64,000 nucleotides of DNA. Source: Candidatus Moraniibacteriota bacterium (GTDB lineage Bacteria > Patescibacteriota > Minisyncoccia > Moranbacterales > GCA-2747515). Position numbers and translations under genes: made by a program. The stretch lies in contig JBBQZC010000004.1 of assembly GCA_038208115.1 (NCBI GenBank), positions 10,530 through 74,529 of the forward strand, written 5' to 3'. Shown piece by piece: positions 1 through 64,000 of the stretch. Under the pieces are notes generated by a model, which was not told where the DNA came from, searched no databases, and saw only the letters and a list, made by a program, of their open reading frames with translations. Within the stretch, counting starts at the first letter, position 1; every line of letters starts with the position of its first letter.

Positions 1-100
1 GCGATATCCCTGATATCATCATTTGTCAATTCCATAAATTCATTATTATACACATTATACTTATTCACTATACGAAAAATTCATGACAAGAGCAACCCTT

Positions 101-823
101 TCACGACACCTGGTCAACAGACGCCTCATCTCCTCGTATACTGTTTTGTGGAATGATAATATCATCACTCACATCATCGACATCTCGCTCTTCGACGTGC
201 TCCGCACCATTTTCTGTGTCCGTAGACACATCGCCATCACGTGTTACAGCCAATACGACAAAAAAGAGAACGAGCGCCGCTATACACATAATCACTGTGA
301 TCAAAAAAACATAGAATCCGTATATAATTCCGACAACGATCTTACGAGGACCCTCATTGGTGTACACCACAACTGATTGACTGATGAGATCATGGACGCC
401 TTGTTTTTTTGTAGTAAAACCGATCATAATATATCCGATACCCAGCATGATACCCGCCACAAATCTGCCAACTGTTTCTCTCAGAATAATCTTACCCAAA
501 GTCAGATTTTGTCCATCTTCCGCTTGCACGCGCGCACCGATAGCCATTTTGCCCAATGTCGCCTGATATTTGTGCGTCATAAAAATATAATATGACCATC
601 CCACAGCCATACTTATGACAGATACGACAACCTGCAAAATAAACTCCAAAAATTTGAACTCTGTCGCCGCTAAACCGACACTAAAAATGACATAAATAGG
701 AATGAGTACAATCATCGATATGATCGAGAGTATAAACCCATCGATGATATGTGCAGCACCGCGCACCCAAAACCCTCCATAACGCACAGATGTCTGTACG
801 TCTTTTTTTATTTCCACATCCAT
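101..823 (-). CDS. RDD family membrane protein
   Basis: N-terminal 'YGGFWVRGAAHIIDGFIL' and later 'HDLISQSVVV' match the RDD domain pattern. Several transmembrane (TM) segments and an acidic C-terminal tail. Confidence 0.55.
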   Translation of the reverse strand: MDVEIKKDVQTSVRYGGFWVRGAAHIIDGFILSIISMIVLIPIYVIFSVGLAATEFKFLEFILQVVVSVISMAVGWSYYIFMTHKYQATLGKMAIGARVQAEDGQNLTLGKIILRETVGRFVAGIMLGIGYIMIGFTTKKQGVHDLISQSVVVYTNEGPRKIVVGIIYGFYVFLITVIMCIAALVLFFVVLAVTRDGDVSTDTENGAEHVEERDVDDVSDDIIIPQNSIRGDEASVDQVS

Positions 824-873
824 ATATTATGATACAACTTTATAAATATATATTTATCCACACGTCCATTCAT

Positions 874-2997
<2,124 letters not shown>

Positions 2998-3164
2998 TTA
3001 GTATATTAGTTGTTAGATTAACAGAACACTCCTTTCCCGTGTCATTTCGAGCTTGTCGAGCCTGCCTGCCGGTAGACAGGAAATCTAACGCTTTCCAAAA
3101 AAACTGTAAATATCACCAAATCTCTTTATTTTATTATTTATCTATGTATCTCATTCTACACCAC

Positions 3165-3201
3165 AAAATCAAAAATCAAAAAAACCTCTCGCAAGGAGAG
3201 G
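3165..3201 (-). terminator. Rho-independent terminator downstream of the LamG pseudopilin gene
   Basis: Hairpin cctctc-gcaag-gagagg at 3185-3201. On the minus strand it is followed by a T-rich run (plus-strand A run 3165-3184). Confidence 0.55.
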
Positions 3202-3218
3202 CTTAACGTGCATATTCA

Positions 3219-4643
3219 TTATGGCAGCGGAAAACAATCACCGTCTTTACTAGAGTTATTCCATGCACTAACACATAATCGATTGATTTCCTCATCTGTG
3301 ATCGCGCGATCCCAGATACGCACATCATCAATCGCACCTTTGAAATAACTTGTAGGACCTTTTGCTGCACCGATGTAAAGCAATTCAGCACTCACATCAC
3401 TAATATTCGTACTCAATGGATTTCCTTTTTTAATATTTTTATCCACAATAATTTCCAAATTACCTGTATCAGACTTTGTCCATCTCCCTACTACATGATG
3501 CCAGTCTGTATCATTGATAGCGGTATCTGAACAGATTGTTTTATCTTGCACATGAAAACACACCTTTCCAGCATTAAGATATATTTCATATCCTTTATTA
3601 TTACTCACTCGAGAAATCAAGCTCCCACTAGATTTAACCACATTTTGTTTGATCCATAATGAGATTGCGATACCATCTGTCGGATTCAATTTATCTTCTT
3701 TTTTATTTTTATCAACACAATTAAATTCCTCATCCTCACAACTGCCATTCACCCACATCGCCAAATAATCATTTCCATCAAAGTAGAGAGCTTCTTTCGC
3801 ATCAGACCCGAGCGGAGCAGACGGATCCACTTCTGCAGAGACGATACCCTCCACCCATGCGCCATCTGGATTTTCTCCATCATCAGAGCCTTTTTTTTGT
3901 GGAATCATAAAAATAGCATTATCATCTGCACAACCTGTAAAAGATTTAATTTTGCCGATTGTTTCACCAGCCTCATCCTTAATATCGCTCGATGCAGATT
4001 TTAGCTGGCATAGAGTCAATACCTGATCATTCTTGGATGAGTCTTGTGCGATTAATGATATCTTATCATCAGGCTCAGATGCAAGTCGTGCCACTTGTGC
4101 TCGATCTTCAAAAGACCAATGTGCGAGGAGCCCTCGCGTCAAGCTGTCACGCAATTTCACAAAAACGGCACGCACAGCGTTATTATAATTTCCTGCAACC
4201 TTAAATCGGGACACATTTGCCAACTTTTCATTACACTGTGTAATAGGGATCGTTGTCGTCCACCCAGATCCTGTATCTCCTGGCGCACCCTCTTTATATG
4301 CAGAGATAATAAATCGTGTATCCGTATTACCGATCGTTGCCGCGACGTTGGGATTATTACTGTTTACACAAGGGTACTGCTCAGGATTATAAATACTAGT
4401 TAGCGCTGATGCCATCGCATCTAGATCATCACTTTGATCCAAATCCTTGTATAATTGTTGCAAAAATTCCTCCATGCCCTTATCTGCATTTTGAAAAGCC
4501 GTCGTGGAATTGACAGAGATATCAGCACTGCGCCTCTCGATCAAGGTCACGCCCGCGACAGAAAAAGCCGCAATGAGAATGAAAGAAAGCACAATGAGTG
4601 CAAAAACGAGTATGGAACCTTTTTGTTTTTTTATCCTATGCAT
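3219..4643 (-). CDS. PilX-like minor pseudopilin with C-terminal LamG/concanavalin-A-like lectin domain (candidate pilus tip adhesin)
   Basis: N-terminus 'KQKGSILVFALIVLSFILIAAFSVAG' resembles the PilX N-terminal domain. The C-terminal ~200 aa ('YFDGNDYL...ISLWIK...DWHHVVGRW...GAIDDVRIWDRAITDEEI') is a LamG-type fold. Last gene of the minor pilin operon. Confidence 0.5.
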   Translation of the reverse strand: MHRIKKQKGSILVFALIVLSFILIAAFSVAGVTLIERRSADISVNSTTAFQNADKGMEEFLQQLYKDLDQSDDLDAMASALTSIYNPEQYPCVNSNNPNVAATIGNTDTRFIISAYKEGAPGDTGSGWTTTIPITQCNEKLANVSRFKVAGNYNNAVRAVFVKLRDSLTRGLLAHWSFEDRAQVARLASEPDDKISLIAQDSSKNDQVLTLCQLKSASSDIKDEAGETIGKIKSFTGCADDNAIFMIPQKKGSDDGENPDGAWVEGIVSAEVDPSAPLGSDAKEALYFDGNDYLAMWVNGSCEDEEFNCVDKNKKEDKLNPTDGIAISLWIKQNVVKSSGSLISRVSNNKGYEIYLNAGKVCFHVQDKTICSDTAINDTDWHHVVGRWTKSDTGNLEIIVDKNIKKGNPLSTNISDVSAELLYIGAAKGPTSYFKGAIDDVRIWDRAITDEEINRLCVSAWNNSSKDGDCFPLP

Positions 4644-4654
4644 ATTTAAAATAT

Positions 4655-5371
4655 CTAAAAACTAAGATCAGGTGGATAATCTCTGAGCGATGTCGATGTT
4701 TGAATATAGATTGGATGATCTTTTTTGTCTTCATACAATGCATCGGTTTTCGCTGGTCGTACCGTCATACTCATTGTTACGCGACCAATCGTTTTTGTTT
4801 TCCTCTCTCCTGTGGAGTCATCATAGCGTGTCGGCGCAACCCAAAAAGTACCCATCACATCACCGCTCGTCAACCGTTGATATTTGGTAATGGCATTACT
4901 ACTGTATGTAGTATCTAATAGACATTTTTCGATCTCATCGAACTGTATACCCTCTGTAGATTCTACCCATAAAGCAGAGTCTCCTGGATAAGGGTGAGAT
5001 TGCTCGCCAAGATGAAATGAAAATCGCATACACAATTCTTGTGAAAAATCATATAAAACCAACTTATGTGTAGTTTCGATTTCTTGTAAAATAAAATCAT
5101 CTTCATTAAACTGCGTCGGATCTCGCAAATCTGATCCATCTTCACCCAAAACGGTTGCCGTACGCAATGTTTTGGAGATATAATTCATAGCAAATTGTGC
5201 ATTTTCTAGATCACTTTGTGACACACGCGCATACCGGTATGCACTGATCTGTTGTGCAAAAATCTGTACAATCGCTACCATGATGATGAGGAAAATGAAA
5301 ACCGACACCATGAGTTCTACAAGTGTGAATCCTTTTTTGATAGTGTCACCTCCATTAGATTTGCCTTTCAT
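4655..5371 (-). CDS. type IV minor pseudopilin (PilW-like)
   Basis: Prepilin signal 'KKGFTLVELMVSVFIFLII', a class III leader with G-1 and E+5. Confidence 0.6.
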   Translation of the reverse strand: MKGKSNGGDTIKKGFTLVELMVSVFIFLIIMVAIVQIFAQQISAYRYARVSQSDLENAQFAMNYISKTLRTATVLGEDGSDLRDPTQFNEDDFILQEIETTHKLVLYDFSQELCMRFSFHLGEQSHPYPGDSALWVESTEGIQFDEIEKCLLDTTYSSNAITKYQRLTSGDVMGTFWVAPTRYDDSTGERKTKTIGRVTMSMTVRPAKTDALYEDKKDHPIYIQTSTSLRDYPPDLSF

Positions 5372-5399
5372 TCTTCATTTTTAATGCTTAATTAATATA

Positions 5400-6038
5400 T
5401 CAGTCACCATAATTGATCCACGACGTCAAACGGGTTTGTGCAAAAACACAATTTTGTGAAATTTTACAATCACGTTCCACATTGTCCGCACTCGGAAAAT
5501 TATTTTGTCCACCAAAGATCACCACGCTAGTCACTTTTGCTAAGACATCGTTTGGCGGGTCAACATTTGTTTTAGAATATTGTATGTAAATACGTCGTCG
5601 CAAATGTGAATCTTCATAGAGAGTCCCTCCTCCTGAATGTGAATACATACCAGTCTCTGTATTGAGATACAACTTATCATCAGGGCTTACGCCGCTACAA
5701 ACTAATCGTGAGGATGCACCTGATGTTGCATAATCTATCGTGCACGATGTGAAAGTGGAAACATTGTATGATGGCCAATTATAATCAGATTCTGGATCAA
5801 AAGCTGTACACCTTTCTGTTCCAGTACCACATGTTTCTTGTGTCACATTATTATCTCGCACATTTCGCACGAGTTCCACGCCTTCTTGTGCCAGAAGTGT
5901 CGCTATCACTGCATCGCGACTCCCTTTCATATTATCTATGCTACGCACAGTCAAAAAAACCGCATCTACAATGCCCACAAGCAATATGAACATCGCGACC
6001 ATCACTTCTCCGATTGAAAAACCCTTTTTATTCCTCAT
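5400..6038 (-). CDS. type IV minor pseudopilin (PilV-like)
   Basis: Prepilin-type N-terminus 'KKGFSIGEVMVAMFILLVGI'. Confidence 0.6.
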   Translation of the reverse strand: MRNKKGFSIGEVMVAMFILLVGIVDAVFLTVRSIDNMKGSRDAVIATLLAQEGVELVRNVRDNNVTQETCGTGTERCTAFDPESDYNWPSYNVSTFTSCTIDYATSGASSRLVCSGVSPDDKLYLNTETGMYSHSGGGTLYEDSHLRRRIYIQYSKTNVDPPNDVLAKVTSVVIFGGQNNFPSADNVERDCKISQNCVFAQTRLTSWINYGD

Positions 6039-6046
6039 ATATTATC

Positions 6047-6658
6047 TTAAAATACACACGCTACATCCGCATCATTGAAGCCAAGCTCTTCAATCAATCC
6101 CGTCGCATGCACACAAATATGAAATTTCCTCCCATCATTTAATATCAAGACTAGATCAGTCCCAATCGATGTTTCTTGACCATCAAAATATTTCCCATAC
6201 GGCACACCAAACGCCACAAAATTTGTGGAGACACGAGTACTTCCATTTGTTGCACTTGTAAACATTTCAATTGCAATCTTTTTTTGTGATAAATTTTCAT
6301 CGAGCAGTTTCTCCGTATATGACTGTGGATCATTATCATCAGCACACACCTCCTGTAACGCCCGATATGAACCTTTAATCTGATATGTGTCTCCATCACT
6401 TGTAAAAATAAAACCGCATGGCAACATATCACTTGCACGCTGCTTCCCTGTCAATGCATTATTTTGTGTCTCACGAATTGCCGCAGCAACTTCACGCCCA
6501 ACTGCTTCGAGTTTTTTCTTGTCACGATCTTTGAATGAGACGACAAACATCGTCAATGTCATAATCGTGATAATCGCGACGATGATAATCATCTCAAGAA
6601 ATGAAAAACCTTTTTTAGTCTGATATATTTTTTTTGTTTTTTGTACAATATTTTTCAT
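6047..6658 (-). CDS. type IV minor pseudopilin (FimT/GspH-like)
   Basis: Prepilin motif 'KKGFSFLEMIIIVAIITIM' after a longer leader. Confidence 0.55.
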   Translation of the reverse strand: MKNIVQKTKKIYQTKKGFSFLEMIIIVAIITIMTLTMFVVSFKDRDKKKLEAVGREVAAAIRETQNNALTGKQRASDMLPCGFIFTSDGDTYQIKGSYRALQEVCADDNDPQSYTEKLLDENLSQKKIAIEMFTSATNGSTRVSTNFVAFGVPYGKYFDGQETSIGTDLVLILNDGRKFHICVHATGLIEELGFNDADVACVF

Positions 6659-6690
6659 AGATATATTATATCACAAGTTTTTCACATCAT

Positions 6691-7506
6691 CTATAGTAAA
6701 GCCGAGACATACTCTGGATACATATATGTGATCAAAAAAGCGAGGAATAATCCCGTTATGAGAAATGGTCCGAATGGCACTTCTGATTTCATCGTTTTTT
6801 GCCTGAGGAGCATCAGTACGATGCCATATACCGCACCGATACAAAAAGCCAATAATAATGCGACAAACGTCCCGATCGGACCCAGAAGCAATCCAACTGC
6901 AATCGCGACAAATGCATCGCCATACCCCATCCATGTCTCATCAGAATAATAACTCAACCCAAAGAAAAAACAAAAAGCTGTCAATGCGCTCATGCCATGC
7001 AAAAAAGAGGTGCTACTCCATATATCAGTCAGAGGCGGTACATGGTATATGTCTGTAACAATATTTGCAATAACGAGGATGCCAATCGCAAACCACATGA
7101 CATTCATGGGTATCTCCATATATTTTGCGTCATAGACCAATATCACGACCAGACTCGCAAAGACAAATACATATAAAACCGCGACAAGCAGAGAGCTAAT
7201 CGTATGTGTCACAAAAAGATACCCGACACATCCGAAGACACCACTGACTAAAATCTCCACCAATGGATATTGCCATGAGATCTTCTTCGTGCAGTTACGA
7301 CATTTACCACGTAAAATCGCAAAACTTATGACAGGGATATTATCATACCAGAGAATTGGTTTACTACACTTGGGACAATGCGACCTCTCCAATATCATCC
7401 CCTCACCTGTCCGTAAACGACTAATCACCACATTACAAAAACTGCCGATTAAAAGTCCGTATACTACAAAAAAAATTATATAAAGCATATATCTATTACA
7501 ACTCAA
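6691..7506 (-). CDS. pilD: prepilin peptidase (A24 family)
   Basis: Zn-binding 'CPKCSKP...CRNCTKKI' tetracysteine, eight TM segments and the active-site region 'MGYGDAFVAIAVGLLLG'. Confidence 0.9.
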   Translation of the reverse strand: MSCNRYMLYIIFFVVYGLLIGSFCNVVISRLRTGEGMILERSHCPKCSKPILWYDNIPVISFAILRGKCRNCTKKISWQYPLVEILVSGVFGCVGYLFVTHTISSLLVAVLYVFVFASLVVILVYDAKYMEIPMNVMWFAIGILVIANIVTDIYHVPPLTDIWSSTSFLHGMSALTAFCFFFGLSYYSDETWMGYGDAFVAIAVGLLLGPIGTFVALLLAFCIGAVYGIVLMLLRQKTMKSEVPFGPFLITGLFLAFLITYMYPEYVSALL

Positions 7507-7566
7507 TCCTATTTTTCACTACATAACCGAAAATCTCAGGAAGTTTTTTTAATTCTTAACTATCAT

Positions 7567-7983
7567 TTAGCATCCATCACTACTCACAAAACCAGTTTCA
7601 CTATACGTTGCACTTATACAGCTCCCTGCATTGAGCAATCCCGGCGTTGCCACGATCACAAAATGTCCATTATAATTACACTGATCTGTCACTGATATTG
7701 TGCCGATATTATCATCCCCAGGATACACCGCTTCGACTGAGTCCGCATCACTACAGATATTTATAGCAGATCCAGCTCCACTCAATTTATCTTGGATCTC
7801 TTCATTATCATCACAGCACACGATTCCTGCCTTATAGACACTTGACGCACTCGCCTTGAAAGACGCGTCTTTTGCCTTATTGCGGGCAAAATTCAGAGCA
7901 GTCAAAACGATTGTTGCCAAAATACCGATAATCGCTATCGTAACGAGTAATTCGATAAGCGTAAACGCTTTTTTCGTTTGCAT
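7567..7983 (-). CDS. type IV pilin (class III signal, Ala at -1)
   Basis: '[23 protein letters not shown]' N-terminus. C-terminal region has a paired-Cys 'CCDDN' motif and a terminal Cys. No Shine-Dalgarno sequence next to the ATG. Confidence 0.8.
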
Positions 7984-8014
7984 AATGGAAAGACCAAATA
8001 GTTACCTCTCCCCT

Positions 8015-8060
8015 TTGTAATCATCATACCATATTCATGAAAAATTTACAGTATTTTGAA
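8015..8060 (-). promoter_or_regulatory. candidate promoter of the pilin/pilD/minor-pilin operon
   Basis: Minus-strand extended -10 'TGGTATGAT' (plus 8023-8031) with a weak -35 'TGTAAA' 17 nt upstream. Confidence 0.3.
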
Positions 8061-8196
8061 AAAAATTTATCATTTTTTATACAAATGCAAGTACGTAATT
8101 TGACTGATTTATATTTACTGAAGACTTGTTAAAGTCACGGCTAATAATCGTTGAAAAATTGAAATAAAGAGTAATATTGGAATTGAAGAGATTGAA

Positions 8197-8844
8197 TCAA
8201 ATTATTTTTTTGAGAATAAAAAATCTATGATATGCATTAAGCGGATGAGTGAATTCTCTCTCTAAATAAAAAAACTTACTAAGCAATATTCTAAAATCTT
8301 TTAAAGAATAACCTTCTTTACCTAATTCCCAGTAATGTGCACCATCGAATTTATGTTTTTTTTTCAAAAATGGAATATCAAAATACAATACATATTTTGG
8401 TAAAAAACTCACTTCAGCCCATAAGGTAAAGGAAAAGCGATATTGTGGCAAAGATACTAATAGATAATTCTCTGTAATTTCCGAAAATTGTTTCAAAACA
8501 TTTTCTACATCCCTATATCGTATATGTTCCAAAACCTCAAAACATGAAATAATATCAAACTTGTCTTCAACAACATCCTGTATATGAGTAATATCACCTA
8601 TATAATCAGGATTTAATTCATCTGTATTATCAAAAGTTTTGATATCATAACCGCGTTGCTTTAAATATTCACTTATCAAGCCATTCCCTTTTCCAACTTC
8701 AAGTATTTTTGTGTGCTCTTTATCTTTTTTTGCAATATCAATAATAATTTTTTTTTGATTATAATAACTCACAAAACGTGACAACGAATCATAAAATTCA
8801 TCTTCATAAATCTCCTTTGGAAATTGTTCAACATATTTTGACAT
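8197..8844 (-). CDS. class I SAM-dependent methyltransferase
   Basis: Motif I 'ILEVGKGNGLISEYL' with a Rossmann-like beta/alpha pattern. Confidence 0.6.
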   Translation of the reverse strand: MSKYVEQFPKEIYEDEFYDSLSRFVSYYNQKKIIIDIAKKDKEHTKILEVGKGNGLISEYLKQRGYDIKTFDNTDELNPDYIGDITHIQDVVEDKFDIISCFEVLEHIRYRDVENVLKQFSEITENYLLVSLPQYRFSFTLWAEVSFLPKYVLYFDIPFLKKKHKFDGAHYWELGKEGYSLKDFRILLSKFFYLEREFTHPLNAYHRFFILKKII

Positions 8845-8869
8845 AATAATTTACTAAAAAATAACATTT

Positions 8870-10159
8870 CTATTTAACAAATCTCTTAACCACACCTTTT
8901 GCAATCATCAAAGTACCGAGACAATCCAAAACTAATCCCACAAGTATCAAATCAATAGAAACAATATCATAATATACCAAAGCCATATAATAACAAATCA
9001 AAACAAAAACCCGTGGAACAAATAAGAGTAATGTATACCCATAAACGCGATTAGAGTATGTGTTGATTACAGGACTATATAATGAACAAAAGATTGTCAA
9101 AATACCATAAAATGAAAATGAAACATTATACCAAAAATTATATTCATATTGCTTTCCAAAAAACAAAATTGCTATAGAGCTCAGTATAAATAAAAGAAAA
9201 AATGATGGAATAAAGCCTTTTTTAAAAAGTTTATCTATTTTATACACTAAAAGTAATTTATTGTCATGTTGTGCTGCATGCACAAAAAGTACATTCCCTA
9301 TAATAGCTACAGCTAGACCTGCAATTGTCACAGATACCATTGCATACACTGAATAGATACCAAGTGCATCTTGTCCTAAATATCTACCTATTATAAAACG
9401 ATCAGATAAAAGTGCAAAAGAAGAAATTAGAGAACTGCTAGCAAATAAAATGCCTGACTTCATAATCTTGTATGAAATTTTACCACTAACATATTTTAAG
9501 CTGAAATAAGACATAAAACTTTTGCCATATAAAATTATGACAAAAAAACTACTCCCTGCAATTGAAAGAATAAAATATTCAAAACTTGTCTTCAAAAAAA
9601 TTAAAAGAAAAACAGTGCAAAAAATAAATGCCACAATAGATTCTAACGCTCTATAAAATGCTTGTTTTTTAAAAAGCGAAACACCGCGTGCAAGACCTTC
9701 AAGAAAAAATTTAAAACTATAAATAATAATGAGACCAAAAGTAATCCACACAAGAGTTTTATGAAATTCATTAAAATATCCAACAAATTTTAAAACTATA
9801 AACAAACTCAATCCACAAAAAAATAAACTTAATAACATCACGGCAAGTGCTGAAGATACATAGCTTTTCCGTTTATTTGGATTTGCACGAGCGAGCTCTT
9901 TGGTTAGTGACATATCAATGCCACTAGCACAAAATGTGCGTAGTGTATTTGCAGCAAGAAAAACAAAACTAGCAATACCATACTGTTCAGGACCCATCAT
10001 TCTGCCAGAAACTACATGTACAAAAAACATCACAACACTTGCAAATAAAACACCCACGGAAGACCATTTTAGATTTTTTTTTAATTGAGGATTCACCAAA
10101 TTTCCTCCTCTATTTTTTAATAGTAAATAGTACTTTGAAAATATCATACGATTATGCAT
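8870..10159 (-). CDS. polysaccharide biosynthesis membrane protein (Wzx/MOP-type flippase-like)
   Basis: 429 aa with about 12 predicted TM helices, inside the glycosyltransferase cluster. Confidence 0.45.
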   Translation of the reverse strand: MHNRMIFSKYYLLLKNRGGNLVNPQLKKNLKWSSVGVLFASVVMFFVHVVSGRMMGPEQYGIASFVFLAANTLRTFCASGIDMSLTKELARANPNKRKSYVSSALAVMLLSLFFCGLSLFIVLKFVGYFNEFHKTLVWITFGLIIIYSFKFFLEGLARGVSLFKKQAFYRALESIVAFIFCTVFLLIFLKTSFEYFILSIAGSSFFVIILYGKSFMSYFSLKYVSGKISYKIMKSGILFASSSLISSFALLSDRFIIGRYLGQDALGIYSVYAMVSVTIAGLAVAIIGNVLFVHAAQHDNKLLLVYKIDKLFKKGFIPSFFLLFILSSIAILFFGKQYEYNFWYNVSFSFYGILTIFCSLYSPVINTYSNRVYGYTLLLFVPRVFVLICYYMALVYYDIVSIDLILVGLVLDCLGTLMIAKGVVKRFVK

Positions 10160-10811
10160 TTTTTTTCATAATAAGCATATATCCAGTTTTTTTAGGATTA
10201 TTTATACCAAAACGATGCAATACGTTAAAAATAACATAGAACGCCCATAATACTGTCTCAGCTGAATATGCAAATAATTGCTGCCGTCGATATACTAACG
10301 CAATTTTTTTATATGAAATCCTCATATCATCATACGTTCTTTGTGCTCCATCAGATTCTAAATAATGCAAAATGGCCTCCGGGTGATACGGTTTGACATG
10401 TGTAAAATCATTATAAAACCCATTGTGCAGCATAGGAGTTCTCAAACAAAATATGCCCCCAGGTTTCAAAACTCTATCAATTTCCTTTATTATGGCATAT
10501 GCTTCTTTTGGAAGTAAATGTTCAATAACATGTGCACAATGCACTGCGTCAAACTGCTGATCTTTAAAAGGTAATTGCGTAACATCACCTGAGATAACAT
10601 GGTATCCTTTCTGTTGACAAATCTTCAAACTTTTTTCATTTTGATCAATGCCCTCAATTCTTTTAGGATCATTACTAATAAATCTCCCTTCTCCACACCC
10701 AACATCTAAGATTTTTTTACAATTTATCATATATTTCAAAGCAATTTTATCCCGATCTGCTTTTTGATTATAAATCATTTTTTTTCTATATTTTTCTAAA
10801 AAAATATTCAT
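10152..10811 (-). CDS. class I SAM-dependent methyltransferase
   Basis: 'ILDVGCGEGRF' motif I, followed by 'FDAVHCAHVIEHL' and 'LKPGG' motifs. Confidence 0.65.
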   Translation of the reverse strand: MNIFLEKYRKKMIYNQKADRDKIALKYMINCKKILDVGCGEGRFISNDPKRIEGIDQNEKSLKICQQKGYHVISGDVTQLPFKDQQFDAVHCAHVIEHLLPKEAYAIIKEIDRVLKPGGIFCLRTPMLHNGFYNDFTHVKPYHPEAILHYLESDGAQRTYDDMRISYKKIALVYRRQQLFAYSAETVLWAFYVIFNVLHRFGINNPKKTGYMLIMKKNA

Positions 10812-10927
10812 ATTGATCTGATACTTAGATTACAACTTTCTTATAAAACTATAGCATAAATAAAAATACTTCGCACCAAAAAATTGTGCTATAATATTCA
10901 AACCATAAGAAGATATAAAAAATGTAA

Positions 10928-11677
10928 ATGTCTGCTAGAAAAATCCAAAAAAAATCCAATATTGTCGTCTATACAGCCATATTTGGAAATTATGATGTGC
11001 TAAACAAAGTGCCTCACAATATTAATTGTGATTTTGTCTGTTTTACTGATAATTCTCAATTAAAATCAAAAAAATTTGATATTAGACTTGTAGAGTCAAC
11101 ACATTCCGATTCCACACGAAATGCTCGCATGTATAAAGTTTTGCCACACAAATTTTTATCAGAATATAAATATTCAATATGGATTGACGCTTCTATGAAA
11201 TTGAAAAAAAACTTTGATCCAGAAAAAATGATTGAGAAATATTTAAAAAATGAAAAGTTTGCAATTTTTAAACATGATGAGAGAGATTGCGTTTATGATG
11301 AATTTGAAATATGCATTAAACATAAAAGAGATAACGTCGTCGTCATGCAAAAACAGAGAGATTTTTATAAAGAGTCAAACTATCCGAAGCACACTGGGTT
11401 AGTTTCTTCAGGATTTATAATTCGTGAGCACAATGATCCACATATCTCAAACTTTGATGACATGTGGTGGAAAGAAATTTGTAAATTTAGCAAAAGAGAT
11501 CAATTAAGTTTTAATTATGTTGCACACAAAATTAATTTACACTACACAAAAATAGAAGGTAATATTTTTAATAACAAAAATTTCTTTTATGTTGGTCATA
11601 ATGGATTTACACCAAGATACCGTGCTTTTATGAAACACGCACTGACATTTCTCAATAAAATCAATCCTCTAAAATAA
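10928..11677 (+). CDS. DUF616-like putative glycosyltransferase
   Basis: 'VVYTAIFGNYDVL...CFTDN' resembles the TOD1/DUF616 family. It is the only plus-strand gene in the cluster. Confidence 0.35.
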   Translation: MSARKIQKKSNIVVYTAIFGNYDVLNKVPHNINCDFVCFTDNSQLKSKKFDIRLVESTHSDSTRNARMYKVLPHKFLSEYKYSIWIDASMKLKKNFDPEKMIEKYLKNEKFAIFKHDERDCVYDEFEICIKHKRDNVVVMQKQRDFYKESNYPKHTGLVSSGFIIREHNDPHISNFDDMWWKEICKFSKRDQLSFNYVAHKINLHYTKIEGNIFNNKNFFYVGHNGFTPRYRAFMKHALTFLNKINPLK

Positions 11678-11679
11678 AG

Positions 11680-12699
11680 TTATTTCTTTGATGCAATAAA
11701 ACCAATGCCGAATTTTTCGAACCACATGGCAAAATCCGAATTTACCCTTCGTTTTTGAATATATCTTCTTTTTTTGAGTATTATAAACATATTATACACC
11801 ACATCTGTAAATCCTTTCACTGTCACGATAAGCAAATCCCAAGTGCCGACATTGTTTTGAAAACGATTTACTATGCCCTTTCCTCTGAGTGCCAGCACGA
11901 GCAAATACGGATACCGTAGTACAGAATAAAACAACGCTTTGAGGCAATATATATGAGGATAATTTTTGATGATATTGTAATAAAGATTTCTATTGGTATG
12001 AAATGCGATAAATTTGGAGTATCCACCTGATGTCGCATTTTTGTGATGATATACTACCGATAGTGGGTTGTAAACGCACTGCCATCCACGCAACCGTGCA
12101 CGCCACCCCATATCCAGATCCTCGAGATAATATGCGTAGCTCTCATCAAAATACATCCCATCTTGTTTAATATCGTTTAATAATTCCACACTAAAAGCAG
12201 CCGCAGCTCCAGCAGGACAAAAAACTTCACATCGCTCATTACCCTTGTCAGATGACTCATGTAACAATCGATTGACAGCCAAACCGTCTTTTGTGATGAT
12301 GAGTCCTGCCGAATCAAACTGATCCCTATGCGTGTGAAAAAGGATCTTTGGTGCGACCATGCCAATTTTTTTTTCTACATTAATTTCAGCAACTATCTCT
12401 CGGATAAAATGTTCATCCACTTCCGTATCATTGTTGAGCAAGATGACATTTTCACATCCATCATCGATTGCACGCTGTATCCCGACGTTATTTGCCTTAC
12501 AAAAACCAGAATTATACCCCATCTCGATCAATATCACATTATCATATGCATCACGGACAAGTTCGATCGATCCATCTGTAGATCCATTATCCACCACAAA
12601 GATTACATGCTCACACGGCTCTGCATCACGCAATGACCGTAGACATTTATTCAAAAGGTCTTTTCTATTATAGTTGACGATTATTATTGCGTTTTTCAT
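11680..12699 (-). CDS. family 2 glycosyltransferase
   Basis: 'IIVNYNRKDLLNKCLRSL...VVDNGSTDGS' and a 'DxD'-region typical of the GT-A fold. Confidence 0.8.
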   Translation of the reverse strand: MKNAIIIVNYNRKDLLNKCLRSLRDAEPCEHVIFVVDNGSTDGSIELVRDAYDNVILIEMGYNSGFCKANNVGIQRAIDDGCENVILLNNDTEVDEHFIREIVAEINVEKKIGMVAPKILFHTHRDQFDSAGLIITKDGLAVNRLLHESSDKGNERCEVFCPAGAAAAFSVELLNDIKQDGMYFDESYAYYLEDLDMGWRARLRGWQCVYNPLSVVYHHKNATSGGYSKFIAFHTNRNLYYNIIKNYPHIYCLKALFYSVLRYPYLLVLALRGKGIVNRFQNNVGTWDLLIVTVKGFTDVVYNMFIILKKRRYIQKRRVNSDFAMWFEKFGIGFIASKK

Positions 12700-13910
12700 G
12701 AATTGAATTTTTCCTGTGTAAAAAATGCCGATATCTTTTTTTGCATCGGACCACGTGCATACAGTTCTGATTCTGCGAGGGCCCCACGCACCAATGTTGC
12801 TAATTGCACTTGGGCATTTGCACCATATAATACATCATACACCTTATCAGAGAGATCGTGCACATCTGTACAGACAAATCCATTGATATCGTTTTTTACC
12901 AATTCCGCAGATGCATTATCTGGATACGCGATTACAAAAACCGGCAACCCACATGCATTCGCCTCGACTACGGTAATCCCAAATCCTTCACGTTCTGATG
13001 GCTGGATCATAACTTTGGCTGATTTGATATGTGTAATCAATGCCACATAATCATCGACAAAATCGATGAGATCGATATTTTCATGCAATTTTTTAATCGT
13101 GATTAGATCGCTAATGCGTCCTCTATCTGGACCATCTCCGATGATAAGTGCTCGCAGAGGCGTGTCCAGTGACAGAGATTTTTCCACCACTTCCACGATA
13201 TGCTCGACATGCTTATGCGCGATGATCCGTCCATAATAGATGATATCGTATTTTTTTTCTTGCAGTGGCACACTGTTTATCGTTTCAGCATCGATATATG
13301 TCGGTGGCAGGATCGTGATCTTTTTTGCAGTTGATCCAAATGCGTGTACAATCTTTTTTTGCGTAAAATATGAAATCGCGAGGATGTGGTCAACAGCCAT
13401 ATAACTCAATTTCTCCAAAAAAACACCCAACCACCAGTAGTATGGATAGTATTTTTTCCAGTAATCTTTCCCCCAATATTCTGCCCAATTACCGATGATG
13501 ACTGGTTTTTTCTTTTTAAAAAATACTGCCACACGTGCAAAGATTAATGGAAAATACGGGAAAACATTGATAAACAAGATATCCTCATCACAGCGCAAAA
13601 CCCAAAAAAAAGTTGTGATACCAAACCACAGACTCACCATGCTGTTTCTTTTGTTGTTTTTTTTATAAATTGGTAATTTTGCACAAATACCCACATAAGT
13701 GATATCATCTTTAATCATGGTCGTCGCACCATCCCACTGCGTCATAGTAATGATTTTGACGACATTTTCTTGTGCGACGATTGTGGCATAATCATAGATC
13801 ATCTTCTCCTGCCCACCATAAAAATATGGATAAACACTCTCTGTGATGAAAGCGATCTTTTTCATAGATGTATTATTTAATTCTATTGAGCAAAACGACC
13901 AACTCATCAT
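12696..13910 (-). CDS. family 1/4 glycosyltransferase (GT-B)
   Basis: C-terminal 'EGFGITVVEANACGLPV' (EX7E-type motif). Confidence 0.75.
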   Translation of the reverse strand: MMSWSFCSIELNNTSMKKIAFITESVYPYFYGGQEKMIYDYATIVAQENVVKIITMTQWDGATTMIKDDITYVGICAKLPIYKKNNKRNSMVSLWFGITTFFWVLRCDEDILFINVFPYFPLIFARVAVFFKKKKPVIIGNWAEYWGKDYWKKYYPYYWWLGVFLEKLSYMAVDHILAISYFTQKKIVHAFGSTAKKITILPPTYIDAETINSVPLQEKKYDIIYYGRIIAHKHVEHIVEVVEKSLSLDTPLRALIIGDGPDRGRISDLITIKKLHENIDLIDFVDDYVALITHIKSAKVMIQPSEREGFGITVVEANACGLPVFVIAYPDNASAELVKNDINGFVCTDVHDLSDKVYDVLYGANAQVQLATLVRGALAESELYARGPMQKKISAFFTQEKFNS

Positions 13911-14784
13911 GTCGACGCTTGATAGAACTCAAGATCAAACCAGAAATACCACTGATCAGTCCTGCGATGAAAAGAAAGCCAGAAACGATAAGTGACGGTA
14001 TCCGCGTCACGAGTCCTGTCGCAAAATACTCTGCAGTACCTACCCAACCCAATACCGCTCCACTCAAGAAACACGCTCCTGCCAGAAAAGTAAAAAATTG
14101 TAACGGCTTGTAATCCCGAAAAAGTGATACGAGCGTATAGAGAGCGATCGTGCCATCCCGCACAGCGTTGATCTTGGAGTGACTCCCCTTGGGTCGTGGA
14201 GCAAGTGCTATCGACACTTCTTTGACGACCATCCCTTTTTCGACAGCTTGAATCGTCAATTCTGGCTCAATCGAAAATCCCCCAGCCAATAGCGCAGTAG
14301 AATTCATAAATCGCTTGTTCATCACGCGCAAGCCCGATTGCATATCGTTAAACCGCGTACGAAAGAACATATTGAGCACTGCATTGAGAAATTTATTACC
14401 AAACCAATGACTTGTACTAAATGCCGTGCGATTGGTTGTGACCATTCGATTTCCCACCGCCATATCTGCGATGTCTTTTACAATCAGGTCAATCAGTATG
14501 TGCACATCGATTGCCCGATATGTATCATCCCCATCCACAAGCACGAAGATGTCCTCGCGAAATTCCTCGAGTGATCTTTGTACCGCATGTCCTTTACCTT
14601 GTTTTTTTTCAAAAACGACCTCTGCGCCTGCTTTACGTGCTTTGATTTGCGTTTTGTCAGTAGAATTATTATCCACCACGAGGATGCGTGCATGTGGCAA
14701 TTCTTTTTTGAAATCTCTGACGACTTTTTCGATTGTTTTTTCTTCGTTGTAACACGGGATCACGACAATGATTTTTTCATTCAT
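13873..14784 (-). CDS. polyprenyl-phosphate glycosyltransferase (GtrB/DPM1-like GT2)
   Basis: 'VVIPCYNEEKTIEKVV...VVDNNSTDKT', a DxD motif and two C-terminal TM helices, characteristic of GtrB/ArnC-type enzymes. Confidence 0.75.
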   Translation of the reverse strand: MNEKIIVVIPCYNEEKTIEKVVRDFKKELPHARILVVDNNSTDKTQIKARKAGAEVVFEKKQGKGHAVQRSLEEFREDIFVLVDGDDTYRAIDVHILIDLIVKDIADMAVGNRMVTTNRTAFSTSHWFGNKFLNAVLNMFFRTRFNDMQSGLRVMNKRFMNSTALLAGGFSIEPELTIQAVEKGMVVKEVSIALAPRPKGSHSKINAVRDGTIALYTLVSLFRDYKPLQFFTFLAGACFLSGAVLGWVGTAEYFATGLVTRIPSLIVSGFLFIAGLISGISGLILSSIKRRHDELVVLLNRIK

Positions 14785-14788
14785 ACTA

Positions 14789-16552
14789 TTATTTTAACTT
14801 AAATACAGTATAAGACATATAGTCCCCCTTAAATTTATCAGACCAGACTTCATAATAATCTTCGATCAATTCTGGGCTCATAGCAATCGTACGGCTCAAT
14901 TCTTCTGAATTTGAGAGGATTATGCGTGCACCGAAGTCGTTTTTGATCGAATTAATGACCTTTTCACTATTTTCTTTCCGAAAAGCATTTCTTGTTTCTG
15001 CATCTGTTCTCTTGACCATCAATTCATCGTACAATTCATCTCTACATGCCTTTGGTAACTCACAATAATATTTGGTTGCAAAAATATTATAATACTTCCA
15101 ATACAATGATTCATCATATGCTTTAAGCGCCAGAGGCTCGATCCCCATAGAGTATCGATTATGTGAATTTTCAAAAAACATCAAACTGAAATAACTCCAG
15201 TTATGCAGATACACCTTCTCCCCATCCTCTGAATGTTCATCGATCCATTGTGCTGCTAATCGTGCTGGCTGATAGTCAAATGTATTGGACTTTGTATAGA
15301 TCACCATCAATGACTGTGCACACAAAGCCAATACAATGAGCCACATGAAGATCACAAATCCTTTGCCCGCAAAAAATCGTTGTGGGATTAATTGTGTATC
15401 GAGTAACGCTGTAATCGTAAAGCCCATCAAAAGCACCAGAGACGGTGCAACAAAATCGAGAAGTCGCCCCGTGACCATATACGAGCCTCCGATCATACAG
15501 AGTAAAAAGATTGTCAAACAACACAACCAGTGCATCTGACGTGTACGTAATGATCCATTGATCACATGATCTTCTTTTTTATAGAGATAATACATATATC
15601 CCACTGCCATCGTACAAAAGATCACTGCAACGCCCGTAATTGCTTGAGTAAACGTATAGGACATCAGATTTGACGTGGCCATCTCATTACCTCCGAGAGA
15701 TCCATTTGCATTATCGACGCTATTTTGTCGTATCGCAAAAATCCATAGTAGCCATGCATACAATGATTTTGGAAATCCTGGGAAAAATATCATCCCACAT
15801 ACGATGCCACCGAGAGCGATCAGGAAATTTTTTATATCAATCTTCTTCTCAACGAGATATCGAGATACCTCTACTACACCCACAATGACAAGTGGCAAAA
15901 AATACGTCGATTGATGCCAGAGGACATGCACAAGAACTACAAAAAAGAGTGGTACATACTTCTTACGGATCGCAAAATACATCTCTAAGAAAACGAGTCC
16001 AATCATCAGGACAAGTGCTCGTCCGAGCAAAATCCTCGACAAAAAAAATATCGATCCTATGAGGAGTAGTGCAAAAAAAAGCGGATGACGCACCCTCTCT
16101 TTGCGCATGATGAAATATAACAGAGCAACCACGACACTCCCATAAAACGCATCCGCCACATGTAACCCAAAAAGCCAATCGGTAAAATACGTAAATGGGA
16201 TCAGTGACACTTGGAAAAGACTGACTGTATAACGACTACCCCCATCAGCACCATGCCCAGAAAGATAAATCCAATCAAAATGATTTACGGCATCCAATCC
16301 CTCAGTGCGCAATAAATATGCGTACTTGAAGTGAAAGTAATGATCGTCAAAGATCGGATCACCCTCCGCAAGAGCATAAATTGTCGTCAATGTGCCAAAA
16401 AACACGAGAAAGAATATCCCCGATGCAATGAGTGGATTATCCCATATTTTTTTGACAAAAAAAGCACATCGATCGCACAAACGATACAGGATATGCTGAG
16501 ATTGATCATCACGTGTAGTACTCTTTGTCTTTTTTTTACGCTTCTTTTTCAT
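14789..16552 (-). CDS. GT-C fold membrane glycosyltransferase (ArnT/PMT-like), paralog A
   Basis: About 11 TM helices. First loop 'GDPIFDDHYFHFKYAYLL' resembles the ArnT/PMT DE-x-x-Y/F motif. C-terminal ~150-aa soluble domain. Clear paralog of the next gene. Confidence 0.5.
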   Translation of the reverse strand: MKKKRKKKTKSTTRDDQSQHILYRLCDRCAFFVKKIWDNPLIASGIFFLVFFGTLTTIYALAEGDPIFDDHYFHFKYAYLLRTEGLDAVNHFDWIYLSGHGADGGSRYTVSLFQVSLIPFTYFTDWLFGLHVADAFYGSVVVALLYFIMRKERVRHPLFFALLLIGSIFFLSRILLGRALVLMIGLVFLEMYFAIRKKYVPLFFVVLVHVLWHQSTYFLPLVIVGVVEVSRYLVEKKIDIKNFLIALGGIVCGMIFFPGFPKSLYAWLLWIFAIRQNSVDNANGSLGGNEMATSNLMSYTFTQAITGVAVIFCTMAVGYMYYLYKKEDHVINGSLRTRQMHWLCCLTIFLLCMIGGSYMVTGRLLDFVAPSLVLLMGFTITALLDTQLIPQRFFAGKGFVIFMWLIVLALCAQSLMVIYTKSNTFDYQPARLAAQWIDEHSEDGEKVYLHNWSYFSLMFFENSHNRYSMGIEPLALKAYDESLYWKYYNIFATKYYCELPKACRDELYDELMVKRTDAETRNAFRKENSEKVINSIKNDFGARIILSNSEELSRTIAMSPELIEDYYEVWSDKFKGDYMSYTVFKLK

Positions 16553-16556
16553 ATAA

Positions 16557-18254
16557 TCATTTTAACTTAAATACGGTAAAAGACATATGTGGTCCACTGA
16601 ATTTTTCCGAATCAACGTGATACCAGGTGTCGATGAGCTCAGGGCTCGCCAAGATGACATCATCAAATTTTTGCGAATCAGATACGATAAATTTTGCATC
16701 AAAATCATTCCTGATGGAATTGATGACTTTTTTACTGTTGTTTTTTGAAAATTTTTCTTTATATGACGGATCTTTATTTTCCATCTGCACCATCGCCTTA
16801 TCCAATACATCACCGCAATCGCCTTCTCCTTCACAATACGCACTATGTGCAAGCATATTATAATATTTCCAATACAATGTCTTGTCATAACCTTTGAGTG
16901 CTGCTGGTTCAATACCTGTAGAATAGACATTTTTTGTATTACCAAAAAACATCAAACTAAAATTGCCCCAATTGTGCAGATAGACTTTTTCCCGTCCATC
17001 AGAATGATCACTGATCCACTGCGCTGCTGCTCGCGCAGGTGTATAATCGTACGTGTTAGATTTTGCATACATGTAGATCATCGTGTTAGCACACAAGACG
17101 AGTAACCACATCCAACAGATTGCAACAATCCATTTATGAAATTGCACATTGATCGTAAACATGCCAGACTCACGCAATATCGTCACGACAAAAGCAAAAA
17201 GTAATACAAGTGTCAGTAAAACAAAGTCAAAAAATCGTCCACTCACAGCAGTTGCGCCATATGTAACAACTAATAAAAAGATGAACAACGTATACAGCCA
17301 TTGAAATCGATGTGCATCTTTTACGTGCACAAGGACACCATCTTTTTTTCGTGCGATATAAATAAATATTACAGAAGTCACACACACAACAAAAACAAAG
17401 AAAACAAATTCCTGACCGACAAAATACGTCATAAAATCCTTTGTGGCTAACTCCGCACCACTCAGTGAGCCACTTGTTGCACTTGCGTCGCCACCTTGGA
17501 TGACGAAGATCCACTGCAGCCAACTAAAAAGTGACCCAGGAAAACCGGGGAAAAACATCATACCGACGACCGTTGCACCAGCAGTTGTCATGATCGTTTT
17601 ACCATCACATTTCTCATGTGCCACATATCGTGCGATCTCTGCGATTCCGACGATAATCAGTGGTAAAAAAAACGTGGTTTGATGCCACAAGACATGTAAT
17701 AATGCGACAAAAAACAATGGAACATACTTCCGATGGATTGCACAATACATCTCGAGAAATATCAACCCGGTCATCAATACAAAAGATCGTCCGAGGAGAA
17801 ATCGTGCAATAAAATACGATGATGTGAGGAGGAGTAACGTAAAAAATAACGGATTTTGTACACGCTCTTTGCGCAAAATATAATACACGATGGCGATCAC
17901 CAGACTCATATAAAAAGCAATTGCCACATGCATGCCAAAAAGTTGATCATCAAAATACGTAAATGGGATCAGTGATACATGATAAAGATTGACAGCATAG
18001 CGAATGCCATCTTCTCCACTAGACGTGAGATAAATCCAATCAAATTTTTGTACGACATTCCACCCCTGTGTACGCAATAGCTCTGCATATCTGAAGTGGA
18101 AATATTCATCATCAGGCACAGGATCACCATCAGAAATCCCAAAAATCGTGACAAAAAAAGAAAATATCACTACAAAAAAAATCGTTGACGCAATAAGCGG
18201 ACGACCCCAGTATGTGTGAAAATTTCGTATTATTGTGTTTTTTTCCATATCCAT
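16557..18254 (-). CDS. GT-C fold membrane glycosyltransferase (ArnT/PMT-like), paralog B
   Basis: 'GDPVPDDEYFHFRYAELL' loop motif. Collinear about 55% identity with the 14789-16552 product, including the C-terminal 'YDYxPARxAAQWI...KVYLHNW...TVFKLK'. Confidence 0.5.
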   Translation of the reverse strand: MDMEKNTIIRNFHTYWGRPLIASTIFFVVIFSFFVTIFGISDGDPVPDDEYFHFRYAELLRTQGWNVVQKFDWIYLTSSGEDGIRYAVNLYHVSLIPFTYFDDQLFGMHVAIAFYMSLVIAIVYYILRKERVQNPLFFTLLLLTSSYFIARFLLGRSFVLMTGLIFLEMYCAIHRKYVPLFFVALLHVLWHQTTFFLPLIIVGIAEIARYVAHEKCDGKTIMTTAGATVVGMMFFPGFPGSLFSWLQWIFVIQGGDASATSGSLSGAELATKDFMTYFVGQEFVFFVFVVCVTSVIFIYIARKKDGVLVHVKDAHRFQWLYTLFIFLLVVTYGATAVSGRFFDFVLLTLVLLFAFVVTILRESGMFTINVQFHKWIVAICWMWLLVLCANTMIYMYAKSNTYDYTPARAAAQWISDHSDGREKVYLHNWGNFSLMFFGNTKNVYSTGIEPAALKGYDKTLYWKYYNMLAHSAYCEGEGDCGDVLDKAMVQMENKDPSYKEKFSKNNSKKVINSIRNDFDAKFIVSDSQKFDDVILASPELIDTWYHVDSEKFSGPHMSFTVFKLK

Positions 18255-18335
18255 CGATCAAATCAGCATTATCTTTCTCAAAAAACTCTCTATACTTGCC
18301 GTTTATCATTAAACAGCAAGTATAAGAATTTTCTA

Positions 18336-18737
18336 CTAACAACCTGTGTCGTTAAAAGTACATCCTACTTGCGTGCATATTGCTCTAGCGCATTCAGCTG
18401 CACCGAAACTTGCTGTATACTTAAAGTCACCACTTCCATCAGCTAAAGTCACGTCAGTTGCTCCTGTCCAGTTTCCAGATGGATCCAAAAGTGGCCATTG
18501 TGCCTCACTACCTGCACACATTGAGCTTCTCACCGTTGCTGATGAAGGGGTCACAAGGTTCAGATTATCATCCATACACAGAATTGCTCCTGGAACTGTT
18601 GATGAAATTGATGACTTCACAGATGCATCCTTAGCTTTTTGTCGTGCACTGTTCAACGATACCAAAACAATAGATGCTAAGATACCGATGATCGCGATCA
18701 CGATCAAAAGTTCAATTAATGTAAAACCTTTTTTCAT
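18336..18737 (-). CDS. pilA: type IV pilin (probable major pilin)
   Basis: '[25 protein letters not shown]' canonical class III signal with G-1. Strong SD 'GGAGGTG' 7 nt upstream. C-terminal Cys pairs. Confidence 0.85.
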
Positions 18738-18783
18738 TTACATTTCACCTCCATTCCATTTTTGTTTTTATCTTTACTCATAC

Positions 18784-18813
18784 AGTATATATCATAACTA
18801 CAAAAAATGTAAT
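18784..18813 (-). promoter_or_regulatory. candidate sigma-70-type promoter for pilA
   Basis: Minus strand TTACAT-N17-TATACT (plus 18807-18812 and 18784-18789). The same region contains direct repeats 'aactttcactttt'. Confidence 0.35.
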
Positions 18814-18913
18814 ATTATTGTCCACAGTTTATCCACTCTTGCCAAAACTGAAATCGTCTCACCTGAATTCTTCATTCTCCAATTTTTAACTTTTCACTTT
18901 CAACTTTCACTTT

Positions 18914-20122
18914 TTATAATTGTCCTGCGATATTATAAATCGGTAGCAAAACGGAAAACACCAACACACCGACACCCAGACCGAGAATTACGATCAAGAT
19001 TGGCTCAATGATTGATGACAAGTTTCGTGTGATTTGATCCACTTCTGACGTATAAAATCGTGCGATGTCTTCCAGGATATCACTCATACGCCCTGTTTCT
19101 TCTCCGATCTTAATCATGCTGGATACCATCGGAGGTATTTCTTCATGTTTGAAAAATTCTTTATTGATCTCACCACCCACTTTTACATCTTGCGCAGATT
19201 TCAAAATAATATTTTTATAGACGATATTATCCACGACATCAGCTACGACGATGAGCGCACGCACAATCGGGATACCACCCTTGAGAAGTACAGAGAGGTT
19301 TTCTGCAAAACGCGTAATGTAGACATAGCGAAATAATTGTCCGACAACGGGAATACGCAACTTGATACGATCCCATTCTCTACTCCCTTCTTCAGATCGC
19401 GCATAGTAGATCATCGATGCAATCACACCAACGATAACGACCAACACAGCCCACCAATACACCTGCATGAAATCCCCTATTTTGATCATCAAATTTGTAT
19501 ACCATGGGATCTCCACATTGAGATCTTTGATCACTTGTGTCAATTTCGGTAATATCCATGTCATCGTCAAAAATCCGATCACAGATGCTACACTGATCAC
19601 AAAAATCGGATACATCAGTGCTCCACGCACTTTACTTTTCAATTGATAATTTTGTTCTGCGCTTTCCGCGACAAAATCGATTGCTCCTTGCAAATTACCA
19701 GAAACTTCTCCAGCTCTGATCATGCTCACGGCAAGTGTCGTAAATATATTTTCATGTTTTGCAAAGCTCTCCGAGATCGACATACCATCCTCCACATCTG
19801 CAGCTACCTCAGTAACCACGATCCGCAACTGTGCATTTTCTGTCTGTGCATGGATCGTACGTAATGATGGTGCGATCGGAATCTTTGCACCCACAAGTGT
19901 CGATAACTGTCGATAAAAAAGCAAGAGATCTTTTTGCGTCACTGATGCTGTCAATCTTTCGATTGCAGACACTATCGATGTGCCCTGCTTGAATTCTTTT
20001 AATTCAATTGGGATGAGATCATTTTTTTGCAACAGCTTGGTCGCTGTTTCTTTGTCAATTGCCTCGATCTTTCCGCGCTTCACTTCGCCAGTTTGTGTCT
20101 GCGCCTTAAATTTAAATTGCAT
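18914..20122 (-). CDS. pilC: type IV pilus platform protein PilC/GspF
   Basis: 402 aa with two GspF repeats and three TM segments. Ends 'LLPIYNIAGQL'. Confidence 0.9.
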   Translation of the reverse strand: MQFKFKAQTQTGEVKRGKIEAIDKETATKLLQKNDLIPIELKEFKQGTSIVSAIERLTASVTQKDLLLFYRQLSTLVGAKIPIAPSLRTIHAQTENAQLRIVVTEVAADVEDGMSISESFAKHENIFTTLAVSMIRAGEVSGNLQGAIDFVAESAEQNYQLKSKVRGALMYPIFVISVASVIGFLTMTWILPKLTQVIKDLNVEIPWYTNLMIKIGDFMQVYWWAVLVVIVGVIASMIYYARSEEGSREWDRIKLRIPVVGQLFRYVYITRFAENLSVLLKGGIPIVRALIVVADVVDNIVYKNIILKSAQDVKVGGEINKEFFKHEEIPPMVSSMIKIGEETGRMSDILEDIARFYTSEVDQITRNLSSIIEPILIVILGLGVGVLVFSVLLPIYNIAGQL

Positions 20123-20259
20123 AAAAAATAGTTTATAAAGTTAAAAGTTTATAAAGTTTGAAATGTGTAAAATTCATATTTTTTCGTATTATAAGTATTA
20201 TAATTTTTTGTAATGATCTATGAAATGTGCACCTTTAACATTATGAACTGCTTTCCTCT

Positions 20260-21360
20260 CTATTCATCAATATGGATTTGTTCACCACGACCGACTAACA
20301 TACGGACATAATCACGATTTTTTGCATATGTCATAGCTTGCTCCAATGTGATATGACCCGCCTGCAATAATTCCGCGAGAGATTTGTCCAGTGAAATCAT
20401 ACCGTCTTTTGAACTGGTTTCAATGACTGTGTCAATCTGATATGTTTTATCTTCACGTATCAAGTTTTCGATTGCGTGATTTTTGATCATGATCTCCACC
20501 GCCGGAATACGACCGCCATTTGTATGCGGGATCAAACGTTGTGACATGACACCTAAAAGTACATTTGATAACTGTGAACGGATCTGATTTTGCTGATGTG
20601 ATGGAAATGTATCGACGATACGATCGATCGTTTGTGCTGAATCATTTGTATGCAATGTTGCAAAAATCAGATGGCCCGTCTCAGCTGCAGTGATCGCCGT
20701 ACCGATTGTCTCGAGATCGCGCATCTCACCGATGAGAATCACATTCGTATCTTCACGAAGTGCCGCACGCAAAGCGCCTGAAAATGTCTGTGAATCCTGT
20801 CCGATTTCACGCTGATTGATAATACAGAGATCTTGCTCATACATATATTCGATCGGATCCTCAATCGTGATAATATGGTTTTTCTTATTATGATTGATAT
20901 AATCCACCAACGCAGCGAGCGTCGTCGACTTTCCATGACCGACTGGTCCTGTGACGAGGAAGAGTCCCTGAGAGAAATTTGCAAACTCATATACGAGTTG
21001 TGGCACACCCAATTCATCGAGTTGTCGGATTTTGCTGTTGATCACACGCATAACGATTCCCACATACCCTCTTTGATAAAAGACATTTGTACGAAAACGG
21101 ACTTTATCTTCTAGGCTATATGAAAAATCGATCTCTCCGTTCTGTAGAAATTTTTCTTTATGATGTGCATTCATGAAATAATCTGCAAATGCCTTTGTGT
21201 CCTCTGGAAGCAAAGCTGCCTCCTGTTCCAATGGGATCAATTTCCCGTCAATACGCAAGGTCGGATGTCGACCGACGGCAAAATGCAAATCTGATGCATT
21301 TTGTTGTGCACCGAGTCGCAATAAATTTTTCAACCGCTGTTCTACATGTAATGAGCTCAT
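20260..21360 (-). CDS. pilT: twitching-motility/retraction ATPase PilT
   Basis: N-terminus 'LRLGAQQNASDLHF', Walker A 'GPVGHGKSTT' and His/Asp boxes. 366 aa, typical PilT size. Confidence 0.9.
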   Translation of the reverse strand: MSSLHVEQRLKNLLRLGAQQNASDLHFAVGRHPTLRIDGKLIPLEQEAALLPEDTKAFADYFMNAHHKEKFLQNGEIDFSYSLEDKVRFRTNVFYQRGYVGIVMRVINSKIRQLDELGVPQLVYEFANFSQGLFLVTGPVGHGKSTTLAALVDYINHNKKNHIITIEDPIEYMYEQDLCIINQREIGQDSQTFSGALRAALREDTNVILIGEMRDLETIGTAITAAETGHLIFATLHTNDSAQTIDRIVDTFPSHQQNQIRSQLSNVLLGVMSQRLIPHTNGGRIPAVEIMIKNHAIENLIREDKTYQIDTVIETSSKDGMISLDKSLAELLQAGHITLEQAMTYAKNRDYVRMLVGRGEQIHIDE

Positions 21361-21384
21361 AATTTTTTGTATTTATCAATTTTT

Positions 21385-21780
21385 CTATAGCATGTATTTT
21401 TGCACTTTTGCCAAAACTTCTGATGGTGTAAAATGTGATTTGATCAAAAAATCCTTTGCACCCAGTGCCATGCCACGATCCACATCTTCCTTTTGTGATA
21501 AATTCGTCAAAAGCACAACTGGAATTCCTTTCCACTCTTCACGATGACTGATGGCTTCCAAAACATCGAATCCATCCATGTATGGCATCACAATATCCAA
21601 GAGCATAATGTGTGGTCGCACACCTGCTTCCAATTTTTCGATCGCATCTCTACCATTATTTGCCAAAACGACATTGTATCCAGCATCTTTCAATTTCACT
21701 TCATAAATATCCCCGATAAATGCATCATCTTCAGCGATCATGATCGTCTTTTTTTCTTGCTGTAATTCTTCTTGTGTCAT
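21385..21780 (-). CDS. single-domain response regulator (CheY-like receiver, PilH-like)
   Basis: 'IMIAEDDAFIG...LLDIVMPYMDGFDVL...PVVLLTNL...K' contains the receiver-domain acid pocket, T/S and K. Confidence 0.85.
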   Translation of the reverse strand: MTQEELQQEKKTIMIAEDDAFIGDIYEVKLKDAGYNVVLANNGRDAIEKLEAGVRPHIMLLDIVMPYMDGFDVLEAISHREEWKGIPVVLLTNLSQKEDVDRGMALGAKDFLIKSHFTPSEVLAKVQKYML

Positions 21781-21798
21781 ATGCGTATTCTATAATTA

Positions 21799-23649
21799 TT
21801 ATTCTTCTTCCTTATGAATCTTTTTTTGCTTTTTGATATCCTCCAGCATTTGTTCTTCATCTGTGATCTCATCCAGCTTCCCTCCGATGCTCATATCACC
21901 TTCTGTCACACGTTCCAATTCTGATAGGGTTGTCAGTCCTAACAACATTTTCAACATACCATCCTGCTTAAGAGTGATGAATCCTTTTGTCCGCGCGAGC
22001 TTTTCGATTTTGACGATATTTCCATCTTCTTCGACAATCATATTTTGCATCTCATTATCAAGCTCAATTGCCTCATACAATGCTAATCGACCCTTCAATC
22101 CCAACTGACCACATTTTTCGCAACCTTTCCCATGATGTAATTTGATACCATCTGAGAGATCCACTCCATATTTTTTGATCTCTTCTTCTGGGACACTTGC
22201 AATTTCATTTTCTATCCGTTTAATGATATTTTCTGGCACCTGCATTTCCTCTTTGCAGTTTTCACAAATGCTACGCACGAGCCTCTGTGCAGCAATCACG
22301 CGCACGGAAGATGCAATAAGAAATGGCTCCACGCCGAGATCAATAAGTCGAGGTAGCGCACCGATCGCATTATTTGTATGTACTGTAGAAAAAACGAGAT
22401 GTCCAGTAAGCGCAGCATGCACAGCGAGTTCTGCTGTCTCACCATCGCGGATCTCCCCAACCATGATCACATTTGGATCTTGACGCAAGATACTACGAAG
22501 TCCACTCGCAAATGAATATCCGATTTCTGGTTTTACTTGTGATTGGTTGATCCCTGGCACAAAATATTCTACTGGATCTTCAAGTGTGATGATATTGCGC
22601 TCCTCACCATTCAATATTTTTAAAAAAGCATACAGCGTGGTCGATTTTCCAGATCCTGTCGGACCAGTCATGAGGATCATCCCAAACGGATCTCTGATTC
22701 TTTTGAGAAACATCTCGTGTTGCGTCCCCATCATACCCAGTTCCGTCAGATCAAATGTCTGACGATCTTTTTCCAAAACACGCATTACGATCTTTTCTCC
22801 TTCCACTACAGGTAAGCTCGATACACGAAAATCAACATCATCTCCCTTATCATTGATCCGGAAACGCCCATCCTGTGGCTTGCGCTTTTCATCGATCTTC
22901 AAATTTGAAAGAATTTTGATACGAGATATCACAGCCTTACCCACTTCCTCTGGAAATGTGAGAGATGCATGCAAAACACCATCCTGACGAAAGCGTACAC
23001 GATATGTTTTATCGATTGGCTCGATATGAATATCTGACGCTTTGCCATCCAATGCATGTTTGATAATCACGTGTACCAATTTTGCGACAGGCGCATCTTG
23101 AATACTATCTCGATCGCCCGCATTTGATTGATCAGATTTTACTTCACCTTCAATTTCAAATGATTGCACGACATCCTCAACAGCTTTTTCTGCGCTACCA
23201 TACAAGGCAAAGAATTTTTCTAAAAGAATATCTGAAATGAGATACACAGCGATATTCATACGATCCTTTTGCGCAATAAACCGTAAAACGTTGAGTGCAT
23301 CAACACTTTGCACATCCACCATCGCAACGTGTAGTGTATTTGATGCAACATCCTTATCAAATATCACCATGTGATTTTTACGCGCAATGTCTTCTGCAAG
23401 TGATTGAATCGACTCTCGACTAGATCGTGAGGGAACACTTAACAAAGCCTCCACACCCAGCTCTTTTGCGCGAGCGACGATTGCATCATCGGAATCATTT
23501 TCGTCTGTCTTTGCCTGCGGTGTATCTTGCGGTAGATCTTGCGGTGCATTTTCAGTCACGTCAGATTGTGTAATCTGCACGTCATTATCACCATCTTCTT
23601 CTATCACAATTTTTTCTTCTATTGTGTTATTATTATCTTCTTGCATCAT
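21799..23649 (-). CDS. pilB: type IV pilus assembly ATPase PilB/GspE
   Basis: Walker A 'GPTGSGKSTTLYA', C-terminal Zn tetracysteine 'CENCKEE...CEKCGQ'. Acidic N-terminal extension and a GSPII_E N-terminal domain. Confidence 0.9.
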   Translation of the reverse strand: MMQEDNNNTIEEKIVIEEDGDNDVQITQSDVTENAPQDLPQDTPQAKTDENDSDDAIVARAKELGVEALLSVPSRSSRESIQSLAEDIARKNHMVIFDKDVASNTLHVAMVDVQSVDALNVLRFIAQKDRMNIAVYLISDILLEKFFALYGSAEKAVEDVVQSFEIEGEVKSDQSNAGDRDSIQDAPVAKLVHVIIKHALDGKASDIHIEPIDKTYRVRFRQDGVLHASLTFPEEVGKAVISRIKILSNLKIDEKRKPQDGRFRINDKGDDVDFRVSSLPVVEGEKIVMRVLEKDRQTFDLTELGMMGTQHEMFLKRIRDPFGMILMTGPTGSGKSTTLYAFLKILNGEERNIITLEDPVEYFVPGINQSQVKPEIGYSFASGLRSILRQDPNVIMVGEIRDGETAELAVHAALTGHLVFSTVHTNNAIGALPRLIDLGVEPFLIASSVRVIAAQRLVRSICENCKEEMQVPENIIKRIENEIASVPEEEIKKYGVDLSDGIKLHHGKGCEKCGQLGLKGRLALYEAIELDNEMQNMIVEEDGNIVKIEKLARTKGFITLKQDGMLKMLLGLTTLSELERVTEGDMSIGGKLDEITDEEQMLEDIKKQKKIHKEEE

Positions 23650-23655
23650 TTTGTT

Positions 23656-24369
23656 TTATGGTAAAAATGGATTTACACGCTGTTTTGGCTCTGTGACCAA
23701 TTTATCCGTCTCCGCGCTTGAATTCATCACCGTATCGATTAGATCATAATCTACAACCTGATTAAAATACGTGGGATCAATTTTTTCTTCTCCAGGAATA
23801 TATCCATACGCAAACGTGATCACACCACTCAATAATTGTTCTTGAGGAACAGCATCTTCCTCTCCTTCTTTTGCATCTTTCTTTTCAACTTTTGTAAGCT
23901 CAAATGTCTTAAATGCATACAGTCTCTTCAAATGAAACAATTCATTCGAAAATTTCTTCACACTCTCATAGGTTCCACTGACAAGCATCTTTCCCTCGAT
24001 CAAATATGACGCTTGATCAGTTGCTGCACTTGATTTCACATCCTGACGACCCTCAGCAAATCCCATAGAAAAAAGACTAACACCTGTTTTTTCTGCAAGC
24101 TGTGATACATCACTGAGCAATATTTCCTCACGCTGATCATTAGGTACAAAGTCATTCACAAAGTCCACTTCTGTTGAATGACTTTTGACACTTTGCACGA
24201 ACGACTTAACACTGTTCAATTTGCTATTTGCAGCAGCAAGAGATTCTTCTTTTTGTATTATTAGTTGTTTTTCTGCTGATACTGATTTCCAAATTGGCAC
24301 AACTTGTCCAATAACAAAATACATGACAAGTAGCAGTATTACAGGAAACATGAGTATTCTTATGATCAT
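23656..24369 (-). CDS. PilO-like type IV pilus assembly protein
   Basis: Single N-terminal TM, a coiled-coil segment and then a soluble domain. Position between the PilN-like gene and pilB. Confidence 0.45.
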   Translation of the reverse strand: MIIRILMFPVILLLVMYFVIGQVVPIWKSVSAEKQLIIQKEESLAAANSKLNSVKSFVQSVKSHSTEVDFVNDFVPNDQREEILLSDVSQLAEKTGVSLFSMGFAEGRQDVKSSAATDQASYLIEGKMLVSGTYESVKKFSNELFHLKRLYAFKTFELTKVEKKDAKEGEEDAVPQEQLLSGVITFAYGYIPGEEKIDPTYFNQVVDYDLIDTVMNSSAETDKLVTEPKQRVNPFLP

Positions 24370-24408
24370 ATTTTTATTTTATTTTATAAAAACCACTTAT
24401 TAATATAA

Positions 24409-25206
24409 TTACTGATTCACTTTTACTGAAGTATTTTCGGACTGCGTCGTATCAACTTGCACACTCGAACCGTCAGATTGTGCATCGACTTGCACACGGG
24501 ATCCATCCGATTGCACATCGACCCCATTTGAGCCTGATGTATCACTTTGCGTCTGATTCATACCTGCATCTCCATTTTTTTCAAATGGCATCTTTTTATA
24601 ACCATTTACATCCATCGTCAATGTAAATATGATCCGACCAGACTCGTCGCGATCTGTAGTCCCTACTTCGACATTGTCAAAAAAAGTACTCTTCTTGAAC
24701 ATTGCAATTTGCTGTGCCATTACATCAAATGAATCTGCATCTGCAGAAATCGTGATATTGCCTCTTCCTGTAATGACAGCACTCGCTGTCCCTACTGTCT
24801 TTTTTTCCTTAGCACCGGAATTATGTTGAAATGATTTCAATACGACACGATTTCCAGAATTATCAGATTCTTTCAATATCATAATTTTTTCAATCTCTTG
24901 CAATATATCATTTGTATCATAGCCACGATATATCTCTTTTTCCATCGCATCCGCACGCACAGCAAAATCAGACACATCATCTGACATTGCGTTCTGTATT
25001 TGATCATTTACATCAAGTGTTTCTTGTTCCAAATCTGCAGAATGAGCCTTGAGAGAGCTATCCCACATTTTAAGTGCACCCCATACAATAAGCACTACAA
25101 CGAGAGTGCCAAAAGCGACTAATAAACCACGTGAAACCATTTTTTTCCGTGGAGCACCATCGAAATTGTCATCAGATGTGCTTTTAAAGCCTGTACCTGA
25201 AACCAT
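24409..25206 (-). CDS. PilN-like type IV pilus assembly protein with C-terminal repeat tail
   Basis: Short cytoplasmic N-terminus, one TM, a coiled coil and a periplasmic domain. The last ~45 aa are tandem 'VQVDxQSDGS' repeats. Confidence 0.45.
   Translation of the reverse strand: MVSGTGFKSTSDDNFDGAPRKKMVSRGLLVAFGTLVVVLIVWGALKMWDSSLKAHSADLEQETLDVNDQIQNAMSDDVSDFAVRADAMEKEIYRGYDTNDILQEIEKIMILKESDNSGNRVVLKSFQHNSGAKEKKTVGTASAVITGRGNITISADADSFDVMAQQIAMFKKSTFFDNVEVGTTDRDESGRIIFTLTMDVNGYKKMPFEKNGDAGMNQTQSDTSGSNGVDVQSDGSRVQVDAQSDGSSVQVDTTQSENTSVKVNQ
24420..24545. repeat. about 27-bp tandem direct repeats (3-4 copies) inside the 3' end of the PilN-like gene
   Basis: Repeated 'cgtcagattgtgcatcgacttgcacac'-like units visible at 24424-24505. 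Confidence 0.6.
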
Positions 25207-25240
25207 AATCTTTTATTTTAATGATTTAATTTATATATAT

Positions 25241-26287
25241 TTATTTATCTTTTTGATCTTCGATCTCACGAAGTGCTAACCCAATCGCAACAGAAAATGA
25301 TAATCCCAAATTCTTGATATCACCAGATGCTTTTTCATCATACACAATATGACTGAGCGGATTACCGATCGTCACTTTCAATCCCGTTAACTGCGTCAGG
25401 TATTCTGGTAAACCGACAAGACGTGCGCTCCCCCCACACAACACCAAAGACTCTACGACATCGCTTTTTTGAGTATCCAAAACACGCTTCACCTCATTTG
25501 CCACAAAATTCAATGAAGGAAAACCCACCTTGGTCGGACCAGTAAAAAAATCTTCACCACCCTCTTTGAGTGCTACAGCTCTTTCTCGTGAAATATTTAA
25601 TCCTTGCATAATCGCATTTGTCATGTCTGCACCTCCGATGTCAACACTACGACTGACATGTACAATGCCATTTTCAATAAGCACAATATTTGTGGTCTTG
25701 GCGCCAATATCAACTAAAATAAACCGTCCCTTTGTACTACCGATAACCGATCGTGCCAGAGAAAATGATTCTAATTCCAAAGAATCGATCGCAATATTCA
25801 CATCCTTGAAAAGTCCGTCGTAATATTGCACTTCACTTTTTGGTGCAGCGACTAACAGAACTTTCATTGTTGGTTTTTCTTTATCTTTTTCATCTTCACT
25901 CAAGATCTCCCAGCTGACATTCACTTCATCAAGAGAGGCTGGTATGTATCGCCGAGATTCAAATTTGATCGCAGCAGCGACGTCTTTTTCGCTCATGCGA
26001 GGAAAATCAACGATCAACACGAGACCATTAAAACTCGGGATTGCCACAATCGCCTTACGTGCCGTTGGTTTCATTTGTACGAAAAGTTCCTTTAAAGCAT
26101 CGCTTAAACGTTTTGCATAATCGTTATCATATGCATCAGGTACTTCTTTGATATTGGTGACATTAACCCATCCATAATTCGTGAGATATGGTTTTCCCTT
26201 GGACAACTTTAATTCAACAGCTTTGATCGATTGCGTCCCAAAATCAACGCCAAGATAATATTCGGAATGTGATGAAAACAATGACAT
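25241..26287 (-). CDS. pilM: type IV pilus assembly ATPase-fold protein PilM
   Basis: Actin/FtsA-like. 'YLGVDFGTQSIKAVEL' phosphate-1 motif and 'LVDIGAKTTN'. Confidence 0.8.
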   Translation of the reverse strand: MSLFSSHSEYYLGVDFGTQSIKAVELKLSKGKPYLTNYGWVNVTNIKEVPDAYDNDYAKRLSDALKELFVQMKPTARKAIVAIPSFNGLVLIVDFPRMSEKDVAAAIKFESRRYIPASLDEVNVSWEILSEDEKDKEKPTMKVLLVAAPKSEVQYYDGLFKDVNIAIDSLELESFSLARSVIGSTKGRFILVDIGAKTTNIVLIENGIVHVSRSVDIGGADMTNAIMQGLNISRERAVALKEGGEDFFTGPTKVGFPSLNFVANEVKRVLDTQKSDVVESLVLCGGSARLVGLPEYLTQLTGLKVTIGNPLSHIVYDEKASGDIKNLGLSFSVAIGLALREIEDQKDK

Positions 26288-26360
26288 AAATATTTTTGAA
26301 TTTTATATTTGCTTTTTACAGTATACCATACATAAGTAAATTATCACAACAAGATCTTGT

Positions 26361-27491
26361 CTATACTATTTCCTTTGCATCCACCGGTTCATCTGACACA
26401 TCTCTCCCTGCATCCATATCTGCATGGTCTTTTTTCAATATGTCTTTTACAAATGCATGGACTTCTTTGACGATCTGCTCACGCAATTTTTTATCCAATC
26501 GCAACATCGCTTTTGCACTTTCCCGACCCACGCCGAGCTTTACATCTTTATAGCTGTATGAATTACCCTTTTTTGTAATGATCTCATGCAGTGAACCCAC
26601 ATCTAGCACATCACCCGCAAGCGAGATGCCTTCATTATACATAATATCAAATTCTGCAATCTTGAAGGGAGCTGCTACCTTATTTTTTACAACTTTCACT
26701 TTTACACGATTACCCACGACGTCATCGCCCTTTTTGATCTGAGCAGCGCGACGCACATCCATACGCATTGATGAATAAAATTTCAGAGCATTTCCGCCAG
26801 TAGTTGTCTCAGGATTACCAAATACTATGCCGATCTTCATACGAATCTGATTGATAAATATCACGACACAGTTGGATTTTGCGATGATCGATGTCAATTT
26901 ACGAAGTGCTTGGCTCATGAGACGTGCTTGACGACCCATGTGTTGATCCCCCATTTCACCGTCGATCTCTGCTTGAGGTGTCAATGCAGCAACTGAGTCA
27001 ATCACGATAACATCCACAGCATCAGATCGCACCAATGTCTCTACAATATCCAACGCCTGTTCACCTGCGTCTGGTTGTGATACTAGTAATTCATCAATAT
27101 TCACACCGATATTTCTCGCATATTCAGGATCGAGTGCATGTTCAGCATCCACAAAAGCCGCTACACCACCATCTCGCTGTGCATTTGCCACAATATGTAA
27201 TGCCAAAGTCGTCTTACCCGATGACTCTGGTCCGTAGATCTCGATGATGCGACCGCGTGGCACACCACCAATACCTGTTGCAATATCAAGAGATAACGAA
27301 CCTGTCGAAATTACTGCCACATCAACTCTGGGGACATCTCCCAATTTCATCAACATTCCATCACCAAATTTTGTCCGAATTTCTTTCACGACAGCATCTA
27401 TGCTTTTACTCCCTTCACTCTTATCACCTTTCTTTTTAGCCATTTTTTTGAATAAACGAATTACATCATTTTCCCCCATTGCCTCCTCCAC
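26361..27491 (-). CDS. recA: recombinase RecA
   Basis: '[39 protein letters not shown]' is a near-canonical RecA core. There are about 17 extra N-terminal residues, so the true start may be Met17 (27443). Confidence 0.95.
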
Positions 27492-27551
27492 TAAAACATC
27501 ATTTTATCTAAAACTATAAGCATAGATATTATATCAAAACTCCTGAAAATG

Positions 27552-28559
27552 TCACGGGGTAACGTTTTTATCATCACCCTTATCCAAATCATCGTTTTTT
27601 ACTTCCTGTGCGTAAACCTTATCTTTTACTATTTCATCTTTCTTGCTTATCTGATCATATGTCTCACCATCCAAACTTACCAGAGTATCACTTCCGCTAC
27701 TTGATGTGATTTTAAATTCACGTAGCGCATTGAATTCTTTAACATCGCCTACGCGAATAGTATCATTGAATACATCCACATCATCTGCTGTAACACTGAG
27801 CCATATGGGATTTTTTTCCGTTTTGATAAATAAATGAATTGGCTCCAACATTAGCTCTTCCTTTTGTTCTTGTTCTACGACATATTGTGCATCAATAATA
27901 AGATTCTCAACAGTTTCTTTGTCAAATTTATTCACACTTTTAACTTGCACAGTATTAATACCTTGTGCCAAACCAACATCATCCACAAATAATCCATCTA
28001 TATCAACAAATACTTGCTGTCCATTGATAAAAACGCGTGAATTATTACGCGTCTTCCCTTGGACACGGACAGAATCACTCATCACAACACTATCATGGGC
28101 TGGACTATCCACGATTAACCATGGGGATGATATGAAATTATCCACACTAAAATACAAATACATTCCCACAGCGCTCAAAATCAAAAGACCAAACCCAACT
28201 ACCAAAATGCGTGGTGTGAACACAAATCGTGGTACTTTTGGCAACTTACTAAATGTTTCCTCCTCATCTGTATTATTGATGTTATGATACACACTATATT
28301 CTCTCTCAAATAGATTCAATAAAACCTTCTCAGGAACACCAAAAAAACGTGCCTGAGATTGCACAAAGCCCTTCACATACACTTTCGTTGGCAAAATATT
28401 ATATTGTCCTTTTTCCAACGCATCCAGATATTGCTCTTTGACATTGATTTTTCGTGAAAGATCATGTATTCGCATGCGACGATCTTCACGAAGTTGTCGT
28501 AACTTTTCTCCAAGTGTCAAAGAACCTACCTTTTTACGTACAAAACTTCGATCATTCAT
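27552..28559 (-). CDS. RodZ-like helix-turn-helix (HTH) membrane protein (DUF4115 C-terminal)
   Basis: N-terminal XRE-like HTH ('LGEKLRQLREDRRMRIHDLSRKINV'), a single TM and a C-terminal beta domain. Confidence 0.55.
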   Translation of the reverse strand: MNDRSFVRKKVGSLTLGEKLRQLREDRRMRIHDLSRKINVKEQYLDALEKGQYNILPTKVYVKGFVQSQARFFGVPEKVLLNLFEREYSVYHNINNTDEEETFSKLPKVPRFVFTPRILVVGFGLLILSAVGMYLYFSVDNFISSPWLIVDSPAHDSVVMSDSVRVQGKTRNNSRVFINGQQVFVDIDGLFVDDVGLAQGINTVQVKSVNKFDKETVENLIIDAQYVVEQEQKEELMLEPIHLFIKTEKNPIWLSVTADDVDVFNDTIRVGDVKEFNALREFKITSSSGSDTLVSLDGETYDQISKKDEIVKDKVYAQEVKNDDLDKGDDKNVTP

Positions 28560-28618
28560 AACACATAAATATCACTTTTCCACTATTTTACATCTACTAC
28601 AATATCCGATCAATCCAT

Positions 28619-30955
28619 TTATTCTTCAAAGCTTTCATCTGCTGTTTCTTGCGAAATCAATACACGCCGTGGCTTTTGTCCATCTGGAGCGCCAATTACA
28701 CCTCTTTCCTCCAATTCATCCATAAGTCGCGCAGCACGAGAATATCCTACACGCAGTCGTCTTTGAATATACGATGTGGAAGCCTTTCCAGCTTCGATCA
28801 CAAGAGCCTTGGCTTCCTCATACACAGGATCTTCACCACCAACACTTTTTGCCACACTATCAAAATCCACCATTGTCCCTGCATGAGAACTGGGATGTGT
28901 TACATCATTGCCGCTGAAATCCTCACTGATATCGTACGCACCTATGATCTCTGCTTGTCGTTTGATAAATTCAACAACCTGCTTTACTTCTTCTTCTTCA
29001 ACATATGCACTCTGCAATCGATGGGGATTGGAACTTTGTGGCCCGAGAAACAACATATCACCATTACCCACTAGCTTCTCCGCACCTGGGACATCAAGGA
29101 TCGTACGAGAGTCAATATTTGTAGCAACGCGAAGTGCGATGCGCGTTGGGAGGTTTGCCTTGATCAATCCTGTGATCACCTCTACGCTTGGACGTTGTGT
29201 AGAAATAATGAGATGAATACCAATTGCACGAGACATTTGCGCGATACGTACAATCACACCTTCAACTTCTTTGCCGTGTGATGACATCAAATCTGATAAT
29301 TCATCAATGACGATTACAATTGCTGGGAGATTTTCTATTGGCTCATGGCACTTCTTTCCAGTATCTGGATCGATAAATATATGTTGTTCACCTGCATCAC
29401 GTTTTTTATTATATGACTCAATATCACGTGATCCTGTTTCTTGAAGCAATTTATATCGCCGTTCCATTTCTGACACAGACCATTTGAGCGCATTGATCAC
29501 TTTACCATTATCTACGATCACGTCAGAAAGCAAATGTGGTATACCACTATATAATGTCAGTTCCACACGCTTTGGATCCACTAAAATCAACTTCAGATCT
29601 TCAGGAGAATTTTTATATAAAAGAGAAAGCAGAATACAGTTGATCGTAACAGATTTTCCTGATCCCGTTGTCCCTGCCACAAGCAAATGTGGCATTTTTG
29701 CTAAATTCTCGAAAACATAATCACCATTTACATCTTCACCAAGAGCCAATAATAATTTCTTTTCTGATTTACTAAATGCATCTGTCATCACAAGATCTCG
29801 CATTCGCACAGTTGCTGGTGTTTTATTAGGGACTTCAATACCCACCAAAGATTTTCCAGGGATTGGAGCTTCGATACGGATCGGATGTGCAGCTAATGCA
29901 AGCGCCAAATCTGCGTTTAGTGTCGTGATACGAGACAATTTCACACCACTTTGTGGACGAAAACTGTATTGCGTCACTGTCGGTCCAGTGACCACAGCCT
30001 CTAGTTCCATCATGATACCAAAATTTGCAAATGTTTCTTGGATCCGCAACGCATCACGCTTTACATCACCACCCTTAGCTTTACCAGATCCACTTTTTAA
30101 TAATTTTAATGGTGGTAATTCCCACTCAACATCAGCACGCTGTTGATTCTTTTTATGATGCAATACGCTACGTTCTACAATTTCTTCCACTCTTTGTTCA
30201 TTTTTTTGATATTGCTCAAGCACATTGTCCTGTGGCACTTCAATCTCCAATTCTTGTTCATCATCATAATCATCGTAATCCTCATGTGCATCAGAAATTT
30301 TCACTTGTTGATTCACTGTCTCTTGTTCACCATCTTCATCATCACTAACGTCTGCATCAGATAGATCTTTTTTCCTTCGTACAAAAAATGACAATGGTGC
30401 ATCAAACCATGCAAAACGGTCACTCATACCAACCAGTGACATATTAAATGCAACAATAAGTCCCGTCAAAATAACTGCACTCAAAATAATTGTCCCCGCA
30501 ATTTTTCCGGTAAATGTCACTAAAACGCCTGCAAGAGAATATCCTAAATATCCACCGCCCACGCCTTCTTTCGCCATAAGCGCATATTGATCCGCAGAAA
30601 ATGGTAATAAATGTAATAATGCCAAAAAACCCCAAAAAGCAATAGCAATCCCAACAATTTTACTTATATAAAAATGTGCATCAACTTTTTTCCGCAATAA
30701 AATATATCCTGCAAAAGCAAAAACAAATGGCGCAATATATTTACCCCATCCAAATATCATGCCAACTCCCGTATTCATCTTGATCCCAGCAGGACCTGCA
30801 GCATTAAAAAAACCTAATACAAATATCGCAGCAATCACAAACAAAAATATCGCAGCAATCGAACGTTTTGCATGACCACTTAAATGAAGTGCGACAAAAT
30901 CTTGACCATCACCCTCAGCAGCATCTTCTTCTTTCTTATTTTTTTTTGCAGACAT
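28619..30955 (-). CDS. ftsK: DNA translocase FtsK/SpoIIIE
   Basis: N-terminal four TM segments, acidic linker, Walker A 'GTTGSGKSVTINC' and a C-terminal gamma winged-helix ('STSYIQRRLRVGYSRAARLMDELE'). Confidence 0.9.
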   Translation of the reverse strand: MSAKKNKKEEDAAEGDGQDFVALHLSGHAKRSIAAIFLFVIAAIFVLGFFNAAGPAGIKMNTGVGMIFGWGKYIAPFVFAFAGYILLRKKVDAHFYISKIVGIAIAFWGFLALLHLLPFSADQYALMAKEGVGGGYLGYSLAGVLVTFTGKIAGTIILSAVILTGLIVAFNMSLVGMSDRFAWFDAPLSFFVRRKKDLSDADVSDDEDGEQETVNQQVKISDAHEDYDDYDDEQELEIEVPQDNVLEQYQKNEQRVEEIVERSVLHHKKNQQRADVEWELPPLKLLKSGSGKAKGGDVKRDALRIQETFANFGIMMELEAVVTGPTVTQYSFRPQSGVKLSRITTLNADLALALAAHPIRIEAPIPGKSLVGIEVPNKTPATVRMRDLVMTDAFSKSEKKLLLALGEDVNGDYVFENLAKMPHLLVAGTTGSGKSVTINCILLSLLYKNSPEDLKLILVDPKRVELTLYSGIPHLLSDVIVDNGKVINALKWSVSEMERRYKLLQETGSRDIESYNKKRDAGEQHIFIDPDTGKKCHEPIENLPAIVIVIDELSDLMSSHGKEVEGVIVRIAQMSRAIGIHLIISTQRPSVEVITGLIKANLPTRIALRVATNIDSRTILDVPGAEKLVGNGDMLFLGPQSSNPHRLQSAYVEEEEVKQVVEFIKRQAEIIGAYDISEDFSGNDVTHPSSHAGTMVDFDSVAKSVGGEDPVYEEAKALVIEAGKASTSYIQRRLRVGYSRAARLMDELEERGVIGAPDGQKPRRVLISQETADESFEE

Positions 30956-31041
30956 AAATTCCAGTTTTTTTATTCATAATCATCATATTTTATTCTAACA
31001 CGAAAAATCAGTTTACTACAATAATGGTACATTTTTCCTAT

Positions 31042-31071
31042 AAAAAATCGGCTTTCGAAAAAGCCGATTTT
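31042..31071 (-). terminator. Rho-independent (bidirectional) terminator
   Basis: aaaaaatcggctttc-gaaa-aagccgatttt perfect hairpin flanked by A and T runs. Confidence 0.6.
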
Positions 31072-31082
31072 ACAATTATATA

Positions 31083-31589
31083 TTATATGATGTGAAGTTG
31101 ACGTGCAATTTCTTGAGCCTCTTCCCATCGCCCATCTTTTCGTAAATCTTGCATTTCTCGCATGAGGTCAAACTTTTCTCTTGTATTTATGACATCAGCC
31201 ATTCTCGTGCCTACTATGGCCGTTTGATACGCATCCCAATCCCCCGCAGCCACTATATCTTTAATCTCTGATTGATTTCTTATTTTATGTGGCATATTTT
31301 CAGAACGTTCTATACCAGCATTTTCCAAAACCTCTCGTGCCTTCTCAAAATCACCCATTTTGCGGAAATTATGAGCCACGTGAATCGCATCAAACGTTTT
31401 AGATGTGGAAAAATCTATTAATCGATGTTGGTTTTCGTGTAATTTTTCTTTTTCTACGACACGGTGAACTGCATCACGTCGTAAATTTTTATTATTATGG
31501 AATGATGCTTGTGCAACACCCACACCAATCGATCCGGCAGCAACAACTGTCACCAAAGAACTTATAAATATTCTCTTATTATTCTTCAT
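31083..31589 (-). CDS. secreted hypothetical protein
   Basis: Probable start at internal Met31 ('MKNNKRIFISSLVTVVAAGSIGVGVAQA' signal peptide). The ORF extends to 31679 in the track. No recognisable domain. Confidence 0.4.
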   Translation of the reverse strand: MKNNKRIFISSLVTVVAAGSIGVGVAQASFHNNKNLRRDAVHRVVEKEKLHENQHRLIDFSTSKTFDAIHVAHNFRKMGDFEKAREVLENAGIERSENMPHKIRNQSEIKDIVAAGDWDAYQTAIVGTRMADVINTREKFDLMREMQDLRKDGRWEEAQEIARQLHII

Positions 31590-31713
31590 AATGCATGCAT
31601 GTGCTAAATGATTATTACCCTTGCACATTCCTTTACGCATATCAATTGTAAATTCTTTCATAACAAAAACACTCTTCATTGAAAAGAAAAGAGTGTCTTT
31701 CTTGCGATATGAT

Positions 31714-32373
31714 CTATCGCACTACGATCTGTACTTTTTTAATACCACTGTTGCCTGCTTTATCATATGCACGCACTTCTAATGTGTATGTGCCCCGCGG
31801 TGTATTTTTTGGGATATTGAAATGGCTATTTGATGTTTTTTCCTTTATGCCTCGAAAATAGTACTTGTAATTTTTTATTTCACTATTATCTTTTGCTTTC
31901 CACCAGACCTTTTCACCGGGATATTTACTCAATCGCGACGGAAGATCAGTAAATTCAGGATCCTCAGTATCAACTTTGATCTTATACTTATCTGAGTCGG
32001 CTTTATTACCATTTTTATCATAATAATCGATAGTCACTGTCCACGTTTTATTATCATCAAAATCAATTTTTTGGAACCATGTGCCATCTTTTGCAATGAC
32101 TATTTTACGATCCTCACCATTTTTTACTGAAATAATAATCCGTCCACCAGCGAGTTCTGGAATTTTCCCTTCGAAAGAGATTTTTTTATCATTTACATAT
32201 AGTTTCTTCCCTGTAATAAATTCAAAGCCTTTTTGTTTACCTTTGAAATCGATGTCTGTATTGATGTGAACTGCATAAACATTCTGAAAAGATCCTCCCG
32301 CCAATACAAAAATCAAAATAATAAAGATTATAAATTGTGTACGTTTTCTATTATTTGGTATTCTAAGCCACAT
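31714..32373 (-). CDS. secreted protein with Ig-like beta-sandwich (Big-like) domain
   Basis: Signal/TM 'FIIFIILIFVLAGGS'. C-terminal 'GTYTLEVRAYDKAGNSG' is typical of Ig-like domains. Confidence 0.4.
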   Translation of the reverse strand: MWLRIPNNRKRTQFIIFIILIFVLAGGSFQNVYAVHINTDIDFKGKQKGFEFITGKKLYVNDKKISFEGKIPELAGGRIIISVKNGEDRKIVIAKDGTWFQKIDFDDNKTWTVTIDYYDKNGNKADSDKYKIKVDTEDPEFTDLPSRLSKYPGEKVWWKAKDNSEIKNYKYYFRGIKEKTSNSHFNIPKNTPRGTYTLEVRAYDKAGNSGIKKVQIVVR

Positions 32374-32462
32374 ATTTTTATTCTTCTAATTCTTCTACTA
32401 TAACACAAAATCACAGTTGTCTCAATTAATCATGTTTATCGAACAGTATGAAAAAACTAGCA

Positions 32463-33314
32463 TTATCTCTCTAATCGCCACCGTATATCATTACATGGAT
32501 TTATAAGAGCTGCACGCATCTGATTCAATTGCTGTCTGATCATCTCATAATGCTTTTCTCTCAAAAGCAATCGCTCATCATTATCATCATCAAAATCAAA
32601 TGATACTACTTGCATACCATTTATACTACGCATCTTCACGTCACATGCAATAAAAACACCTTTTTCGTTCGTGTTTCCTAAAAATATCGCATGATCACTC
32701 CCTTGTAAATCTGCATATTTTTGCGTTGGAATATTATCAACTGCAATCACCCATAATGTGCCATCTGTCGACATGAGCTCAACAATATTATCGTTCCGTC
32801 GTACAATTTGACCCATTAAAATACCTCTTTCTGGCAAATCAAAACTCACTGCACGTCTTTTATTTACATTGTAATAATAGCGCATATGCGAACCGAGCAT
32901 ATCATCAACATAACAACTGATACCTTTTGCATATAAAAACACACCAACGATAATACTCAGCCCAATATGAATACTGATAATAATATACAGAGGGTAAATA
33001 TAGCCTCGATCAGTATGTCGCACGCTGACATCGCATAAAATGACAAAAACTCCCGTAAGAAATATCCATAAAAATATCATACACAAAGTAATATATGATA
33101 TGAAATACCCATAAATCTCTCGATGAAGATCCATGTCACTATTTACAACCGTATATATAATCACACTCACAAAAAGCGCGCCCACCAAGATGCTTGCACC
33201 ACCAAAGATCCACATTAAAATATTTTTCACCACAAAAAACCAACGAGGTTTTTGCTTAACTTCCCCTTTCAGAATTCTTTCCAATGCTTTTTGCGATGGC
33301 TTACTTTCCGTCAT
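32463..33314 (-). CDS. membrane protein, putative anti-sigma factor
   Basis: Start lies 4 nt from the sigma-gene stop. Cytoplasmic N-terminus, then several TM helices and an external domain. No conserved anti-sigma motif seen. Confidence 0.3.
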   Translation of the reverse strand: MTESKPSQKALERILKGEVKQKPRWFFVVKNILMWIFGGASILVGALFVSVIIYTVVNSDMDLHREIYGYFISYITLCMIFLWIFLTGVFVILCDVSVRHTDRGYIYPLYIIISIHIGLSIIVGVFLYAKGISCYVDDMLGSHMRYYYNVNKRRAVSFDLPERGILMGQIVRRNDNIVELMSTDGTLWVIAVDNIPTQKYADLQGSDHAIFLGNTNEKGVFIACDVKMRSINGMQVVSFDFDDDNDERLLLREKHYEMIRQQLNQMRAALINPCNDIRWRLER

Positions 33315-33317
33315 ACG

Positions 33318-33905
33318 TTACGAATTAAAATTAACGTTAAGTTCTTTGGTCAAATCACGAAATTGTTTTTTTGCTCGATTAATATGTGTTGCTACAGTAC
33401 CTGCTGGTTTTTTCAAAATATCTGATATCTCTTGATAACTCTTATCTTCAATAAACTTGAGAACGAGAATCTCACGATATCGATCATCCATTTTTTCTAA
33501 AACTTTTTGTACAATATCCTTGAGATGATCGTGATCGATATCAGTGATTATATTTTCCGTACCAGCAATTCTCTCCAAGAAATCTTCATCAACATATATA
33601 GAGTTCCCATGTGGACGAATCTTCTTTTTTCGCCAATAACTAATCGTTTCATTATGCACAATGCGATATAGCCATGACGAGAAAGACAGATCATCATCAA
33701 AACTTTGTAGATTTTGATACGCTTTCAAAAAACTTTCCTGTAAAATATCCTCTGCTTCTTCCATTGCTACAGCGCTGATCCGCTTAATATACAGCAACAT
33801 CCTCTGTTCATAGCGATCCATCAAAACACCATAAAAAGACGGGTTATCCATAGTTAACGCCACAAGTTCTTGATCAGATCTTTTTTCATTATGCTCTTGC
33901 ATCAT
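33318..33905 (-). CDS. ECF-type RNA polymerase sigma-70 factor
   Basis: Region 2 'ILQESFLKAYQNL...WLYRIVHNETISYWRKKK' and region 4 'SYQEISDILKKPAGTVATHINRAKKQFR'. Confidence 0.8.
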   Translation of the reverse strand: MMQEHNEKRSDQELVALTMDNPSFYGVLMDRYEQRMLLYIKRISAVAMEEAEDILQESFLKAYQNLQSFDDDLSFSSWLYRIVHNETISYWRKKKIRPHGNSIYVDEDFLERIAGTENIITDIDHDHLKDIVQKVLEKMDDRYREILVLKFIEDKSYQEISDILKKPAGTVATHINRAKKQFRDLTKELNVNFNS

Positions 33906-33959
33906 AACTATCTTTTGGATATGCTACTTATCACTTACGCACATACACTGTAATTTCTT

Positions 33960-34451
33960 TCAATAAAAATCATCTTTTTTTACAAAGCCACATATTCGCG
34001 CACCGAAATATACACAATCATCAAAAGCACATGCAGACCTATCAGCGAATGAATCCTTTGCACATCGATATCGTGACACACGGATATGTTTTGCATGTAT
34101 AAACTGAGCGAACAGGCCATCAGTGAGATATTTATCACCAATTGTCACGATTGGAGTCATGGCATGTTCTATATAGTTAAGGATTTTTTTATGCGGTTTT
34201 TTGTATGGCGATTCAATATATGGTAATTGCAACTGCTTTGCAATCATACGACTACGTTGTCCATTAAAATTATTTGAAAATACATATACTGTATTTTTTT
34301 GTTGCAAAAGTTTGATGACATCCTTCACTGATTGATCCACAATTTTGCTGGAACTACACATGATTGTTCCATCAATATCTAAAACAATAATAGAACCCTC
34401 AATTGATTCTACGTGCAATTCATGAAAAAAATGTCTTTTGCTTCGTTTCAC
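33960..34451 (-). CDS. HAD-superfamily phosphatase (YqeG-like, subfamily IIIA)
   Basis: Motif I 'VLDIDGT', followed by 'VFSNN' and 'GDKYLTD' motifs. Cys-rich C-terminal tail. Confidence 0.6.
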   Translation of the reverse strand: MKRSKRHFFHELHVESIEGSIIVLDIDGTIMCSSSKIVDQSVKDVIKLLQQKNTVYVFSNNFNGQRSRMIAKQLQLPYIESPYKKPHKKILNYIEHAMTPIVTIGDKYLTDGLFAQFIHAKHIRVSRYRCAKDSFADRSACAFDDCVYFGARICGFVKKDDFY

Positions 34452-34820
34452 TTATTTTTTGAGTAAATCACGAATCTCCTCGAGAAGCTGGACTTCTTTA
34501 TTTGGTTTTGTTTCTTTCTTCTTTTTTTTCACAACAATACTCATTGCTTTGACTACTAAGAATATACAGAATGCAATGATGATGAAGTCGATAATTGATT
34601 GAACAAAATTTCCATACGTAAGTGTAACTTCACCCACTTTTATGCTTAATTTTGTCAGATCAATGCCACCTGATATCATCCCAATTGTCGGCATGATCAC
34701 GTCATTAACGAGAGACGTAACGATCTTGCTGAATGCACCTCCTACGACAACAGCTACAGCGAGATCTACCACATTACCTTTTACTGCAAATTCCTTAAAT
34801 TCCTTAAGAAAATTTTTCAT
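34452..34820 (-). CDS. mscL: large-conductance mechanosensitive channel
   Basis: 'KEFAVKGNVVDLAVAVVVGGAFSKIVTSLVNDVIMP' is canonical MscL TM1. Confidence 0.9.
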   Translation of the reverse strand: MKNFLKEFKEFAVKGNVVDLAVAVVVGGAFSKIVTSLVNDVIMPTIGMISGGIDLTKLSIKVGEVTLTYGNFVQSIIDFIIIAFCIFLVVKAMSIVVKKKKKETKPNKEVQLLEEIRDLLKK

Positions 34821-34862
34821 TATACCATTTCATTATGTCAATTACCCCTATAATTAAGCCTA

Positions 34863-35195
34863 CTACAAAAATGTAATTATTTCAAATGTAATTATTTTTA
34901 TGGGACTAGATCCATCAACTACCCGATTATAATATCCTCCAAATTTTTTATACATTTCTGCATCTGATAAAAATTTTTCATGACCTTCCCAATCTGCTTC
35001 TATAAGAGTGTCGAGAGTTTTATGATGTATTTCTACCAACTGTGCGTGTGCAAAAACTATTTTATCTTCCCACACGACAAAAGAAACTTCTTCACCAGCA
35101 CAAAGATCTTTATCATCAAAAAGTCGCCAGGTTTTTGTTTTTCTGCCCGAAATAATCATATCTGCAAGTTCACGTCGAAATTTTATCGTTTTCAT
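34863..35195 (-). CDS. ASCH-domain protein
   Basis: Internal start 'MKTIKFRRELADMIISGRKTKTWR' fits the ASCH N-terminus. The longer ORF (to 35309) would overlap the upstream gene. Confidence 0.45.
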   Translation of the reverse strand: MKTIKFRRELADMIISGRKTKTWRLFDDKDLCAGEEVSFVVWEDKIVFAHAQLVEIHHKTLDTLIEADWEGHEKFLSDAEMYKKFGGYYNRVVDGSSPIKIITFEIITFL

Positions 35196-35197
35196 TT

Positions 35198-35785
35198 TTA
35201 TGTAAGAAATTGCAATCCTTTTTGTACAAGCCGCGTAATCTTTTTTTTCTTTAGTTCTGCAGATCCTCTTGCTCCCCCAAGTGGGAAACTTCTCGTTTTT
35301 ATGCCACAAAAAGTGAGGACATCTTTTTTTAAAACTTTTACTGCACGATCACTGGTAAAAAACCTCGTATATATCCGTGGACCACCCGCCGATGTAAATA
35401 TAATAGCCCTGCGCCCCTTAAGGAGTCCTATCGGAAGATTATGCACATATTTAAAAGCAAATCTCGATGTAAAGACGCGATCAATAAAACCCTTTAAAAT
35501 TGCAGGCATGTTTTGCCACCATGTTGGATATATAAAAATAAGATTTTTTGCATCCGTGATTACCTTTTGAAAATGTTTATTTTCTTCAGAAACTACGTAC
35601 CCACCAGACGTATAGTGCTCCTCATTTTTTAACGCAGGATCATATCCGATAGCATATAAATCAATGATTACATGATCACACTGCAACTCTTTCAATTGCG
35701 TGATACATTGGGCAAGAAATTCCCCACAAAAACCACTTTTGTTTGGATGGGAATAAATGATCACTGTTTTTTCCATATGATTCAC
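35198..35785 (-). CDS. flavodoxin-like fold NAD(P)H dehydrogenase (quinone)/azoreductase family
   Basis: 'TVIIYSHPNKSGFCGEF...IFIYPTWWQNMPAILKGFIDRV' is a Flavodoxin_2 signature. Confidence 0.7.
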   Translation of the reverse strand: MNHMEKTVIIYSHPNKSGFCGEFLAQCITQLKELQCDHVIIDLYAIGYDPALKNEEHYTSGGYVVSEENKHFQKVITDAKNLIFIYPTWWQNMPAILKGFIDRVFTSRFAFKYVHNLPIGLLKGRRAIIFTSAGGPRIYTRFFTSDRAVKVLKKDVLTFCGIKTRSFPLGGARGSAELKKKKITRLVQKGLQFLT

Positions 35786-35883
35786 ACTACTTATTATTTT
35801 TATTGATATTTCTATTATCGCACGATTATGTCATTTTTCATATAAAAATGCCGATTGTAGTTTCTACAACCGGCACATATGAT

Positions 35884-37104
35884 TCAGATCAGATTACCAT
35901 ATCCCAATTGTTGCAAAAGTGCAACAGCCTTCTTTATGTCTTCAACATGATCACGATTCGATATCAATGTGACATCTTTTGTCTGTACGACGATTACGCC
36001 CTTTAACCCAAGCGTAACAATCACACGATCTTCATCTCCATATAAAAGACATTCCTCTGTTTTGACAGCGACAACCTGTCCACGCGTAATATTACGAAGT
36101 GATCCACCATTGCAATGATGGTCATGCAACGATTTCCAGTTGCCCACATCACTCCAAAATCTGAGCGAAGCTGGAACTACAAAACATTCCTGCGATGAAA
36201 GTTTTTCCAAAACGACAGTATCAATCGGACGAGATTGTAATGCAGCAAATTGCTCGCAAACGAATTTTTTATCATCAAAATGATTTTGAAACAATGTAAA
36301 TGCTACACGAATATCCTTGGCGTGTGCCTTGATACATTCAAGCATTGTTTCCGCATAGAAGATAAAATACGCAGCATTCCACAGATATGCAAGATCGAAC
36401 ATATATTCTTTCGCAATATGCTGATTCGGCTTTTCCTTGAATGCATCAACTTCACACACATGCTGTTCAAATCGATCGTTCCGCAATTCACTCCCAACTT
36501 TAATATAGCCTAATGCGGTACTCGGTTCAGTTACTTTGACACCAATAAGTCCGATGCGCTCTGGATATACATCCACAGCCACGAAACCTGTTTCCACTGC
36601 ACGAATAAAATTCACATTATCCTTCATCGTATGATCTGATGGTATGGTCAGAATAACTGCCTCACTATCCTCTTGCGCAATGACAAATGACACATACGCT
36701 AAAGCTGGCGCAGTATCACGACTACATGGCTCTATAATAATGTTTTTTTCTGGCAATTGTGGCAATTGTTCGTGAACGATACCAACGTACTCAGCGATTG
36801 TTGATACATAGACGTGATTCACTGAAACAAGTGGCATAATGCGTTCAAAAGTTTCTTGTAGCAAAGATTGCTTCTCTGATACAATGCGTTGAAATTGTTT
36901 TGGTCTGTGTTGCCGTGACTCTGGCCATAACCTTTTGCCAGAGCCACCGGCCATGATTACAACATAACGATGCTCTCCTTGCTGATGTGATCCAATCTGT
37001 GTTTGCACAAAAACCTCCTTAATGGTATATGCAATTTTTATAAAACAACAAAAATGTATACTACCCAATATATATGATAGGATTTTTAAGTCAATAGAAG
37101 ACAC
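35884..37104 (-). CDS. manC: mannose-1-phosphate guanylyltransferase
   Basis: 'VVIMAGGSGKRLWP' nucleotidyltransferase motif with a C-terminal left-handed/cupin-like extension. Confidence 0.75.
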   Translation of the reverse strand: MSSIDLKILSYILGSIHFCCFIKIAYTIKEVFVQTQIGSHQQGEHRYVVIMAGGSGKRLWPESRQHRPKQFQRIVSEKQSLLQETFERIMPLVSVNHVYVSTIAEYVGIVHEQLPQLPEKNIIIEPCSRDTAPALAYVSFVIAQEDSEAVILTIPSDHTMKDNVNFIRAVETGFVAVDVYPERIGLIGVKVTEPSTALGYIKVGSELRNDRFEQHVCEVDAFKEKPNQHIAKEYMFDLAYLWNAAYFIFYAETMLECIKAHAKDIRVAFTLFQNHFDDKKFVCEQFAALQSRPIDTVVLEKLSSQECFVVPASLRFWSDVGNWKSLHDHHCNGGSLRNITRGQVVAVKTEECLLYGDEDRVIVTLGLKGVIVVQTKDVTLISNRDHVEDIKKAVALLQQLGYGNLI

Positions 37105-37145
37105 ATCTGTTTTTATGCATTATTTCTTTCCACTGCAAAGAAAAT

Positions 37146-39686
37146 CTACACCTCTATAGGTTTTTTGTGCATAATCATCTTATATATTTCAAACCACAGG
37201 ACACCGAAAAATGCTGCACTCATACTGAGTAGCAGATCCTCTACGTGTAATATATCAAAATGAAAAACACTTCTCAAAAACGGCGTATATATTAACATCA
37301 ACAAACCAAAAAAAGTACCACTAAGAATATAGCCTAATGCTTTGTTGCCATTTCGCAAAGTCTGCGTAAAGTTATTTTTTTGCGAAAGATTGGTAATGAT
37401 TAACATAAGATTACCAAAAACGAGAGTTGTGAAAGTGATGGATCTGGTTTTTTCTTCTGAAAATCCCCAATGTAAAGCCAAACCATATACGCCCAATACA
37501 ACAATGAGAATACTCGCACCCTGCAATAAACTGATAAAAAAAGTTTTTTTACTGAACAATGATTCTGTAAGATTACGCGGTGGACGGTTCATGATACCTT
37601 TTTCCGATTTTTCAGATTCATAGACGATAGAGCATGCTGGATCAATAATGAGCTCTAAAAATGCAATGTGTGCTGGAAATAAAACGATCGGCCAGTGAAA
37701 AATAACTGGGATCAAAGCGACTCCAGCAATCGGTATGTGCACAGAAAAAATATACGCAATCGCTTTTTTGAGATTATCAAAAATGCGCCGACCCATTTGC
37801 ACTGCTTTTACAATTGACGAAAAGTTGTCATCCAAGAGAACGAGGTCTGAAGCTTCTCGCGCCACATCCGTTCCTCGCCGACCCATGGCCACACCAATAT
37901 GAGCTGACTTAAGTGCCGGTGCATCATTCACGCCGTCACCAGTCATCACAACGATCTCACCATTTGCTTTAAGTGCATTCACAATTGCCAATTTCTGTTC
38001 TGGCACAACGCGCGTAAAGATATTTACATCTTTGATACGACTACACAATTCTGCATGATCGTATTGTGTTAATTCAGATCCGGTAATATATACATCGGCT
38101 TTTTTCAAGCCAATCTTCCGTGCAACAAATTGTGCTGTGCCAGGATAATCACCTGTGATCATAATAATTCTCATACCTGCTTGATAACATTCTGCCACTG
38201 CATCGGATACAGATGGTCGCACGGGATCCAAAAATCCAAGCAATCCCACAAATTCATATGTATAATCATGTTGTATATTGGCTTCGTCTGGACAATCTAC
38301 AACTGCTTTTGCTACGCCTAATATGCGCAATCCTTTTTCAGACATAATCCGCACTTTTTCCATCATATTATCTTTACTCTCATCATCAAAGTGACAGAGA
38401 TCAGCGATTGCTTCTGGCGCTCCTTTGGCAGCAGCAATACAACTCATTTTATCTGGAGATATCCACACATGAGACAGCGCTAATAATTCTTTGGATAATG
38501 GAAACTCACGTGATAGCTCCCAATGTGTACACATACGATCTCGCTCACTCAAAAATGCATCACATGTTGTCCATATTTCTTTCTCAATTGGATCAAATGG
38601 ATCGCGCTGACTTGCTAGCAAAGAATAATTTAACAGTTCGAAATATTTTTCTGGAATTTTTTTTGCAACATGAGACGTGATATCTACAAATTCATTATCT
38701 GCCATAATGCAATTCAATTGCATGCTATTTAATGTCAAAGTACCCGTTTTGTCCACACAAAGTACTGTCGCTGCTCCCAATGTTTCAACAGCAGTCGACC
38801 TTCTCACTAGAACATGTTTCGCAGACATGCGCCAAGCGCCAAGCGCCAAAAATATCACTAAAATAACTGAAAATTCTTCTGGAAGCATTGTCATGCTCAA
38901 AGATAATCCTGATAGCGTCCCTTGTATCCAATCACCATATAGTAATCCATATATAATCAAAACACCTGTGCACAATATTAATCCTACAATTGCAAACATA
39001 CGGACTAATCGACCTGTTTCTTTTTTGAGCAACATTTCCTCTTCTTCTATTGATTGCAATGATACACCAATTTTGCCAATTTCAGTATCGAGACCAATAT
39101 GTGTCACTCGAACCATTGCATGTCCCTGTATGACCATTGTGCCAGAAAAAACAAAAGGTAAATCATCACCACCTGGCTGTGTCAATTGCACGTGACCATC
39201 CCAATCATTTTTTCTCACAGGCATGGATTCCCCTGTCAAAAGCGATTCATCAACACTCAAATTTGTCGATGAAATTACCGTTGCATCAGCAGGAACACGC
39301 ACACCCTCGCGAAGAACCACAATATCTTCACGCACCACTTCTCTCCCTGCAATCGTCTGTTGCATACCATCTCGCACAACAAATGCCCGTGGACTAGAAA
39401 GATCTTTCAATGCTTCAAGTGCCCTTTCCGTTTTTTTTTCTTGATAAAATGTAATGCCTACTACAACAAAAACAAAAGTTAACAGCAGTAATGCATCCTG
39501 CGCCTCACCGAGCACCAGATAAATTGCACCAGCAGCAATTAATAGAAAAAGCATAGGATCCCTCACTACACTAAGGAAAATTGAAATAGCACTTCGTTTT
39601 TTTTGTGAAGGTAATTCATTAAAACCTTCTTGTTCTAAACGAATTTTTGCCTCATGTGCAGTTAGTCCATTTATTTCTTTCATCAT
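37146..39686 (-). CDS. cation-transporting P-type ATPase (Ca2+/Mg2+ type II)
   Basis: 'TGES', 'DKTGTLT', 'KGAPE', 'MITGD', 'GDGVNDAPALK' motifs and ten TM helices. Confidence 0.9.
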   Translation of the reverse strand: MMKEINGLTAHEAKIRLEQEGFNELPSQKKRSAISIFLSVVRDPMLFLLIAAGAIYLVLGEAQDALLLLTFVFVVVGITFYQEKKTERALEALKDLSSPRAFVVRDGMQQTIAGREVVREDIVVLREGVRVPADATVISSTNLSVDESLLTGESMPVRKNDWDGHVQLTQPGGDDLPFVFSGTMVIQGHAMVRVTHIGLDTEIGKIGVSLQSIEEEEMLLKKETGRLVRMFAIVGLILCTGVLIIYGLLYGDWIQGTLSGLSLSMTMLPEEFSVILVIFLALGAWRMSAKHVLVRRSTAVETLGAATVLCVDKTGTLTLNSMQLNCIMADNEFVDITSHVAKKIPEKYFELLNYSLLASQRDPFDPIEKEIWTTCDAFLSERDRMCTHWELSREFPLSKELLALSHVWISPDKMSCIAAAKGAPEAIADLCHFDDESKDNMMEKVRIMSEKGLRILGVAKAVVDCPDEANIQHDYTYEFVGLLGFLDPVRPSVSDAVAECYQAGMRIIMITGDYPGTAQFVARKIGLKKADVYITGSELTQYDHAELCSRIKDVNIFTRVVPEQKLAIVNALKANGEIVVMTGDGVNDAPALKSAHIGVAMGRRGTDVAREASDLVLLDDNFSSIVKAVQMGRRIFDNLKKAIAYIFSVHIPIAGVALIPVIFHWPIVLFPAHIAFLELIIDPACSIVYESEKSEKGIMNRPPRNLTESLFSKKTFFISLLQGASILIVVLGVYGLALHWGFSEEKTRSITFTTLVFGNLMLIITNLSQKNNFTQTLRNGNKALGYILSGTFFGLLMLIYTPFLRSVFHFDILHVEDLLLSMSAAFFGVLWFEIYKMIMHKKPIEV

Positions 39687-39791
39687 GAAATATTATTTTA
39701 CTTTTATATATAAATACATACACCTATTGCGTAATAGTAATTTTATCATAAAAGAATCACTTCACATATTGATTGCTCTTTTAAAAAAAGA

Positions 39792-42700
39792 TTATGCTAT
39801 CAGTGATGTGTTTTTACGTTCAAGTTTACCCCATCCGACGAATATGCCTTTGATTGCGACAAATACGGTTTTCATTGCAACATAATACATCAATTGACGA
39901 TAAAAAAATCGTTGAAAAATAATCCAAATGAGTAAAGACCAGTCTTCACGTTCTCGTTCAAGTGTAAATGCAATGATCGATGAAAAAATGTCAATCATCA
40001 AAAACAATATGTAATATACAAATATATAGCGAAATGTGTACATAAGAGAATAATCCATCTGATGTATATGCTGTTGCCACAGTGCCCAGCTCACTGAAAT
40101 GATCAACGCAAGATCAACAATTGGTGCAATAATCTGAAAAAATAATTGAAATACAAAAATGTTTGGCAAAGCAAAAAATCCCAATGCACCATATCGTGGA
40201 CGGAAAAAAACCGCTTTATGTTTCCATGCTGTTTGCAGTGTGCCATACATCCATCGAAACCGCTGTTTGACGAAGCCAGCAATGGTATCAGGCGCTTCCG
40301 TATATGCAATCGCTTCATCATCATACACAACTTTATATCCATTTTTGATGATTGAAAATGTAAGATCAGCATCTTCTGCTAAAGTATCACTCGAAAACCC
40401 TCCTACAGACACAACCACCTCTCGACGCCATGCGCCAACCGCACCAGGCACAACTGAAATCGCATTGATAATATCGACAGCACGTCTCTCTAAATTTTGA
40501 CTTGTGATGTATTCCAATGCTTGTAATTTTGTTAATATATTTACTTTATTTCCCACTTTGGTATTTCCCGCGACCGCGCCCACACGTGAGTCAGCTAAAT
40601 CACGAATGAGCATTTTAATTGTATCTTTTGTAAAAAGTGTATCCGCATCGAGCGCTACAAAAAATTCAGAAGATGATTGTGTAATCCCAAAATTCAATGC
40701 GCTTGCTTTTCCTCCATTCTCTTTGGTGAATATACTCACTTTATCATTTGCACAATATTTGTGATTAAGTAAATAATATGTATTGTCAGTAGAACCATCA
40801 TCAACAATAATAATGCGAAAATTTCCATAATCTGAGTCAAGGAGAGAGTCTATGGTTCGTATTATCACATCCTCTTCATTCCATGCAGGAACGATTACAT
40901 CAACAGATGGTTCAAATTCCGTTTGATATACACATGTCTTGCCATAACGACATCTGCCAGATTGTATAAGTGCTAGAACTATGATGAATAGTAGTCTCCC
41001 TATCCCCAAAAATATGCCAACTGTAAAAATGAAATAAAAAATATTCATTAAAATATATGTCAACGAGAATGTTATATCGTTGATTCGCATAGCCAATTGA
41101 TCTTGTGAAACAACAGGTGGCATAATTGTATCGTGTGACACACCGACTAATTCTGAAATTGTCACAAACTCATAGCCTTTTTGTTTGAGTGTATCAATAA
41201 TTATTGGAAGTGCATCCACAGTTTGATCGCGATTTCCTCCAGAGTCATGTAATAACACAATATTACCCTCTCCACTTTCAGCTCCATTTACAACATTCGA
41301 CACAATTTCTTCAGTACCGGGTTGTGCCCAATCCGTCGGATCTATATGCATACCGACCGTATAATATCCTTGATTATTCGCAAATAGTAATGATCCAATC
41401 TGTTCTAAAGTTTCAGGCTCGACATCTTCTGCATATGGCGGTCGAAACAAAATTGTTTGTCTTCCGATCATTCCTTCCAACATTTTTTGAAATCCATTGA
41501 GTTCAAGAAAAAATTGTTTTTTGGAAATATTATTAATATTTGGATGTGTAAATGTATGGCTACCAATCTCATGCCCTTCCGCATTGATCCGCTTTATAAT
41601 ACGAGGGTATTTATCCGCACTCAATCCGATTGTAAAAAAAGTTGCATGAATATTCTTTTGGTTTAAGATATCTAAAATCAGATCAGTATATTTTGCATCA
41701 GGACCATCGTCAAAAGTAAGTGCTATTTTTTTACTGTCCTCACCACCAAATCTCTCAATTCTATACGATGACGGATATTTCACAATTGACGCATCCGTGA
41801 TAACTCCATTGACATCATCGTATATCACATTTCGCACACCATCTATCGGCGTATGTTTGATTTTAAGCACTTCTCCCACACCATCATAAGTTACCACATC
41901 CCCATGAGGAATTACTGTGATCATATCAGCAACAAATTTGTCGAGATGATCTCGATACGCCATCACATGCCACAAAGAAGAGTCTTCTCCACCCATGCGC
42001 CACAACGCATATCCCAGAGGTCGATATTGTCTCACTGCAGCGATTTGATCAAAAACAGTCACCGCATCTAAAAACCACACATGGTGGATAATATTTTTTT
42101 CATCGCGATACGAAAATGTTTCGTTTTGACTTTGATGATCCATTTGCAAAGTTACACGTGCATCTATAGCAGTCATTAGTGCCTCTTGTGTAGTGATGCT
42201 CATTCCGTTCATAGTATCTTCTATCCAATCATAACCGTAGTTACCATACGCGATCACGATTTTTTGTGGTGGAACTTGTGAGAATCGTTGTGTAATACCC
42301 GCGACAAACCAATCGCGTGATGCGATTGGTCCAGAAGCAGTAGCCTGAACCGTATGCTCATCATACGCCATCAAAACCAAAAAATCGACATATTGGGCCA
42401 ATATGCGTGCATCAAATGAATCATCAATTAGCGGTATGCTTTGAGAAACTTCCAGTCCTTCCTGTGAAAAAACTGCATATAGCTCTTTCATATATAAAAT
42501 AAGATTTGCTTGACTCGTATCTGGGATAGATTCATAATCGATGTTTACACCATCAAACCCATTTGTCTTTACGTAATCCAAAATACTTTGAATATTATGA
42601 CTCCGCGCAGTCTGATCTTGAAGCATATTTACCACCATTTCACTATCCCAATTTTGCGTGGTTGAATTGTAATTATTGATAAGTGGCGCAATTTTGAGTG

Positions 42701-43172
42701 GACTTCCATTACTGCGTATAAAATCCAATGCTTTTTTTTGTGCTTCTTCATCGTCAAGTATTATCGATCCATCTGCTCCTGATAAATGTAACCACTCAGG
42801 CATCAATTCATCGATCGATCGAATATTATTTTGCAAAGAGTTAAAACTCTCATCATCCCAATTTACATAAAATGCGATTGATTGCGAACGATACGTTCCA
42901 ATAGAATCCACAGATTGTATAGGTGTCTTTTGTGATCCAATCTGTACATCTGATGCAACCTGGATTGGCGTCACATTTGAATTTTCTGATATTGGTTGCA
43001 ATTTCTGTGGCAAAACAATCGGTGGTTCCCCCAGTAATTGTGTCTCATGGTAAACAGTTTTCACTGTAAAGCCAAAAAAACCGACTACTATAAGAATAAT
43101 TATTATAGTCGGCCACTTAACCCACAACCATCTTTTCTTAGTTGCATCATAAAATATCGGTGTTTGCGTCAT
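39792..43172 (-). CDS. tri-domain exopolysaccharide enzyme: GH18-like domain + CE4 (NodB) polysaccharide deacetylase + processive GT2 synthase (PgaB/PgaC- or IcaA/IcaB-like fusion)
   Basis: N-terminal TM, then 'FDGVNIDYES' (GH18 DxDxE-like). 'IALTFDDGPDAKYT...HEIGSHTFTHP' is the CE4 domain. 'DVIVPAWNEEDVI...IIVDDGSTDNT', 'LDADT' and 'QRFRWMYG' (QxxRW) mark the GT2 domain, which is followed by C-terminal TM helices. Confidence 0.7.
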   Translation of the reverse strand: MTQTPIFYDATKKRWLWVKWPTIIIILIVVGFFGFTVKTVYHETQLLGEPPIVLPQKLQPISENSNVTPIQVASDVQIGSQKTPIQSVDSIGTYRSQSIAFYVNWDDESFNSLQNNIRSIDELMPEWLHLSGADGSIILDDEEAQKKALDFIRSNGSPLKIAPLINNYNSTTQNWDSEMVVNMLQDQTARSHNIQSILDYVKTNGFDGVNIDYESIPDTSQANLILYMKELYAVFSQEGLEVSQSIPLIDDSFDARILAQYVDFLVLMAYDEHTVQATASGPIASRDWFVAGITQRFSQVPPQKIVIAYGNYGYDWIEDTMNGMSITTQEALMTAIDARVTLQMDHQSQNETFSYRDEKNIIHHVWFLDAVTVFDQIAAVRQYRPLGYALWRMGGEDSSLWHVMAYRDHLDKFVADMITVIPHGDVVTYDGVGEVLKIKHTPIDGVRNVIYDDVNGVITDASIVKYPSSYRIERFGGEDSKKIALTFDDGPDAKYTDLILDILNQKNIHATFFTIGLSADKYPRIIKRINAEGHEIGSHTFTHPNINNISKKQFFLELNGFQKMLEGMIGRQTILFRPPYAEDVEPETLEQIGSLLFANNQGYYTVGMHIDPTDWAQPGTEEIVSNVVNGAESGEGNIVLLHDSGGNRDQTVDALPIIIDTLKQKGYEFVTISELVGVSHDTIMPPVVSQDQLAMRINDITFSLTYILMNIFYFIFTVGIFLGIGRLLFIIVLALIQSGRCRYGKTCVYQTEFEPSVDVIVPAWNEEDVIIRTIDSLLDSDYGNFRIIIVDDGSTDNTYYLLNHKYCANDKVSIFTKENGGKASALNFGITQSSSEFFVALDADTLFTKDTIKMLIRDLADSRVGAVAGNTKVGNKVNILTKLQALEYITSQNLERRAVDIINAISVVPGAVGAWRREVVVSVGGFSSDTLAEDADLTFSIIKNGYKVVYDDEAIAYTEAPDTIAGFVKQRFRWMYGTLQTAWKHKAVFFRPRYGALGFFALPNIFVFQLFFQIIAPIVDLALIISVSWALWQQHIHQMDYSLMYTFRYIFVYYILFLMIDIFSSIIAFTLEREREDWSLLIWIIFQRFFYRQLMYYVAMKTVFVAIKGIFVGWGKLERKNTSLIA

Positions 43173-43339
43173 GGTATCATCAATATCACATTTTAACGTC
43201 TTCTGTATTTTTGTATTTATCCAGATACATACACGTACGCAAAAAAAGGCTGTTGATGCATTTTCTCATGTCTCCCAAAGGTACTACAAACGCACATATT
43301 TGACAATACGAGCTTGTTTTCATAGCATCTCTCACAAAA

Positions 43340-44215
43340 TTAGGCATTTTTCCAACATACACCAGACGTTGTCACAGTTTTTTTCCACGGTCCATCAGGT
43401 ACATCTTTTGCATCGACAAATCGCCAATCGACAACATCGACATCTTCCAGTTTCAAATAATCATTGACAGCTGGAGAGAGATCGAGTCCTGCGTGATCAT
43501 TGGTTTTACTTTTTGGTTTTGCGGTACCAAAAACATATCCTGAATCATCTTCACCAAAAGGTCCAACATCCTCCCACTGCGCATAAGCCACTTCATCATC
43601 ATGCACTATCTGAATCCATCTGTTTTTACATATAGATTCTTCTTTTTTTAATGAAACTTCTTTTGCCCATGGCACTATTTTTTTTACCTCACCTTTTAAA
43701 TTACCCTCATCATTTAAATCATTATATGGAAGCGCAAAATAAAATGAATTTTCATCTGGCACAAAAGAGGATGGCACATATCCATTTCGCTTTTTAGGAT
43801 TATCCACACCACCAAAATGATCAACCCAACTCTCATCCCATGCACTCGGCAAATTGGAAATATGTTTATTATCATCACCCGCCTTTTCACCAATCCAAAA
43901 AAGTGTTGTTGTAACATTTTGATGCAAGATGTACTGCGTATTCGATTCGTTAGGCATCACATCATTTGTGATGTCATTTTGTTGTGATAATTTTTCTACT
44001 ATTGAATCCACCAAAGATTTTTGCTCATCATTTTGCTTTTGTACTGGACTTATTTGTATAGGATTATTCATATCAATGTATGCCAAAATGGATTCTGACT
44101 CATTTTGAACAGTGTCAATAATCTTCTTTCGACTACTTGCATACATTGCCAAAAAAAACCCACTTGCAATGATCAAAAAGATGAAAAAATAAACAAAAAA
44201 TTTCTTTATTGTCAT
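43340..44215 (-). CDS. secreted protein with RlpA-like double-psi beta-barrel (DPBB) signature, paralog 1
   Basis: N-terminal TM. 'TLFWIGE...' then 'CKNRWIQIVHDDEVAYAQWEDVGPF...AGLDLSPAVNDYL' resembles RlpA 'VxVTN...VVVRINDRGPF...GRIIDLSxAA'. Confidence 0.4.
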   Translation of the reverse strand: MTIKKFFVYFFIFLIIASGFFLAMYASSRKKIIDTVQNESESILAYIDMNNPIQISPVQKQNDEQKSLVDSIVEKLSQQNDITNDVMPNESNTQYILHQNVTTTLFWIGEKAGDDNKHISNLPSAWDESWVDHFGGVDNPKKRNGYVPSSFVPDENSFYFALPYNDLNDEGNLKGEVKKIVPWAKEVSLKKEESICKNRWIQIVHDDEVAYAQWEDVGPFGEDDSGYVFGTAKPKSKTNDHAGLDLSPAVNDYLKLEDVDVVDWRFVDAKDVPDGPWKKTVTTSGVCWKNA

Positions 44216-44364
44216 AAGATTATGTCATTAGTACTAATATATACGCATGCACAGCAAAAGACCTTTCACACGATCATCAATTTGTTATTACATTTATATA
44301 GATTTCATTTTCTGCCAAAACAGGATAAAAATGTTATATTGATAACAATTTTCTAAAAATTAGC

Positions 44365-45108
44365 TCATTTTTTCCAAAACACCCCAGATGTCGTTATAAT
44401 GTCTTTCCATGGTCCCTTTGGCACATCACGCGCATCGATAAATTGCCACTCCACAGTATCCAAGCCATTCAACGCCAAATAATCATTAACAGCTGGCGAC
44501 AAATCCAATCCTGCACTGTCATTTGTATTACTATGCGGCTGTTTATCACCAAACACATATCCTGAATCATTTTCACTGAACGGCCCGACGTCTTCCCACT
44601 GTGCATAAGCTATTTTGTCACCGTGTATGATCTTGATCCACATATTTTTGCATAGTGATTCCGTCTTTACCGGCGAACGATTTTTTGCCCATGGCACAAG
44701 TGTTTGCACGTCATTTTTTTGCACACCATTTTTATCAAGGTCATTATATGGAAGTGCAAAGTAAAACGGATTTTCGTGTGGCATAAAATTTGCAGGGAAA
44801 TATCCATTGCGTTTTTTAGGATCATCTACACCGCCAAAATGATCAACCCAACTTTCATCCCATGCACTTGATACATTAGAAATTTGCTTATTGCTTTCAT
44901 TTGCATTCTCACCAATCCAAAATAGCGTTGCTGTAATGTTCTTATGTACGGGATATTGTATAACACCTTTGTCTGCATTATTTACAAATCCTGATTTCGT
45001 TTGATTTGAGCCGTTTTTACTAAATCCTCGCGTCATTACAAACAGCAAAAAAACACATGCAACAATTAGACTTATGCTAGCTATAATAAGAATTGCTTGT
45101 TTTATCAT
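44365..45108 (-). CDS. secreted protein with RlpA-like DPBB signature, paralog 2
   Basis: Collinear with 43340-44215: 'CKNMWIKIIHGDKIAYAQWEDVGPF...AGLDLSPAVNDYL'. Lacks the ~60-aa N-terminal linker of paralog 1. Confidence 0.4.
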   Translation of the reverse strand: MIKQAILIIASISLIVACVFLLFVMTRGFSKNGSNQTKSGFVNNADKGVIQYPVHKNITATLFWIGENANESNKQISNVSSAWDESWVDHFGGVDDPKKRNGYFPANFMPHENPFYFALPYNDLDKNGVQKNDVQTLVPWAKNRSPVKTESLCKNMWIKIIHGDKIAYAQWEDVGPFSENDSGYVFGDKQPHSNTNDSAGLDLSPAVNDYLALNGLDTVEWQFIDARDVPKGPWKDIITTSGVFWKK

Positions 45109-45227
45109 ATTATTTTAATAATATCATACTTAGAAAAACCATACCATCACACAGGGACAACATAACATAAATCATTATCAATAAAATTTGGCAGATTTAT
45201 TAATGACGTTTTTCAAATTTCATTTTT

Positions 45228-45266
45228 TTAAAAAAATGAACCCTCAAATACTGCTGTATTTGAGGG
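45228..45266 (-). terminator. Rho-independent terminator downstream of dapA
   Basis: ccctcaaatactgctgtatttgaggg hairpin (45241-45266), followed on the minus strand by T7. Confidence 0.55.
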
Positions 45267-45279
45267 TGCTCCATTTGTA

Positions 45280-46155
45280 TTACAAAAGATTCATACTCCG
45301 CAAGACTGTCACAATCTTCTGACGATTGTCTGTCCCAATCTGGCTCAATGGCAATCGACAATCCTCTTGTGTCAAACCCATCAGTGCAAGAGCAGCTTTG
45401 ACCGGGATTGGGTTCGTTTCAACGAAAAGAATCTGATTAAGAGACCATAAATCATAATGCTCCTTCCGTGCTTTAAGAATATCTCCATCATTCCATGCGT
45501 GCCACAAACGTACAACACGATCAGGCACAACGTTTGAAGTAACAGAAATTGCACCCTTTCCTCCGAGAGCATAAATCGGCAAGTTTGACGAATCATCTCC
45601 AGAAAGTACAGTGAAATCATCACTGCATAAACGCACAATTTCATTCACCCGTTTCATGTCCCCATTTGCTTCCTTGATACCTACAATATTGGAACACGTT
45701 GCAGCTAAACGTGCTACAGTGACAGGCTCAATATTGATACCTGTGCGACCAAACACATTATAAAGTATGACTGGAAGATCTGCGGACTGTGCAACGTTCA
45801 TATAATGCTGATAGAGACCTTCTTGTGGTGGCTTATTATAATACGGCGTGATAACAAGTACTCCGTTTGCGCCAAGACGCTTTGCCACTTGCATATTACG
45901 ACATGTCTCCGCTGTACTATTTGATCCAACACCCGCAATAACTGGCACACGCCCGTTTACGATAGAAATCGCAATCTCAATCACACGATAATGTTCTTCA
46001 TATGTGAGTGTCGCGGATTCACCTGTTGTACCGACTGGTACAATACCAGAGATGCCTGCACTAATTTGACGCTCAATCAATGTGGCAAATACAGTCTCTT
46101 CAATCTTTCCATCTTTAAATGGTGTAACAATTGCTGTAAAAATTCCCTCAAACAT
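45280..46155 (-). CDS. dapA: 4-hydroxy-tetrahydrodipicolinate synthase (DapA/NAL family)
   Basis: 'GIFTAIVTPF...GIVPVGTTGESATLT' and the Schiff-base lysine region 'NIVGIKEA'. Confidence 0.75.
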   Translation of the reverse strand: MFEGIFTAIVTPFKDGKIEETVFATLIERQISAGISGIVPVGTTGESATLTYEEHYRVIEIAISIVNGRVPVIAGVGSNSTAETCRNMQVAKRLGANGVLVITPYYNKPPQEGLYQHYMNVAQSADLPVILYNVFGRTGINIEPVTVARLAATCSNIVGIKEANGDMKRVNEIVRLCSDDFTVLSGDDSSNLPIYALGGKGAISVTSNVVPDRVVRLWHAWNDGDILKARKEHYDLWSLNQILFVETNPIPVKAALALMGLTQEDCRLPLSQIGTDNRQKIVTVLRSMNLL

Positions 46156-46315
46156 GATGTCCTCCGTTGAAATAATGTTGATGTATTACATCTTTTTTTA
46201 CACATTTTATTAAATAACTCCCTATTTGTACTTTACAGAGGAAAAATAAGGTTGTACATTAAAAATACAAAATTATTGATTTATACTATTTTTTGTTATA
46301 TTTAAAACATTTATT

Positions 46316-46981
46316 ATGCACAAAATATCCATAGCACTCACTGAGATCATCGATACCAATCCACTTCTCAAACTGGGACTCTATCATCGCATACTCAATC
46401 TCACACAACTCTCCAAATTATTAAAACCACTCATTGAGATCCGCACAAAAAAAGAATTACAAAGTTCAAGTGCTTTGATTATGGCACTCTCCCGTCTCCA
46501 ACTGGAATACACAAAGAAAATTTTGCCTATAGAAAAGTTTTCGATTACTAACATAACCGTATATTCCAATCTATACACCGCCACCTATTTTAAAAATCAA
46601 AAATTTTTGCAACACATTGCGAAAGTATATCACGACATCCAGGAGCAAAACGGGTACATCACCCTCAGTCAAGGCACAAATGAAATCACAATCATCATCG
46701 ACGAAAAATCTGTCCCTATCATAAAAAAGATTATCACAAGCAAACCCATCAATGCAACAGATCATATATCTGCACTGAGTATCAAATTTGATCAAAAACA
46801 CTATGACACACCAGGACTTCTCTATTATTTTCTCCAACAGACATCTCTTCAGGGCATCAACATCCGCGAGATATCCTCAACATTTACTGAAATAATTGTC
46901 TATGTAGATGAAAAAGACATCACTCTTCTTTTTGATACGATCCACACACAATTTAATATAAAAGAAAAAAGCATTTTTTAA
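46316..46981 (+). CDS. ACT-domain protein (aspartokinase regulatory-domain-like, no kinase domain)
   Basis: 'PGLLYYFLQQTSLQGINIREISSTFTEIIVYVDEKD' is an ACT-like beta-alpha-beta-beta-alpha-beta element, with a second ACT-like repeat upstream. Confidence 0.35.
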   Translation: MHKISIALTEIIDTNPLLKLGLYHRILNLTQLSKLLKPLIEIRTKKELQSSSALIMALSRLQLEYTKKILPIEKFSITNITVYSNLYTATYFKNQKFLQHIAKVYHDIQEQNGYITLSQGTNEITIIIDEKSVPIIKKIITSKPINATDHISALSIKFDQKHYDTPGLLYYFLQQTSLQGINIREISSTFTEIIVYVDEKDITLLFDTIHTQFNIKEKSIF

Positions 46982-47184
46982 CTTCACAAATCCAATGCTT
47001 TTTGATTATCAAAAATAGTGAGCGTGAAAACATCTCTTTAAAACAACCGTAGTAGGAATTTTGGATAATTTTCTCTTAGACATAATATGTTAGATGTGAA
47101 TTTTTCACAGCAATAATGGATATATTTATATGAATCAATCTTTTGCTAGGTGAACTATTTTTATATGAATCTTTTTTTTAGAAA

Positions 47185-48129
47185 TTATATATCCAATGCA
47201 TCACATACTTTATCATATGCTTGTATCATATGTCCTTCAGTCATACCACGACCATCATCATGGTCACTATGATATATAGTCATCAAATGCCCAAAATCCC
47301 CAGCAATAAAAAATATCTTTTCATACCACTCTTCCATATGCACGATTGGGAAGCCCATTTTCAGAATGTTTTTATCACTAATTTTTTTCGCGATACCATT
47401 CCCCACAGAATCTATCACAATAATTTGCTGTGCCTGCATCATGACACTTTCATACACTTTCTCAAATTCACGATATCCATGCCCCCAATATATACCCTCA
47501 TCGTATGATAATTCTTCATTTGCCGCAAAAACGTATAGTGTGTGTTTTAATGATTTGGGATGTTCTTTTATAAGATGCATCATGATAGAAACTCCAGAAG
47601 CATTATCGACTGCACCCATTTTAATGCTATCGTAATGTGCAAAACAAATTTTCGTAGGGTTGATTACGTTTCCCACAAGAATATGCACTGATCGATGTTT
47701 TATGCGCTCTACATCAACCTGCCCCTGTACATGATCTGCGTCAATAATCTTATGCATTGACGTAGGTGTTACTGCAATAGATGGTACATGATAATATACC
47801 GGTAATGAGATTGCAGTACATTGCGGGTTAAAATTGATGTGTGCAGATTGATCTAGTTTTGCGTCAAAATACAATGAACTAATGATATGATCCTTGCCAC
47901 TTATCTTTCCACTTACGAAACAACTTCCTTCACATACCATCGATTCTTCATCGACAATAAGTGATGCCTGTTTTACCAAGGGAATATCCACAGTAAATTC
48001 TTCTGTAAAAAATGGGATGCCTGCATCACGCAAAAATGTGATGAGATATTCCGCTGTTTTCTGTTCACCCTCCAATTGTCTTGGCGAAAAAGAAATAATC
48101 TCTTGTACTGTTTCGATAAAATTTTTCAT
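47185..48129 (-). CDS. M28-family aminopeptidase
   Basis: 'FAHYDSIKMGAVDNASGVSIMM' (HxD and DNxSG metal ligands) and 'FAANEELSYDEG' (EE). Confidence 0.65.
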   Translation of the reverse strand: MKNFIETVQEIISFSPRQLEGEQKTAEYLITFLRDAGIPFFTEEFTVDIPLVKQASLIVDEESMVCEGSCFVSGKISGKDHIISSLYFDAKLDQSAHINFNPQCTAISLPVYYHVPSIAVTPTSMHKIIDADHVQGQVDVERIKHRSVHILVGNVINPTKICFAHYDSIKMGAVDNASGVSIMMHLIKEHPKSLKHTLYVFAANEELSYDEGIYWGHGYREFEKVYESVMMQAQQIIVIDSVGNGIAKKISDKNILKMGFPIVHMEEWYEKIFFIAGDFGHLMTIYHSDHDDGRGMTEGHMIQAYDKVCDALDI

Positions 48130-48207
48130 ACTGTGTATTAATACGTATTTAAAAAGAAATATGTACTATATTATTCAACATAACACATAGTTCTTTTTGA
48201 ACAAGTT

Positions 48208-48240
48208 GTGGAGATATTACATCATATGTAATATCTCCAC
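48208..48240. repeat. perfect palindrome (15-bp arms, 3-nt spacer)
   Basis: gtggagatattacat-cat-atgtaatatctccac, read directly. No adjacent T run on either strand. Confidence 0.8.
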
Positions 48241-48244
48241 GTCT

Positions 48245-49036
48245 TCATACTATTGCTCCAAAGATTGCATCGCAGTCGATCACATGATGATTGTGATGAC
48301 CATCCTGTGGAAAATACTGCATTCCATCAACCCAGGGTAATGGCACGATTAGTGGTGCAATACCCAGTTCTGTGACAATGCGCTGCCAAGCCGGATCAAA
48401 GACGTCATGCGTAAACGCAAGGTCACTTTTCTTTGCGGCACCATTGTGATAATTATCCGAATGAAAATCATCCACTAATACACCATGCACAAGAAACATC
48501 GACAGAAATGGATAATAATAATCATGACTGCTACCAAGAGATTTCAAGTATACGGACAAATCTTGTCGAATCGGATCGATAAGAAAAATATCCTGCAGAT
48601 CATGATGATAATCAACCAATGATTGACCATCCTTCAAACAAATCGCCGACATCGGCTTACCATCAATCTTGCTAACATCAATCCCATTACTCTTAGTGAG
48701 CTTCCAACCACCCTTACGACCTTTACCAGCACAATGAAACTGATGTACCAGGCTGCGTTTATACGGTGATGCAGCCACAAATCGATCCTCCGTAAATTCG
48801 ATCCATACAGGTATCAAATCTGCGGAGTGTGCAATGTTTTGAAAAACGATATCCTCATAACGACACGTTGCGATCTGCCTCGCAAAAAATGCCAATGGGC
48901 CACTTACACAGAATTCTGGCAAAATAATTTTATTCTCATTGCGCCATACATCGATTTGGGCAATGAGATCACGATCATTTTGCCGTCTCACTAACTCCTT
49001 TTGTGCCTCTTGCGCTGTAAAATACATTTGTACCAT
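48245..49036 (-). CDS. hypothetical protein (His-rich C-terminus, no recognised domain)
   Basis: 263-aa intact ORF ending 'QDGHHNHHVIDCD'. Confidence 0.4.
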   Translation of the reverse strand: MVQMYFTAQEAQKELVRRQNDRDLIAQIDVWRNENKIILPEFCVSGPLAFFARQIATCRYEDIVFQNIAHSADLIPVWIEFTEDRFVAASPYKRSLVHQFHCAGKGRKGGWKLTKSNGIDVSKIDGKPMSAICLKDGQSLVDYHHDLQDIFLIDPIRQDLSVYLKSLGSSHDYYYPFLSMFLVHGVLVDDFHSDNYHNGAAKKSDLAFTHDVFDPAWQRIVTELGIAPLIVPLPWVDGMQYFPQDGHHNHHVIDCDAIFGAIV

Positions 49037-49144
49037 CTCATTCTCCTGTTTTTGTGTGATGAACAGTGATGCCTCAATTAAAGAACTAAAAAACCGATCT
49101 ACACGGAGACCGGTTTATTTTTGCTAACTTCTTTTTTTATCACT

Positions 49145-49437
49145 TATCAGAATTTCGCAAAAACAAAACGATCTCCACTTATAAAGTAGAACGTAAACAG
49201 AATCATATACCACATTGTGTTTCTGCTGTTTTGCATGATTGTGCATTTAAAAAATAAACTGCGATAATGTCCTCTCAAAAGAACAAAAAACGGTCCTTGA
49301 CGAGACCGATTCATTCTTGCTTACTAAAAATATTTTATATTATCAGAATTTTGCAAAAACAAAACGATCTCTACTTATAAAGTAGAACGTAAACAGAATC
49401 ATATACCACATTGTGTTTCTGCTGTTTTGCATGATTG
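49145..49437. repeat. pair of 97-bp direct repeats (49145-49241 and 49341-49437, 2 mismatches)
   Basis: 'tatcagaattt[c/t]gcaaaaacaaaacgatctc[c/t]acttataaagtagaacgtaaacagaatcatataccacattgtgtttctgctgttttgcatgattg' occurs twice. Each copy is preceded by a short GC hairpin (49092-49123 and 49291-49308). Contains TTGCAA-N18-TATAAA. Confidence 0.8.
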
Positions 49438-49572
49438 CAAATTTATACTATAAACATTTTCATTATAAATTATTCATTTAATTTGTCAATACATAAAGCA
49501 ATACGTATAAAAAAGATAATGGGATTATTTTTGGCTTTATATAATTTAGATACTAATTGCAAAAGAATGTCG

Positions 49573-50208
49573 TTAATATAGTTTCATGACAATTGGTGCA
49601 ACTCTTTTTACAATGATTTCATAACCTGCGTTATTGGGATGAACTGCATCTGACATATATTGCCTTTTCCCGAAGACATCCTGCAAAATATCCGAAACAT
49701 ATAGAGAGCCTGTTTTTTGTGCGAGGCTTTGATAATCATCTCCACGACCATCCCCGACCACACCACTTCGCACACCGACAAGGATAACAGCTGAACCATT
49801 TTCTTGAAAAAGTTTTATCATTGTCTCCAAATTGTGAAATGTGTCATCTTTCGGAATTTTTTTGAGCACATCATTACCGCCAAGGATAATCATAACGATT
49901 CCAGATTTTTCGCTCAAAGCGTGCGGAACTCGATCCACGGCATCTTGCGTGGTGTCACCGCTTCTTCCATAATTCAAAACAACTTTTCCCGTTTTTTCTG
50001 CAATCAAACTCGAAATATCATTTCCTTCCGTAGCACCAACGCCTTGTGCCAAACTATCACCAAAAACAACAATTGTATCATTTTTTGGCGGAGCATTTTT
50101 TATATTTATTTTTCTCCCAAATAAAAAATAACCACTCAAAAAAAGTAGAAAAATAGCCACTGAAATAAGTATGATTTTTTTCATATTATATATATTATTT
50201 AATATCAT
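49573..50208 (-). CDS. SGNH/GDSL-family hydrolase (secreted)
   Basis: Signal peptide and block I 'IVVFGDSLAQG', then 'GGNDV' and a C-terminal DxxH. Confidence 0.75.
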   Translation of the reverse strand: MILNNIYNMKKIILISVAIFLLFLSGYFLFGRKINIKNAPPKNDTIVVFGDSLAQGVGATEGNDISSLIAEKTGKVVLNYGRSGDTTQDAVDRVPHALSEKSGIVMIILGGNDVLKKIPKDDTFHNLETMIKLFQENGSAVILVGVRSGVVGDGRGDDYQSLAQKTGSLYVSDILQDVFGKRQYMSDAVHPNNAGYEIIVKRVAPIVMKLY

Positions 50209-50293
50209 AACATAAACTATTCATTGTGCTCCAATCATATAATTATAAAACACCACAATCTCTCCATGAGCTGTGGTGTTATGTATTGATCTC

Positions 50294-50962
50294 CTATATT
50301 TCAAATCCGCGCAAACAGGTACACGTTCCTCGTGTATGGTCTCCGAGATTTTCTGTTTCAAATTCCGCGATCTTTTTTTGAGCGATTTCATCACAAAACT
50401 TACTGCAGTAATACATATTTTGTTTATGTGCGTGTTCACCAACTAGATCATGCAAAAGGAAAATGCACTGAGTTGCTCTTCCGATATGACACGCATTTCT
50501 CATGCGCACATACTCCAATCGACAAAGTCCCTGCGCATTAAGATATAATCCAACAGAATTTGGATCACTTAGCTTTTTTGCATGGCACACATAGTCACCG
50601 CTCTTCAAAATAAATCTGGAAAGATCTGATTGCGACTGCGCCATCGTACCATTAAGATGTGTAGAAAATGCAGTAAACCATTCTACAATTTTTTGTAAGT
50701 ATGGATCATGTACATTACCAGTTTTGATAAATTCTTTCACATACTCATCATTAAGAGGCACTCCTGCACCATCATGATTATTACGTCGTTTCAAAAAAAC
50801 GTGTCCATATCCCGCATACACGCGAACACATTTCATATGTGCCAACACATGACAAAAAACTTGCCATAGATCATTTTTTGTACCAGATGCATTTATGAGA
50901 ATCCATTTTTTATCTGGTCCCATGCCATTAAATCGCATTACCCCTCTCTTGAGACCGATCAT
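50294..50962 (-). CDS. hypothetical Cys/His-rich protein
   Basis: 222 aa with many Cys and His ('CHVLAHMKC', 'NNHDGAG', 'NVHDPY', 'CTCLRGFEI'). No confident family assignment. Confidence 0.35.
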   Translation of the reverse strand: MIGLKRGVMRFNGMGPDKKWILINASGTKNDLWQVFCHVLAHMKCVRVYAGYGHVFLKRRNNHDGAGVPLNDEYVKEFIKTGNVHDPYLQKIVEWFTAFSTHLNGTMAQSQSDLSRFILKSGDYVCHAKKLSDPNSVGLYLNAQGLCRLEYVRMRNACHIGRATQCIFLLHDLVGEHAHKQNMYYCSKFCDEIAQKKIAEFETENLGDHTRGTCTCLRGFEI

Positions 50963-51090
50963 GGATTACCCCCTGTTTTAAAATGGTATTTTTTACTGTT
51001 AAACAACAATTAATTGCAAAGCATACCACATACATGTCTACACAGTCAACCAAAACCTCTACATTTGAAAAGAAAATCTTATAGAATAAA

Positions 51091-52692
51091 TCAGTTTGAT
51101 TTTTTGATAATGACAGATTTTTGCATCGCGCCATCGACTGTTTCAATAGTCTTAAATAAATCAGAAGGGTCAAATCCAATCAACCAGATACTTTTAGTTT
51201 CAGATCCACCAACCAGAAAGCACGGACTTATACCTTCTGCGCATGTTGGATTCTCTATTCTTATATTTTGACTGTTTTCAATCTCATACATTGGGCTACT
51301 TTCTGTTTCAATCTGAATATTATTCAAAAAAACATTTCTCGCATTTTTGATACTCACTGCTCGCGCAGATGAGACAAACGAGATGTCTTCGATGTGGATG
51401 TCTTCCATTACAGAATTTTTTAACCCATCCATATTGATAACTAATCGCTCACTCCCGCTCCCATATATATCCTTTATATAAATATTTTTGAGAATTGGCT
51501 TACTGGAAATAACTCCCTGGAGTTCAGTGGTGTATGCAAGATTAATGTCGATAGCATCGCCAGTCATATTTTCCATCGCGATATTTTCTACATATATATT
51601 TTCGATAAATCCTCCACGACTCCTCGTTGATTTGATTCGAAAACCATGTCGCGTATTTTGGAAGATACTATCACGAATATCAACATCTCTCACTCCCCCG
51701 GACATCTCACTGCCTATGGAAACGCCACTACTTCCTTTTACAACAGTGATATTTCGTATATGAATGTTTTCTGAAGGTTTTGCCACCCTCCAGCCATCTT
51801 CGTCCAATCCAGATTTGATCGAAATAGCATCGTCCCCAGTAGAAAAAAAGCTATTTTCAATAACGACATTTTTTGTTGAATCGATGACAATTCCGTCAGT
51901 ATTTCCACTCCATGTATCGATGGTCAAATTTCGCGCTGTAAAATTCTCTGAATAGATTGGATGAATTGTCCAAATCGGCCCATTCTCTACTGTAAAACCA
52001 TCCAAGGTAATATCCTTGCAATTCACAAATTGAATAAACGATGGGCGAATTCCAGGCTCCACATCACCAAAGATTCTTTTTTCTGGAGGCGTTCCTTCTC
52101 GAGACATTGTATATAATTTCTGTCGTGCTATTTCAAAATTTCCTTCACCAGTCCAATTTGCACGAGCATCTCCATTGCCAATCAACTTACCATTGCCTGT
52201 AATGGCAACATTTTGGCTATCTTTGGCATAAATGAGAGGAGAAAAATTATAAAATTCTATGCCTTGAAATCGCGTAAAGACGACAGGTAAATAATCCTGT
52301 AAATCTGTACTGAAAATGATTTCTGCGCCATCATCCAAAAAGAAATTAATATTGCTTTGTAATGTGATTGCCCCAGAAAACCACGTTCCCGCTGGAACAA
52401 AGACCAGACCACCTCCCTTGCTGGAGCAATCATCGATAGCAGCATTTATTGCAATCGTCGACTGTGATCCAGTCTGTGCTAATGCACCATAATCTCGGAT
52501 ATCACACACGATGTCAGGGATGCCGGGAACGATAACCGCATCGGAAATTGCAGAGATTGATGTGAATGACTCTTGCCGCACATCACTTACATTTTGTCCT
52601 TTAATAAAAATTTTTGGAAAAAAAATAAATGTAGAAACACCACAAAAAACAACGATGCCCGTACTCACCAAAATAATAGATGTTTTTTTCAT
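51091..52692 (-). CDS. glycoside hydrolase family 28-like (pectin-lyase-fold beta-helix) secreted protein
   Basis: Signal peptide. 'GGGLVFVPAGTWFSGAITLQSNINFFLDDGAEI' and repeated 'NGDxxxNxxI...' coils are typical of polygalacturonase-like right-handed beta-helices. Confidence 0.7.
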   Translation of the reverse strand: MKKTSIILVSTGIVVFCGVSTFIFFPKIFIKGQNVSDVRQESFTSISAISDAVIVPGIPDIVCDIRDYGALAQTGSQSTIAINAAIDDCSSKGGGLVFVPAGTWFSGAITLQSNINFFLDDGAEIIFSTDLQDYLPVVFTRFQGIEFYNFSPLIYAKDSQNVAITGNGKLIGNGDARANWTGEGNFEIARQKLYTMSREGTPPEKRIFGDVEPGIRPSFIQFVNCKDITLDGFTVENGPIWTIHPIYSENFTARNLTIDTWSGNTDGIVIDSTKNVVIENSFFSTGDDAISIKSGLDEDGWRVAKPSENIHIRNITVVKGSSGVSIGSEMSGGVRDVDIRDSIFQNTRHGFRIKSTRSRGGFIENIYVENIAMENMTGDAIDINLAYTTELQGVISSKPILKNIYIKDIYGSGSERLVINMDGLKNSVMEDIHIEDISFVSSARAVSIKNARNVFLNNIQIETESSPMYEIENSQNIRIENPTCAEGISPCFLVGGSETKSIWLIGFDPSDLFKTIETVDGAMQKSVIIKKSN

Positions 52693-52839
52693 AGATTTTA
52701 TTCTATAATTTTAGCATATCCATTCTTTACACAGCTTCCATTAAAAATACCAGAATCACCATTTCCATTGTGAAACTTCTTTTTTTCTATATTAATTCTT
52801 TCCATAAAAAATGATAATTATATTTTAATGATATCACAA

Positions 52840-52870
52840 AAAATCACACATCTAATTAATGTGTGATTTT
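52840..52870 (-). terminator. Rho-independent terminator
   Basis: aaaatcacaca-tctaattaa-tgtgtgatttt hairpin with flanking A and T runs, downstream of the alpha/beta hydrolase gene. Confidence 0.5.
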
Positions 52871-52919
52871 ATTCCCGAAGAGAGTAAAAATATGATAGCA
52901 CTTTTTATGACTGATATAT

Positions 52920-53813
52920 TTAATCATTAGCAAATCTTTTTTTCAACCATCTCAAAACCAGATTGGATAGCTCATATTCTTTATTAACATACATATGATT
53001 CGCCCCATCTAAAATTGATAGATCAAAGTCAGTGCAACTAGTCGCTTTTTGTTTGATAAGATTCAGATCATCTTTTAATGATCGAATAATAATATCATCA
53101 TGCTCTCCCATAAATGCAAAAATTGGAATATGGATTTGTGACAATTCCTCAAAAACATCAGGATTTCTCAATAATGGCAGATTATCAGCAAAGCTGCCAT
53201 CTACACATAAATCAAGAAATGTCTGCGAACTGATAAAATACCATTCCCAAAGCATTGAATGTAAAATCTTTCTGCAATCTCCATTTTCCACATTTTTTCG
53301 AGCCTCTATCAACATTTCATCATAATTTGGTTGGTATTTTTGTAATTTAGAAAGTCCCACCATATCAGGAGGTGACGCTAATATTATGCCAGATACATTG
53401 TTTTGATTATGTACTAAATAATGAATTATTTTATTACAACCCAAACTGTGTCCCATGAGTATGATCTCTTCATACCCAATATTTTTTGCTTGATTAATCC
53501 ATAAATCAATATCATAAGAGCATTCCTGAAATCGTTCGTAAATTTGACCAATTCTCACTGTCTTGTCACCTTCCATATCCAACGTTCTGATGTCATTTAT
53601 ATGTCCAAACCCCCTATTATGTCCAAAGATAAAACCATAGCCACTCTCAGATAATTGGTCCCCAAGAATTTCTGCAAAATAATTTTCGATAATATTTTCA
53701 GACATGCCATGTATCAATATCACACATGTTTTTTTCAATGCAGATTCCCAATGAAATCCCTGCAAATTAAGATTGTCTTTCGTGTAACCATGTAAAATTT
53801 TAACATGTGTCAT
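52920..53813 (-). CDS. alpha/beta-fold hydrolase
   Basis: Nucleophile elbow 'LMGHSLGCN'. His and Asp lie in the C-terminal third. Confidence 0.7.
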   Translation of the reverse strand: MTHVKILHGYTKDNLNLQGFHWESALKKTCVILIHGMSENIIENYFAEILGDQLSESGYGFIFGHNRGFGHINDIRTLDMEGDKTVRIGQIYERFQECSYDIDLWINQAKNIGYEEIILMGHSLGCNKIIHYLVHNQNNVSGIILASPPDMVGLSKLQKYQPNYDEMLIEARKNVENGDCRKILHSMLWEWYFISSQTFLDLCVDGSFADNLPLLRNPDVFEELSQIHIPIFAFMGEHDDIIIRSLKDDLNLIKQKATSCTDFDLSILDGANHMYVNKEYELSNLVLRWLKKRFAND

Positions 53814-53949
53814 AGGAATACTAATTATATTTATATGAGCAAATCATATCACAAAAAGTTATCCATCTCTACCTTCCTATGCAAAAATTGACTATTCAGA
53901 ACAGTCCTAGCTACATACTTTTGAACATAAAAAATGTCACAATATAAAC

Positions 53950-53977
53950 AAAAAACACACATTAAATGTGTTTTTTT
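53950..53977 (-). terminator. Rho-independent terminator downstream of the Cys-rich membrane protein gene
   Basis: aaaaaacacacatt-aaatgtgttttttt hairpin. Confidence 0.45.
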
Positions 53978-54047
53978 GCATTCGCGGAGAGGGTGGGACG
54001 ATGTTGGAACGTTTTTAGAAGAGAATAAAGAATTCTATTACATTACA

Positions 54048-55343
54048 TTATAAAGTTTCATTACATTTTTCTGAAAAAACACATCCGTTTTTAGTACATC
54101 TCAAATTTTCCATTCCACTACATTCAGGATAATTTTTACAGTCCAAAGTATAACTCCATTCACCATCATTATAATCAACAATCCATTTTGCATCACTTTG
54201 AACTTTTCCGCAAGAATCTCCGCCTATAAAAGGCCAACTCATCGGACTATATCCCGGACAAATAAACCCCAATCCATTTTCTGTTCCCTTTATGATACCT
54301 CCATTCCCGTCACACTCTTTAGTATACTGTAATGCATTTTTAACTGATTTTTTTATTGTGGATACCTGAGAAAATCTTTGTGACCTAACATGAGTCGTAT
54401 CGCCATTGGTAACTTCTTCTTGAAGTATCTCTTGATATCTTTCATATTCGCTTATTTCCCTATTTTGCAATTCAGAATTTTGCACATCACTGTGACTAAT
54501 TTTTTCAGCATCCCTTCTTTTTAGTTCATCTTCACAATCACTCCTTTTTTTGCCCCATGGCATTTTATGACACCTGCTCTGATTAACCTCCTCATAACAC
54601 TCTACTCTTATGTTCTCATTTTTTACTAGGTCGTCACAAATACTCTTATTCACCTTTTCTTCCGCAAAATCAACATAACAATATTCTCTATCAGTTTCAT
54701 TGAGAATACCATCACATTGAGTCGCATTAACGTAATTTTCCTCTTCATAATCAAAAATAACACTCTCATAGCACATTTTTTTATCATACTGTGATTTTAT
54801 TTTTGCACATATATTTTCATCTCTATATCTGTAAGCTTTATTATCGTAACAAGCATCCTTCTCATCATTAGCAAAATAATCGCAGTTATCCAATCTAATA
54901 GCTATAGATCCCATAATAATGAAATTCAATATGAATAAAATGAAAAAGGTACCAGCAATAATTTTATACCTGCTAATATTGTATTTAGATTTAACAGCTC
55001 TTCCTATATAAGAACCAGCGATAACACTACCAATAATGCCAGGAAATACTAAAATTAAAAAGAAAGGTATTAGCATTACTACTAAAGATGCGGCAAGACC
55101 AATAGAGATAATAATACTACGTATATATTTTTCAGTTGCCAGTGCAGACAAAAAGCCAAGTTGTAAAAAGATTACATAGAAATATGACTGGTATCTATTA
55201 ATACCCATTACGCCATAAAAATGATTAAATATAGCAATACTTGCTCCATAAGAAAAAAGGATCAGAAGTATTAAATAAATATCTAGATTTCTTATTAAAT
55301 GGCGTCCTGCCGCATTATTAAAATACTGCATATTACTTTTCAT
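54048..55343 (-). CDS. membrane-anchored cysteine-rich repeat protein (hypothetical)
   Basis: N-terminal 4-5 TM helices. External domain has four ~30-aa repeats with a 'CY...IC' spacing, plus a C-terminal Cys-rich module ('CDGNGG...CPGY...CGK...C'). Confidence 0.45.
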   Translation of the reverse strand: MKSNMQYFNNAAGRHLIRNLDIYLILLILFSYGASIAIFNHFYGVMGINRYQSYFYVIFLQLGFLSALATEKYIRSIIISIGLAASLVVMLIPFFLILVFPGIIGSVIAGSYIGRAVKSKYNISRYKIIAGTFFILFILNFIIMGSIAIRLDNCDYFANDEKDACYDNKAYRYRDENICAKIKSQYDKKMCYESVIFDYEEENYVNATQCDGILNETDREYCYVDFAEEKVNKSICDDLVKNENIRVECYEEVNQSRCHKMPWGKKRSDCEDELKRRDAEKISHSDVQNSELQNREISEYERYQEILQEEVTNGDTTHVRSQRFSQVSTIKKSVKNALQYTKECDGNGGIIKGTENGLGFICPGYSPMSWPFIGGDSCGKVQSDAKWIVDYNDGEWSYTLDCKNYPECSGMENLRCTKNGCVFSEKCNETL

Positions 55344-55468
55344 TTTTATATAACTATAAATAAATTATATCATAAATTTTTACACAAAAAATCATATATG
55401 GGTTGTGTGATCTTGTTGGCGGTGTTTCTTGGACGAAGTTGGAACTTTTTTGATGAATTTTGATATTA

Positions 55469-56514
55469 TTACTTAGCTACTAATTTTTCATGTACCAACT
55501 GAATTTGTTCTACCATATCAGCCACCACAGCATCTTCCATATTATTTACCAGTGGCACTAATGACATAAATAGTACATCGCCTTCCACTACAAGATCAAT
55601 ACCTAATTGTAATGCGATTTCTTTGCATTTCAATTGAAAATTGCTGGAAATTTTCCAACTGTCTCCATCAATTTCTTGAACTAAAAGCCAAAATGGTGTG
55701 TTTGCATTTTTGCCCATAGATCCATTTTCATACAAACTGCAAATCCTATATTTTCTATGCCAAAATATCTATGATAACCACCATATCTCTGAGCTGTTCT
55801 ATTCAGCATATGCATATCACCCCCTAATTGATTATTCAATTCATCCACCACATTATCCACAATATCATAATAAGAGTGAATTTGTTTTGGGATATCTTGT
55901 GATAAATCTTTATCCATAATTGGTTTAAATGAATTATTATCTATTATATCGCAGAAGCCTATTATTTGATTAACGTCAGAAATCAAAAATGGATCGTTCT
56001 CATATGTCATTTTTGATTTGATTTGATTGAGAACTTTATTCCAACTTTTAAACAAAATGTATTGATTAGTCGATACAATTCTTATTTTTCTTTTTTTTGC
56101 ATCAACTTCAATACCTGAATATTCTTTTTGTATTTTTTGTAAAACTTCATCAAAAACAGCTCTTATTCTTAAGGTTGGCACTAAAAAAATCAGAACTGTA
56201 TCATTATCCAATCTCTCCAAATATCCACTTGGTTGATTGTGTGTCAAAGATGCCCAAAACTTAGCTTCAATTAAAACTACTTCTTTACCATCCTCATCTA
56301 CCCCACTTATATCAGGTCGTTCTAAATTATCACCAGAACTTTGATTCTTATATAGCAATTTAGGAAAAGTAAGATCCGTATTTGAACTAATAATTTCATT
56401 AATCACATTTCCAGATTCAATTGAATTATTTAAAATATAAGCCAAACCCTCAGATGCGATATCCTCTTGAGAACCTTTGATTTTATTATAAAATAATCCT
56501 AATAATGATTGCAT
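55469..56514 (-). pseudogene. PD-(D/E)xK-like nuclease-fold protein, apparently split by a frameshift (55681-56514 and 55469-55735 overlap)
   Basis: 'GVDEDGKEVVLIEAKFW' fits D...ExK. The 277-aa and 88-aa ORFs overlap by 55 nt in different frames. Confidence 0.3.
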
Positions 56515-56520
56515 GTCTAT

Positions 56521-56859
56521 CTACTTTTTATCTGGTAAAATATTGTGTAATTTCTTGTATGCATATGTATTTTCTTCAGTACACCGATTAATAATATCAC
56601 CCATATGCCAATATGTTAATCCATCATATTTGAAATATTTTTGTTTTGTATCATAAAAAAAATCATCATATCCGTAAACATCAATATGATTTGCAAGGTC
56701 TAAAAATAATTCATTATCAACATTCTCCTGGACAATGTATTCATGAGGCCATGTATCTGCATAGGTTTTGGCAAATATCCATTCCTGATCTTCAATGAAT
56801 TCCTTTATTTTTTTTGATAATTCTTTTTTCATTTCATCGTATATTAATATAATCATCAT
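56521..56859 (-). CDS. hypothetical protein
   Basis: 112-aa intact ORF adjacent to tRNA-Ser. Confidence 0.4.
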   Translation of the reverse strand: MMIILIYDEMKKELSKKIKEFIEDQEWIFAKTYADTWPHEYIVQENVDNELFLDLANHIDVYGYDDFFYDTKQKYFKYDGLTYWHMGDIINRCTEENTYAYKKLHNILPDKK

Positions 56860-56904
56860 ACCACAAAAAGTTCTAGCGTCCCTACCTCCCTATTCAAAAA
56901 AGCC

Positions 56905-56929
56905 CATTAAAATGGGCTTAATTTCTTCG
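56905..56929 (-). terminator. Rho-independent terminator downstream of tRNA-Ser
   Basis: agcccatt-aaa-atgggctt hairpin followed on the minus strand by T6. Confidence 0.5.
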
Positions 56930-56939
56930 CGGAGAGGGA

Positions 56940-57028
56940 GGGATTCGAACCCTCGGACCGGTTTGACCCAGTCAACTGATTTCGAGTCAGTCCCATTCGA
57001 CCTCTCTGGCACCTCTCCATTTATTCAA
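56940..57028 (-). tRNA. tRNA-Ser (anticodon CGA)
   Basis: Reverse complement gives GGAGAGG acceptor stem, anticodon stem ACTGA/TCAGT with loop CTCGAAA, long variable arm, T-arm GAGGG-TTCGAAT-CCCTC and discriminator G. CCA is not encoded. Confidence 0.85.
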
Positions 57029-57043
57029 TATTTTTAACTTGTT

Positions 57044-57208
57044 CGTGTAATCTTTTTAATCAATTTTTGAAATGCCGAATACTCTTTTGTATATACGGTT
57101 TTTTCTTCTTTTTGATCTGAATCATCGACTATATCGCTATAATCATCTTGTGTTATCTCCTCAGAATCACTTTTTTGACCCTTATCATGTGTATTCATAA
57201 TATCGACA
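57044..57208 (-). CDS. possible small acidic protein (54 aa)
   Basis: Manual translation gives MNTHDKGQKSDSEEITQDDYSDIVDDSDQKEEKTVY... with no SD. Confidence 0.15.
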
Positions 57209-57242
57209 ATGGTATCACAATAATCTGAAATTGTCTTGCTTG

Positions 57243-58034
57243 CTACCCAAAAGTCATAAAATTTGCACTTTCATATCGTTTCACAGATTTGTGGAAAAAA
57301 TAGAGAGCAAACACAAGCCATGCAGAAGTGATTGCACATAAGGTAATCGCATTTTGCAAAGATGCGGATTTGAGAATTTCTGCAGGCAATGCTCCGATGA
57401 CAAGTGATGGGATAAGAAATGTATACACAAACCGCATAACGCCGTGAAAAATGCCTCCGTGAAAAAGCGTCGGACTCATAAAAAGATCGAAGAATCCATA
57501 TGTCACAGAAAACGCATCGGTAAAATAAAAACTCATCGAATAAATTATGACGCTCGCAGCAAAAAACATCACAATCGCATTGCCTGCGAGCAATATCACC
57601 ATGAGTAGCTGAACCAATGAAATTCCAGCCATGGCAAAATATACGCCAAAACAAATAATACCAAACAACACATCCCCAACTGCCGATGCGTGGAACACCG
57701 ACGTTGCCACTCGCACAAGTACATTTTTAGGAGAAAGTAAGAAACGATCAAAAGAACCCTCTGCAACATATTGAGGTAATCGTCGCACACCCGAAAAAAA
57801 GGAAAACATAATTCCATAAGAAAATGCGACAAATCCATTCATCCCCACGATATCAACGACTCGCCAACCATTAATCTCACCAACTGATTGCACAAAAATT
57901 ATCCACGTTGCAATGAACGCACCATTATTGATGGCCATGCCGATTACCGTCAGAGTAAAGCTCGTACGAAGCTCAATACCATTTTGAATATTTTTTTTAA
58001 TTGCATAGAATGCAAATTTCAATTCTTTGAACAT
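57243..58034 (-). CDS. ABC-2 family transporter permease
   Basis: Six TM helices, immediately downstream of a paralogous permease and an ABC ATPase. Confidence 0.55.
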   Translation of the reverse strand: MFKELKFAFYAIKKNIQNGIELRTSFTLTVIGMAINNGAFIATWIIFVQSVGEINGWRVVDIVGMNGFVAFSYGIMFSFFSGVRRLPQYVAEGSFDRFLLSPKNVLVRVATSVFHASAVGDVLFGIICFGVYFAMAGISLVQLLMVILLAGNAIVMFFAASVIIYSMSFYFTDAFSVTYGFFDLFMSPTLFHGGIFHGVMRFVYTFLIPSLVIGALPAEILKSASLQNAITLCAITSAWLVFALYFFHKSVKRYESANFMTFG

Positions 58035-58040
58035 ATATTA

Positions 58041-58844
58041 TTAACCACCATTTATAGATATTCTTCTTTGTGCAAATCGATTTACAACATAAAGCGTAAC
58101 CCCACCTATACCAATCCATACAAATTGGATGCCTACATGCATAAGCCACTCTGATTGCCACCATGAATCATTCACTGTATGTGTAATAAATTGTGACGCA
58201 CCAAAAGGGCTCCACAAAGACATTTTATACAAAAAAGGTGGAAATAAAGCGACAGGCAGGTATGCGCCACCCAAGATCATGACTGTCTTATCCACGAGCC
58301 AAAACAGTGGATTAATATCCTCTATCCAAAAAGCGATGAAACCCACTAGCCCATATAAAATAAGCGACAATATAACTGAACCCACAAAAACAAGTAAAAA
58401 AGAAGGGATAAAAATACCGACCATCATCGAATCAGGAATTCCTACCAAAAAAAATAAAAGTATACTACCAAATAGTGATACTACGATGAAGGAACTGAAG
58501 CCATTTCCCATTTGCCAAATCATACGGTAAAAAATGTATGATACCGGTTTTGTAAGAATTGTTTCAACTGTACCTGACTGTACATCCTGCATAATCATTC
58601 GCGCAATCTCTCTCAGACGGAGAGTGGAGAAAGCAAAATAAAAGAAAATACTCCATGCCACAGCAGAATAAGTCGTCCCATGGATTATCCCATTTTTCAA
58701 TTCAAATACATATGCATATAGAATGAGCAAAACGCCACATCGCACGAACATGAGCACTAAATCCATGACTAGCCGTCCCGAATAATGCCAGTGATCCTTG
58801 ATAAGCGTTCCAATGATCTTACGTGCAAATCTGATCTCTTTCAT
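58041..58844 (-). CDS. ABC-2 family transporter permease
   Basis: Six TM helices. The start overlaps the ATPase gene. Confidence 0.55.
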   Translation of the reverse strand: MKEIRFARKIIGTLIKDHWHYSGRLVMDLVLMFVRCGVLLILYAYVFELKNGIIHGTTYSAVAWSIFFYFAFSTLRLREIARMIMQDVQSGTVETILTKPVSYIFYRMIWQMGNGFSSFIVVSLFGSILLFFLVGIPDSMMVGIFIPSFLLVFVGSVILSLILYGLVGFIAFWIEDINPLFWLVDKTVMILGGAYLPVALFPPFLYKMSLWSPFGASQFITHTVNDSWWQSEWLMHVGIQFVWIGIGGVTLYVVNRFAQRRISINGG

Positions 58845-59814
58845 ATAAATGTCTTATTACAGTTTCAAGGTCTGCATCATACACGTCTATATCCCGCACA
58901 TCAAAATCCGCAAGGATCTTTGTAAGTGCGTGCGTAACACTTATTTTATGAATATCAACAGTAACCGATATTTTTTCAGGACTTTTCGTCAAATAACACA
59001 CCCCTTCTGGAAGTGCTGGAAAAATATCAAATTTTTTTTGAGGTATAAGATCAATATATTTTTCAAAAACAAACGTATGTGCAAGCTTTCGCGTCGACAT
59101 ATCCTTGATCACTCGTCCATTATTGATGACGATTGTGCGATCACATAAAAGCTCGATATCCCCCACATCATGAGAAGTAAGAAAAATTGTTGTTCCTTGT
59201 TCCGCATTAATTTTCAGCAAAAGTTCACGCAACATTTTTTTTGCCACAACATCCAATCCAATTGTTGGCTCATCCAAAAGAATAATCTGTGGCCGATGCA
59301 TTAGAGATGCAGCTACTTCTGCACGCATACGCTGTCCGAGAGATAATTTACGCACAGGCTGATCGATGAATTCTCTGAGACCAAACAACTCAACCAGTTC
59401 CGCAATGCGATCCGCAATATATGCATCACTCAGATCGTACATCACCCCAAAAAATTCCAATGAATCAGTCAAAGGGAGATTCGGCAATAATTGCGATCTC
59501 TGTCCAAATACTGTTCCAATATGGTATGCAAGCTTTTTTCTTTCTTTCGTAGGATCAAAACCTAATATATTGATCGAACCCGACGTCGGAAATAAGATTC
59601 CCGTCATCATTTTGATCGTTGTAGATTTTCCTGCACCATTTGGACCGATGAAGGCAACACGCTCTCCACGACCAATCGTAAATGAAATCCTATCCACAGC
59701 ATTCACTGTACGTTTTTTTGGTGACAAAATATTTCTTACCCATCCGAGGGATTTATCCTTGATTGGAAAAGTAAAATTTTTTGATAAGTTTTTTACAACA
59801 ACATCTTGTGGCAT
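58819..59814 (-). CDS. ABC transporter ATP-binding protein
   Basis: Walker A 'GPNGAGKSTTIKMM', signature 'LSLGQRMR', Walker B 'ILLDEPTIGLD' and H-loop 'TSHD'. Confidence 0.9.
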   Translation of the reverse strand: MPQDVVVKNLSKNFTFPIKDKSLGWVRNILSPKKRTVNAVDRISFTIGRGERVAFIGPNGAGKSTTIKMMTGILFPTSGSINILGFDPTKERKKLAYHIGTVFGQRSQLLPNLPLTDSLEFFGVMYDLSDAYIADRIAELVELFGLREFIDQPVRKLSLGQRMRAEVAASLMHRPQIILLDEPTIGLDVVAKKMLRELLLKINAEQGTTIFLTSHDVGDIELLCDRTIVINNGRVIKDMSTRKLAHTFVFEKYIDLIPQKKFDIFPALPEGVCYLTKSPEKISVTVDIHKISVTHALTKILADFDVRDIDVYDADLETVIRHLYERDQICT

Positions 59815-59887
59815 AATTTCAGATCAATGTACTATCTATTCTTTGTAAGTCAACCATAACACACGCGTAACAAAAATTCAAATTGTT

Positions 59888-61165
59888 CTATAGCTCTTTT
59901 TTATTCACTCTAATCCTAATATTTTTTGGAGTTGTGGCCAATAGGAAACCTGCAAGCACTATGCCTATCAATCCTAAAATGCTAAATGCTGCAGAGATAT
60001 TAAGCACTTCTGCAAGAACACCTGCTAAAATAGGTCCCACGACATATCCTGAATTAAAAGAAAAATCTTCTATACCTTCTATTTCACTATCAACTTGTGG
60101 TGCTTCTGAAATATAATCTGCATACGCTGCATTGATCGCTGGCAAGGCAACACTAATGAAACACGACGATACAAATACTGTCACAATCGCAATAACTGGA
60201 TCTGACACATGCACAAATGTGACTAATATCGTTGAACCAATTAACATACCAAGAAGTGCTATTCGTTTCTTTCCAAAACGACGCGTCAGATTTCCGACAA
60301 GCCACCCTACAAAAAGAGCGGGAAGAATATATGCAGTCAGAAACAAACCACTAAATTTACCAAAATCCATTGACTCCACATAAAGAGGCGCCAAGGTCCA
60401 AAAAAAAGCATCTACTAGGGCAAGAAAAAATGTTACGCATAAAACCGGCGTCATTGCTTTACTCAATTTTTTCCACAAACGAACCTCTACTAGTAAATTT
60501 TTCCGACGTTGCACATGTTGATGTCCACTATTCACCACATGATATTTACGCATCAAAAATAAAAGTATGACAAAGAATGCAAAACCGATCCCCAGAAATA
60601 ACCAGCTCATCGCAAATATGCGCCAATCAATTGCTACAGCAATAACCAGACCTGCAAGCAAAGGTGCCAACACACCGCCCATCGATCTAAAAATCTGGAC
60701 TATACCAAAACTCGTTGCATGATCTTCTTTTTTTGTATAACGTCCGACAAAGTTAAAAATACCGAAACCATTGAGATCATAATAAATACCCCACACTGAC
60801 ATCGCAAAGAGAAAAAGCCAGACAGAATTTGCATGTGATAAAATCAATGGATAAAAAAGACATAGAGCAAACATGACAAGAAATATTCTTCTAAAGTCCG
60901 AGCTCTTAAAAATTTTACAAATCAAAAAATCAAAAAATGCTCCACTTATTGACGACGTGCCGATAATCAACCCGATGATACCAACAGAGAAGCCATGCTC
61001 TTCCATAAGCAATGGCGTAACATACGTTAAGATATTATCAAAGAGCGTCCAAAAAAATACAACAAGTGCAAACAAAAAAATTGAAGGCAAATACTCTTTT
61101 TGTTTTCCAAATTTTTCCGTTATATTTATTAGCATAAACAATCTATCTGTAAAAATTAACCACAT
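59888..61165 (-). CDS. MFS transporter
   Basis: Twelve TM helices with two-fold repeat topology. Confidence 0.7.
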   Translation of the reverse strand: MWLIFTDRLFMLINITEKFGKQKEYLPSIFLFALVVFFWTLFDNILTYVTPLLMEEHGFSVGIIGLIIGTSSISGAFFDFLICKIFKSSDFRRIFLVMFALCLFYPLILSHANSVWLFLFAMSVWGIYYDLNGFGIFNFVGRYTKKEDHATSFGIVQIFRSMGGVLAPLLAGLVIAVAIDWRIFAMSWLFLGIGFAFFVILLFLMRKYHVVNSGHQHVQRRKNLLVEVRLWKKLSKAMTPVLCVTFFLALVDAFFWTLAPLYVESMDFGKFSGLFLTAYILPALFVGWLVGNLTRRFGKKRIALLGMLIGSTILVTFVHVSDPVIAIVTVFVSSCFISVALPAINAAYADYISEAPQVDSEIEGIEDFSFNSGYVVGPILAGVLAEVLNISAAFSILGLIGIVLAGFLLATTPKNIRIRVNKKEL

Positions 61166-61211
61166 ACACTTTTATTAAAGCATATTTTTTATCATCGTAA
61201 AACAAAAATCG

Positions 61212-61718
61212 TTATCGATAAATTGCAATGAGCTGTCTAATAATGAGCTCATCTGGCGCAATATATTCTCCAGTAAAATCAAACCACACACGCATAAAAA
61301 CTTCTTTTTCCATTTTTCTCATTTTGCCTATTTCTGGATCTTGAAGATAAATGTATTTATCATCTAATCCCGTCACCACAGAATAATGTCCATCTGCCGA
61401 TGCAATTTCCTCGTCGTAATCATCTCTTCCTCGCGTAAACCAGTCCACAATAACTGGCACGTTCTGAGTAATCCATTTTTCAATATCAGAAAAATCACAA
61501 TAATCCCTGACTTCAACTTTGAACCCTAATTTTTCAGCTGCCAATTTTATTTGTTCATCAGATGTGCCGAGACTTCTGTCAGTTTCAGTTAATATCGCGA
61601 GATCCTCCTCAGATTTGTGTACATTATAATAATCCAAAACAATCTTCAAAGATGCTGGTCCACACATACTTGCATTTAATGTTTCTTGAAATGGTTTAAC
61701 ATCCAATTGTATATTCAT
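61212..61718 (-). CDS. standalone C39-like (papain-fold) cysteine peptidase domain protein
   Basis: 'QETLNASMCGPASLKIVLDYYNV' (Gln/Cys), 'DGHYSVVTG' (His) and 'YLQDPEIG' (Asp) match C39 catalytic residues. Confidence 0.55.
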   Translation of the reverse strand: MNIQLDVKPFQETLNASMCGPASLKIVLDYYNVHKSEEDLAILTETDRSLGTSDEQIKLAAEKLGFKVEVRDYCDFSDIEKWITQNVPVIVDWFTRGRDDYDEEIASADGHYSVVTGLDDKYIYLQDPEIGKMRKMEKEVFMRVWFDFTGEYIAPDELIIRQLIAIYR

Positions 61719-61736
61719 GTGTCCATTAATAAAAAT

Positions 61737-61961
61737 TTACTTTTTTTTCAAATTCAAAATACGATTACATATAACTAATCTCACACCAATCAACTCCAAT
61801 CCAAAAATGATAAGCCATGAACCTGGTGTGAGTGGAGTCACAAGAGCTACAAACCCGATAATAATCAAAATGATACCAGATACCATCTTGATATATGGAT
61901 GATCATGTAGATAATCTTTGTATGTTATAAAAACACCTGTAATTCTTTCGCATTTTTTCAT
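61737..61961 (-). CDS. small inner-membrane protein, YbaN/DUF454-like
   Basis: 74 aa with two TM helices and 'PLTPGSWLIIFG'. Confidence 0.4.
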   Translation of the reverse strand: MKKCERITGVFITYKDYLHDHPYIKMVSGIILIIIGFVALVTPLTPGSWLIIFGLELIGVRLVICNRILNLKKK

Positions 61962-62055
61962 ACCATATTATAACATCTCAATAACCGATTTCACAAAAAA
62001 CGCATCCACCGTTATAGCAGGATGCGTTTCTTGCTTGGTTTGAAAGAACTATCTT

Positions 62056-62349
62056 TTATGAAAGATCCTTCTTTTTTTCTTCAAACTCAGCTTTGTCAAT
62101 CTCTCCCTTTGCATATCGCTCTTTTAAAATATTCAAAGCAGAGTTGTTTATGCCCACTTTATTATGGCCACAATAGCCTGATGAATGTTGCATAACTGCA
62201 TATACGATTGCGCCAATAATCAATAACCAAAATATAAACATAAAAAATTCGCCCATAAATCCATACCCAAAACCATAAAACATATGATTTCCCCACATGC
62301 CACTACTATATGCATATGCGGAACTGATAAAGGGATGTAGCAGACTCAT
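62056..62349 (-). CDS. SHOCT-domain membrane protein
   Basis: C-terminal 'ALNILKERYAKGEIDKAEFEEKKKDL' is the SHOCT motif, preceded by a TM helix. The likely start is internal Met93 of the 189-aa ORF. Confidence 0.5.
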   Translation of the reverse strand: MSLLHPFISSAYAYSSGMWGNHMFYGFGYGFMGEFFMFIFWLLIIGAIVYAVMQHSSGYCGHNKVGINNSALNILKERYAKGEIDKAEFEEKKKDLS

Positions 62350-62671
62350 AGTTACGATATTAGTAAATAAAAAGAGAAAATTAAAGCATCTCTGACTATT
62401 AGTACGCATTAAAATTACGGTTACTTTCACTGCATAAAGCACTTTTACACTTATCAATTCTTCAATCATGCTATCAGAATTCTTGAATATTATTGGTGTG
62501 TGTCCTATAAAACAGCTCCTATTCTCCAAGTACTTACGCATATCATCGATGCATTTCAATCCCTTCGATTCAACACAAGATCTCTGAAATCCTGTATCGT
62601 ACAAAAACACACGGGGCACCAACACAGGGAATGTTGATGCTCCGTTTTATGAAGACAATTAGCAAAGCATA

Positions 62672-63055
62672 TTACCCCACCATAGAATGAATGGCGATGC
62701 GATTACCTTCTGAATCTTCAATAAACGCAACAAATCCATTTTCTCCAATATTCATCTTTGGCAAAATAATCTTTATACCGTGCTCTTGTGCCTTAGCAAG
62801 ACCTTTTTCCACACTTCCTTCTGGTGCTGCAAAATACACTATAGAACCATTGTATGACGGTACATAACTAGGACCCTTCATAAGAGTTCCCGCTGATCCA
62901 TATCCCTCCATATCCATAGGAAACCAACTCATCGTAAAACCATTCATTTCTGATTGCCTCTGAAACTCAAATCCAAAATATTCTTTGTAAAATTTTTCTG
63001 CGCGATCCAGATCTGTTACTGGGATTTCCACCCAGCCGATAGGATTTTTTTGCAT
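62672..63055 (-). CDS. VOC/glyoxalase-family protein
   Basis: 'IGWVEIPVTDLDRAEKFYKEYFGFEF' is a glyoxalase/bleomycin-resistance beta-alpha-beta-beta-beta module. Confidence 0.7.
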   Translation of the reverse strand: MQKNPIGWVEIPVTDLDRAEKFYKEYFGFEFQRQSEMNGFTMSWFPMDMEGYGSAGTLMKGPSYVPSYNGSIVYFAAPEGSVEKGLAKAQEHGIKIILPKMNIGENGFVAFIEDSEGNRIAIHSMVG

Positions 63056-63131
63056 ATATGTATTGATTAATGGATTAAATCGTTAAGTGAAAAGCATTGC
63101 TTGCATCTACGTCAACCTCTCAAAAAAGAAA

Positions 63132-63416
63132 TCATGGAGATCCATGTCGCATCACATGCACAGATCGTTCGTGAATTACATTATTTTTTACAAGTCTAAC
63201 CTCATATGTAAATTGCTCACCATATATACGATCGATCACCTTCTTTATTTGCTCATCGTGTTTTGAGCGTGAAAGTTCATGTACCGGCTTAACATTATCC
63301 ACAAATATAACGACGTGTTCATTTTTGGAGACAATGTCCACAACATTACTGTAAAAAATGTCTTGCGTTCGTTTATGCGTAATGAGTTGCATAAATTTTT
63401 TAATCGAATGTTTCAT
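63132..63416 (-). CDS. hypothetical protein
   Basis: 94-aa intact ORF. Weak resemblance to DUF721-like small proteins. Confidence 0.3.
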   Translation of the reverse strand: MKHSIKKFMQLITHKRTQDIFYSNVVDIVSKNEHVVIFVDNVKPVHELSRSKHDEQIKKVIDRIYGEQFTYEVRLVKNNVIHERSVHVMRHGSP

Positions 63417-63570
63417 AGAAAGTGCTGTTAAGATTTAAAATATCAAATCTACACAAAACCAAATAAATTCTCATTCTTTTACTAGTAATAGTAATACAGC
63501 GAGATTTTGTTTTTTCTTTCACATCATAAAATATCTCATTGTTTGCAAGACTATTTATATAGCAAATAAC

Positions 63571-63939
63571 CTACGCGCCTATCTGGAAAATAAAAAAATA
63601 TAATGAAAAAAATATAAGCAGCACGCCAAAAAGTATTTTTACCATAGATGATTTGGTGCGCATATCCACTTTTGCACCGATGTACGCCATAGGCACAACA
63701 CCTATGCCCATAGCAGCACTTATACCGAGATCGATATGTCCCAACTGATAATGAATAATACACGAAGGAATAATGAGTACTGCTATCGTCAAAAGCGACG
63801 TAGCGATAGCTTCTTTTATCCGCATATCAAAAAGCATTACAAACGCTGCAATAAAAAACAACCCACCTCCGTTTGCGAGGATACCAGATATAATACCGAT
63901 GATTGACGATACGCCAAAAATATATAGCGCTGGAATCAT
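63571..63939 (-). CDS. TauE/SafE (TSUP)-like membrane protein, half-size or N-terminally incomplete
   Basis: Four TM helices with 'GILANGGGLFFIAAFVMLF'. Lies near the window edge. Confidence 0.35.
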   Translation of the reverse strand: MIPALYIFGVSSIIGIISGILANGGGLFFIAAFVMLFDMRIKEAIATSLLTIAVLIIPSCIIHYQLGHIDLGISAAMGIGVVPMAYIGAKVDMRTKSSMVKILFGVLLIFFSLYFFIFQIGA

Positions 63940-64000
63940 GTTTTGTCTTTTTTGAAGAGATGCTTTTTTCTTTTCATGAATACTATCACGTATAAAATTC

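Follow-up and report, generated by a model that had tools for sequence, protein, structure and literature searches.

The gene under study lies on the reverse strand of the window, the whole 64-kb stretch of DNA that was analysed, and encodes 431 amino acids followed by a stop codon, exactly where a sequence-only reading had placed it. That reading described a horizontally delivered surface protein in a tRNA-Ser islet, and repeat detection, structure prediction and the distribution of homologues were proposed as checks. In the public gene call, the start is placed at M5, resulting in a protein of 427 aa. The identical protein is present in public collections (P0001), where it is found on an 83-kb NCBI contig and in the Logan assembly of SRR19962012. 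A promoter-like TATAAT is present at the gene, as well as a hairpin downstream of it. The gene and the segments of its product are as follows:

54048..55343, reverse strand: the whole gene, 431 aa and stop codon (ORF list).
54885..55343, reverse strand: N-terminal membrane anchor, residues 1-153, about five transmembrane (TM) helices, predicted N-in/C-out (hydropathy and AF2 helices).
54489..54884, reverse strand: five cysteine-pair helical-hairpin repeats, residues 154-285.
54390..54488, reverse strand: charged linker, residues 286-318 (dip in AF2 confidence and secondary structure).
54051..54389, reverse strand: C-terminal 8-Cys domain with the type IV pilin head fold, residues 319-431.

The four or five N-terminal TM helices that had been read from the sequence were recovered as about five from hydropathy and the AlphaFold helices, at approximately residues 22-42, 53-69, 76-98, 100-114 and 128-150. 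Clusters of positive charge, read from the sequence, are located at the N-terminus, at 70-75 and at 115-127, and because these fit such an arrangement, the 431-aa protein probably has five TMs with the N-terminus inside and the C-terminus outside. All 18 of its cysteines are located past residue 153, in the ectodomain, which supports the description of a protein that spans the membrane several times and is rich in Cys on its extracytoplasmic side. The anchor is confined to a small family (P0003-P0006, P0009 and P0070); identity with DUF5671 and kinship with the anchors of P0008 or P0102 were rejected on comparison. Searches of Pfam, NCBIfam, PADLOC and PHROGs with the 431-aa protein gave no significant match, nor did PDB sequences searched with three ectodomain profiles, and therefore no common housekeeping membrane family was found for the protein. 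Foldseek against PDB and BFVD returned no match below E 0.2, and scans of viral contigs were empty.

The ectodomain was modelled by AlphaFold from a 37-sequence alignment with a pLDDT of 88.5. In this model, residues 154-285 form short-helix/long-helix hairpins, and a helix at 319-346 lies on two beta-hairpins. The linker between these parts is disordered at 288-293 and helical at 299-312.

The hairpin region contains five C-x(10-13)-C units, with the cysteine pairs C154/165, C179/191, C210/222, C236/249 and C258/270, of which the last closes with CE and the other four with CY. Four repeats of about 30 aa, each with two cysteines, had been reported from the sequence; the repeats and their spacing stand, and the count is five. 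The internal repeat is above chance, as the local score of one half against the other is 51, compared with 30.2 +/- 5.8 in shuffled sequences, and only 7 of 2000 shuffles reach 51. The uniform spacing of the five pairs fits a single disulfide within each unit that links its two helices, and we infer this to be their arrangement. No match was observed between the protein and the Sel1 (PF08238) or TPR profile HMMs, even at E <= 10.

An exhaustive HMMER search with the ectodomain profile was much more informative than word-indexed searches with the head and repeat profiles, which returned 13 and 4 proteins, respectively. Among clusters defined at 50% identity, 950 representatives matched the profile, most of them via the repeat. 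These matches form two independent sets, a majority that share only the repeat and a set that share only the C-terminal module. The repeat-only proteins often have 4-11 matched stretches each (the range across hundreds of proteins is 2-11), and their units are helical hairpins of about 28 aa (26-30 aa) with the consensus lC(D/E)kI.d...kD.CY..vA....D.s. The units of the target align in register with hundreds of these proteins; in an alignment with 18 of them, C16, C30, C42, C61, C73, Y74 and C87 are invariant, and the family hallmarks are present in the target: tandem units, two invariant cysteines, a tyrosine after the second cysteine and the aliphatic/Ala pattern. In ten canonical members of the family, no significant Pfam domain was found over the repeat. 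Since the repeats align in register and Pfam is blank, the repeat of the target is regarded as divergent but belonging to a large family not curated in Pfam. The remark that the repeat resembles no recognised domain is thus accurate for curated families, but the repeat belongs to a very common uncurated one.

The Cys-rich C-terminal module that had been read as CDGNGG...CPGY...CGK...C...C is present and contains eight cysteines. All eight are conserved in a 17-sequence family alignment, except for the last one in the tandem-head protein P0016. The fold consists of a helix resembling alpha1-C of pilins (319-346), followed by a four-stranded sheet made of two beta-hairpins. When the HMM of this module was searched against the 679 ORFs of the window with hmmsearch, one other protein was found (ORF 18339-18737, E 8.6e-9), which is a type IV pilin of the same bacterium:

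18339..18737, reverse strand: the window's own type IV pilin, 133 aa, 6 Cys (N_methyl PF07963, E 1.2e-8; PHROG 'pilin').

This pilin is encoded directly downstream of PilC, PilT, PilB, PilO and PilM. Of bona fide pilins, it is the nearest relative of the target's head, although the identity between the two is only about 19%. With hhalign, the pilin and the module family were aligned over 100 columns with a probability of 95.8% (E 7e-9), and the alignment spans the alpha1-C helix and four of the six pilin cysteines. Because both the HMM and hhalign tie the module to the pilin of the window, the C-terminal module is a type IV pilin head domain, which corrects the earlier reading of a final Cys-rich module. 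The genuine pilins of the window (18339-18737 and 4655-5371) carry the prepilin leader motif. In contrast, N_methyl (PF07963) has no match in the target, and the motif G[FY]T[LI][IL]E is absent from the target and from all 32 head-family proteins. These 32 proteins consist of another anchor with a C-terminal head, except for three short or tandem-head proteins without a predicted anchor. With neither a prepilin leader nor a hydrophobic alpha1-N, the head should be displayed and not polymerised. Judged from the sequence, it would thus be neither processed nor polymerised, and the absence of alpha1-N argues against filament assembly by PilB/PilC.

The survey of homologues revealed four full-length relatives (P0003-P0006), which share the layout of TM anchor, repeat and head at 30-36% identity, and showed that the head and repeat modules on their own are more common. 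Across the five full-length proteins, 17 of the 18 cysteines are invariant, the exception being C249, which is lost in P0003. The conservation of both the layout and the cysteines in the four full-length homologues argues for selection on the whole design. A word-indexed search retrieved the target itself, the full-length P0003 (36% identity) and P0002, a TM + DKNYY protein that shares only its last ~135 residues with the target, at 79% identity. In a genome scan, a single homologue (31% identical) was found in a named assembly, on CAIMIV010000012.1; its gene lies away from tRNA-Ser there, with a DKNYY-like gene two genes downstream. The collections contain no close relative: the checked proteins of the window are all singletons or near-singletons at 90% identity, so that the apparent rarity of the full-length family is in part due to sparse sampling.

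About 20 proteins match the C-terminal module alone, and the module is always C-terminal. It is preceded by a single TM with a coiled coil, a lipobox, DKNYY, DUF3352, DUF5671 or another multi-TM anchor, or it occurs as tandem heads; the anchors or stalks that carry the head are thus of at least five kinds. Among the small members, one is from a Candidatus Moraniibacteriota MAG. The smallest head proteins (TM + coiled coil + head) are encoded immediately upstream of FtsK in two Moraniibacteriota assemblies, within a conserved block that includes RodZ-like and RecA genes. One small head protein is named FtsB by JGI, an automatic annotation.

A comparison with the gene of P0002, a DKNYY-domain gene from another metagenome (stretch L003), revealed a breakpoint inside the target gene:

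54463, reverse strand: mosaic breakpoint at approximately codon 294 (blastn against L003).

From this position, window 54463->53951 corresponds to L003 884-1396 with 83.7% identity over 515 nt (blastn). The shared block comprises the linker, the head, the 3' UTR, the junction motif described below and the hairpin, while the sequences upstream of it are unrelated. In L003, the 20-nt sequence that flanks the target (described below) is present on both sides of the gene. The breakpoint falls inside the disordered, low-confidence linker, so that both domains stay whole. The heads of the window protein and P0002 are 82% identical and those of P0005 and P0010 70%, compared with 52% between the window protein and P0005. 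The heads therefore group by lineage and not by architecture, which indicates that they have repeatedly been exchanged or homogenised. Mosaic in origin, the gene encodes a head homologous to those of pilins and is flanked by repeats.

The 20-nt direct repeat, at 55431-55450 and 53996-54015, flanks the target alone and is part of a longer motif that is found at both ends of the gene:

55420..55453, reverse strand: site B, upstream copy of the junction motif, AAAAAGTTCCAACTTCGTCC... (exact 20-nt repeat; nhmmer E 5e-5).
53980..54018, reverse strand: site C, downstream copy of the junction motif, 32 nt past the stop codon (nhmmer E 1.5e-8).

With a 111-copy profile in nhmmer, these two sites, bracketing the target, are the only ones in the 64-kb window (the next best has E 0.15). 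The 20-nt pattern occurs in at least 120 metagenome stretches, against about 10 at most by chance in our own estimate. Around the pattern, positions that had not been selected for are also conserved: 90% of the copies have CA at +20/21, and about 75% have CCAGC at +27-31, giving a motif of about 34 nt. The motif is intergenic, usually 0-100 nt past a stop codon, and is present in contigs ranging from 27% to 55% GC. Where the contig is AT-rich, a terminator hairpin and an extended -10 box typically come after it. The genes beside it are unrelated small accessory genes. Arrays of the motif also exist, in which junction modules are about 1 kb apart, and whole genes, placed exactly after a junction, distinguish near-identical contigs from one another. 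The motif may serve as a recombination site, as an expression signal or as both.

Multiple known elements were considered for this motif, and neither Rfam nor the literature on the motif sequence provided an explanation. A three-way alignment showed that the 3' half of site C equals the tRNA-Ser 3' end. A pure tRNA-derived att site was rejected, as the motif occurs widely away from tRNAs. An integron attC was rejected because inverted cores (RYYYAAC...GTTRRRY) are lacking and no integrase was found, a sigma-54 promoter because the GG-GC spacing is wrong, and a dif/Xer site because there is no dyad. Conservation at the nucleotide level and stop codons that often abut the motif led to the rejection of a coding sequence, and the lack of an Rfam match to that of a known RNA family. 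An ECF promoter was considered and dropped. The motif also resembles 23S rRNA around E. coli GGCCCAGACAGCCAGGAUGUUGG, for which the rRNA sequence was verified; this likeness may be due to chance, since the motif conserves just 9 of the 13 positions at which the two agree.

The tRNA-Ser gene is located 1.6 kb upstream of the target gene on the same strand, and the features of the stretch that it adjoins are as follows:

56929..57018, reverse strand: tRNA-Ser (cga) (ARAGORN; Rfam tRNA, 56 bits).
56926..56943, reverse strand: proximal 18-nt copy, the tRNA-Ser 3' end with trailer.
56521-56859, reverse strand: islet gene, 112 aa.
55681-56514, reverse strand: islet gene, 277 aa, weak PD-(D/E)XK match.
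55469-55735, reverse strand: overlapping islet ORF, 88 aa.
53981..53998, reverse strand: distal copy of the tRNA-Ser 3' end as a direct repeat (17 of 18 nt), putatively the outer limit of the islet.
53951..53978, reverse strand: hairpin and T-run after site C, resembling the terminator after the tRNA at 56900-56919 (71% over 48 nt).

The two tRNA-end repeats bound a 2.9-kb stretch that contains the target and three small ORFs; for the 18-nt repeat, two matches were observed where 0.03 were expected. A terminator scan scored only the tRNA-proximal hairpin and not the one at 53951-53978. The neighbour at 55469-56514 is possibly frameshifted, and the other islet genes (55469..56859) had no PADLOC or PHROG match. 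The six lowest-GC genes of the window include three of the four islet ORFs, the target being one of them; its GC z-score is -1.5, and those of its neighbours are -2.1 and -2.8. No integrase or recombinase was found in the islet ORFs or among the called genes within 10 kb. Horizontal delivery in a tRNA-Ser islet, as claimed earlier, is supported in part: the 17/18 repeat, the low GC, the bracketing junction motifs and the mosaicism speak for it, but the missing integrase and the homologue that lies elsewhere than at a tRNA-Ser speak against it.

The explanation that we favour, and regard as reasonably probable, is that of a tethered membrane protein in which a cysteine-braced helical stalk carries a pilin head as a surface binding module, encoded by a recombinant cassette. 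About five TM helices would anchor the protein in the cytoplasmic membrane of a Patescibacteria-like bacterium. The five cysteine-pair hairpins could form a short TPR/Sel1-like solenoid, serving as a stalk or binding scaffold, and a flexible charged linker would connect this stalk to the head. The C-terminal ~110 residues are predicted to place an amphipathic alpha1-C helix on a small antiparallel sheet, with up to four disulfides. The disulfides of the ectodomain would, on our assumption, be formed outside the cell of an anaerobe. As the prepilin leader (G|FTLIE) and alpha1-N are missing, the head would not be cleaved by prepilin peptidase or enter a filament and would be displayed as a single tethered copy. 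It may then act as a fixed surface binding module, for adhesion or ligand capture, using the type of surface that pilins use for contacts. The gene itself would be a recombinant cassette, whose block of linker, head and 3' UTR is 84% identical in nucleotides to that of a DKNYY-head gene and whose boundaries are the junction motifs that part exchangeable cassettes elsewhere.

Tethered surface binding is favoured because there is no catalytic signature, both modules are of a classic interaction-scaffold type, the head has many extracytoplasmic partners and the DNA is variable. A surface-binding function is suggested by these features, and from the sequence, a role as an adhesin is plausible. The small head proteins adjacent to FtsK, one of them named FtsB, point away from adhesion towards an envelope or division role. 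The toxin-like module that had also been proposed found no support, as no toxin or enzyme family was detected in Pfam, NCBIfam, PADLOC or PHROGs and the C-terminus is a pilin-type head. At about 19% identity to the window's pilin, the head need not bind what the pilus binds.

The main rival is the envelope or division role, in which the protein is a scaffold of the envelope or divisome whose periplasm-side head docks, in the manner of the C-terminal domains of FtsB, FtsL or DivIC, on the machinery of the cell wall or of division, with the repeat as a spacer. The simplest head proteins are indeed encoded directly upstream of FtsK, in the conserved block with RodZ-like and RecA genes of the two Moraniibacteriota assemblies, and JGI calls one of them FtsB. 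But that name is automatic, and the target is not near the FtsK of the window (28619-30955) but in a low-GC variable stretch between cassette junctions. Also, the fusion of heads to DKNYY, DUF3352 and DUF5671, and their swapping between architectures, are typical of accessory surface proteins, and we consider this role unlikely for the target. The lineage pattern of the heads bears on another proposal, that the tethered head docks on the type IV pilus or the pilin pool of its own cell, in regulation, bundling or retraction sensing, or serves as a decoy for phages or partners with an affinity for pilin heads. Heads that are 82% and 70% identical within lineages and 52% between them would be expected if they co-evolved with one lineage-specific partner; the head is homologous to that of the cell's own pilin, and a complete T4P cluster is present in the window. 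However, recent recombination explains the lineage pattern equally well, the identity to the actual pilin is low, and the T4P cluster is 30 kb away without genomic linkage, making a dock or mimic of the pilus distinctly improbable.

Given how dense the cysteines are and that nearly all of them are strictly conserved, the 18 residues could also be ligands of Zn or Fe, or serve at the surface in the shuttling of thiol-disulfide equivalents. This has very little probability in our view, as CxxC and CxxH motifs are absent, the spacings of 11-13 residues agree with a single bridge in each helical hairpin, and no redox or metal family was matched in Pfam and NCBIfam. In addition, four head cysteines align with those of a pilin, and the cysteines of pilins form disulfides. 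The abrupt homology breakpoint within the gene, as well as the integrase-less islet and the possible frameshift in the neighbour at 55469-56514, would also fit a recent chimera of cassette shuffling that is non-functional and not under selection. But the ORF is intact, the promoter-like TATAAT and the downstream hairpin are present, and the breakpoint lies exactly in the disordered inter-domain linker, with both domains whole. Moreover, the same architecture is present in four distant homologues with nearly every cysteine conserved, and a non-functional product is accordingly hard to credit.

Beyond the favoured explanation of a tethered pilin-head protein, a more far-reaching and rather doubtful idea is that the gene is cargo of an undescribed cassette system. 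In such a system, single genes would be parted by the 34-nt motif (C)AAAAAGGTTCCAACATCGTCCCA-N-A-NNN-CCAGCAA, nucleotide-conserved across genomes of 27-55% GC, and a lineage-specific pilin-derived head would receive different anchors and stalks (5TM + Cys repeat, or TM + DKNYY) through recombination at the junctions and within the inter-domain linker. Such a head would mimic a pilin without polymerising and would serve in partner recognition alongside the type IV pilus or in its place. The pilin fold is of a known kind, and so are helical Cys-repeats. No description was found of a leaderless pilin head that is grafted on polytopic and other anchors, nor of its exchange between architectures. 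The literature on CPR cysteine-rich or pilin-like proteins and on DKNYY yielded nothing relevant, and a preprint on the CPR 'Pam' pilus was set aside as a precedent, as it concerns unrelated Ig-fold pilins.

Ultrasmall episymbiotic bacteria depend on surface contact with their hosts, and type IV pili are, to our knowledge, the only well-studied contact organelle in these bacteria. A family of tethered pilin heads outside filaments would add a second way to present pilin-type surfaces, and the head proteins are concrete candidates for studies of host recognition or envelope interactions. Since both Cys-rich modules are common in metagenomes and absent from the curated libraries searched, defining them would annotate about 950 dark-matter clusters. 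The 34-nt motif, if it is a recombination or expression signal, could also explain the shuffling of accessory genes in reduced genomes.

Multiple known systems share parts of this organisation. Like tRNA-gene islets, the target stretch adjoins a tRNA-Ser 3' end, has a distal repeat of 17 of 18 nt and is low in GC, and its internal repeat suggests two units in tandem. Unlike such islets, it has no integrase or excisionase, and the repeat flanking the target gene recurs as a motif in many unrelated genomes, at places other than tRNAs. Elements that have flanking att sites but no integrase are known (CIME-like). The likeness to integron cassette arrays consists of single promoter-proximal ORFs with unrelated accessory functions and a recurring junction after the stop codon, and the motif arrays of near-identical strains also differ by whole cassettes. 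In contrast to integrons, the junction is a nucleotide-conserved sequence of 34 nt and not a structured, sequence-variable attC; no IntI was seen, and each junction has its own terminator and promoter.

At the protein level, Sel1-like and TPR repeats consist of tandem antiparallel helix pairs that form a solenoid, likewise in the stalk of the target. In the Helicobacter cysteine-rich proteins HcpB and HcpC, there is one disulfide per hairpin. The head has the same fold as the type IV pilins and pseudopilins, such as Pseudomonas aeruginosa PilA, Neisseria meningitidis PilV and PilX, and Vibrio cholerae EpsH, with which it shares a long amphipathic helix on an antiparallel sheet and C-terminal cysteines. 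Type IV pilins differ from the target in their class III signal peptide, their hydrophobic alpha1-N of ~20 residues and their N-terminal position, and the pilin of the window has six cysteines where the head of the target has eight. The target's head forms the end of a 431-aa polytopic membrane protein that is encoded outside the pilus gene cluster.

Most of the long ORFs in the window, nearly all of them, lie on the minus strand, and the cumulative GC skew falls monotonically across its whole length; the window is therefore located inside a single replichore, and its genes are strongly co-oriented. At 18339-26287, the minus strand carries a complete type IV pilus cluster, and a second pilin-like protein is encoded elsewhere:

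25241-26287, minus strand, PilM
listed between PilM and PilO, minus strand, 265-aa ORF with no family assigned
23656-24369, minus strand, PilO
21799-23649, minus strand, PilB
20260-21360, minus strand, PilT
18914-20122, minus strand, PilC
18339-18737, minus strand, pilin of 133 aa with six Cys
4655-5371, second pilin-like protein of 238 aa

Small proteins of the pilin-head family, to which the C-terminal domain of the 431-aa membrane protein belongs, are also found in other Moraniibacteriota. Proteins of 187 aa, consisting of a TM segment, a coiled coil and a pilin head, are encoded in GCA_049286985.1 (L125, 4189-4752) and GCA_049305975.1 (L126, 7001-7564). In both loci, the gene is part of a conserved block, with DUF2157/GDYXXLXY genes on one side and FtsK, RodZ-like and RecA genes on the other, which suggests that the head family includes some core proteins of the envelope or of cell division. 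A full-length homolog of the 431-aa protein is encoded in only one named assembly, CAIMIV010000012.1 (L004), in which a DKNYY-like protein of 218 aa (12686-13342) is encoded two genes downstream of the homolog, an echo of the DKNYY/head fusion proteins P0002 and P0010.

Elsewhere in the window, a second low-GC stretch (8000-12000, GC 0.27-0.30), probably a variable locus for surface glycans, contains a polysaccharide flippase-like gene (8870-10159) with its neighbors. In addition, a 1126-aa protein (39792-43172) combines GH18, polysaccharide deacetylase and chitin-synthase-like family-2 glycosyltransferase domains in a single chain.

The tRNA-proximal half of the tRNA-Ser islet holds three further ORFs:

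within 55469-56514, 277-aa ORF that matches PD-(D/E)XK weakly
within 55469-56514, 88-aa ORF in a different frame
56521-56859, 112-aa ORF

The first two overlap by 55 nt in differing frames and may be a single frameshifted gene.

An intergenic motif of ~34 nt, (C)AAAAAGGTTCCAACATCGTCCCA.A...CCAGCAA, occurs in the window at 53980-54018 and 55420-55453 and in at least 120 metagenome contigs (L003 and L005-L124) with a GC content of 27-55%. It is usually located directly 3' of a stop codon, ahead of a terminator and promoter. Some contigs carry motif arrays with a spacing of ~1 kb, in which near-identical strains differ by whole genes. No Rfam entry matches the motif. Motif positions +9 to +31 were compared with E. 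coli 23S rRNA (H1, NZ_AP018488.1 231338-231407). The most frequent variant, CCAACATC-GT-CCCAGACAGCCAG, shares 13 identical nt with GGCCCAGACAGCCAG of the 23S rRNA. The same variant also includes the reverse complement of GATGTTGG, which is adjacent to GGCCCAGACAGCCAG in the 23S rRNA. Because the motif conserves only 9 of the 13 identical positions, this sequence likeness may be coincidental.
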